Assembly (NCBI GenBank): GCA_002269645.1
Contig: NIVC01000794.1
Coordinates: 36,106-100,105 of the forward strand
Direction of reading: 5' to 3'
Length of the DNA stretch: 64,000 nt
Source of the DNA: Macrostomum lignano
Taxonomy: Eukaryota
Notes under the pieces: generated by a model
The model's input: the letters and a program-made list of their open reading frames with translations, nothing else
Database searches by the model: none
What the model was told of the DNA's origin: nothing
Shown: positions 1 through 64,000 of the stretch, one piece after another
Numbering within the stretch: the first letter of the stretch is position 1
Layout: every line of letters begins with the position of its first letter
Made by a program: the position numbers and the translations under genes

Positions 1-750
1 GTAAGTACTCAAATATATTTCTGAGTAAACTCCAACCCGTGTGAAATAGATCTTACGTTAATGCATAAAGTCCCGGTCCCGTTAATTTATACTACTGTAA
101 TAATTTTACACTATAGTAGTATCGAAGTTGAGACTAAAACAGATCGGAATAATAAAAATAGTTGGTGTTAATTTCTCTACGTCTCTTCCCCCAATTGCTT
201 GGTGGTATCCTATCTTTTTAATTTTCAATGGCCGTTAATCAGTAAAATAAAATAAAAGCTTATTTATGCTTAACGTTTCAAACAAAACTATAATTTGCTT
301 GTGTGTTTATCTTAGCTTTTTCAGCGTGTTTCGAACTTCTTTGATATCATTTTTAAGCGGCACATCTCTTCTTTCCAATGAGTTCAGTCCCGTGTATTTT
401 GGTCATTTCTTTCAAACGTTATGCCACTGATAGTCTTACAGTAAAAGTTTAAAAGAAATATAAAAAGCGATGTTTTGTCCTCAAAGAAACGAATTGTAGT
501 CATTCATCATCACCATCAACTTTCAATGCAGCCTTCTCAACATAGTCTTCACCTGTAGCAACACACTTCTCATCTCTTGAGCATTTCATACCTTTTGACT
601 TCTTTCGATTTCACACTCATGATGGTTAAGCATGACTAAGCAAAATTTCGCAAGGTACAAAACAGTGAAATTTGCGTACAAGTGACATGACAGAGTTGAT
701 AAAATACTCAACACAGAAGGGGGTGGACAGTAAGAGAGGGATGTACTGTA

Positions 751-793
751 CACTGGCGCATAGAGTGGCGACTTTTCAATGTTGCTGAGTATA
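751..793 (-). mobile_element. Terminus of a TA-TSD DNA transposon, same family as the MITE in the 5S/SL spacer
   Basis: cactggcgcatagagtggcgacttttcaatgttgctgagta+ta is the exact reverse complement of the first 41 bp of the spacer MITE (tactcagcaacattgaaaagtcgccactctatgcgccagtg). The interior upstream differs and the partner end is not found in the window. Confidence 0.75.
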
Positions 794-1033
794 CCTCGTG
801 CTTGCAGCTGCTACTGTTTTTGCCCTGGTATTAAGGGTCAGAACTTTACGGATACCCCTCGTAGAAAATAATTTGCAAAAGTCCATGCGTAAATAGGAAT
901 TTTTATGCTGAAAAAGTTTAACGCTTCATTCTCCGTAATATATCCGCCTCCTAAAATTTTCCAAGAAACGTAGTTTCGCATTCCATTTGAGTAGTTGTGC
1001 TTGTACTGTACATGAAGATTTGGGTACATGCTA

Positions 1034-1412
1034 GGCTTAAAAAGGCCGAACCCATCAGTACATGCATAGCCATGATTGCAGAGATGCTAAAATCGTAGCT
1101 TATTAGAGAGTACGATCCTTATATTCACTTTCGTTATACGATGCCCTCAATGGAGAATTTGTTAACAATGCCATGCTGCCATGGCTGGAAAGAAATGAGT
1201 GTGACGGTATTAATTAACAAATAGTCCCTCATTTTCATTTCCCCACCCCTCTCACTTTCGTTTTACGATGCATTCTTTACAAATTCTCCATTCAGGGCAT
1301 CGTATAGTATAACGAAAGTGAATATAAGGATCGTGCTCTCTAGTAAGCTACGATTTTAGCATCTCTGCAATCATGGCTATACATGTACTGATGGGTTCGG
1401 CCTTTTTAAGCC
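1034..1412. mobile_element. Foldback-type MITE with ~135-bp inverted arms
   Basis: ggcttaaaaaggccgaacccatcagtacatg... at 1034 pairs with ...catgtactgatgggttcggcctttttaagcc ending at 1412. Arms continue ~135 bp with few mismatches. Flanked by TA (or CTAG) on both sides. Confidence 0.85.
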
Positions 1413-2742
1413 TAGCTTCGGGCCTCAGAATTCAGAAATGAATCACTTAGAACTCTGGCCTCACTCCTGTCAGATGGTCAGCCATCTGACCAGATGGTAG
1501 CTAGATTGTGGGCGAGCAGCAAGGTCCTATAGCTTGGAGAGGACAGCGAGAGACAAGCAGGGAGAATTTGAAAGGTAGAGATTAGCTAATCCGCAGATTA
1601 ACTAACCCGCTGCCACCAGTCCGTGCGCCCCGGCTCACCAAACCGGAGCTATCGAAATCGGACTTCTGACTAGAGGGGCACTGCACTTACCTGCCATCTA
1701 GTGCCTTTTAGCTGTCTATCTCGAAGTCATAGCCGAATAGAAGGGACGCTACTGGGACTAAGATCGCATTGGCCATGCAGAGACAGAGAGGACTTCTGCA
1801 GGGGGTTCTTGCGCTGGCGAGCCTTCATACACTACTAAATGTACTATTTCATTACCAAATTCCCAGAAGTACATGTATAAGTACACGTGACTGCACGCTT
1901 TTGGCACTAAATGTGTTAACACGTCGACAGATAGCGATGATGTAGATGTATTGTTACTTTTGGAGACCTTCAGACTAATACTTATTTCGTTTTAGCCGCT
2001 TAGCTGCTTGAGACCGCGCGAAAGCGCCAGTCTGGCACTTAATTTGCATGCTTAACATATGATTTCTTAGATCGACTGATTGACTGGGAACTGTGCCGCT
2101 TCCGGTCCACCGTGACCTCTGCCTCTAGATTTAGCCGCTCATCTCAGCTGGCATTGCGAAAAAGAATGAAAACGCTAAGTCTTTGACGTCCAGATTTAAC
2201 TTTCTCACTTAATCCGCAATCCTAAACACTTTAGATTGAGTTAGAGCAAATGGCTACTTTTAATATTAACTGACACTGCTGCCTCGAGATTGGCACACAA
2301 AAAGCAAGTAAGCAAAAGTGCAACTCCTATCAGACTACCTAGGAAGGGGTCAGACAAAGGGTGCACCCAGTTGAGCAGGTCAAGAGAGCCTCTCACCAAA
2401 CCAATCAGAGGACCTATCTGCCGGTAGCCAAGGGATCCGCAGCTAGACCGAAGCGCTCAGATGGGATGCTGCTGCTGATCTTAACTGACGAGTGCCGCCG
2501 TTACTCTTCACTTGCCGGTTGCTGTTGCTGCTCTTAGATCACTGCCGGGAGATATCGCGATGATGCTTCTCAGGGGGAACTTAGCTGCTGAAGCCGAAGC
2601 TGCCGGGGGAAGGGGGACCAGATGCCAAAGGGGCAGCCGGAACAAGACACCAGCAAGTCCATAAACACCCGAAGGGTCGGGAAAGCAGAAGGTCCCAGGG
2701 TGTCCGAGGACGCTTTACTCGAGCGCGGGTCGAGTTGCCGCC

Positions 2743-2874
2743 TTTTATAGCTCTCACGCGGCCGATTTGTTATAACGCACGCCGAATTTTCCGATTGGCT
2801 GAGAGCTTTTGTTAAAATAGGCGCCGAATTTTCTGATTGGTCGAGCCGGGGGCAGTCAGGTCGACTCTGATTGG
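2743..2874 (-). promoter_or_regulatory. Orphan Pol II-like promoter module (three CCAAT boxes plus TATA), possibly an LTR U3 region
   Basis: ATTGG on + at 2794, 2836 and 2870 (CCAAT on -), followed on - by TATAAAA at 2749-2743. No recognisable CDS downstream. Confidence 0.35.
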
Positions 2875-5815
2875 CTGAGCTCAAGACCCCAAAACCTACC
2901 CCACCAGGTGGCCTTCAGACCCCAGGGAAGTTGACAGGTGCGGTCATAAATCATAAGCAAAACATAATAAAAGTCACTTGTCTAGACATCCTGGCGCCAA
3001 AAGTGACAGCAAAACGCCCATAAATCAAGGAGAAAGCAACAGAGCGAGTGGGGAGAAAGCTGGAAAGACCTCTTTGACCCAGACAGGCTGGAGCCAAAGT
3101 GACAGCTAGACGGCCATAAATCGCTGAGAACAGTAAAAAAGCCTCAAATCTGGGGGTCAAAACGAGGTTGAAAACGTTCCTCCCAGACCTCCCAGACTTT
3201 GTCGCCTGTCTAGACTGTTGGAGGTCAATCCATTTCAAACCCAGACAGTCTGACCTTCAAAGGTGCGTAAAAAAACATTGAGTTTCTAACATAACTAATA
3301 GTAATGGCATAAATTAGTATAGAACTTAGCCTAGATGAGAGATGGAGAGGAATTCCTAAGCTAGCCTACTGACAGTAGGGGAAAAGCGCATCGAAGCAAA
3401 ATGTGCGGTTCTAAGATTGAAAAAAGGTGCGTCCTCATCAGTACGTCTATTTCAATTCTCACTATTTTCCATTGGGTATAGCGAAATTGACGCAAAATGC
3501 GAGTATCGTAAAACGAAAGAATGCCAATTTTGTGATGCAAAAAGTCATTTTTCCTATCTTCGCGCGGTGCATTTTTTCCAGGAAATCGACCAAAAAAATG
3601 GTTCCTATAGTCATTTCGTCATCGGGGTGTCTGGGGTGACCACCGCGACTACTAGGGTCACTTCGTCATCTTAATTAGCATATATGCACTACCTGAAGAG
3701 AGTCATTTCGTCATCCACCAATAGTTCCAACTTCCAAGTGAATTAATGTGGCAATTAATTAAACATTTACGAGTACTAGGAATCCTAATGAATTCCTAGT
3801 CATTTTGTCATCTCGATTGATAAAACCTGTCGATCGATCGGTTCTGCTTGCCGCAGCTTAGTTAATAAAAACAAAAAATCTAATTTACACTAATTCGAAT
3901 CTAACACTGACCCCAATGGACTTCGTAATTGCTGCACTTTCCCATGGAATTAGTGTTAGTGTTAGTTAGTTACATGTTAGTTACAAATTACAATGGTGCT
4001 TAAAATGACGCCATTAAGTTGGTGAAATGTACATGTACTATTGTGTGGGGCGAACATTGATGGAGTTAGAAAGTCAAGTGTCTTCCAGAGACCAGAGTGG
4101 AAGACGAAGTATAAATTACATTTACATCACGTTATAAAGTGGCTGGAAAAGCAATCGATTATAGAACAGGTCGGTTATAAGGGCCAGAATTGGGGCCCAG
4201 TAAAAACTGAAGGGGCAACATCATATCGAATTAAGTTTTTTAATTATTGTAAAAGCAAATTTTCTCCGAAAAGTAAAAATGACATCCAAGAATTAGCGAG
4301 GCAACGTGATCAGCTGACAAGTTAAACTGCAAGTTTACAGGTGCTTTTTGGCCGCTCGGCTTCTCGAGTCCGGTTGGCAACTCGTACCAGCTTATTATTT
4401 ATTCCTGGAACTTCTGGTCCTGCTCGAACTTCGTTGTACTCCAAAAGTGTTTCCTCTATTGCAGCTGCAGTAGTAATAAAGGGACTATTATTATGCCAAC
4501 TTAAGCTCATAAAGTAGAGGTCCCTAATCCCTTTGCTTATTCTGCCCTATCCTAAGTCAAATTTTCATCGCTTTGTTGCCAAATCCAGCTTCCTACTATA
4601 GTGTCATGGTGATGAGCAGAAGACATCATTTGTGTACATAGGTTACACGGGCTCCATGCACTACTAGCCCCAGCTTTGAGCTTAAGTTGATCCAGGCCGT
4701 TTGATTCTTTTGTCGTGTAATTTGGTGGCTCATTTGATGAGTGTGAATGAGCCTTAATGTGTAAATTAAATGCAATAAATGCACCATATTTTAAATTGTT
4801 TCTATGTAGGATCTTTGGCAGTCCAGTAGTATACAGACCAGTGTTCAACTACCAGCTTAAGCAAACATTAGAGATAATTCAAGCCTGCAAAAGCTGAAAA
4901 CTAAGTAAAGAGATTTTCATTGTTTCTCTTACAGCTCTTTAGCAATTAAAAATTATTAATTCGATTTCATACAACACGTATGCAGTCAAAATTCAGACCT
5001 GTAAGCTGGTACCAAAAAATGTTTTTCCTATCATGATGTACGTGTACGGGTTACTTTGTTATTTTATGTATATTTGCTGTGTTTTACTGTTGTTTAAGCT
5101 TATTTACTTCTACATGTAGCAAAATCATATATACTAAAAATTAAGTGTACTAAAGGTGATACCAGACATGGACATTCTAGCAGTGCAGGCTATTAAGGTT
5201 TTGGGCTTGGCCTATGTATTAAATATTTATATTGTATACATGAAACTAGTAAAAGAGTGTATTATTGCACATTCAAGTTGATAAAAATTTGCGATTTTTT
5301 TTCATTTAATTGTCATCAAAAATATTTCATCCGTCAAGCCGTCCACATAAAAATTAGTATACGTCTTCTGTACAGTGTTACAAGTATTGATGTACTAAAA
5401 CAGTATTGGCCTATAACATTTTCATATACCCTGCAGAAAGTGGTATTTAAAAAAACATCTTAAAATTATTCCATTTCATTATTAACTAGAAGGCCAACGT
5501 AAAATTACAATCATATTTCAAAACTTTCTAGTCTCATATTTTCCGGCATCGTTAATTTTAACGACAATCGTGAAAGTTCGTGAACAAGTTTGCTGTTCCT
5601 CACCTAAATTTGAATTACTATCGCTCTTGTCTGAATGGATTTCTTACTGCAGATATCCTGAAGTAAGTCTTTCAATTTGTGAATTGTAAGTAAAGTATTT
5701 TTATTACTGCTATCATATTTGTTGAATTTGTTCCAAATTATTATTTCTTGCTTTTAATTCAGTTCCTTTTATTTATTCCTAAACTAAGGTAGTTTAACAA
5801 CAGCATTGAATCAGA

Positions 5816-8714
5816 ATGGCGCCGTCTCCGAAAATTCACGTCAACATCGTGGTCATTGGCCATGTCGACTCTGGAAAGTCTACTTCCACTGGCCATCTGA
5901 TCTACAAGTGCGGTGGCATTGACAAGAGAACTATCGAGAAGTACGAGAAGGAGGCACAGGAGCTTGGCAAAGGCTCGTTCAAGTACGCATGGGTGCTCGA
6001 CAAGCTGAAGGCCGAGCGTGAGCGCGGTATCACCATTGACATTGCTCTGTGGAAGTTCGAGACTGAGAAGTACTACGTCACTGTCATCGACGCCCCTGGC
6101 CACAGGGACTTTATCAAGAACATGATCACCGGTACCTCTCAGGCCGACTGCGCCGTGCTGATCATTGCTGCTGGTGTTGGCGAGTTCGAGGCCGGTATCT
6201 CGAAGAACGGTCAGACCCGCGAGCACGCTCTGCTGGCTTACACCCTCGGTGTAAAGCAGATGATCATCGGCGTGAACAAGATGGACTCGACCGAGCCGCC
6301 GTACTCCGAGGCCCGCTACAACGAAATCAAGAAGGAAGTGTCCGCCTACATCAAGAAGGTCGGCTACAACCCGGATGCAGTCGCTTTTGTGCCCATCTCT
6401 GGCTGGCACGGAGACAACATGATCGAGGAGAGCAACAACATGTCCTGGTTCAAAGGATGGAGCATCAAGCGCAAGCTGCCCGGCAAGAAGGAGGAGACCA
6501 CCACCGAGGGCAAGACCCTGATCGAAGCTCTGGACGCGATCATTCCGCCAGAGCGACCCACCGACAAGCCGCTGCGTCTGCCGCTACAGGACGTGTACAA
6601 GATCGGCGGTATCGGTACCGTTCCGGTCGGTCGCGTCGAGACTGGCATCTTGAAGCCCGGCATGGTCGTGACCTTCGCACCACAGATTCTCTCGACTGAG
6701 GTCAAGTCCGTCGAAATGCACCACGAGCAGCTGGCCGAGGCTGTACCTGGTGACAACGTAGGCTTCAATGTGAAGAACGTTTCTGTGAAGGACATCCGTC
6801 GTGGCAACGTGTGCGGTGACTCCAAGAACGACCCGCCTAAGGAGACTGGAGACTTTATTGCTCAGGTGATTATTCCGATGATTTTATATTTTTTCGTTTC
6901 GATTGCAACATTTATTATCACCACACTTAAAGACACGGCGGCCGTGAGGTTAGAGCTTATAGACACGGCAGCCGTATCCGTACTATATAGAATGCGTCTC
7001 ACACTAGAGACAGCAGCCGTTCTTACTATTGAATGAGTTCACTTTCAAAGACGCGGAGGTAGGCCGTGTTCCTAATATAGAATCCATTTGACATTAAAAA
7101 GACAGCGGTGGTCTCTATTGTCAAAATTTAAAGCAACGGTACCATGTGTTTTTACACAGCGGACGTGCCTATAAGCTCCAACATTATAGTCATAGACACG
7201 GAAGCCGTTTCTATAAGTAGTCAAGTAAAGTATGTTATTTTATTATTAAATAAAATTAAAAATGACTTAAAAACTTAAAACTTGTATTATCGGCTAGGTA
7301 TATTCGGTGATTATACCTACCGAGAAACCATTTTTAGTATAATGGATACCATTATACTTCCTAATTATAGCTATAATCAATTATATTATTTGATTTCCTT
7401 TTTAAAACTTGGGGTCTGGCTAGTTGATTTGACCAGTTAACCTGGTCTGATCCTAGCCTTTGCAGTTTTTTTGCTTAGTATAAGTAATTCCATATATTAA
7501 GCAACTCTGCAGACTCCTAAATTATTGCAGCTGCAGTATCTATTTGCTGCGCTCAGGCCTGTATATTCCTTTTCCTCTTTAGCCTTATATGGGCTATGAA
7601 TAGTTGGATAAACCATGCAGGTCACAGCTCACAAATCATTGGATGTTTACTGAAGAATGCGAGGGTAGGGGGCAGATGTCTACTGAAGGATAGGAGGAAT
7701 CATACTGCGTGTTTTAATACCCCATTTACAAAATTAGGTTTTAAATTAGTGTTCCGCCGTAGCAACGGCTACAGGATCCTACTGAAAATATGGTAAAATT
7801 GGTGTCTGCCTAAGGCAGCTACGGATACGCCTACCGTAGACAGCTGCCCTTATAGCTACGTAATATGGTAGTTGCAGTCACATTCCGTAGATTTCCGTAG
7901 CTGCAGTTGTAAATATAAAAAATTATAAAATATATATCAACACTAAAACAGAGAGTAAAACAAACACTGGTAAACTGTATCATGTAATTCAAAATTTATT
8001 AGTTATACCTAATACAGTGCAGCAAAACACGAGAAAAAGCTCCATCTATATACTACTAAGTGATTTTCAGTAGTAGAATAGATAAAATGTAATCTTACGA
8101 AGGCAATCGAGTGTTTCAGTTTCTACCTTAATTTGCAGTCATTTAAGTACCAGTATGTCTTCCTCATTAAGGGTATTTTATTTCACCAGACAATCGAAAC
8201 TATGGCTACGGGAATATAGTAATATTGGGGTCCCTACGGCCACGGAATAGCGAAAACTGGAATAAGCCGTAGTTTTTCTTACTACCCCCTAAGCCCGAAT
8301 TTTGTTTGTTCTGTATATCACAAGTATTAAAACTATTTCTTTGCAACTCCGCAGGTCATCGTGCTGAACCACCCCGGTCAGATCCAGCCCGGCTACGCTC
8401 CCGTGCTCGACTGCCACACCGCTCACATCGCCTGCAAGTTCAGCGAGTTCCTCAAGAAGATCGACAGGCGCAGCGGCAAGGAGCTCGAGGACTCTCCGAA
8501 GATCCTGAAGAGCGGCGACGCCGCCATGATCAAACTGATCCCCTCCAAGGCCATGTGCGTGGAGCCCTTCGCCCAGTACCCGCCTCTGGGTCGCTTCGCC
8601 GTGCGCGACATGAAGCAGACCGTGGCCGTGGGCGTCATCAAGGAGGTCAACAAGAAGATCACCGAGGGCAAGGCGACCAAGGCTGCTCAGAAGGCTACTG
8701 GCAAGAAAAAGTGA
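5816..8714 (+). CDS. EEF1A: Elongation factor 1-alpha, copy 1 (469 aa; join 5816..6865,8355..8714)
   Basis: [21 protein letters not shown] and NKMD G-motifs, with C-terminal [13 protein letters not shown] phase-0 intron at AQ|VI (6866-8354); the joined exons give an open frame. Confidence 0.97.
6922..7222. mobile_element. Probable degenerate MITE in the EF1A copy 1 intron
   Basis: Repeated gacacggc(a/g)gccgt motifs. Left end acttaaagacacggcggccgtg resembles the reverse complement of the right end (acttatagaaacggcttccgtg). Confidence 0.4.
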
Positions 8715-11499
8715 ATGACCCGCACCTGTGTAATTCTGGAGGCGTTGCAGTTAACTGAACTATTTGGAATGCTCCATTGTCGATCAATAAAGAATGCAAA
8801 GTTAAAGTTGCGAGACTTGTTTGTTTGGAAATTCCTGTCTCGATTTGTTTAATTTCTTTGTGTTTCAATCTATTTGTTGCTAGTGTTTCCTGACTAGAGA
8901 GTAAAGCCCGAACTTCAAAAATGTGGGCGAGTATAGGCTGCATAATGAAGTAGCCAGTTAATTGCAATGACTTAACAATTCATTTATTCATATTACAAAG
9001 GGGGCGCCAACTGAAAAGTTGAGAGGCTGTACTTACTTTTTAATAACATTGCTTGGTAAGCATTACCTGAAGCAGTTTTTACCACAGACTAAGTGGCTGC
9101 AAAGGAACACTAACTCGTTAAATTAAATTTTTACTCCCTAAATTTGAGCTGTCTTCTGTTCAATTTCAACCAATAACTTGGAATCTCGGTAAAATTCTGA
9201 ATCATCCAATTGTCAGTACTGTAATTATTATTAGTGCCCAAAACGGTACACGTCAACTTTGGGCTAGTATCAGCGAAATGTACTACTGTTAATCCAGAAT
9301 GCAGAATTGTTGATTCCTTTTAGCTAAAGAGAATAATCTGCAATGCAGGTTTTAGCATACTTGTATACAAAATCCTAGCCTGCTGTGCTTGTACAGGATC
9401 GACCGTGGATTTTGCTGAATCATTCTGCAGCGAACTGCTGGTTTTTGGCCCGAAGCTTTAATTTGTTCATTGCTCTGCTGCCCCACTGAGTGAGCGCCCT
9501 TCAACTCCCACTCCCCCTTTCCTAAACCACTCATGCACAACCTTTGCACCGCGGCGCGGCCACGCAAGCTACTGCAGCAGCAAGACTTCATGCCTCTTTC
9601 CATTAGTACAAGACTATAGCTAATGTATAGTCTGCATGTAGTGCAATCAAAGCCATGCAATATTTTCCGTTCAGAAATTTTACACGATATTCACGTGTTT
9701 AATGTGATAATAAGTAAACAACAGTGTTTAAAATTATAATTAACACGTAAATTGTACGTTCATTCTTGCAGAAATCAGTTCCGGCCGAACATTAAGTCAA
9801 GTTTTGAAACTTGTTTTGAAATTTTTACAATTTGTATTGCAAGAGAGATCGAGAGCTGTAAAGATTCTTATTATACTGTTAGCAGAAGAATATTTATGCG
9901 TCACGCGGGTTGAGAGTAATTTGAGTGAGTCAACGCGGGTTCCACGCCCTGGCTGCAGCTGGGTCTGTATAGGCTCAACGCTTTCAGTCAGTATAAGGAA
10001 ACGATTTGTCTGCCAAAGTTAAAATAGACGCGCCATTCTCCTATATTTCTACTACACACACTATATGTAGTAGCGCAAAAAGGATTTTTTATTAAAATAA
10101 AGAATACCAAGCCATTTTTCCGCCCGTCGAACTACCATCTCCCCGATCCTGACAATAATTTTTTGCTGCGCCGGAACGGAGCAACGCAGGCACACGAAAT
10201 TCAAGAACTCGGGCCAACTTTTTGTTGTGCACCTTCTCAAACAAAAATCAAGTCGCCAGCCCTCCGTCAATCAGCACTGCGCCTCAGTACAGCCTTGCCA
10301 AGCCTCCAAATTTCATCAGCACGTCGACCACATGTGTCTGCATCAGCTCTGACTTCATTGGTCACTGGCCTTCACCAAGGCGAAGCTTCTGGACCTTCAA
10401 CAGATACGGCACCATGCAGGAGACTATTATGGACACGCTGTTGCAAAATTCTCTAGTTTCGCCTATCAAGCCTCGACAGCGGGCAAATCTCAACTGCTGG
10501 ACATCCTCAGCTAGTCTCTCAAGCATTCAGTCATCACCCGCGGACGCCGTCGGCGCCTTCTAAACCTACAGGTTAGAAGCTTTATTGTCCATTCATTAAA
10601 TTATTAAATGAATTGCCCATTCATTTTTTCTTTTGTCCCGGCCTCAATTCCTCCAGGCCTACTAACGCGCAGAATCTCAAGGTGCGTCAAATGCAAGTTA
10701 ACCAAAGTGACAAGAAGCTTTACACCTTAGAGAGTATGGCTCTCTGATTTTGCTTTTAGGGACGATCGACACCACTAATTGATTCACCTGCCCCAGTGGC
10801 CAGATGTGCAACCGACAGCTCAGCCGCAGCTATTGCGCGGCGCATCTGAAGGCTGCGTACGGCTGTTCAGTCCAAGGACTCATTGATGGTACCCATTTCC
10901 CATTGACCCATTGAGCTCAGTGTCTTGCTCAATCGGACACAAAAATTATTCCGAGTGGGAACGAGAAAGGAACACCCGACCTTCAATCTTGGACATCTTT
11001 GGCTAGCTTTCAAAGCCGACTGAAAAATTGATGAAACAAGTTCTTTTGAATTTTTTCTGACTTGAAGATAAGTCTTACACCATGCATGTTGTTCTCAATC
11101 TCCAAATTTTTAACAAGGCTTTGGCAAAAATTTTAAGAGATTTGATAAAATCTATATATTCCACAGTTTGTCGCAGTGTTCATGAAGAGTGCTCATCGTG
11201 CCTCTCAGATGGTGTTCCCATCAGCATCAAACGCGAATCATTTCGTCGCTTTTTATTTGAAAGCTTTGAGAGGCTGCTAGGGGGAATTCGATCCGATCTC
11301 CCTGTTCTGTCACTATCCCTTGTTGAACAGGCTAGAGACCTAATAGGGATTCAGTGGTTGCTATGCCCTTCATAAGCCCAGTTAACCAATAGACTTCCCG
11401 TATACCGTATCAATATACTCAAGCCAAGCGTTTGTTCATGTTCATGGTGCTTGACTGGGTGCTGCGGACTTCTCTCCCTTCTAACGACGACGCGGCTTC

Positions 11500-11995
11500 C
11501 TGCTGCAGCAACGCATGAGTCGACGCCAATTCTGGAAAGGCGGCTCAGCGTGCTTGGCTACGCCGACGATATCGGCCTGCTCGATGCTGTCTTCGACGAC
11601 CATCGAGGGCGCCCAACGCCAGCTGGACCGGCTGGTGAGCTTTGCGGCGAGCGTCGGCCTGGTGGTCAACACGCAGAAGACTGTCGTGCTCTGCGTGCCG
11701 GATGATATCGAGGCTGCAATTTTCTGCCGAGGCGCCGACGGACAGGTGATGGAGCTTCCGTGCTGTCAGCAGTTCGTCTGGTGCCTGACGTTCGCGAGGA
11801 CTCGACGTCGCCATGGACTTGCCTGAGCTGCTTTCCGTTCCGTGAGGGTCGTCCTGCAGTCCGAGGCCCTGCCCGATCGCAAGAGGGCGGCGTTGTTCCT
11901 GGCGGTGATCCAGACCGTCCTGGTGTACAACGCCGAGACCTGGACGCTGACAGATTCGCTCGAACAGCTGGTCGATGCGGCGCACGCTGGCCTGA
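11500..11995 (+). pseudogene. Degenerate non-LTR retrotransposon RT fragment (RTE-like)
   Basis: LSVLGYADDIGLL (YADD motif), then frameshifted GLVVNTQKTVV and AVIQTVLVYNAETWTLT, which is typical of RTE-clade C-terminal RT. Several frameshifts. Confidence 0.8.
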
Positions 11996-12744
11996 CAACG
12001 TATTTTGTGGTTGTTGTTGTTTTCGTTGTTGTTCATGTGCCCGATGTTATACTCTTTACCGTCGTCATTTGCACCCATAAAATCTGAAGTGTAAAGTACA
12101 TAAAACATCTGCTCATGTGTGGTTCTTGATAAGAGATTCAAATTTTTTCACGAAATCTACAGCACTCAGTGAATCAATTGCAATTTCGACATTGAATTCG
12201 AGTGCTTGGAGTCAAGTCAGGAGTGCTACTTGCTATTTCGAACTCTGTGCACCTAACAGTTATACTGTTATCTGACCATAGGGGCCCAAGTGCGGCACCT
12301 GGCACAAACCGATGTTGAGCAGAGACAATGGACATCATGTAGTGCAGTGCAAACACAATGTGCAGTGTATGTACATTGTGCAGGTTTGTTATAGTTTTAC
12401 ATATTGTTTGTAGCACAATAAATATTTTTTCATTTAAAAAATATTTTTGAGGCTAGCTGGAAATAACATATTTATAACTAAATTTAATTTTTTGCAGCCT
12501 GCACTCTCAAAACAGTGTTAAGAACGAAAATGGCGAATTCTGCTCGGAGGCTGTGCTCTTCTCAAAAACAAGTTATTTACAAAGACTAAATGCAGTTTTT
12601 TGACTAAATGATATATGAAGCGTGTGATATTTCAGTTGCATAGAACTCTGCACCAACGCCTAAAGGCAAGCTACAAACTGAAAATCCCAGCAATAAATAC
12701 AGATAAAAGCTTTCTTAGAATTTAGATTCTGGATTTCAAGAATC

Positions 12745-15700
12745 ATGTCAGCGACAAAGGGTAAGGAGCTGATCGTGTCTACACTAGCTCGGTAGGAAAG
12801 ACTAGACTGGACTGCATCAGTTCCAGAGACTGGACTGCATCAGTTCCAGAGACTGGACTGCATCAGTTCCAGAGACTGGACAGACTCAAGCGGTATATTG
12901 TAATATACATGTACTATCAACAGGGGCGTAGCCAGGAATTTTGATTGGGGGGGGGCCGTGAGTTAGGGGGCGCCAGCTTCTTATAGGGGGGCGCCAGTTT
13001 CTTTTAGGGGGGGGGCGCCAGTTTCTTATAGGGGGGGCGCCAGTTTCTTTTAGGGGGGGCGCCAGTTTCTTTTAGGGGGGGGCGCCAGTTTCTTTTAGGG
13101 GGGGGGTGCCAGTTTCTTTTAGGGGGGGGGGGCGCCAGTTTCTTATAGGGGGGCGCCAGTTTCTTATAGGGGGGGGGGGCGCCAGTTTCTTATAGGGGGG
13201 GGCGCCAGTTTCTTTTAGGGGGGGGGCGCCAAGGCCAGAGTTGGTGATTGGGGGGGGCCACGGCCCCCCTTGCCCCCCCTCTGGCTACGCCCCTGACTAT
13301 CAAGCCTTCTTCAGGTAAAGCTGCATTCGAAAATCTTTACTTGCTGATTTCCAGCTATCCGTGTCGTCACTGTTCTGCTGTTGCTAAGCTGCGCGTTTCA
13401 CCGCTGTGGCAGTCATGAAAGCTGTGAGTCATACCCGCCATGGGGTTGAGTAGGCAGTGCATGTACAGTTACTAGTTAGGTGTGTTTTCAGAGTTTCACT
13501 TTGAGAACTTCTCTATTGGTCTCTGGGGGTCAAAGCGTTTTGGGAGCTAAACTTTGGTCTTTGAGGGTCAACTGGAGGTCAATCGGAAACAGGTCTTTGA
13601 GTCTGGAGGTCAATTGGAAACAGGTCCTTGAGGGTAAACTGGAGGTCAATTGGAAACAGGTCCTTGAGGGTAAACTGGAGGTCAATTGGAAACAGGTCCT
13701 TGAGGGCCAACTTAGTGGATCAGAAAGTCCCTGGGTCAACTGGGGGGGGGGTCAAATCGGGGTCAAGATATGTTTCGAGGTTACATTCGATTGCTACAAT
13801 GTCCCACAGACTGCAGCGGACTGCAGAATGTGTCAGCAACTGAGGCCGGAGGGGACATCGTCAGTCACGCCAGTGGCGCTCACTGCTCCTGGTTCATTCG
13901 GGCCCCAGCCGGCAAAATCATAGTGGCCTGGTTCACCTCTCTTGACCTGGAAGAATCTAGCGAACAAAACGACAGCGTCTCTCTGTTTGACGGGTCCCCG
14001 AAGCCTTTCAAATTGCTGAAGGTGGTCAATAAACTTCAGCATACCGGCTTCATTTGGCCGCCAAGATCTTGGCCAGAGACTCCCATCTCTCCGAGATTCG
14101 TTTCCAGCTCGAACCTGATGACTGTGAAGTTCCAGTCGGGAAACGGAAGCACAGAACGGAAAGGATTCAGACTGCACTTTGAGCTCAGCCACTCGCGTGA
14201 GTCAGGGTGGCGCCATTCCATACTTGTCAGGGTGGCGCCATTCCATACTTGTCAGGGTGGCGCCATTCCATACTTGTCAGGGTGGCGCCATTCTATAGTT
14301 GTCAGGGTGGCGCCATTCCATACTTGTCAGGGTGGCGCCATTCCATACTTGTCAGGGTGGCGCCATTCCATACTTGTCAGGGTGGCGCCATTCCATACTT
14401 GTCAGTATGGCGCCATTCTATAGTTGTCAGGGTGTCGCCATTCTATAAATTGCCATGAGTGGCGCCATTCCATAGTTGTCAGGGTGGCGCCATTTTATAG
14501 TTGTCAGGGTGGCGCCATTTTATAGTTGTCAGGGTAGCGCCATTCTATTTTTGCCAGGGTGGCGCCATTCCATAAATTGCCATGAGTGGCGCCATTCTAT
14601 AGTTGTCAGAGTGGCGCCATTCCATAAATTGCCATGAGTGGCGCCATTCTATAGTTGTCAGGGTGGCGCCATTCTATAGTTGTTGGGGTAGTGTCAGGGA
14701 AGCACCATTCCATAGTTCTCAGGGTGGCGCCATTCCATAGTTGTCAGGGTTGCCATTCCACAGGTGGCGCCATTCCACCCTGAGAACTGGGTTGTCATGA
14801 GTGGCGCCATTCTATAGTTTTCAGGGTAGTGCCATTTCATAAATTGGCATGAGTGGCGCCATTCTATAGTTGTCAGGGTGGCGCCATTTTATAGTTGTCA
14901 GGGTGGCGCCATTCCATAAATTGAAGAGTGGCGCCATTCCATAGTTCTCAGGATGGCGCCGTTCTATAGTTCCCAATATAGTATCGTACTCAATCCCTCT
15001 CCTCAGCCAATGACAGCGCCTGCGGCTCCATCAGCTGGTTCTCTAACGATACTGAAAATTCTGGAGAGCTCGTTAGCCACAGGGAATACAACGGATTAGT
15101 GCCCTACGCTCGGAGCATGTCGTGCAGATGGGACCTGCCATCTGCTGGTTCAACTGTAGCCGTCGTGACAGTGCTGAATTTGTCTCTTTCTCAGGACTCT
15201 CTTTACATAATGGGCGCCATACCTTCTAAATATCGAACCAATTTGTATTATCAAAAGAAGACCTGGGCAGCTGTGAGCAATGCTGAGCTGCAGCCAAGAT
15301 CCAAGATTTTGATATTGTTTAAATCGACCGGAAGACATCGATCAACGGGATTTCGGCTCAAAATTGGTTTGTAGCCTGGAGATCTTCCCATTACCCTCAC
15401 TGTCTGCACTCTCAACCTGTCACTCTACCCTCACTGTCTACACTCTCAACCTGTCACTCTACCCTCACTGTCTAAACTCTCAACCTGTCACTCTACCCTC
15501 ACTGTCTAAACTCTCAACCTGTCACTCTACCCTCACTGTCTAAACTCTCAACCTGTCACTCTACCCTCACTGTCTACACTCTCAACCTGTCACTCTACCC
15601 TCACTGTCTACACTCTCAACCTGTCACTCTACCCTCACTGTCTACACTCTCAACCTGTCACTCTACCCTCACTGTCTACACTCTCAACCTGTCACTCTAC

Positions 15701-18700
15701 CCTCACTGTCTACACTCTCAACCTGTCACTCTACCCCCACTTTCACTCTAACTCTAATGTGATCATCAAGCACACAAAACCGTTAATACAGTTTATTACA
15801 GGTCGCATATAATCAGCTCTCATAAAGTTGGCGAATTCAACGGCTCGAACGCAACGCGGTCCATCTGGTTCATCGAGGCCGCAGCTGGGAATGGCGTCCA
15901 ACTCCAGCTGACATATTGTGGACTTCGTCCAGGAGATTCCATCAAGGTTTATGACGAGCGTATTACTAAAACGATAGCTCGAATCAATGGTACAAATTGC
16001 AAAAAGTTCTTAGAAACGTTCGAATCGCGCTCAAATTTTGTGAGAGTCACCTTCGATCGAGGCGACAGAAGCACCGACAGAAGGTTCAGCGTGAAGTACG
16101 ACACTACTCAGGAAAGTAAGTTGCTTTGGAGTTGAAATTTCTGCCTTTAAAGACGTCAACTACTTTTTGATTGGCTAAGCATACGGTGTACTCGTATAGG
16201 CCCTTGCAAGGTCACTAATGGTATTCTAAAAGGTGTTGGGATCTAATGGTCAGGGACCATTGTCTTGTATGTCCTTTAGTATAACAGGACGTAAAACTCG
16301 AAAATCGTGTAGTTTTTGGAGGCCGATTTCCTGCAAAAAATACACTAGCTTTCGATAATTTTAATTTTTTAATTCTTTAATATTAATTTTTCGATATTAA
16401 TGATAAAAAAATAAAGTAAATATAAGATATATCTTTTTCCTATCTGCGAAGTGTACGAGCTACTTTTCCAGGAAATCGGCCTCCAAAAATTACACGAATT
16501 TTGAGTTTTACGACCTGTTATACTACAATGTTCGTTTCTTACGGTGTGGGTATGTTTATCCTACGACATGACAATTTTTTCGAAAGGTATTCCTAGAAAA
16601 CCATGTCTCTATACTATAGCAAAGGGTCAAAATTCTAGGAAAGCAACGGGTCAAAAACGAGATTGTTTCCTAGAATAGGAGGAGCTTATAAGTTTAGCCG
16701 GAAGGCCAAATTTTGCAAAGCTCAGTGCACGCAATCAAGTTGTCCAGCCAGTTACCAGCAACCTGACTGTTTAACTCAACTTTTAGTCAAGTACTGTTTC
16801 GGCTATGTCATTAAGGAGGCTAGCAGGGACATCGGAGAAATTTCCAGCCACAGAGAAGCCGGCTTAACCAATTACTTGAACCATATGCGATGCTTTTGGG
16901 AGCTGAATGCAAATATCAACGAAAGTGTTGTTGCCTGGTTTCCGCACATGGATCTGCAAAACAATTCCGGCGATTTTATTCGAATGTACGATGGCTGGCA
17001 TGTGAACAAGGAGCATTTGATAGTCAACATTAGTCTGGAAGGCCACGCTGGTTGGATCTCGCCGGTATTTGCCACAACTTACCCTCGAATGGTGGCATTC
17101 TTTTAAACCGATGCTGCAGTAACGCGCACCGGGTTCCGGCTGCAGTGGAAGACCAGGAGACTGCGTGAATGCACTTTGGTCAAGTCAGCATTTATGCATT
17201 GTGCGTAGGTAAATGAGTTAGAACTATGAGAGATGTGAGAGATCGGGAGGAGAGAGAGAGGTGACAAATGAGAGATGGGGAAGTGAGGTGTGAGAGGTCG
17301 GGAGGTGAGAGAGATGAGATGTGAGAGATCGGGAGGAGAGAGAGAGGTGACAAATGAGAGATGGGGAAGTGAGGTATGAGAGATCGGGAGGTGAGAGAGG
17401 TGAGATGTGAGAGATCGGGAGGATAAAGAGGTGAGATATGAGAGATCGGGAGGAGAAAGAGGTGAGATGTGAGAGATCGGGAGGAGAAAGAGGTGAGATG
17501 TGAGTGATCGGGAGGAGAAAGAGGTGAGATGTGAGAGATCGGGAGGAGAGAGACGTGAGATGTGAGAGATCGGGACGTGAGAGAGGTGAGATGTGAGACA
17601 TCGGGAGGAGAGAGGTGAGATGTGAGAGATCGGGAGGAGAGAGAGGTGAGATGTGAGAGATCGGGAGGTGAGAGAGGTGAGATGTGAGAGATCGGGAGGA
17701 GAGAGAGGTGAGATGTGAGTGATCGGGAGGAGAAAGAGGTGAGATGTGAGTGATCGGGAGGAGGAAGAGGTGAGATGTGAGAGATCGGGAGGAGAGAGAC
17801 GTGAGATGTGAGAGATCGGGAGGAGAAAGAGGTGAGATGTGAGAGATCGGGAGGAGAGAGAGGTGGGAGATCGAGAGGAGAGAGAGGTGAGATGTGAGAG
17901 ATCGGGAGGAGAGAGAGGTGAGAGATGGGGAGGAGAGAGAGGTGAGATGTGAGAGATCGGGAGGAGAGAGAGTTGAGATGTGAAAGATCGGGAAGAGAGA
18001 GAGGTGAGATGTGAGAGATCGGGAGGAGAGAGACGTGAGAGATGGGGAGGAGAGAGACGTGAGATGTGAGAGATCGGGAGGAGAGAGAGTTGAGATGTGA
18101 AAGATCGGGAAGAGAGAGAGGTGAGATGTGAGAGATCGGGAGGAGAGAGAGGTGAGAGATGGGGAGGAGAGAGAGGTGAGAGATGGGAGGAGAGAGAGGT
18201 GAGATGTGAGAGATCGGGAGGAGGGAGAGGTGAGAGATGGGGAGGAGAGAGAGGTGAGAGATGGGAAGGAGAGAGAGGTGAGATGTGAGAGATCGGGAGG
18301 AGAGAGAGGTGAGAGATCGGGAAGAGAGAGAGGTGAGATTTGAGAAGCACAGAGATTGAGGAGTCAGGATTCAATGCATGATCATTAAATGCAGTGCCCG
18401 TCAGAAAAGCATGTAGGCTTGGCACTTACAGACTTTGTGTTGATTTTTTAGTGACCATCAACAGGTGCGGATCTGTGGTGTGGTCGGACGCCTCAAACTC
18501 ATCGGGCGAGCTGGCCAGCCACGAAGGATACGACGGGTTCACACCGCATCCGGGAAATTTGAGCTGCCTGACGTATCTGCCCGGACTAAGTTACAGCAGG
18601 GGTCTGGTTTACGTAACCCTGGTCAGCGCCTCCCTTGCCGAGGGCGACTGCTTGCACGTGACCTCATCCGGAATCGTCTCTGGGGAACCCATTCACCTGT

Positions 18701-19576
18701 GCGGTTGGGTAGCCGTCAAGAATTTGACCCTGGTGGGCCCGGTTAACATTGTTGTGCGGTACAGGTCTTACAGCAAGTACAAGTCTGCTGGCTTTTTGAT
18801 TCGCTTCCATAGCAGGATGGACGGTGAGTCTTGGGGTTGTCAGGCGCTCACTTAAGGAAGGTGTCTGGGGTTGTCAGGCGCTCACTGAGGTGTCTGTGGT
18901 TATCAGGCGCTCACTTAAGGAAGGTGTCTGTGTGGTTGTCAGGCGCTCACTGAGGTGTCTGGGGTTGTCAGGCGCTCACTGAGGTGTCTGGGGTTGTCAG
19001 GCGCTCACTGAGTGTCGAGAGATGTCAGGCCGAAAATCAAGCATTTCACTAAAGTACAAATGTATCTATTAGTGACTTATATGAATTTCATCATTAGACA
19101 CAACTCGAACGCCGGAAGCTACAACTCGCACACCGGAAGCTACAACTCGCACACCGGAAGCTACAACTCGCACACCGGAAGCTACAACTCGCACACCGGA
19201 AGCTACAACTCGCACACCGGAAGCTACAACTCGCACACCGGAAGCTACAACTCGCACACCGGAAGCTACAACTCGCACACCGGAAGCTACAACTCGCACA
19301 CCGGAAGCTACAACTCGCACACCGGAAGCTACAACTCGCACACCGGAAGCTACAACTCGCACACCGGAAGCTACAACTCGCACACCGGAAGCTACAACTC
19401 GCACACCGGAAGCCACAGCCTGCCCTTCGACTCCTCCGTTTAAACCTAACATTTTGCACCGGCTGCTCAACTCGTGCGTTAGTAGTCTCGAGTCCTGCTC
19501 TAAAATCTTGAGCTCGTGCTCCAGCAGACTGGAATCGTGCGTTAAGTCCACGTCATGGGACTCAAACGGGAATTAA
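12745..19576 (+). CDS. Secreted five-CUB-domain protein; model join 12745..12760,13355..13423,13810..14196,15007..15366,15792..16115,16787..17164,18452..18823,19419..19576; in-frame TAA at 17104-17106 (possible pseudogene)
   Basis: Signal peptide MSATKAIRVVTVLLLLSCAFHRCG. Five phase 1-1 exons each have CUB features (G.I.S, C.W.I, D.v..yDG, F.S...GF.l.f). All GT-AG and the joined frame is consistent (2064 nt). The acceptors of exons 5 and 8 are less certain. Confidence 0.75.
12805..12880. repeat. 23-bp tandem repeat x3 (gactggactgcatcagttccaga)
   Basis: Direct reading; lies in CUB intron 1. Confidence 0.9.
12921..13295. mobile_element. hAT-like MITE (375 bp) with an internal G-tract tandem repeat
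   Basis: 15-bp perfect TIR caggggcgtagccag/ctggctacgcccctg and 8-bp TSD actatcaa (12913-12920, 13296-13303). Interior is about 11 copies of gggggggcgccagtttcttwtag. Confidence 0.9.
13561..13710. repeat. ~36-bp minisatellite, ~4 copies (CUB intron 2)
   Basis: aactggaggtcaattggaaacaggtccttgagggta recurs at 13638 and 13674, with degenerate copies before. Confidence 0.85.
14200..14965. repeat. 25-bp minisatellite (CUB intron 3)
   Basis: gtcagggtggcgccattccatactt, about 30 copies, starting within the donor site. Confidence 0.92.
15392..15745. repeat. 34-bp minisatellite (CUB intron 4)
   Basis: taccctcactgtctacactctcaacctgtcactc, about 10 copies. Confidence 0.92.
16279..16523. mobile_element. 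MITE (~245 bp) with ~55-bp TIRs and TA TSD (CUB intron 5)
   Basis: gtataacaggacgtaaaactcgaaaatcgtgtagtttttggaggccgatttcctg versus caggaaatcggcctccaaaaattacacgaattttgagttttacgacctgttatac; TA on both flanks. Confidence 0.8.
17225..18340. repeat. Purine-rich degenerate minisatellite (CUB intron 6)
   Basis: gagagaggtgagatgtgagagatcgggagga units over 1.1 kb. Confidence 0.92.
18830..19012. repeat. ~28-bp minisatellite (CUB intron 7, 5' part)
   Basis: ggggttgtcaggcgctcactgaggtgtct, about 6 copies. Confidence 0.88.
19098..19416. repeat. 21-bp minisatellite, ~15 near-perfect copies (CUB intron 7, 3' part)
   Basis: caactcgcacaccggaagcta units; the last unit is altered to form the acceptor gccacag. 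Confidence 0.95.
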
Positions 19577-21008
19577 GCATCAATCAACAAGGGAAATTGA
19601 TTGCTATTTTCTCATCAACACTCTCGATGGCATATAAAGACAAGATTGATCGCATATCAATAAAATCGCATACCGAAGCTTATTCATTTTTTAATCGCCA
19701 GTCGCTCAAAATGTTTTTTTCACTAAAAGCATGAAAAATTTTATTTTCGTTTATCGGAATTCAATATTTCACTTTGTCACAAAAATAGACACAAGAAACT
19801 GTAAGACTATATGCCACAGTGACTTATTAAAGTTGATACAAGTCCTTGTCATTGCTGTAATCTAGAAACCTTACATAATGCTACATAATTTTTTTAAACT
19901 TACAAGATTTGACAAAAGCCAGGTTTCATTGCTGTTTATATATTATGGAAACACATTAACAAATATACTTCGTTCCGAATTCACGAATTTCTAAAACAAA
20001 AAAACGAATATTACGTCTTCATTTTAATAAAAGATATAAAGTTTTGCGCCGCCTTAAACTCCACTGCAAAGTTTTTTACGTGTATAATTTAAAATTCACT
20101 CAACCAAATTATTGAAACAATTGTTAAAAAGTTAAAACAAGTTTGTATTACTTCATGCTTAGAAGTTTAATTTAGCAAAAGTTATATGTTATTTAATAAA
20201 CGCCTTTAAAAGCTAAATTAATAATAATTGTTATAATAAAAATCTCTAGCATTCTTTTCTGCTCAATATAGATGATTGTGAAGTAAAGAATAAAGCTAAA
20301 ATCACTGTTTTCAACTTTCATGAAAAAATAAGGGATTTAATAACGTGAAACTGCACCAAATATAAGGTTTTAAGGATTAGCTAATTAATTATAATTCGGA
20401 CTTTGTCTAAAGAGCAACGTTTAATTTACGCTCGTAAGAGGTTTGGAAGCTTTAGACTTGTGAACATTTTCTGTGATACTAACACAAATTAAAATGAAAA
20501 TGCTCGCAATCTCCTTTCTTTAACACAAATTAATTTGAATGAAAAAAATGGACCTGCTTTTTATATTGCTGATTTCAGCTGACAACAACAAATTCGCCAA
20601 AAGTTCTTTTATAAAGCAGCTACTGTAAATCAGATGAAAACAGTGAGTAAACGGGCCCGCGCTATATTTGCGACATCGCATTTCAAATATCGCACGTCAT
20701 AGTTATTGAACCACTTACTAGAATAACAAATTTAAACGAAATATTTTATTTTTTATATACTTTACTAAGAATTTAAAAAGAATTCCTGCTAGTAATATTT
20801 GATTAAAGTTTAAAAAAAATCTATTAGGTATTTTTCAGACATAGATTTCGTCAATTTGGTATAAAGTGATGAAATCGATTGCAAGGCAACTGATGGGTTA
20901 TAAATATTGTACGCTGTCGTCAGCAATAAAAGCCATTAAATCAAACATTCGATTATGATTTCCTGACGATATAGCTTTAATTGCTACACAAAGATCTGAA
21001 AGCCGCAG

Positions 21009-22508
21009 ATGCCGTCGGATAAGGTTCACATTAGCATTGTGGTCATTGGCCATGTCGACTCTGGAAAGTCTACTTCCACCGGCCATCTGATCTACAAGTG
21101 CGGTGGCATTGACAAGAGAACTATCGAGAAGTACGAGAAGGAGGCAAAAGAGCTCGGCAGGGGCTCGTTCAAGTACGCATGGGTGCTCGACAAGCTGAAG
21201 GCCGAGCGTGAGCGCGGTATCACCATTGACATTGCTCTGTGGAAGTTCGAGACTGAGAAGTACTACGTCACTGTCATCGACGCCCCTGGCCACAGGGACT
21301 TTATCAAGAACATGATCACCGGTACCTCTCAGGCCGACTGCGCCGTGCTGATCATTGCTGCTGGTGTTGGCGAGTTCGAGGCCGGTATCTCGAAGAACGG
21401 TCAGACCCGCGAGCACGCTCTGCTGGCTTACACCCTCGGTGTCAAGCAGATGATCATCGGCGTGAACAAGATGGACTCGACCGAGCCGCCGTACTCCGAG
21501 GCCCGCTACAACGAAATCAAGAAGGAAGTGTCCGCCTACATCAAGAAGGTCGGCTACAACCCGGATGCGGTCGCTTTTGTGCCCATCTCTGGCTGGCACG
21601 GAGACAACATGATCGAGGAGAGCAACAACATGTCCTGGTTCAAAGGATGGAGCATCAAGCGCAAGCTGCCCGGCAAGAAGGAGGAGACCACCACCGAGGG
21701 CAAGACCCTGATCGAAGCTCTGGACGCGATCATTCCGCCAGAGCGACCCACCGACAAGCCGCTACGTCTGCCTCTACAGGACGTGTACAAGATCGGCGGT
21801 ATCGGCACCGTTCCGGTCGGTCGCGTTGAGACTGGTATCTTGAAGCCCGGCATGGTCGTGACCTTCGCACCACAGATTCTCTCGACTGAGGTCAAGTCCG
21901 TTGAAATGCACCACGTGCAAATGTCGGAAGCCGTTCCTGGCGACAATGTAGGCTTCAATGTGAAGAACGTGTCTGTGAAGGACATCCGTCGTGGCAACGT
22001 GTGCGGCGACTCCAAGAACGACCCGCCTAAGGAGACTGGAGACTTCGTTGCCCAGGTAAAGGCACACCGTTGCTAAGAAGGACATTAAGTAACCAGTAAA
22101 ATTTCATGTTCATTTACATAACCTGTACTTGTATACCTTCCGCAGGTCATCGTGCTGAACCACCCCGGTCAGATCCAGCCCGGCTACGCTCCCGTGCTCG
22201 ACTGCCACACCGCTCACATCGCCTGCAAGTTCAGCGAGTTCCTCAAGAAGATCGACAGGCGCAGCGGCAAGGAGCTCGAGGACTCTCCGAAGATCCTGAA
22301 GAGCGGCGACGCCGCCATGATCAAACTGATCCCCTCCAAGGCCATGTGCGTGGAGCCCTTCGCCCAGTACCCGCCTCTGGGTCGCTTCGCCGTGCGCGAC
22401 ATGAAGCAGACCGTGGCCGTGGGCGTCATCAAGGAGGTCAACAAGAAGATCACCGAGGGCAAGGCGACCAAGGCTGCTCAGAAGGCCAGCGGTGGAAAGA
22501 AGAAATGA
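21009..22508 (+). CDS. EEF1A: Elongation factor 1-alpha, copy 2 (469 aa; join 21009..22055,22146..22508)
   Basis: Same motifs as copy 1. 90-bp GT-AG intron (22056-22145) at the same AQ|VI position. Confidence 0.97.
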
Positions 22509-22824
22509 CTATGGAATGCTGCCATTGACTTGCTTGAGGGAACGAGTTCCAGCAAACAGTTTTCACATGCAACCAGTCTGTGCGCCGCATTCGTTGCGGC
22601 AATTCAGAACGCTGAATTTTTTCACCTTTTAATAAAAAACCCTACAGAGTGGCATTAGAGAGTGCAGACGCACTGACCTCTAGTTTAAAGATCTCAGGAA
22701 ATATTTTCAGCCGATTTGTCAGTGTTCAGCCGCTCAGGAATCAGCGGATGGGCAGAATTGCCTCAATTTCGCCGAAGGCGTTGTGTGCCCTCAGCCCTCC
22801 TAAAAACAATGATGGCTTGTCTAG

Positions 22825-22870
22825 TAGGTAACGGAGTAAAATAATGGCCATTATTTTACTCCATTACCTA
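22825..22870. repeat. 46-bp imperfect palindrome centred on GGCC
   Basis: taggtaacggagtaaaataatgg/ccattattttactccattaccta. Confidence 0.75.
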
Positions 22871-23526
22871 GCTACTATGCAATGTCATTGTTTATCTAAC
22901 GCACAGCGATAGTTCAATGAAAAACTTGATTGTAGGATTGACATTCACACACGATAAAACTGGATGATAAATCGTGAATGTATCAGCCATAGACAATCAT
23001 TTACTGCACGCTTTTTATTTACTGCAGAAAACAGGATATCTCTAGGCCATGGAAGTTTTCTATACATAAAGAGGAGATCAATCCACGAACTAGAAGAAAG
23101 TGTTGCAAGTGTCGGCACCAGACGACGTTCTCTGTACCCTCCCGAATTTTACGATAGGAAACTGTTCGACTTTATGAAACGTAATCCATCTGTAAGGATT
23201 GACCTGATCACTGCGGATCCACCAGCCATCAATCGTTTGTTTCGGACTTTTTATGGTGCGTCTTGAAAGCCTGAAGGTAGTTTTTATGCGCCGGCGACGC
23301 TTATCTGCATCCGTGCGGCAATCCTCCGCTTCCTAATGCGGAACAGGCAACTAATAAAACATTATCGAGGACGATGCATTTATGCCGCTAACGCGACGCT
23401 GAAGGCGATGGCGCGTAATTCATTGTTTAGCAATTTGACGATCATTATTCACATTTTTAATGCAGAACAATCCATTACTACAAACAATGCATTGTCTGTA
23501 GGATCGGCAAACAGAAAAACAATGCA

Positions 23527-23627
23527 AATAATCAGCGGTCCCAGTGCGTGACAACGATTGTCTGGCGAGCGCCGGTAGGCGCGAGCCATAGACAAATCGT
23601 TGTCACGTGCTGCGACCGCTGATTATT
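23527..23627. repeat. ~100-nt inverted repeat (hairpin)
   Basis: aataatcagcggtc...gtgacaacgatt..gtct pairs with agacaaatcgttgtcacg...gaccgctgattatt; ~40-bp arms. Confidence 0.75.
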
Positions 23628-24225
23628 TATCCATTGCATCCGGTGGCCGAGCTAAGTTTAGTTTTGCCCATAGAGTGGGATTTAGTGCACGATTTTTGCA
23701 TTGCTTGAAATACGATTGCACCATAGACCAAGGTCATTCACAGCACGCTTGAGTGTTTTACAATGGTCATTATTTCAGCCGGACTGAAGGGAAATGAATG
23801 GTTGATTTGGCCATAGACTATAAGAAAATGTATGGACTGGAACCAAGTGCGGTTTGAAATATCGAATTAACTTCAGCCTTTTTTATGAAGGGACTTATCT
23901 TAAAATTAAACCACTTTAAAGCTCACTTTCAGGGAGGTTATTGACATAGATTTTATTTTGCGGGATTTAATCGCGATCAATTTCCCGGACATATTGCAAG
24001 GATTATTGTATGTATCTAAATAAGCGAGCTTCTCTCTTCTCTTCCTTCGTGACTCGAGAAATGTCTTAATGAAAATTTGTCTATGGTAAGAATGTGGGGG
24101 CTTCGCCCCCACACCTCCAGCAGGGGCTTCGCCCCCATACCCCCATACCCAACTTCAACCATAGACATACAAGTATGGCTCCGGGATTTATCTGAATACA
24201 TCCCGCAAACTTAAAGTAGTTTAAA

Positions 24226-24300
24226 TAAGATATTCTATGGGCTTTTCGGTCGGTATTTCACTTAAATCACATACCGACCTCAAACCCATAGAATATCTTA
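24226..24300. mobile_element. 75-bp mini inverted-repeat element
   Basis: Perfect 16-bp arms taagatattctatggg/cccatagaatatctta plus inner gtcggtat/ataccgac pairing. Confidence 0.55.
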
Positions 24301-25039
24301 TACGTATTACTATCTTATAATCTTGTATATATTATTATGTATAACATTGAAGTGTGTTTCAGCCATAGACAGAAGCTCGGAACCAATGAAACCCCAGATC
24401 TGGACTTGACTATGCAATTAATGTGTTATGAACAATCACGGGTATTTGTTAATCAAACAGACTTAGTCAATCAATGGGTCTCTGGAAAACAATGTTAGAA
24501 ACAAGAGACCGTTATTTCAAAAACTTTATTGCAGCAAAATCTTCCGACAAGAGGCGCAGAGAGTAAATTTAGATTATAAATAAATCCAAATGGCAAAAAT
24601 GATCAATACTGACTGCTAGAAAATCAGGTTAATTATTAGAAATATTGCTTAAAAATATCCCATACCTCATACGTGTAAATTATGTGCCGTGAAAATTAAC
24701 TAAGGAACAGAAACGGTTGATTTTAAAAAGCGAAAACCCAATAAAACAAAATCAACCTGTATGACAGAAAGCACTTTGAAAGAATGAATTACAGAAAATA
24801 CAGAATCAGGTCAACTCTTTCTGAGTAAAATGAATTAATAAAATTCCTTGACACAACGTTAAAAAATTGTAACACGATGTGTATATATTATGATGAAGCA
24901 GAAATATAGAAAAATCTTGCGAATGTACTTTTACTTGGCAGTAAAAGGGATAATAAAAACACACTAGTTCAATCAAAGGCTTTGTTAAGATGCAGATTTA
25001 GTTCATGTCAATACTATAAGATACAGATTTAGTTCTAGT

Positions 25040-25505
25040 TTAGGTCATCAGATTTAGGTCAGTGCTCAAGTTTAGGCCATTGTCATGTTTAGGTCAGTAT
25101 TCAGTTTTAGGGATTGTCAGATTTAGGTCATTATTCAAGTTTAGGGATTGTCAGATTTAGGTCAGTATTCAAGTTTAGGGATTGTCAGATTTAGGTCAGT
25201 ATTCAAGTATAGGGATTGTCAGATTTAGGTCAGTATTCAAGTTTAGGGATTGTCAGATTTAGGTCATTATTCAAGTTTAGGGATTGTCAGATTTAGGTCA
25301 GTATTCAAGTATAGGGATTGTCAAATTTAGGTCAGTATTCAAGTTTAGGGATTGTCAGATTTAGGTCAGTATTCAAGTTTAGGGATTGTCAGATTTAGGT
25401 CAGTATTCAAGTTTAGGGATTGTCAGATTTAGGTCAGTATTCAAGTTTAGGGATGGTCAGATTTAGGTCAGTATTCAAGTTTAGGGATTGTCAGATTTAG
25501 GTCAG
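25040..25505. repeat. 34-bp minisatellite downstream of the NAGPA stop
   Basis: tttaggtcagtattcaagtttagggattgtcaga, about 12 copies. Confidence 0.92.
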
Positions 25506-25599
25506 TGTCAGCGTTCAAGTTGAGGCCATTGCAGTGTCGTAGGTCAGATGCAGCAGGTCAAACTAAAAGTGAAACTGAAGCCAGACCTGTCAGGCAGTG

Positions 25600-35241
<9,642 letters not shown>

Positions 35242-35787
35242 CTTTCGAAATATCACTCAAGACATAGATAGCTTAATGATTTCAACATAAAAACGATAAG
35301 CACTGTAAACAAGTTCTGACACCCTGTTTAAGTATTTATAATTTTTTATGTACCCAAATCTTCGTAGCCTTCATTTCCTAGTGTTCAGATAGTTCAAGGT
35401 CATGATGTGGGTGGTATACGTATACAATTTTAAAGTTTGTGCGCCTGCAGGGACACTGGTGTGGCCCGGTGTATATTGATTTCGTATAAAACAAGCCAAG
35501 TTAAAACAGCGCGATTTTGTTGAAAACCTACGTTTATAACATTTTTAGTTTTTTTTTAAAATTAAAGACGAGAGAAGTATTTTAGAACTAGTTGCTTCTG
35601 TACCTTAAAACATTATTCTTAAAAGTTACGTGATAATTTCTGCTTAATCTGTATGTTCTTTTTCGTATCTATTGTCGCATTTTCTTGACTTAAAAAATCG
35701 CATCATTTTTCATTTATGAACAGCAAACCTTGGTCGAACTGTATCAATAAAAAGTTTCTCTATTTGCTTTTTTCTCCGGCTACCTAT

Positions 35788-38700
35788 ATGCCTCGGTTAA
35801 CAGTACATAATCAAAAAGGAAAGATTCTCAAAATTCCATTGTGCGTTAATTTTCTGCTTTTAGAAGAAACGTTTAGCCTTGGAAAAATTTCGATCCAATC
35901 TTCCATTAGATATCTGAAGAGTCACATAGAATTAGTTACTGGAATTCCGGCTGAACTACAACAGCTTTCCTATTTGGATGCTGGTAATAACGATCGGAGA
36001 CTTTATTGCTATTTTTCAAATTTTTCATATCATGACATAAAGTCTTTGGTTCAATTAGATCAATAGCTATACTTTTTATTCTAGACTAAAAGAAATATCG
36101 TGAAATTTCTTAGTGCTTGCCCAGTCCATAGAATAAACGAAATATATATTTTTCTACCTGAAAAAAACATTTTTTGTCGCTAATTGTTTCAGGAGTACTA
36201 TCTGATTGCGAGCTAATTAAGAACATCGATATTGTTCCTAATGCAATCTTACATCTAAACTTATGGCACACTTGGAAGGATCTCGTCAGTGCAAGCTGCG
36301 CAAATAATATTGAGTTGGTGAGTTAAAGTTTTATTCTTAATGACAGCAATTGCTTGCTCATACTGTTAGAGCATATATATATGATGAATGTATAATATAC
36401 ATTGTAAAATCTCAGGTATATTGTCAAACATACTTCTTTCTCAATACAATTTACAAACACTTTTAGCACAAGAACATGTGAATTAAATGTTCCTGGAGTT
36501 AAGTTTCTATACAGGTAACATATGCTGAACGCTTCAAGCAATGAAATTTTAATACTTACTTAACATGACTAATACTTAACTTTGCAACTGAATGTTAATT
36601 ATACAAAACATGACTACATATAGTAAATTAAAAAAAACAATTGCTAACAAATTATATTTATCAAGTGGCTTTTTAAAATTAAATTTAATTACATTTTAAC
36701 ATCTCACACTTAATGCATTTTCATTAAAAGTCCATGTATATAATTGTTGGCTAATTATTATTAACATGCAATGCAAAAAGCAATCTACTTTAAGTAAGCT
36801 GTACTGGTAGATTAAATTTAGGAAGAAAAAATATTTTATTATTAAACAATCTATCAAAAACAATTTCAACAAATCTGCTTGCTAGCTACTTTACTTAAGC
36901 AGTTGACGATACAGAAGTTAAACAAACTTATTTTGTTTGAATTAAGTAAGTTTTTATTTGTCTCAAATGCAGCTATTCTCAATGGGCGTTACGAAGGACT
37001 CAGAATTTCAAACGGCCACCTCGGAGTACATGCTGCCGAGGCAGAGGCGCGACTGGCTTGAGCATCGGGCCACAGTAGTGCTGTTCATCGCTTGCCATCG
37101 AGGCTACTACGAACTGGCCCGGCGACTCTTGCAGAGTGGTGGGTGCGGACTTAAAGAAACTAAATAAATAAAAATCTTTTCCTCAAGTTAATCCTAACTA
37201 GTAGATTTTAATTTAATGATACATAACATAGAAAATTCAAGCTTCAAAGTCTAGTCTCTAGTCTATGGCCGAAACCCATGCAAATTAAGCCAGTAACAAT
37301 GGGTTAGGGATGTGGGGGCGAAGCCCTCACTTCAGCACCATAGAAATATTTTCATAAAGAAGGTCATAGACATTAGTAGAAAAGAATTTAGGAAGTGGCT
37401 AGGGAGAAGAGAAGGGCACTATGACAATGACTATTCCGGTTGTCTGGAAGTGGAACTTCCAAAGAGTATTGAGGTCGCCTAGTATAGAGTGCCAATAAGG
37501 ATGAAAATCTGAAGCCGATTTTTAGAATCCACCCACCCCCTCCGGTCACCAAGCTTTTTAGTCTATGGCACAAGTTGTGGCTAGAATGGTGTAGAAAGCC
37601 GATGCTCAGAAATATAAGACATTTCACACTTAGAAAATGCATGCATCAAATAAGCAAGACAACATCGCTCAGACTCAGTTGCCGTCGTCGATACACAACT
37701 TGTGCCATAGACTAAAAAGCTTGGTGACCGGAGGGGGTGGGTGGATTCTAAAAACCGGCTTCAGATTTTCATCCTTATTGGCACTCTATACTAGGCGACC
37801 TCAATACTCTTTGGGAACTTCTTACGGGCCTCTAGGTCTATTTCTAAGATAATCGAGTGTAGTTTTACCATAGACAAAGTCAATTATGACAAGGTCGTAG
37901 AGTTATAAACATTGGAAGAGTTATTAAAAAAATAAAATTCCCAACTAGTTCGTAAAGCATTCTGCACCGAAAACCGACATCACCTGTAGGTGACGTTATT
38001 AAATTATTTAGTTGACAATACTTCACCTGCTACCTACACAGCTGTCAAACTGCATGATTGACAGGTGCAAACGTCAATTGTCAGACAGGAGCCGGAAGGA
38101 CGCCTCTGCACGTGGCAGCCGCCGTAGACAACTGCGACATTGTCGACCTACTGCTGGAGAACGGTAAGTCTGAAGTCTTAACCTTATTTAAAATCATAAA
38201 TGCTAAAACTAAATATTTAGCTTGCATAATGATGCTACCTAAGGTACTTTCATTTGAATGTCTACTGTTTGAGCTTTCTCTTATTATAAGTTTCAGCGAT
38301 GAAAAAAACTAATTCCAAAACATTTATGATCAATTATCCTATCTTTCGGGCAGAAATGGGAAGTGTCAAGGTCTCCGTTACTTCTCTTCTCTCTGTCTCT
38401 CCTCTGTCTCTTTACCTGTCTCTCTCTCCCTGTCTCTCTCGCTGGCAGAGAGAGACAGAGAGAGACAGAGACGCTCCCTGTCTCTCCCCTGTCTCCCTCT
38501 CTCTCCCTGTCTCTCTCCCTGCCTCTCTCCCTGCCTCTCTCCCTCTCTCTCTCGCTGGCTCTTCCCCGTCTCCCCCTGTCTCTCTCAGTGTCTCTCCCTG
38601 TCTCTCTCCTGTCTCTCCCCTGTCTCTCCCCTATCTCTCTCCCTGCCTCTCTCCCTGCCTCTCTCCCTCTCTCTCTCGATGGCTCTTCCCCGTCTCTCCC

Positions 38701-39055
38701 TGTCTCTCTCCGTGTCTCTCCATGTCTCTCTCCGTGTCTCTTCTCTGTCTCTCCCCTGTCTCTCCCCTGTCTCTCTCCCTGTCTCTCTCCATGTCTCTCT
38801 CCGTGTCTCTTCTCTGTCTCTCCCCTGTCTCTCCCCTGTCTCTCTCCCTGTCTCTCTCCCTCTCTCTCTCTCGCTGGCTCTTCCCTGTCTCTCCCTATCT
38901 CTCGTGTCTCTCTCAAAAGTCTCTGTATCCGGCCCGGGTTCTTTGAAACTTCACAATAGCAATCCGGCCCGCTCAAGGTTTGTGTCTCTTTTCAGCTCTC
39001 TTCTCTCTAATCTCTCTCTCTCTCTCTCTCTCACTCTCTCTTTCACTCTCTCTCT

Positions 39056-39103
<48 letters not shown>

Positions 39104-42100
39104 CTTTCCTCTCCTTTTCTCTCCTCTTCTCCTCCCTCCTTTCCTCTCCTCCCCTTTCCTTTCCTCTCCTCTTCTTTTCTCTCCTCTCCCTTCTCTCCTC
39201 TCCTTTATCCTCTCCATTTTCTTCTTTCTCCCCTCCTACTTTATCTCTCTTCTCCTCTCTTCTTTATTCCCTTGTTTCTCATTTCTCCTATGTCTCATCT
39301 CTGTTTCATCTCTTTTCTCCTCTCCTCAGGCCCGCAGTCATGTGCTGGGTTCTCTGTGTCTGGCCCTCAATGTAAAAACGTTTGCCGACCCCTGAAATAA
39401 ACAATTGTAACAAACAAATAGGATTTGATCATCCCCACCCACCACCACCATTACCGCAGGCGCAAACACCGACCTCACGGACTCGGGCGTCGGCAGTCAG
39501 GCACCTGGCAACAACAAGCTGGCGATGGCTGGCAAAACTGCCCACGATTTGGCCGCAGCCGCCGGTCACAAAGCCTGCGAACGCCGCCTGTTCATGCACC
39601 GCTGGGAGAAGCGAGTTTACGCCAGCAGAAGTAACCAGTCCAGCGCCGCTAGCAACTCCAAGGACGATCCTGGACTGCTAGTAGAAGCTCAGGAGACAGT
39701 AGGCGGTACAGCCGTCAGTTCAGCAGCTAGCGATGAAATTAAAGACAGGTAGGAAGGTATATCAATCCAGCAGGAACGTCTAGCGCGATGCTCTGATGTG
39801 CCAGCGACCCAGGCTCGATTCCAAGTGCAGTCGCATTAATTTGGGGCTGAATTGGAATCTCGGCTTGGCTCTGCTCACAGATACTAGAATAACTAAATGG
39901 GCCACTCAGGCATATATACTTAGTAAAACAGCTTTCTACTTTCAGTTCAGTAGCAAAGAAGAATGCAAAAGCTATTTTATAAAAATAACGGCAGCTGAAA
40001 CGACTTTGATAAGTTTAGAAGTCCCAAGCTTGCAGGCGTAAACAACCTTGCTAATTGGTTTAGCAATAATGTACATTAGCCAGTCCACTGAAATGTACAT
40101 GGCAGCTTTAGGCTGGAATTCCGAGAAAGGCAATAAAAATTGGAGTGGGGCGGGGAGATAGTGTGGAAAGATGCTCTTGGAGGGTTTACTTTAAGCTGAG
40201 GGGGAAAGAGCCAATAAATGAGCCTTGGCTTTAACAGTGCATTAAAATGCTTCTATTATACTTACTACTGAATTCAAAGTAGCTTACACGCAAATGTGCT
40301 GAGTGGCCCATCTAGTTATTCTAGTATCTGTGGGTCTGCTCGGCAGTTAACGTCCAACGATAAATGCCTACATGCCTAACGATAAATAAAGTGGTAGCTA
40401 TCTCGCTGATGATAAGATGAGGGAAAGATAAGGAAGAAAATGGAGATGAGGGAGAGAAGGGAGTGAAGGGAGGGATGAGGAAGAGGAAGGGGATGACTTC
40501 GCTCTCCTACTAAAATCTGATTTAATTTAATATTAAACGATTACTTCTCCATCCGAATGGGCAGCTGGGAAATACGCTGCTATACTACTATAGATCTGAG
40601 TTCAGTAGCGTTACCTTAAAGAAAATTTAGCAGCTCCGATCGTACTTGGGAATCTATGGGATGGCAGTCTATATGGGATGGCAGTCTATATGGGATGGCA
40701 GTCTATATGGGATGGCAGTCTATATGGGATGGGAGTCTATATGGGATGGGAGTCTATGGGATGGCAGTCTACGGGATGGGAGTCTACGGGATGGGAGTCT
40801 ATGGGATAGGAGTCTATGGGATTGGAGTCTGTGGGATGGGAGTCTGTGGGATGGGAGTCTGTGGGATGGGAGTCTGTGGGATGGGAGTCTGTGGGATGGG
40901 AGTCTGTGGGATGAGAGTCTGTGGGATGGGAGTCTGTGGGATGGGAGTCTATGGGATGGGAGTCTGTGGGATGGGAGTCTGTGTGATGAGAGTCTGTGGG
41001 ATGGGAGTCTGTGGGATGGGAGTCTGTGGGATGGGAGTCTGTGGGATGGGAGTCTGTGGGATGGGAGTCTGTGGGAAGGGAGTCTGTGGGATGGGAGTCT
41101 GTGGGATGGGAGTCTGTGGGATGGGAGTCTGTGGGATGGGAGGCTATGGGATCGGAGTCTGCTAGAATATATTCTTGTGTCGATAAATGGAGATAAATGC
41201 ATTATCAACTCATGCATACAACCCCTATACTAATTCTCTTCATGCAGGGAGCCAACCCAGATTTCGAGCGTGGGATTCGGCCGGTCCCGTAGTGAAAAGA
41301 CTCAGTCAAGTTTACAAAAGACCGCACACAATCCTATGACCAAAGGTGCCACCGCGGTTGCAGCGAGGTTGGTTACTTTGTTAATGCTAATCCATTTCTT
41401 TAGAATTTGCTTCCACTCGATTTCATAAAACTGCTTCCAGCCTATTTCCGCAGAAACTGCCACACTCAATTTCTACAGAAACTGCCACACTCCATTTCCG
41501 CAGAAACTGCCAATTCATTTCCGCAGAAACTGCCACACTCCATTTCCGCAGAAACTGCCACACTCAATTTCTACAGAAACTGCCACACTCCATTTGCGCA
41601 GAAACTGCCACACTCCATTTCCGCAGAAACTGCCACACTCCATTTCCGCAGAAGCTGCCACACTCCATTTCCACAGAAACTGTCACTTCATTTTCATTCA
41701 ACGATGACCTGAGATAAAAGTCCATAAGTACTTTTCATTTGCCCCTGTTTCAGCGACACCAAAAAGAGATCTCAGCAGCAGAAGCAGCCAACGCGTCAAG
41801 CTCAAACGCGTCCTCGCGAGCAGCAGCAGCAGCAGCGGCGTCAGCCTGAGCTCGTGCTAAACCAGCTAATCGAAGCCGCGGCCACAAAACTAAGCGATAT
41901 TCAGCCTGTCAATCAGGTTGATGAATCAGTGACTGCAGCATCAGCTGTACCTCCCAGCGGTTCAACCATTATCGGCAGGCGCAGAGGCCCCGTGGATCCG
42001 GATCTAAACGCCTACGAACAGTGGCTAAAAGATCGCGATTCAGGTGCTAATTATACTACTACTGCCACTGGCCAGGCTGCAGTGGACAGTAGTATAAATA

Positions 42101-42180
42101 GAGAATCGAAACCGATTCTACCTCCATACCAGTTGATGATTGAAGAATTTTGCAGAGAAAAATGCTCTAATGACTACTAA
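35788..42180 (+). CDS. ANKRD60: ANKRD60-like protein (ubiquitin-like domain plus ankyrin repeats); join 35788..35983,36193..36317,36973..37138,38065..38163,39460..39748,41248..41367,41754..42180
   Basis: ELVTGIPAELQQLSYLDAGVLSD (UBL), LFSMGVTKDSEFQTATSEY, VLFIACHRGYYE, GRTPLHVAAA, GKTAHDLA and CERRLF match the ANKRD60 architecture as I recall it. Phases are consistent. The start codon and the two low-complexity 3' exons are less certain. Confidence 0.82.
37460..37813. mobile_element. P-superfamily-like MITE (354 bp) with ~125-bp inverted arms (ANKRD60 intron 3)
   Basis: Termini caaagagtattgagg/cctcaatactctttg and 8-bp TSD ggaacttc (37452-37459, 37814-37821). CAAAG ends with an 8-bp TSD fit the P superfamily. 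Confidence 0.85.
38385..39330. repeat. CT-rich low-complexity and minisatellite tract (ANKRD60 intron 4)
   Basis: ctgtctctctccc units followed by (CT)n and pyrimidine runs. Confidence 0.92.
40635..41160. repeat. 15-bp G-rich minisatellite (ANKRD60 intron 5)
   Basis: gggatgggagtct(a/g)t, about 35 copies. Confidence 0.95.
41445..41685. repeat. 25-bp minisatellite (ANKRD60 intron 6)
   Basis: catttccgcagaaactgccacactc, about 9 copies. Confidence 0.9.
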
Positions 42181-42461
42181 AACTCTATTTGAGTATTGAG
42201 TAGCAATTTGAGGTCTTATAGTCAAAACAGATCTGTTTGATACATTGTTTATGGTTCCTGCAATGGCACTTGTACTCTTTAACTGTTTCTCAAGCAATGT
42301 TTTTTTTATTTCTTTTAATTTACACGGTAGAGTAATTTTTTTCTGCACAGCCAAATTTGTTTACCAGGCTTCAATGAAAAAATCCATTTCGGGCATTTTA
42401 TTGTCTTGCTAAATCTATTTAGTCTACTCAAGTTAGTAGAAGGTACGCCCTAACACGACTC

Positions 42462-42880
42462 TTGGATGACTCTCTTTCACGACTCTTTTGGGTGACTCTC
42501 TTTCACGACTCTTTTGGGTGACTCTCTTTCACGACTCTTTTGGATGACTCTCTTTCACGACTCTTTTGGATGACTCTCTTTCACGACTCTTTTGGATGAC
42601 TCTCTTTCACGACTCTTTTGGATGACTCTCTTTCACGACTCTTTTGGATGACTCTCTTTCACGACTCTTTTGGATGACTCTCTTTCACGACTCTTTTGGA
42701 TGACTCTCTTTCACGACTCTTTTGGATGACTCTCTTTCACGACTCTTTTGGATGACTCTCTTTCACGACTCTTTTGGATGACTCTCTTTCACGACTCTTT
42801 TGGATTACTCTCTTTCACGACTCTTTTGGATGACTCTCTTTCACGACTCTTTTGGATGACTCTCTTTCACGACTCTTTCG
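42462..42880. repeat. 26-bp minisatellite, about 16 copies
   Basis: tggatgactctctttcacgactcttt. Confidence 0.95.
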
Positions 42881-43888
42881 ATTCGGCAACTCTAGTGATG
42901 CGCCCGCGACTCAGCAGTCGCCTCTCCGTCGTAAGGACAGTCGTTTGAGTCGTTGAAAAGTCACCAGAATCCCCAACGATGCAGAAATTAAGCAGAAACA
43001 CTTGAAGCTTCGATGCCCAGTTAGTCAGCGATTAAGCAAAGACTTAATCGAAAAATTAATATAATGATATATGCTTTTTATTCTCAAAGTATATTAGCCA
43101 TTTTTATTATCACATACTAAAGCTATACACTATGAATATGTATCAATGACAAAATGAACAATGCCAACAATTAAAACAAAACTGCAATGCCCGAGAATGA
43201 TTGCTGTATTATAATATTGTAGCCGGGGCTACTGACGGAAAAAATTGTTTTAAAAAATAATGGTAAACCAGGAAAAATTAAATGGATTGCACATCAATGG
43301 ATTGGACCGAGCGTTGCCGTTGAAGAGAAATTAGATAAAAATATGTCAACTAAGTGGCTAATAAGAAATTAAAGCTTATCATTTTCAAATGAAACTTTCA
43401 TAGCTAATTATTTAAAAACAGAAGCAGTAGCTCAACAACTTAAGCTAAAAAATAAACTATAAAAGAAGTCGAGGCAAAAGATTCAAAAACCTCAATGTCA
43501 GAAATAAACTGTGTACAAAAAAGCTTATAAGACTAGGCAAAAAATAAATTGCTTTCTTTATATAAAGCGAAAACCTACTGGTGTGAGAGAATGGCATGCG
43601 ATTCTCTACCTACCTGCTTTTTAATGGCCATGAGACAATTTGACAAAAAAACCGAAAATGTACAAACAATGATTTTGTGAATGCGATCGAAAATATTAGT
43701 ATGATATAGCTTATAAACTATAATAGAAAAAATCTGATACAAAACATTAGAAGAATGTTTCAATGAATTGCGTTTTAATCAATTTAGAATTTTGTTTTTT
43801 CCCAAAATAAAACAAATAAAGGTGGTAGTTAACCTGGATGTAGCTAGTCTACTTACATAGTAAACGTTATCGTGTTTAATTGGAAAGA

Positions 43889-44190
43889 ACTGAAGATGCT
43901 AGTCAGCCCGCTTCACCCGGAGGGGGGCACTACTCTAGTCTAATATACTAAAATGGCATCATGACTGAAGATGCTAGTCAGCCCTCTTCACCCGGAGGGG
44001 GGCACTACTCTAGTCTAATATACTAAAATGGCATCATGACTGAAGATGCTAGTCAGCCCTCTTCACCCGGAGGGGGGCACTACTCTAGTCTAATATACTA
44101 AAATGGCATCATGACTGAAGATGCTAGTCAGCCCTCTTCACCCGGAGGGGGGACTATTACTAGTCTAATATACTAAAATGGCATAATGAC
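43889..44190. repeat. 75-bp tandem repeat x4
   Basis: tgaagatgctagtcagcc... recurs at 43891, 43966, 44041 and 44116. Confidence 0.95.
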
Positions 44191-44344
44191 CAAGGATGTC
44201 CCCACCCAAAGAAGGGCACTGTAGCTAATCTAAAATACAAAAATAGTTAAGGTAACAATCTGTAACTTTCTGACACCTGCTATGCCATATTAAAATTATA
44301 AGAATAACCTGATTGTACACTCGTGGCCTACAGCCTTCCTCCGT

Positions 44345-46341
44345 CTATTCCCCAGTCGGGTCTACAAAGGCCCAGATTTCTAAATCGCGCACTAGAAAAT
44401 CTTCTTCAGTAGAGTCGCCGCACAGCACCGGACTATTGAAGGTCTCGCAAGGCTGCGAGCGGCCACGGCAAAGATCGGCGTCTAGCCAGATTGCGCAACG
44501 ACCGCCGGAGCTGCCAATGGCGAAGTGGTCCAGATCGCCACGCATAAAGAACATGTTCTCGCCCGTCCAAGCGTATTGATAGAAGTCTTTGTCTGCTTCG
44601 CACTCGGCTGAGCCATCGTTTGAGTCTTTGTCGCTTTCTGAATTATCTGAACTTGCTTCGCCGGCAAGTTGACCTTGGCCATGTGACTGTTTGCTGAAAA
44701 TAATTTACGAAGTTGTCACTTGGGCGACGTAGAGACAACATGTGATGTAACACACGTATGAGCGAATGCAATGCCCAAGCTAGGGTAAGAAAGTAGGATT
44801 TCTAAGGCTGTCGAACTGTTGGGGAATCAGCGAGATGGAATTCAATGACAATCTACCAGATGGGAATCTATGAGATGAGAGTCTATGGGATTAGAACCTA
44901 TGGATGGGAGTCTATGGGATGGGAATCTATGTGATGGGAATCTATGGGATGGGAATCTATGAGATGGGAATCTATGGGATGGGAGTCTGTGGGATGGGAG
45001 TCTGTGGGATGGGAATCTATGTGATGGGAGTCTGTGGGATGGGAGTCTATGGGTTGGGAATCTATAGGATGGCAATCTATAGATGAGAATCTATGGATGG
45101 GAATCTATAGGATGAGTCTATGGGATGGGAATCTATGGGATGAGTCTATGGGATGGGAATCCATGAGATGGGAATCTATGAGATGAGTCTATGGGATGGG
45201 AATCTATGGGATGGGAATCTATGAGATGAGTCTATGGGATGGGAATACATGGGATGGGAATCTATGAGATGAGTCTATGGGATGGGAATCTATGGGATGG
45301 GAGTCTATGGGTTGGGAATCTACGGGATGGGAGTCTATGGGTTGGGAATCTACGGGATGGGAGTCTATGGGATGGGAATCTACGGGATGGGAATCTATGG
45401 GATGGGAATCTACGGGATGGGAGTCTATGGGATGGGAGTCTATGGGTTGGGAGTCTATGGGATGGGAGTCTATGGGATGGGAGTCTATGGGATGGGAGTC
45501 TATGGGCTGGGAGTCTATGGGATGGGAGTCTATGGGATGGGAGTCTATGGGATGGGAGTCTATGGGATGGGAATCCATAGGATGGGAAGTTATGGATTGG
45601 AGTCTACATAAAAGCAATGAAATAAATTAGCGACACGCCAGCCAATAATTGTAATACATTGCACTTCTCCTCACCACTCGGGCCTCTCCAGCGGAACACG
45701 AACGTCTCTCCAGTTCCATAGTAGCGTCGTTCGGACACGCGCAGCTCCGCCGATAGAAAAGCGCCAAACAGGCGCTCAGTCACGGTTGCCACTAGCAACA
45801 GGCAGTAGGGCTCCCGGGCGCCCATGCAGCTCTCTGTCGCTGTCAGTCGACAAGCTCGATAGGCCGACTTCAACGAGAAGCCGTCCCGACGAGCCGAGTG
45901 CACCAGCCGCAGGTCAAGTCCTTCCGCTCGGCTGGGCAGCGCGGCGACAACATGTCGAAGCCGGCGATGGTTCAGCAGCCATCGACGTCGAGCCGACGAC
46001 GGCGACGATGTCGATAGGCGACGCGGCAAAGGCAGGTCGGAACGAGTCGGCAGAACGGCGGCGACATTGGCGGATTCTTTTGAATCGGCCACTGTCGTCG
46101 GGGTGGCGCTCATGGCAGCCAGAAGGCCCCGATAATAGTCCGGGTGACTGCAGTCGGACGCCGTTGCGGCGGCGGAGGCGGCGGCCGCTGCCACGTCATC
46201 AGCCGTGATGTCGTCGTAGCTGTCGTTGTCATCGTCGTATTCCTCCGCCGAGGAGGACGCGGCGACGTCGATTTCCACGGCGGCGACGTCAGCGCAGTCC
46301 TTGGCTTCGTTGGCAGCCTGGGAGTCGCCGCTGGCTGGCTG
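44345..46341 (-). CDS. TLDc-domain protein (OXR1/NCOA7 family), 5' end unresolved; complement(join 44345..44637,45675..46341)
   Basis: LVHSARRDGFSLKSAY, LFGAFLSAELRVSERRYYGTGETFVF, YAWTGENMFFMRGD, AIWLDADLCRGRSQPCETF and LEIWAF. Phase-1 GT-AG intron at 44638-45674. Confidence 0.88.
44855..45605. repeat. 15-bp minisatellite in the TLDc intron, same family as 40635-41160
   Basis: gggatggga(g/a)tctat units. Confidence 0.95.
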
Positions 46342-46514
46342 CTGATGTACAAGGCGTTATTGACAGATTTGGTTTGATTGACAGGCGTGCTTGGGCGCAC
46401 TTTAAGCGACATTGTCACACAACCGGCTAGAGGCATTACTGACTGCCCATTTCGCCGACTCCCCTGAGCAGGCACACAAGAGCGCAGATACGTACGCAGC
46501 CATACGAAGTGTAC

Positions 46515-46790
46515 TGTACAGGGACACAGGGGCATGGAGGACACAAGGGACATGGGGGACACAGGGGCATGGAGGACACAAGGGACATGGGGGACACAGG
46601 GGGCATGGGGGACACAGGGGGCATGGGGACACAGGGGGCATGGGGGATACAGGGGCATGGGGGACACAGGGGCATGGGGGACACAGGGGGCATGGGGGAC
46701 ACAGGGGGCATGGGGGACACAAAGGGGCATGGGGACACAGGGGCATGGGGGACACAGGGGCATGAAAAGGACGCAGGAGGGGCATGAGTG
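46515..46790. repeat. ~17-bp G-rich minisatellite
   Basis: ggggacacagggggcat units. Confidence 0.9.
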
Positions 46791-47269
46791 AGTGACAATG
46801 AAACCAAAAAGGACATATAAAAATTAACAGAAAAGCGACTGCCGAACTGCTAAGAACTTGAATTACCTGGCAAAGCAAAAATATAAAAAACATTTTACAA
46901 TCAGTTAGCTAGTAATAAAAAATCAGCTACGTTGCAGAAATTATCGATCTACAAAATTATTAATCCTGGGTTAGGGTGAAATGCCTGCTGTTACAACAAA
47001 ATCCTACCGCTAGTGACTGTGTACACATTAATTTTTCGACTCAATACCATGCTTGATTCAAGTGGTAGGCAATGTCTGCTAGAAATTTCATGTCAGATTG
47101 CAAATATTAAAAAAAATTGCTGAAATTTTTAACTTATGATCCGATAAAAGAGGATTTTATCTACTCCAGAGGGGTAAAGAGCTTTTTATACTAAAAATAA
47201 CCATATTTTTATAAGGAAAATTCCGTATTTCACAACCGTAACTAAGTTGTTTCTAAACTTTCAGAGCCT

Positions 47270-48543
47270 TCACTCCTAAACCTTCCGGCGCTTTACTCCT
47301 GAACCTTCAGGCGCTTTACTCCTGAACCTTCAGGCGCTTTACTCCTGAACCTTCAGGCGCTTTACTCCTGAACCTTCAGGCGCTTTACTCCTGAACCTTC
47401 CGGCGCTTTACTCCTGAACCTTCAGGCGCTTTACTCCTGAACCTTCAGGCGCTTTACTCCTGAACCTTCGGGCGCTTTACTCCTGAACCTTCGGGCGCTT
47501 TACTCCTGAACCTTCGGGCGCTTTACTCCTGAACCTTCGGCGCTTTACTCCTGAACCTTCAGGCGCTTTACTCCTGAACCTTCAGGCGCTTTACTCCTGA
47601 ACCTTCAGGCGCTTTACTCCTGAACCTTCAGGTGCTTTACTCCTAAACCTTCAGGCGCTTTACTCCTGAACCTTCGGGCGCTTTACTCCTGAACCTTCGG
47701 GCGCTTTACTCCTGAACCTTCGGGCGCTTTACTCCTGAACCTTCAGGCGCTTTACTCCTGAACCTTCCGGCGCTTTACTCCTGAACCTTCAGGCGCTTTA
47801 CTCCTGAACCTTCAGGCGCTTTACTCCTGAACCTTCGGGCGCTTTACTCCTGAACCTTCGGGCGCTTTACTCCTGAACCTCCAGGCGCTTTACTACTGAA
47901 CCTTCAGTCCCTTTACACCTAAACATTCAGATCCTTCACTCCTGAACATCCAGATTCTTCACTTCTGAACATTCAGATTCTTCACTTCTGAACATTCAGT
48001 CCCTTCACTCCTGAACATTCAGTCCCTTCGCTCCTGAACCTTCAGATCCTTCACTCCTGACCATTCAGATCCTTCACTCCTGAACATCCAGATTCTTCAC
48101 TTCTGAACATTCAGATTCTTCACTTCTGAACATTCAGTCCCTTCACTCCTGAACATTCAGTCCCTTCACTCCAGAACATTCAAATTCTTCACTCCTGAAC
48201 ATTCAGTCCCTTCGCTTCTGAACCTTCAGATCCTTCACTCCTGAACATTCAGTCCTTCACTCCTGAACATTCAGATTCTTCACTTCTGAACATTCAGTCC
48301 CTTCACTCCTGAACATTCAGTCCTTCGCTCCTGAACCTTCAGTCCCTTCACTCCTGAACATTCAGTCCGTTCGCTCCTGAACATTCAGATCCTTCACTCC
48401 TGAACATTCAGATTCTTCACTCCTGAACATTCAGTCCCTTCGCTCCTGAACCTTCAGACCCTTCACTCCTGAAACTTCAGTCTCTTCACTCCTGAACCTT
48501 CAGACCCTTCACTCCTGAACCTTCAAATCCTTTACTCCTGAAA
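47270..48543. repeat. 23-bp minisatellite running into the assembly gap
   Basis: actcctgaaccttcaggcgcttt, grading to actcctgaacattcagtcccttc. Confidence 0.95.
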
Positions 48544-48822
48544 NNNNNNNNNNNNNNNNNNNNNNNNNNNNNNNNNNNNNNNNNNNNNNNNNNNNNNNNN
48601 NNNNNNNNNNNNNNNNNNNNNNNNNNNNNNNNNNNNNNNNNNNNNNNNNNNNNNNNNNNNNNNNNNNNNNNNNNNNNNNNNNNNNNNNNNNNNNNNNNNN
48701 NNNNNNNNNNNNNNNNNNNNNNNNNNNNNNNNNNNNNNNNNNNNNNNNNNNNNNNNNNNNNNNNNNNNNNNNNNNNNNNNNNNNNNNNNNNNNNNNNNNN
48801 NNNNNNNNNNNNNNNNNNNNNN
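48544..48822. other. Assembly gap (279 N)
   Basis: Run of n. Confidence 0.99.
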
Positions 48823-48838
48823 GTTAAGAGGCAAAAAA

Positions 48839-48955
48839 GACAACAGCATTTGGTATTCCCAGGCGGTCACCCATCCAAGTACTAACCAAACCAACGTTGC
48901 TTAACTTCGGTGATCAGACGAGAACCGGTGTTTTCAACGTGGTATGGCCGTTGCC
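48839..48955 (-). rRNA. 5S_rRNA: 5S rRNA, copy 1 (1-nt deletion, next to the gap)
   Basis: GGCAACGGCCATACCACGTTGAAAACACCGG...GTACTTGGATGGGTGACCGCCTGGGAATACC...GCTGTTGTC followed by a T6 terminator. Confidence 0.95.
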
Positions 48956-49798
48956 ACTGGCTGATAGGAGCTGAGCTCATAATTAACCTGAACCTGCAGC
49001 TACATGTATATACGGACCATACGGTACGGATCAATTGTGTGGGCCGCCTCTCGTCTATACTCTAATTATTGTAATATATAATTAGTAATGCGGACGGATT
49101 TACCGCGCTCGTAGTATATAGTGAACTATAGTGGTGATTTGCAGTCAAGTCAAAGTCAACCTAACTAGCTCAACGCAAACAGTAACGCGTACAGTCCAGC
49201 TTGACTCTGTATACTCAGCAACATTGAAAAGTCGCCACTCTATGCGCCAGTGATCAATTTGTCTTGGACTATTCTGAAATAAAAGATGCCAGAAAAACTG
49301 ATCGGGGTAGCTTTGATCCGTCCAAACCTCGCACACCGCTCCCCCACTCCATTCCTCAACTCAAGTCTGCCGTGGCGTAGCTGAGTTGCGTCGCTCGCAA
49401 ATATTGAGAGAGACTTTACCTGCACTCTCTCAAAAGTGGCGACCACAGACGGAATCTTCTGTGATGGCGACTTTTCAATGTTGCTGAGTATAATTCATTG
49501 TTGGCGCCATCAACAAAGTTGTACATGTACATATGCACATCCGCACGCATAGAGCGATCTAAGAAATTACATTTGATTATTGCAACTCGAAGAGATCTAG
49601 TATAGCCTAGTATAGCCTCTGTACACCGCGATGCATATGCGCGCTATATCATGCTATGCTATAATGGTGCAACAACTAATTTACAACTTGCGGGTAAATA
49701 GAATATTTAGTTTAAAATAATTAGTAGGACACGCTAAATCCAGAATTACAATCAACCAACTATAATTAATTGATTGTGTGTCTTTAGCTTTGTTAGGC

Positions 49799-49909
49799 AG
49801 CGCGGTTAGCGCGGCTTGTCAAAAATTGAGTAGATCGCTCAATTGGATCCACGCGGTGTCTTACCATGCAAAATATTGAGTCTTCGCAGTAAGAGACCGT
49901 CGATACGGC
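49799..49909 (-). ncRNA. SL_RNA: Spliced-leader (SL) RNA, copy 1
   Basis: 45-nt exon ending AUG (49909-49865), GTAAG donor, Sm site AATTTTTGA. The 3' stem has small indels in this copy. Confidence 0.88.
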
Positions 49910-50484
49910 AAAGAGACGAGCTGGAACCGGCTCTCACTGAGTGCACAGCTCTCCGTTTGAGCCTCGAGCCTAGGGCAAATTATTTTGTTGAACTTTATCT
50001 ACTCCAAGTAAGTTTTGCCGACTAGTGCAGCATTATTTTGCACTAGAGCTTGAAAAGAGCTGCGCGAAAAAGTTTCTTTCTTTCTTTTAGCCGACATGTT
50101 TAGAAAGTGTGCACACAAACGCGCCTCCTAGTTGATTGATTGATGGCTATAAATCAAGTAAAATTCCATGTGAGAAATGGAGATACTCGTAAAACTATTA
50201 ATACACAGTGCATAAGTGCATTAGCGTTACCGCGTGCAAATGCAAAGTGCGCATACAAAATATGAAACGCGAATCGAATCCCTTGACTTGATAGAGTGGA
50301 GTGGAACTCGAAAGGAAGGAATCAGCAGACACCTATGCCGTATGCCCGTATGGTAAAAATTCAAGCAGCATCCAATCCAGTTGGCGGGCGCGGGCGGATT
50401 AGTGGGCCTGGGCCTAAGTATTAATGCATGCAGCAGCTGGAGTTAGTTGATGAGCGCGCGGCATGCAGTTAAAGAGGCAAAAAA

Positions 50485-50602
50485 GACAACAGCATTTGGT
50501 ATTCCCAGGCGGTCACCCATCCAAGTACTAACCAAACCCAACGTTGCTTAACTTCGGTGATCAGACGAGAACCGGTGTTTTCAACGTGGTATGGCCGTTG
50601 CC
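50485..50602 (-). rRNA. 5S_rRNA: 5S rRNA, copy 2
   Basis: 118-nt core plus T6. Stem I GGCAACGGC/GCTGTTGTC, A box, C box, and a TATA-like element at about -24 to -31. Confidence 0.97.
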
Positions 50603-50858
50603 ACTGGCTGATAGGAGCTGAGCTCATAATTAACCTGAACCTGCAGCTACATGTATATACGGACCATACGGTACGGATCAATTGTGTGGGCCGCCTCTCG
50701 TCTATACTCTAATTATTGTAATATATAATTAGTAATGCGGACGGATTTACCGCGCTCGTAGTATATAGTGAACTATAGTGGTGATTTGCAGTCAAGTCAA
50801 AGTCAACCTAACTAGCTCAACGCAAACAGTAACGCGTACAGTCCAGCTTGACTCTGTA

Positions 50859-51137
50859 TACTCAGCAACATTGAAAAGTCGCCACTCTATGCGCCAGTGA
50901 TCAATTTGTCTTGGACTATTCTGAAATAAAAGATGCCAGAAAAACTGATCGGGGTAGCTTTGATCCGTCCAAACCTCGCACACCGCTCCCCCACTCCATT
51001 CCTCAACTCAAGTCTGCCGTGGCGTAGCTGAGTTGCGTCGCTCGCAAATATTGAGAGAGACTTTACCTGCACTCTCTCAAAAGTGGCGACCACAGACGGA
51101 ATCTTCTGTGATGGCGACTTTTCAATGTTGCTGAGTA
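50859..51137. mobile_element. 279-bp MITE with TA TSD, present in every 5S/SL unit (representative copy)
   Basis: 26-bp perfect TIR tactcagcaacattgaaaagtcgcca, TA on both sides. It occurs at the homologous position in all 7 units. Confidence 0.85.
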
Positions 51138-51443
51138 TAATTCATTGTTGGCGCCATCAACAAAGTTGTACATGTACATATGCACATCCGCACGCATAGA
51201 GCGATCTAAGAAATTACATTTGATTATTGCAACTCGAAGAGATCTAGTATAGCCTAGTATAGCCTCTGTACACCGCGATGCATATGCGCGCTATATCATG
51301 CTATGCTATAATGGTGCAACAACTAATTTACAACTTGCGGGTAAATAGAATATTTAGTTTAAAATAATTAGTAGGACACGCTAAATCCAGAATTACAATC
51401 AACCAACTATAATTAATTGATGTTGTCTTTAGCTTTGTTAGGC

Positions 51444-51554
51444 AGCCGCGGTAGCGCGGCTTGTCAAAAATTGAGTAGATCGCTCAATTGGATCCACGCG
51501 GTGTCTTACCATGCAAAATATTGAGTCTTCGCAGTAAGAGACCGTCGATACGGC
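51444..51554 (-). ncRNA. SL_RNA: Spliced-leader (SL) RNA, copy 2 (~111 nt)
   Basis: GCCGTATCGACGGTCTCTTACTGCGAAGACTCAATATTTTGCATG|GTAAG...AATTTTTGA...AGCCGCGCTACCGCGGCT. The donor lies in a stem (TCTTAC/GTAAGA, TGCGAAG/TTTTGCA). Confidence 0.92.
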
Positions 51555-52131
51555 AAAGAGACGAGCTGGAACCGGCTCTCACTGAGTGCACAGCTCTCCG
51601 TTTGAGCCTCGAGCCCTAGGGCAAATTATTTTGTTGAACTTTATCTACTCCAAGTAAGTTTTGCCGACTAGTGCAGCATTATTTTGCACTAGAGCTTGAA
51701 AAGAGCTGCGCGAAAAAGTTTCTTTCTTTCTTTTAGCCGACATGTTTAGAAAGTGTGCACACAAACGCGCCTCCTAGTTGATTGATTGATGGCTATAAAT
51801 CAAGTAAAATTCCCATGTGAGAAATGGAGATACTCGTAAAACTATTAATACACAGTGCATAAGTGCATTAGCGTTACCGCGTGCAAATGCAAAGTGCGCA
51901 TACAAAATATGAAACGCGAATCGAATCCCTTGACTTGATAGAGTGGAGTGGAACTCGAAAGGAAGGAATCAGCAGACACCTATGCCGTATGCCCGTATGG
52001 TAAAAATTCAAGCAGCATCCAATCCAGTTGGCGGGCGCGGGCGGATTAGTGGGCCTGGGCCTAAGTATTAATGCATGCAGCAGCTGGAGTTAGTTGATGA
52101 GCGCGCGGCATGCAGTTAAAGAGGCAAAAAA

Positions 52132-52249
52132 GACAACAGCATTTGGTATTCCCAGGCGGTCACCCATCCAAGTACTAACCAAACCCAACGTTGCTTAACT
52201 TCGGTGATCAGACGAGAACCGGTGTTTTCAACGTGGTATGGCCGTTGCC
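52132..52249 (-). rRNA. 5S_rRNA: 5S rRNA, copy 3
   Basis: Identical to copy 2. Confidence 0.97.
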
Positions 52250-53096
52250 ACTGGCTGATAGGAGCTGAGCTCATAATTAACCTGAACCTGCAGCTACATG
52301 TATATACGGACCATACGGTACGGATCAATTGTGTGGGCCGCCTCTCGTCTATACTCTAATTATTGTAATATATAATTAGTAATGCGGACGGATTTACCGC
52401 GCTCGTACTCGTAGTATATAGTGAACTATAGTGGTGATTTGCAGTCAAGTCAAAGTCAACCTAACTAGCTCAACGCAAACAGTAACGCGTACAGTCCAGC
52501 TTGACTCTGTATACTCAGCAACATTGAAAAGTCGCCACTCTATGCGCCAGTGATCAATTTGTCTTGGACTATTCTGAAATAAAAGATGCCAGAAAAACTG
52601 ATCGGGGTAGCTTTGATCCGTCCAAACCTCGCACACCGCTCCCCCACTCCATTCCTCAACTCAAGTCTGCCGTGGCGTAGCTGAGTTGCGTCGCTCGCAA
52701 ATATTGAGAGAGACTTTACCTGCACTCTCTCAAAAGTGGCGACCACAGACGGAATCTTCTGTGATGGCGACTTTTCAATGTTGCTGAGTATAATTCATTG
52801 TTGGCGCCATCAACAAAGTTGTACATGTACATATGCACATCCGCACGCATAGAGCGATCTAAGAAATTACATTTGATTATTGCAACTCGAAGAGATCTAG
52901 TATAGCCTAGTATAGCCTCTGTACACCGCGATGCATATGCGCGCTATATCATGCTATGCTATAATGGTGCAACAACTAATTTACAACTTGCGGGTAAATA
53001 GAATATTTAGTTTAAAATAATTAGTAGGACACGCTAAATCCAGAATTACAATCAACCAACTATAATTAATTGATGTTGTCTTTAGCTTTGTTAGGC

Positions 53097-53207
53097 AGCC
53101 GCGGTAGCGCGGCTTGTCAAAAATTGAGTAGATCGCTCAATTGGATCCACGCGGTGTCTTACCATGCAAAATATTGAGTCTTCGCAGTAAGAGACCGTCG
53201 ATACGGC
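53097..53207 (-). ncRNA. SL_RNA: Spliced-leader (SL) RNA, copy 3
   Basis: Identical to copy 2. Confidence 0.92.
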
Positions 53208-53785
53208 AAAGAGACGAGCTGGAACCGGCTCTCACTGAGTGCACAGCTCTCCGTTTGAGCCTCGAGCCCTAGGGGCAAATTATTTTGTTGAACTTTATCT
53301 ACTCCAAGTAAGTTTTGCCGACTAGTGCAGCATTATTTTGCACTAGAGCTTGAAAAGAGCTGCGCGAAAAAGTTTCTTTCTTTCTTTTAGCCGACATGTT
53401 TAGAAAGTGTGCACACAAACGCGCCTCCTAGTTGATTGATTGATGGCTATAAATCAAGTAAAATTCCCATGTGAGAAATGGAGATACTCGTAAAACTATT
53501 AATACACAGTGCATAAGTGCATTAGCGTTACCGCGTGCAAATGCAAAGTGCGCATACAAAATATGAAACGCGAATCGAATCCCTTGACTTGATAGAGTGG
53601 AGTGGAACTCGAAAGGAAGGAATCAGCAGACACCTATGCCGTATGCCCGTATGGTAAAAATTCAAGCAGCATCCAATCCAGTTGGCGGGCGCGGGCGGAT
53701 TAGTGGGCCTGGGCCTAAGTATTAATGCATGCAGCAGCTGGAGTTAGTTGATGAGCGCGCGGCATGCAGTTAAAGAGGCAAAAAA

Positions 53786-53902
53786 GACAACAGCATTTGG
53801 TATTCCCAGGCGGTCACCCATCCAAGTACTAACAAACCCAACGTTGCTTAACTTCGGTGATCAGACGAGAACCGGTGTTTTCAACGTGGTATGGCCGTTG
53901 CC
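53786..53902 (-). rRNA. 5S_rRNA: 5S rRNA, copy 4 (1-nt deletion)
   Basis: As copy 2, but aagtactaacaaaccc lacks one C. Confidence 0.95.
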
Positions 53903-54751
53903 ACTGGCTGATAGGAGCTGAGCTCATAATTAACCTGAACCTGCAGCTACATGTATATACGGACCATACGGTACGGATCAATTGTGTGGGCCGCCTCTCG
54001 TCTATACTCTAATTATTGTAATATATAATTAGTAATGCGGACGGATTTACCGCGCTCGTAGTATATAGTGAACTATAGTGGTGATTTGCAGTCAAGTCAA
54101 AGTCAACCTAACTAGCTCAACGCAAACAGTAACGCGTACAGTCCAGCTTGACTCTGTATACTCAGCAACATTGAAAAGTCGCCACTCTATGCGCCAGTGA
54201 TCAATTTGTCTTGGACTATTCTGAAATAATTAAATAAAAGATGCCAGAAAAACTGATCGGGGTAGCTTTGATCCGTCCAAACCTCGCACACCGCTCCCCC
54301 ACTCCATTCCTCAACTCAAGTCTGCCGTGGCGTAGCTGAGTTGCGTCGCTCGCAAATATTGAGAGAGACTTTACCTGCACTCTCTCAAAAGTGGCGACCA
54401 CAGACGGAATCTTCTGTGATGGCGACTTTTCAATGTTGCTGAGTATAATTCATTGTTGGCGCCATCAACAAAGTTGTACATGTACATATGCACATCCGCA
54501 CGCATAGAGCGATCTAAGAAATTACATTTGATTATTGCAACTCGAAGAGATCTAGTATAGCCTAGTATAGCCTCTGTACACCGCGATGCATATGCGCGCT
54601 ATATCATGCTATGCTATAATGGTGCAACAACTAATTTACAACTTGCGGGTAAATAGAATATTTAGTTTAAAATAATTAGTAGGACACGCTAAATCCAGAA
54701 TTACAATCAACCAACTATAATTAATTGATGTTGTCTTTAGCTTTGTTAGGC

Positions 54752-54862
54752 AGCCGCGGTAGCGCGGCTTGTCAAAAATTGAGTAGATCGCTCAATTGGA
54801 TCCACGCGGTGTCTTACCATGCAAAATATTGAGTCTTCGCAGTAAGAGACCGTCGATACGGC
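54752..54862 (-). ncRNA. SL_RNA: Spliced-leader (SL) RNA, copy 4
   Basis: Identical to copy 2. Confidence 0.92.
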
Positions 54863-55440
54863 AAAGAGACGAGCTGGAACCGGCTCTCACTGAGTGCACA
54901 GCTCTCCGTTTGAGCCTCGAGCCCTAGGGGCAAATTATTTTGTTGAACTTTATCTACTCCAAGTAAGTTTTGCCGACTAGTGCAGCATTATTTTGCACTA
55001 GAGCTTGAAAAGAGCTGCGCGAAAAAGTTTCTTTCTTTCTTTTAGCCGACATGTTTAGAAAGTGTGCACACAAACGCGCCTCCTAGTTGATTGATTGATG
55101 GCTATAAATCAAGTAAAATTCCCATGTGAGAAATGGAGATACTCGTAAAACTATTAATACACAGTGCATAAGTGCATTAGCGTTACCGCGTGCAAATGCA
55201 AAGTGCGCATACAAAATATGAAACGCGAATCGAATCCCTTGACTTGATAGAGTGGAGTGGAACTCGAAAGGAAGGAATCAGCAGACACCTATGCCGTATG
55301 CCCGTATGGTAAAAATTCAAGCAGCATCCAATCCAGTTGGCGGGCGCGGGCGGATTAGTGGGCCTGGGCCTAAGTATTAATGCATGCAGCAGCTGGAGTT
55401 AGTTGATGAGCGCGCGGCATGCAGTTAAAGAGGCAAAAAA

Positions 55441-55558
55441 GACAACAGCATTTGGTATTCCCAGGCGGTCACCCATCCAAGTACTAACCAAACCCAACGT
55501 TGCTTAACTTCGGTGATCAGACGAGAACCGGTGTTTTCAACGTGGTATGGCCGTTGCC
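55441..55558 (-). rRNA. 5S_rRNA: 5S rRNA, copy 5
   Basis: Identical to copy 2. Confidence 0.97.
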
Positions 55559-56405
55559 ACTGGCTGATAGGAGCTGAGCTCATAATTAACCTGAACCTGC
55601 AGCTACATGTATATACGGACCATACGGTACGGATCAATTGTGTGGGCCGCCTCTCGTCTATACTCTAATTATTGTAATATATAATTAGTAATGCGGACGG
55701 ATTTACCGCGCTCGTACTCGTAGTATATAGTGAACTATAGTGGTGATTTGCAGTCAAGTCAAAGTCAACCTAACTAGCTCAACGCAAACAGTAACGCGTA
55801 CAGTCCAGCTTGACTCTGTATACTCAGCAACATTGAAAAGTCGCCACTCTATGCGCCAGTGATCAATTTGTCTTGGACTATTCTGAAATAAAAGATGCCA
55901 GAAAAACTGATCGGGGTAGCTTTGATCCGTCCAAACCTCGCACACCGCTCCCCCACTCCATTCCTCAACTCAAGTCTGCCGTGGCGTAGCTGAGTTGCGT
56001 CGCTCGCAAATATTGAGAGAGACTTTACCTGCACTCTCTCAAAAGTGGCGACCACAGACGGAATCTTCTGTGATGGCGACTTTTCAATGTTGCTGAGTAT
56101 AATTCATTGTTGGCGCCATCAACAAAGTTGTACATGTACATATGCACATCCGCACGCATAGAGCGATCTAAGAAATTACATTTGATTATTGCAACTCGAA
56201 GAGATCTAGTATAGCCTAGTATAGCCTCTGTACACCGCGATGCATATGCGCGCTATATCATGCTATGCTATAATGGTGCAACAACTAATTTACAACTTGC
56301 GGGTAAATAGAATATTTAGTTTAAAATAATTAGTAGGACACGCTAAATCCAGAATTACAATCAACCAACTATAATTAATTGATGTTGTCTTTAGCTTTGT
56401 TAGGC

Positions 56406-56516
56406 AGCCGCGGTAGCGCGGCTTGTCAAAAATTGAGTAGATCGCTCAATTGGATCCACGCGGTGTCTTACCATGCAAAATATTGAGTCTTCGCAGTAAG
56501 AGACCGTCGATACGGC
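56406..56516 (-). ncRNA. SL_RNA: Spliced-leader (SL) RNA, copy 5
   Basis: Identical to copy 2. Confidence 0.92.
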
Positions 56517-57094
56517 AAAGAGACGAGCTGGAACCGGCTCTCACTGAGTGCACAGCTCTCCGTTTGAGCCTCGAGCCCTAGGGGCAAATTATTTTGTTGA
56601 ACTTTATCTACTCCAAGTAAGTTTTGCCGACTAGTGCAGCATTATTTTGCACTAGAGCTTGAAAAGAGCTGCGCGAAAAAGTTTCTTTCTTTCTTCTAGC
56701 CGACATGTTTAGAAAGTGTGCACACAAACGCGCCTCCTAGTTGATTGATTGATGGCTATAAATCAAGTAAAATTCCCATGTGAGAAATGGAGATACTCGT
56801 AAAACTATTAATACACAGTGCATAAGTGCATTAGCGTTACCGCGTGCAAATGCAAAGTGCGCATACAAAATATGAAACGCGAATCGAATCCCTTGACTTG
56901 ATAGAGTGGAGTGGAACTCGAAAGGAAGGAATCAGCAGACACCTATGCCGTATGCCCGTATGGTAAAAATTCAAGCAGCATCCAATCCAGTTGGCGGGCG
57001 CGGGCGGATTAGTGGGCCTGGGCCTAAGTATTAATGCATGCAGCAGCTGGAGTTAGTTGATGAGCGCGCGGCATGCAGTTAAAGAGGCAAAAAA

Positions 57095-57212
57095 GACAAC
57101 AGCATTTGGTATTCCCAGGCGGTCACCCATCCAAGTACTAGCCAAACCCAACGTTGCTTAACTTCGGTGATCAGACGAGAACCGGTGTTTTCAACGTGGT
57201 ATGGCCGTTGCC
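57095..57212 (-). rRNA. 5S_rRNA: 5S rRNA, copy 6 (U72C variant; insertion 70 bp upstream)
   Basis: As copy 2, except G at 57141 on the + strand. Confidence 0.95.
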
Positions 57213-57282
57213 ACTGGCTGATAGGAGCTGAGCTCATAATTAACCTGAACCTGCAGCTACATGTATATACGGACCATACGGT

Positions 57283-60200
57283 GGGTCGTTCTCAAAGCTA
57301 GGTCACAACTTTTTGTTATTGCAAAAAAAGTTTATACATCGACCAATAATCGTACAAAAAAAATTATTTCGACAATTTCTGTAAGAAGCTGCTACTAAAA
57401 CCACAAGAAAACTTGAAATTGAGAAGAAATCAAGGCTATTTGTTATTCTTTGTTGCGGAAAATAAACGACAAAAATATTAAAGAGAAAATAATATTTTCT
57501 TCTATTTTTATTTTAAATATGCAGTTAAATTTCTTTTGCAAAAATAAAAGAACAAGAAATTGACAAAGGAAATGTTTTTGAGCACAGCATTTTGTTACTC
57601 TGCTCTAAATCCCAGACATTTAAAATTATCGTGTGCGAAGTGCGAAATTATTATAGCATGCACTCGAAAGGACTTCGATCAGTTTAACTAATCACTGAAT
57701 TAAGAAGTCTAAATAAGTCTTGAAAGGTTGAATTAAAAATCAAGTTTTCACTATGTATCTTTTCAAAGTCAAGATGATTCGACAAATAAAGAATGTTCAT
57801 TTTTACGGTGAATAGAATTGTTCATTTTTACATTAAATATAATAAAATCTAACTAATAATAGAAAAAGTCAGGGAACTATCCTTGAACACCAGCAAGCAC
57901 ATTGTGGATTTAATATCAACTGCATGTTCCTTAATAAAGGAATTCGGATTCTAGTATATATTTGATTATTTGTAGCATAATTTCTGAAAACTATAACTTG
58001 CTTGATTTTACTTTAAGTACTTATTACATTAATACTTATACCAAAGCTACATGTACTTAAAATAAAAAATTATAGTTACTTATTAGACATTTTACTCCAA
58101 TTAACTTAAAATAATTCAAATTTATTTTAATTAATTCATTTTTTGAAACTTTTTGGAAAATAGACAAAATTGAATTATTTAATTACCAAAAACCTACTAG
58201 CTTAACTAAAATAGCAATTAGTCTTTAAGAAAAGATTTCACTTGTTAATTGAGAAAAATGAGGATGTGCGAGGTGTAAAAATGCGAAAGAGCATGCAGGA
58301 AACAGAGACAAACAAAAATGTAGGTAAAAGACACTGCACATGCACATAATATGATAACCAGACATAATGCGCACACTGAAACACCAGTAGCAATGACGCC
58401 CAAGCTTTTGATGATCACAAGCGAAAAGGCAAAACCCAGCCATCAATCAAAGAAGTAGACTTTAGCACGCATCTTGAGTGCATCACACATTTTTTGCAGA
58501 GAAGCTCGAAAATTAACATTGTATTCTGTGCACAACCACCAACTGCGACAGGGTCTGCCGGGGGATTTGTGGGCACGCGGTCGCGGATACAAATCGGAGG
58601 AGTCGCTGACCATTCTGAAATTACTAGCTAGTACATGTAATTTTGTGTAATAATATATTTAGCCCGCTTTATTTCTATGCTCTCGTCCGCCTCTCGTTAA
58701 TGCATCCCCAGACTCTTGCAATAATCAAACTTATGATCGACCTATGCATGGCTTCCGTCCCTCGCTTTGAATCTCTCACCTCCCCATAGTTCCATCAACC
58801 TTACCTTAGTGGCTTCCTATGCAAAAATCATCCCTCCGCATCTTACACAGGCTACTTCAGGCTGTAGACTGTACTACACTTTTACTTCAGTAATTAGTTG
58901 CGCTATAAGGAATCTACATGTATTTTGCTCGCAGCGCAGCGCGCTGCTCAAAGAAGTTTAGTTCTATCTAGATATTCTAGTAATTTCAGGTTTGTCTATA
59001 GACTAGAGCTCATGAGATGAGAATTCCATTAACTAGTACATTTAATATGAATGAACTGCGTGTGTGTGTGCTGTGCATACATATGTATAATATACGAGTA
59101 GTTTATGGGCCAAATTATTGTGTGGCACAATTCTTGGCATCACTCAGCAGGCACAAGATGCAGTTAAGCAGCGCACGAAAATTCTACAAAAGAAATTGAG
59201 CCTGGTTGAGGTGATGCGAGGAGGCAGATCCACACAATCTCAGTGAATACACCAGACTGCACCAGATACGAGTCCAGTCGAATGTGCGCACTGGTCTAAG
59301 CAGCACACGCATGTCCTTCTGACAATGACGGCACCTAGCTTCGTCCAAGCCTTTGCCAGCGTCACTGACAGCGTCAATACTACCATGCAGTGCCACCTGC
59401 AGCACCGACAACGGCAATTCCTCCAGTTAGCCCACAACAGTGGCTAAACTGAGGGACAGGGAACCTACCCACAGAAGACACACACATACACACACAGCAC
59501 CGGCAGCAGCACTCTGACAGCATAACCTGAAGCTCCATGAGCTCAGTTTTCAAGCATTGAAGAAGCAGAAGCAGTCATCTTGGATCCAGGGATCAGGAAG
59601 AGTGTTGCATGTCCGACATGTGCTGTTTCCGTGGCAAAAGGTGATGAAGCAAATTAATCAACACTTACTATCTAGCTCGTATTAAGACTAAAAAACTGAG
59701 GCAAGCTGGGATTAAACCAAAGAAAATTTTTTACTATACTTTTTTACCATACTTTTACTATACTTCTATAGTATAGTAGAGAGGTACTCTATTTAAATGC
59801 AGTAAGAAGTGAAACAAATTTATATATTTAATTATTAAATTAAATTAATTCAAGGTAAATAACTAATTTAACCAATTTATTAGGAGTATTTATTATTATA
59901 ATAAATTGATTTTTATACCTTACACGAAATAAGCTCTACATTCATTTCTTAGCTTGGGGCCCATCTGTATAAGGTCAGTTTCTTCAAAATGCTGATTAAT
60001 TAATTAAGGCCTGTTGTCTTTACTTAAATTTATAAGGGCATCTTAGAAGTTAATATTACTATATAATACATGTATAATAGTATTACTATATTATAATAAT
60101 ATAGTTGCAATTTTAATGACTATTGAATAAGTTTAAATGCTTCCCCTATTGACTTTAAATATATGGTATCTTTCCCTTCAGAAAAAATTAGCATAGAATG

Positions 60201-61086
60201 ACTTGATGAAAACAAAAAAAATCATTTCGAGATACACATTTGCTGATCATTCAGGTCAAATTTCAAGGTCCAGTTTTGCACATGTTTCTCTGTAGCTTGG
60301 TTACAAGGATTTTAATAAAAATATAATAAATATGTCCAATGAACTAACTGATACATAGCCAAATTGAAGTATTTTCAAAAACAAAAAAAATCATTTGCTC
60401 AGTTTACTTTACTGAATATCTTTATAAAATTTCAGCTCAAAAGGTGCTCCATGGAGAATGCTAGTGTGGTTACAGGATATTTATTTTGTGCTTCAAAGTA
60501 GGAGTTTATTGCGATGCATGGTTGCTTTTAATTATTTTTATCAACAATAGTGCTCTATTTCATAACAATTTTTTACAAAAAGATAATAAGACATGTTTTT
60601 CTAATTATCTGCATCAAAATGTATCATTTTAAGCACGCATTCTAGACGTCAGCCGAAAAATACATTTTGTGAGACGCAAAGAGGCTATCCCACCGGAAAT
60701 GCTAGGCGTACAGTTAAGCGTCTATAAAATTATTTGTAGTGCAGTTTATTGAGCTTTAAAAAATTCTTAAATTAAATTTATATAAGCTTTCATTTTAAAT
60801 GTAATATAGCTAGGTTTCAACACAACAACAACTTTTTTTAGCTACAGACATCTTGTAGTATCAAAAATTAACATCGGTGAAATGATTGAATTTGAATTTT
60901 TTCATCGCTAATTATCGCTTAATACCGCCAGATGATTAAAAACACTTTTGTATGATAAATTTCAACCCAAAAATTATCTTTATTGACAGATAAAAGTGTC
61001 CTATTATTTTCAATATGGCAGTAACAATAGTAAATGTTCGGAAAATTGTTAAAATTTTTGCTCCTCCTAGAATTTGCGAACGACCC
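57283..61086. mobile_element. 3804-bp non-autonomous DNA transposon (TIR plus 4-bp TSD; possibly Sola2-like)
   Basis: TIR gggtcgttctcaaa / tttgcgaacgaccc (1 mismatch) and TSD cggt at 57279-57282 and 61087-61090. Removing it restores the spacer ggaccatacggtacggatc. The interior is AT-rich with no long ORF. Confidence 0.9.
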
Positions 61087-61867
61087 CGGTACGGATCAAT
61101 TGTGTGGGCCGCCTCTCGTCTATACTCTAATTATTGTAATATATAATTAGTAATGCGGACGGATTTACCGCGCTCGTACTCGTAGTATATAGTGAACTAT
61201 AGTGGTGATTTGCAGTCAAGTCAAAGTCAACCTAACTAGCTCAACGCAAACAGTAACGCGTACAGTCCAGCTTGACTCTGTATACTCAGCAACATTGAAA
61301 AGTCGCCACTCTATGCGCCAGTGATCAATTTGTCTTGGACTATTCTGAAATAAAAGATGCCAGAAAAACTGATCGGGGTAGCTTTGATCCGTCCAAACCT
61401 CGCACACCGCTCCCCCACTCCATTCCTCAACTCAAGTCTGCCGTGGCGTAGCTGAGTTGCGTCGCTCGCAAATATTGAGAGAGACTTTACCTGCACTCTC
61501 TCAAAAGTGGCAACCACAGACGGAATCTTCTGTGATGGCGACTTTTCAATGTTGCTGAGTATAATTCATTGTTGGCGCCATCAACAAAGTTGTACATGTA
61601 CATATGCACATCCGCACGCATAGAGCGATCTAAGAAATTACATTTGATTATTGCAACTCGAAGAGATCTAGTATAGCCTAGTATAGCCTCTGTACACCGC
61701 GATGCATATGCGCGCTATATCATGCTATGCTATAATGGTGCAACAACTAATTTACAACTTGCGGGTAAATAGAATATTTAGTTTAAAATAATTAGTAGGA
61801 CACGCTAAATCCAGAATTACAATCAACCAACTATAATTAATTGATGTTGTCTTTAGCTTTGTTAGGC

Positions 61868-61978
61868 AGCCGCGGTAGCGCGGCTTGTCAAAAATTGAGT
61901 AGATCGCTCAATTGGATCCACGCGGTGTCTTACCATGCAAAATATTGAGTCTTCGCAGTAAGAGACCGTCGATACGGC
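61868..61978 (-). ncRNA. SL_RNA: Spliced-leader (SL) RNA, copy 6
   Basis: Identical to copy 2. Confidence 0.92.
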
Positions 61979-62556
61979 AAAGAGACGAGCTGGAACCGGC
62001 TCTCACTGAGTGCACAGCTCTCCGTTTGAGCCTCGAGCCCTAGGGGCAAATTATTTTGTTGAACTTTATCTACTCCAAGTAAGTTTTGCCGACTAGTGCA
62101 GCATTATTTTGCACTAGAGCTTGAAAAGAGCTGCGCGAAAAAGTTTCTTTCTTTCTTTTAGCCGACATGTTTAGAAAGTGTGCACACAAACGCGCCTCCT
62201 AGTTGATTGATTGATGGCTATAAATCAAGTAAAATTCCCATGTGAGAAATGGAGATACTCGTAAAACTATTAATACACAGTGCATAAGTGCATTAGCGTT
62301 ACCGCGTGCAAATGCAAAGTGCGCATACAAAATATGAAACGCGAATCGAATCCCTTGACTTGATAGAGTGGAGTGGAACTCGAAAGGAAGGAATCAGCAG
62401 ACACCTATGCCGTATGCCCGTATGGTAAAAATTCAAGCAGCATCCAATCCAGTTGGCGGGCGCGGGCGGATTAGTGGGCCTGGGCCTAAGTATTAATGCA
62501 TGCAGCAGCTGGAGTTAGTTGATGAGCGCGCGGCATGCAGTTAAAGAGGCAAAAAA

Positions 62557-62674
62557 GACAACAGCATTTGGTATTCCCAGGCGGTCACCCATCCAAGTAC
62601 TAACCAAACCCAACGTTGCTTAACTTCGGTGATCAGACGAGAACCGGTGTTTTCAACGTGGTATGGCCGTTGCC
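62557..62674 (-). rRNA. 5S_rRNA: 5S rRNA, copy 7
   Basis: Identical to copy 2. Confidence 0.97.
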
Positions 62675-63521
62675 ACTGGCTGATAGGAGCTGAGCTCATA
62701 ATTAACCTGAACCTGCAGCTACATGTATATACGGACCATACGGTACGGATCAATTGTGTGGGCCGCCTCTCGTCTATACTCTAATTATTGTAATATATAA
62801 TTAGTAATGCGGACGGATTTACCGCGCTCGTACTCGTAGTATATAGTGAACTATAGTGGTGATTTGCAGTCAAGTCAAAGTCAACCTAACTAGCTCAACG
62901 CAAACAGTAACGCGTACAGTCCAGCTTGACTCTGTATACTCAGCAACATTGAAAAGTCGCCACTCTATGCGCCAGTGATCAATTTGTCTTGGACTATTCT
63001 GAAATAAAAGATGCCAGAAAAACTGATCGGGGTAGCTTTGATCCGTCCAAACCTCGCACACCGCTCCCCCACTCCATTCCTCAACTCAAGTCTGCCGTGG
63101 CGTAGCTGAGTTGCGTCGCTCGCAAATATTGAGAGAGACTTTACCTGCACTCTCTCAAAAGTGGCGACCACAGACGGAATCTTCTGTGATGGCGACTTTT
63201 CAATGTTGCTGAGTATAATTCATTGTTGGCGCCATCAACAAAGTTGTACATGTACATATGCACATCCGCACGCATAGAGCGATCTAAGAAATTACATTTG
63301 ATTATTGCAACTCGAAGAGATCTAGTATAGCCTAGTATAGCCTCTGTACACCGCGATGCATATGCGCGCTATATCATGCTATGCTATAATGGTGCAACAA
63401 CTAATTTACAACTTGCGGGTAAATAGAATATTTAGTTTAAAATAATTAGTAGGACACGCTAAATCCAGAATTACAATCAACCAACTATAATTAATTGATG
63501 TTGTCTTTAGCTTTGTTAGGC

Positions 63522-63632
63522 AGCCGCGGTAGCGCGGCTTGTCAAAAATTGAGTAGATCGCTCAATTGGATCCACGCGGTGTCTTACCATGCAAAATATT
63601 GAGTCTTCGCAGTAAGAGACCGTCGATACGGC
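63522..63632 (-). ncRNA. SL_RNA: Spliced-leader (SL) RNA, copy 7
   Basis: Identical to copy 2; only about 82 bp of unit upstream sequence is retained. Confidence 0.9.
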
Positions 63633-63714
63633 AAAGAGACGAGCTGGAACCGGCTCTCACTGAGTGCACAGCTCTCCGTTTGAGCCTCGAGCCCTAGGGC
63701 AAATTATTTTGTTG

Positions 63715-63935
63715 CATTAGAAAGTTCAAATCGGACTTCGAGAACTCATCTGCGTCTTTCAGTACCATGAGCGCGGGTCCACCGTCGGAACACCAGAGTA
63801 ATTTCTTCGCCGCATGCCACTCTTGGAAAGTAGCAAACATCCAGCGACATTTTTTTAGCGTGTTTGTTGGAACCGTTCCTTCGATGAGTGAACTGACTTC
63901 TTCGTCAGTCAGATTGACAATCTTTCGGTAGCCAT
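63715..63935 (-). pseudogene. Truncated, frameshifted N-terminus of a Crypton-like (DUF3504/KCTD1-related) tyrosine recombinase ORF
   Basis: MATER(F, 1-nt deletion)VNLTDEEVSSLIEGTVPTNTLKKCRWMFATFQEW...SKSDLNFLMQ resembles the RF..lt.eE....vP.NT.k...W....F.eW...eLn..L pattern of Crypton N-termini. Confidence 0.55.
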
Positions 63936-64000
63936 TTTAACTAGCTAGCTAAGCCAAGCACTCGCGCTGTCTCTCTTCTTTTTACGAGCGCGTCTTTTAT

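Follow-up and report, generated by a model that had tools for sequence, protein, structure and literature searches.

Does every unit of the 5S rDNA tandem array of the flatworm Macrostomum lignano carry a spliced-leader (SL) RNA gene, and, if so, is that gene the source of the leader on the species' mRNAs, a further SL RNA gene, or a passenger of the array? 5S and SL genes have become linked several times in evolution, nematodes and euglenozoans being among the lineages concerned, and such linkage is used in arguments about the origin of SL trans-splicing and the uniformity of SL genes. A flatworm case would add an independent example, and in a transgenic model organism. A first-pass annotation made from the DNA letters had suspected that such linkage was undescribed in macrostomids; the literature searched yielded no published description for Macrostomum, nor for any other flatworm.

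The window analyzed is a 64,000-nt stretch of contig NIVC01000794.1. Within it, seven 5S rRNA genes and seven SL-RNA-type genes alternate head-to-tail on the minus strand, one of each per unit (48823-63712). The assembled part of the array comprises six full units and one 1087-bp unit truncated at a scaffold gap. Full units are 1645-1655 bp long and at least 99.7% identical, with 0-5 mismatches between them. Read along the minus strand, 841 bp separate the end of the SL-type gene from the start of the 5S gene, and 576 bp separate the end of the 5S gene from the next SL-type gene. The first-pass annotation had described an SL RNA gene in every ~1.65-kb 5S unit, on the same strand and with spacings of ~840 and ~580 bp, and had proposed a co-oriented array under concerted evolution; the measured layout agrees with all of this, and homogenization is strong.

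The 5S genes are unambiguous. An Rfam scan of the window returned seven RF00001 matches, all on the minus strand, scoring 109-116 bits (gathering score, 38 bits) and covering model positions 1-120. They lie at 62556-62674 (116.5 bits), 57094-57212 (with a single T>C difference), 55440-55558, 53785-53902 (with a 1-nt deletion in a G run, probably an assembly error), 52131-52249, 50484-50602 and 48838-48955 (with a 1-nt deletion in a G run, and adjoining the gap). In all copies TTTTTT directly follows ...GCTGTTGTC, and the sequence TTAATTAT is found at about -33 to -26 of the gene at 52131-52249. The 5S gene would be transcribed by RNA polymerase III from its internal promoter, assisted by the TTAATTAT box near position -30 and ending at the T6 terminator.

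The 5S-SL adjacency, or the leader differences, could in principle reflect misassembly, consensus error or contaminating DNA. The left edge of the array is a scaffold gap of 279 N (48544-48822) that joins it to a minisatellite-rich flank, and the assembly Mlig_3_7 differs in sequence beyond a 23-bp satellite, in conflict with this join; placement of the array beside the left flank rests only on the gap. The gap, the disputed join and a few 1-nt indels in G runs that resemble long-read errors are what speaks for an artefact. Against one, the same junctions and the same four leader substitutions (described below) recur in seven units, and the leader differences are substitutions rather than homopolymer indels. 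On the right, the array meets unique DNA at about 63712 in a true junction, which lies 78 bp upstream of its last SL-type gene. Over 14.2 kb the window is 99.93% identical to NIVC01001237.1 of Mlig_3_7, and an exon flanking the array is 100% identical to PAA70452.1. Outward-facing 5S primers were previously reported to amplify a 1645-bp product from M. lignano DNA (PMC5704211), and in-silico PCR of the window with these primers predicts products of 1643-1652 bp, an agreement that provides independent wet-lab support for the unit. That whole-unit product was used as a 5S FISH probe, which would include the SL gene if it was amplified from the array repeat. Because the leader differs from the one known in M. 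lignano, another source species was considered, and it was rejected on the strength of the protein and DNA identities and the agreement in PCR product size. An artefactual origin of the adjacency or of the leader differences is very improbable, and the anatomy, homology, species, unit length and homogenization leave us nearly certain that the 5S/SL repeat is a genuine M. lignano 5S rDNA repeat.

The SL-type gene shows the hallmarks that the first-pass annotation had listed for a gene of ~111 nt, namely a 45-nt exon ending in AUG, a base-paired GUAAG donor, an Sm site and a GC-rich 3' hairpin. The leaders of Schistosoma and other flatworms likewise end in AUG. The 45-mer exon GCCGTATCGACGGTCTCTTACTGCGAAGACTCAATATTTTGCATG occurs exactly seven times, always on the minus strand, and no further occurrence was detected elsewhere in the window with up to six errors allowed. 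The genes are located at 63522-63632 (copy 1; a variant exon of 45 nt and an intron half of 66 nt, with the array edge cutting off the sequence beyond -78), 61868-61978 (copy 2), 56406-56516 (copy 3), 54752-54862 (copy 4), 53097-53207 (copy 5), 51444-51554 (copy 6, our reference copy) and 49799-49909 (copy 7). They are identical except for the 3' hairpin of copy 7, which adjoins the gap and is altered to GCCGCGCTAACCGCGCTGCC, possibly reflecting a low-quality contig end. Downstream of each exon come, in this order, GTAAGACACCG, a stem-loop, AAUUUUUGA and a hairpin of sequence AGCCGCG-CUAC-CGCGGCU. In copy 6, the exon spans 51554-51510, the GUAAG donor 51509-51505, the Sm site AAUUUUUGA 51472-51464 and the 3' hairpin 51461-51444, all on the minus strand. 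In the minimum-energy fold predicted for the 111-nt RNA (-36.8 kcal/mol, z = -3.7), the donor is paired to the exon, with U16-U22 opposite G45-A51, and AAUUUUUGA, which conforms to RAU4-6GR, is unpaired between stem II and the GC-rich hairpin. The predicted product is thus a ~111-nt RNA in which an AUG-ending 45-nt leader pairs with its own GUAAG donor and two further hairpins flank a perfect Sm site. No Rfam SL family matched the gene, either at the gathering threshold or at E <= 10; chance-level matches to U5 and SmY (E about 3) fell over the Sm site and hairpin.

The exon is not, however, the leader known from M. lignano mRNAs, which is CCGTAAAGACGGTCTCTTACTGCGAAGACTCAATTTATTGCATG (PMC5173321, PMC8629364) and is the same in M. 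cliftonense and M. hystrix (PMC10468722, Table S3). The array exon is identical to this published leader at 41 of 45 positions, a similarity that indicates homology, but all seven copies depart from the canonical GCCGTAAAGACGGTCTCTTACTGCGAAGACTCAATTTATTGCATG at four positions, namely 7 and 8 (AA>TC), 36 (T>A) and 38 (A>U), and the variant leader ends in ...GACTCAATATTTTGCATG. With 4 of 45 leader positions different, the proposal that the array gene is the SL RNA gene of the species is not supported as it stood; its homology to SL RNA genes holds, both through the exon and through a donor region identical to that of two macrostomid canonical genes. K-mer-based SL discovery in M. lignano recovered the canonical leader only (PMC5173321), a 2025 review knows a single SL in the species (PMC12582326), and the canonical gene was described as 109 bp long and present in 8 copies, counted in deduplicated Mlig_3_7, with 5S unmentioned (PMC8629364). 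Neither the variant leader sequence nor a description of a second Macrostomum SL was found in the literature searched. Given the four leader differences and a canonical gene reported without 5S, the 5S-linked copies represent a variant paralogue that may or may not serve in trans-splicing. Either their leader is a second one that has so far escaped notice, or the gene is carried along in silence.

Outside sequences place the gene in a family in use. A 20-nt core shared by the two leaders had six outside matches, four environmental transcripts and two genomic SL genes, and 6/6 carry the canonical leader; the four transcripts begin with it, which shows that the SL family is in use. A scan of viral contigs with the core gave no match. 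All three frames of the leaders are open, and a profile of the variant and canonical translations searched against 5.8 billion predicted proteins returned no candidate for the variant and likewise none for the canonical leader, so that this outcome carries no information on leader use. An exact-protein look-up of the ORFs inside the unit found no match on record.

The two genomic genes, L005 (Ga0302322_100095745) and L007 (JAGQZA010000190.1), are macrostomid canonical SL genes with the same three-stem and Sm architecture as the array gene. The variant, L005 and L007 RNAs independently fold alike, into stems I to III with the Sm site between the second and the third (z = -3.5 to -4.4), and the sequence of stems II and III differs among the genes while the stems are kept. 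The donor region GTAAGACACCG, 11 nt comprising the donor and the next 6 nt, is identical in all three genes. L005 and L007 differ from the array gene in their canonical leader, shorter stems II and III, an Sm-like site of UAUUUUUAG rather than AAUUUUUGA, and contigs without a 5S gene (within 0.6-2.3 kb); the SL gene of L007 lies 306 bp downstream of a U1 snRNA gene. The canonical M. lignano gene (Ustyantsev and Berezikov 2021, PMC8629364), of 109 nt as against 111 nt for the array gene, resembles it in that its first hairpin contains the leader, its donor is GTAAG and an Sm-like site separates two hairpins. It differs at the four leader positions, and its description mentions neither 5S linkage nor a tandem arrangement; the sequence comparison covers the leader.

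Each unit holds two independent small-RNA genes on the same strand, and the SL-type gene, 576 bp downstream of the 5S gene, is an intact SL RNA gene paralogue. Like other SL and Sm-class snRNA genes it is probably transcribed by RNA polymerase II, because the T5 run inside it would stop polymerase III and a 3'-box-like signal follows it. This signal lies in the flank GCCTAACAAAGCTAAAGACAA (51423-51443, minus strand), in which the 9-mer TAAAGACAA lies 12 nt past the hairpin; L007 shares it at the same 12-nt offset, and the flanks are otherwise unalignable. Upstream, the block GGAGTAGATAAAGTTCAACAAAATAAT (-101 to -71; 51625-51655, minus strand) is partly common with L005 at equal distance and is a weak candidate for a promoter element. 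A comparison for a shared PSE, made on the sequences upstream of the three SL genes and the L007 U1 gene, gave low-complexity, AACAAAA-type similarities only, which were unconvincing.

We favor the reading that the variant gene is expressed, that its RNA joins with Sm proteins and that pre-mRNAs receive from it a minor variant leader, and we consider the chances of this, as of the polymerase II assignment, expression and trans-splicing use that it entails, to be about even. The reading is favored because the donor, three-stem fold, Sm site and 3'-box-like motif have all been kept, and because the four leader changes all lie outside the exon-donor helix of the predicted fold. Positions 7 and 8 are predicted to be unpaired; of the other two, 36 belongs to the stem I loop and 38 forms the A-U pair that closes the top of that stem; swapping the canonical exon into the variant RNA leaves the predicted fold unchanged. 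Identity among the seven copies is uninformative about selection, since the spacers are equally identical. Against a minor expressed SL RNA, no report places the variant leader on mRNAs of M. lignano, the outside matches are all canonical and the promoter support is weak.

The main rival reading is a hitch-hiking pseudogene, in which an SL copy was captured once in a 5S spacer, amplified and homogenized with the array, and is either untranscribed or unused in trans-splicing; canonical genes at other genomic sites would then be the sole source of functional SL RNAs. The canonical leader alone is reported on mRNAs, its gene is reported as 8 copies without 5S context, and no 5S gene shares a contig with the canonical SL genes of the two other macrostomids. 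Moreover, the exon is invariant across the genus, yet carries four differences in the array; because the canonical exon is identical in three species and two environmental genes, the four changes look like relaxed or altered constraint. Concerted evolution can also preserve junk, as with the MITE-like element fixed in every unit. Neutral decay would nonetheless be expected to have struck at least one core element, whereas none shows damage, neither the donor and its pairing with the exon nor the perfect Sm site, the two hairpins or the 3'-box-like motif, and the four exon changes avoid the exon-donor helix, one of them adding a base pair. We therefore regard the pseudogene as a substantial possibility, though a less probable one than a minor expressed SL RNA. 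If the variant is silent, the locus would be a clean case of a small-RNA pseudogene kept intact by the concerted evolution of its host array. If it is expressed, pipelines that exactly match the 3' end of the canonical leader miss its trans-splicing events.

The C. elegans SL1/5S unit is ~1 kb long with its two genes on opposite strands, whereas in the ~1.65-kb M. lignano unit they share a strand. The two arrays are alike in that each monomorphic unit has one SL and one 5S gene (~110 copies in C. elegans; PMC1657053), a polymerase II gene would be coupled to a polymerase III gene, and dispersed SL genes with other leaders lie elsewhere in the genome (PMC1657053). They differ in that the C. elegans 5S-linked gene encodes the major leader, while the 5S-linked leader of M. 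lignano is not the one known on mRNAs; nematode and Macrostomum SL RNAs have no sequence homology. Among flatworms, the SL genes of Schistosoma mansoni (a tandem repeat of 595 bp; PMC2770079) and those clustered in cestodes and trematodes (PMC12582326) also form same-strand arrays under concerted evolution, but these accounts mention no 5S gene, and they describe shorter units and a two-stem RNA.

As a special case of a minor expressed SL RNA, M. lignano might have two SL classes, a canonical one outside the 5S cluster and a 5S-linked one used on distinct mRNAs or in a distinct cell type, tissue, stage or, for example, operon position. The two gene classes do differ in leader and genomic context, and nothing in the variant gene is disrupted. 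The leaders differ only slightly, however, at four positions, and flatworms examined to date use their SL RNAs indiscriminately (PMC12582326); we consider such specialization improbable. If true, it would be the first SL specialization known from flatworms, and it would independently mirror the nematode SL1/SL2 split, in which SL1 genes are 5S-linked and SL2-type genes dispersed.

Two kinds of insertion interrupt the array. An insertion of 3804 bp (57283-61086) is private to one unit, which it divides at a point 71 bp upstream of a 5S gene; it has 14-nt terminal inverted repeats (13/14 complementary) and a 4-bp ACCG target duplication, and it contains no ORF above 77 aa. The MITE-like element, by contrast, is fixed in the SL-to-5S spacer of every unit. 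The copy at 50857-51139 is 283 bp long and TA-flanked, with 28-bp perfect terminal inverted repeats, and the others are found at 49210-49492, 52510-52792, 54157-54447, 55819-56101, 61281-61563 and 62935-63217. A 43-bp end of the same family is present outside the array, at 751-793.

The 5S rRNA genes and spliced-leader (SL)-type genes of this Macrostomum lignano window form a co-oriented tandem array on the minus strand at 48823-63712, and this structural claim is secure. Seven full-length 5S rRNA genes were found at 48838-62674 (109-116 bits with the Rfam 5S model, whose gathering score is 38), and the 45-nt exon of the SL-type genes, GCCGTATCGACGGTCTCTTACTGCGAAGACTCAATATTTTGCATG, is present in exactly seven copies, with all seven of each gene located on the minus strand. 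No further copy of this 45-mer was detected elsewhere in the window with up to six errors allowed. Read along the minus strand, a single unit comprises the exon, GTAAGACACCG, a stem-loop, AAUUUUUGA and the hairpin AGCCGCG-CUAC-CGCGGCU, followed by an 841 bp spacer, a 5S gene with a T6 terminator, and a 576 bp spacer that leads to the next exon. The length of a full unit is 1645-1655 bp, and any two full units are separated by 0-5 substitutions and a small number of short indels. The first-pass annotation, made from the sequence alone, had described a tandem array with both genes on the same strand in every unit; the Rfam matches, the seven exon copies and the order of the unit confirm that arrangement and its coordinates. 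Outward-facing 5S primers have been reported to yield a 1645-bp product from M. lignano (PMC5704211). Both published primers match the window exactly, with products of 1643-1652 bp predicted by in-silico PCR, and the published product backs the unit with independent experimental evidence.

The left edge of the array begins directly after a scaffold gap of 279 N (48544-48822), and its placement next to the left flank is doubtful because the window and a second contig, NIVC01001237.1 of assembly Mlig_3_7, conflict at this point. The two sequences are 99.93% identical over window positions 34345-48543 and diverge at the gap. In NIVC01001237.1 (1-11837), a 23-bp minisatellite is followed by the first large exon (residues 9-246) of PAA70452.1, an OXR1/TLDc protein of M. 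lignano, and no 5S gene was found past the minisatellite in Mlig_3_7. On the window side, the minisatellite is followed by the N gap and the 5S-SL array; the exon encoding residues 9-246 is missing, and window positions 45604-46278 hold an exon with 100% identity to PAA70452.1. The conflict over the scaffold join is without effect on linkage within the array, and it is highly improbable that the array itself is an assembly artefact. Minisatellites are dense in the flank at 40426-48542, with periods of 15, 18, 23, 25, 26 and 75 bp; the 23-bp array spans 1.3 kb and ends at the N gap.

The leader found on M. lignano mRNAs is CCGTAAAGACGGTCTCTTACTGCGAAGACTCAATTTATTGCATG (PMC5173321; PMC8629364), and the same leader is used by M. 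cliftonense and M. hystrix (PMC10468722 Table S3). The leader of the array genes includes GACTCAATATTTTGCATG, from which an unspliced array SL RNA would run on into GTAAGACACC. This leader departs from the canonical one by four differences (AA>TC at positions 7-8, U>A at 36 and A>U at 38). Because of these differences, the 5S-linked genes are a variant paralogue and not the known SL gene, a point missed by the first-pass annotation; its designation of an SL RNA gene holds in that the gene is homologous and of SL type, and fails in that the leader is not the one reported on M. lignano mRNAs.

Relatives were sought in public collections with a 20-nt core common to the variant and canonical leaders, and all six outside matches carried the canonical leader (variant in 0/6). 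Four are Ga0316592 contigs from a metagenome collection (L002, L003, L004 and L006) that start with the canonical leader and run straight into coding sequence, which identifies them as trans-spliced mRNAs of environmental macrostomid flatworms. The other two, Ga0302322_100095745 (L005) and JAGQZA010000190.1 (L007; SL gene at 1589-1692), contain genomic SL RNA genes with the canonical exon, and no 5S gene was found on either contig within 0.6-2.3 kb. In L007, a U1 snRNA gene (1121-1283; 151.7 bits) lies 306 bp upstream of the SL gene on the same strand; this contig is macrostomid DNA in a contaminated bin and displays U1-SL linkage. L007 is filed under a Flavobacteriaceae MAG, and TTAGGG-like repeats occur at ~270-340.

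Folded independently, the SL RNAs of the array, L005 and L007 adopt one architecture, in which the exon pairs with its donor and an unpaired Sm site lies between stem II and the 3' hairpin (fold z-scores of -3.7, -3.5 and -4.4). The three genes share the same 11 nt starting at the donor, and stems II and III are kept despite sequence differences. None of the four leader changes falls within the exon-donor helix, and swapping the canonical exon into the window RNA is predicted to leave the fold unchanged (-35.2 vs -36.8 kcal/mol with the variant). Exactly 12 nt past the 3' hairpin, the window and L007 share TAAAGACAA, the rest of their flanks being unalignable, and the motif CCTAACAAA occurs again downstream of the L007 U1 gene; the shared motif resembles a conserved snRNA 3'-end signal. 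Upstream likeness is weak, consisting of a partly shared AGTAG...AACAAAA block with L005 at about -100 to -70.

Since every core element is intact and the flanking processing signal is conserved across species, we favor the reading that the array SL gene may be expressed as a minor SL RNA; the functional claim is evenly balanced and not secure. The same two features argue against the main rival, in which a silent SL copy is carried along by homogenization of the array. This rival is nonetheless a serious, if less probable, explanation: the variant leader is so far unreported, its sequence not being found in print in any paper of the searchable literature, the canonical exon shows no variation across the genus, and the canonical genes of other macrostomids lack 5S linkage. 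That the seven copies are identical does not speak for selection, as the spacers are equally identical.

Homogenization has left its own traces. Each unit harbors, as a fixed insertion, a 283-bp TA-flanked MITE whose terminal inverted repeats are perfect over 28 bp (50857-51139 in one of the units). One unit is also split at 57283-61086 by a 3804-bp element that has terminal inverted repeats of 14 nt and is bordered by a 4-bp target duplication (ACCG). Such a pairing of a mobile element fixed throughout the array with an insertion private to one unit is the signature of concerted evolution. The 3804-bp insertion is AT-rich and non-coding (largest ORF <=77 aa), and lies 71 bp upstream of a 5S gene, leaving its -30 box intact. 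Outside the array, the MITE family is represented by its terminal 43 bp at 751-793. On the right, the array meets unique DNA at ~63712, a true junction located 78 bp upstream of the final SL gene. Past it (63713-64000), a minus-strand open frame (…LTDEEVSSLIEGTVPTNTLKKCRWMFATFQEWH…) reads into the array, and no Pfam match was found for it.

Linkage of 5S and SL genes is a recognized, recurrent arrangement (PMC1657053, PMC7346339, PMC10946416). The first-pass annotation was aware of no such case in macrostomids, and we likewise found no report for Macrostomum or any other flatworm in the searchable literature. A 2025 survey of SL loci in parasitic flatworms does not mention 5S and credits M. 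lignano with a single SL (PMC12582326). The array thus adds a twist to the known arrangement, in that the 5S-linked leader is not the major one.

Elsewhere in the window, a CUB-domain exon occurs at 13770-14190 (Pfam E = 1.2e-8), with no relatives in a collection of 5.8 billion proteins. Two EF1-alpha genes lie ~15 kb apart on the plus strand (5816-8714 and 21009-22508), each with two exons and an intron at the same position (AQ|VIVLNHPGQ), and their first exons differ at a few residues.
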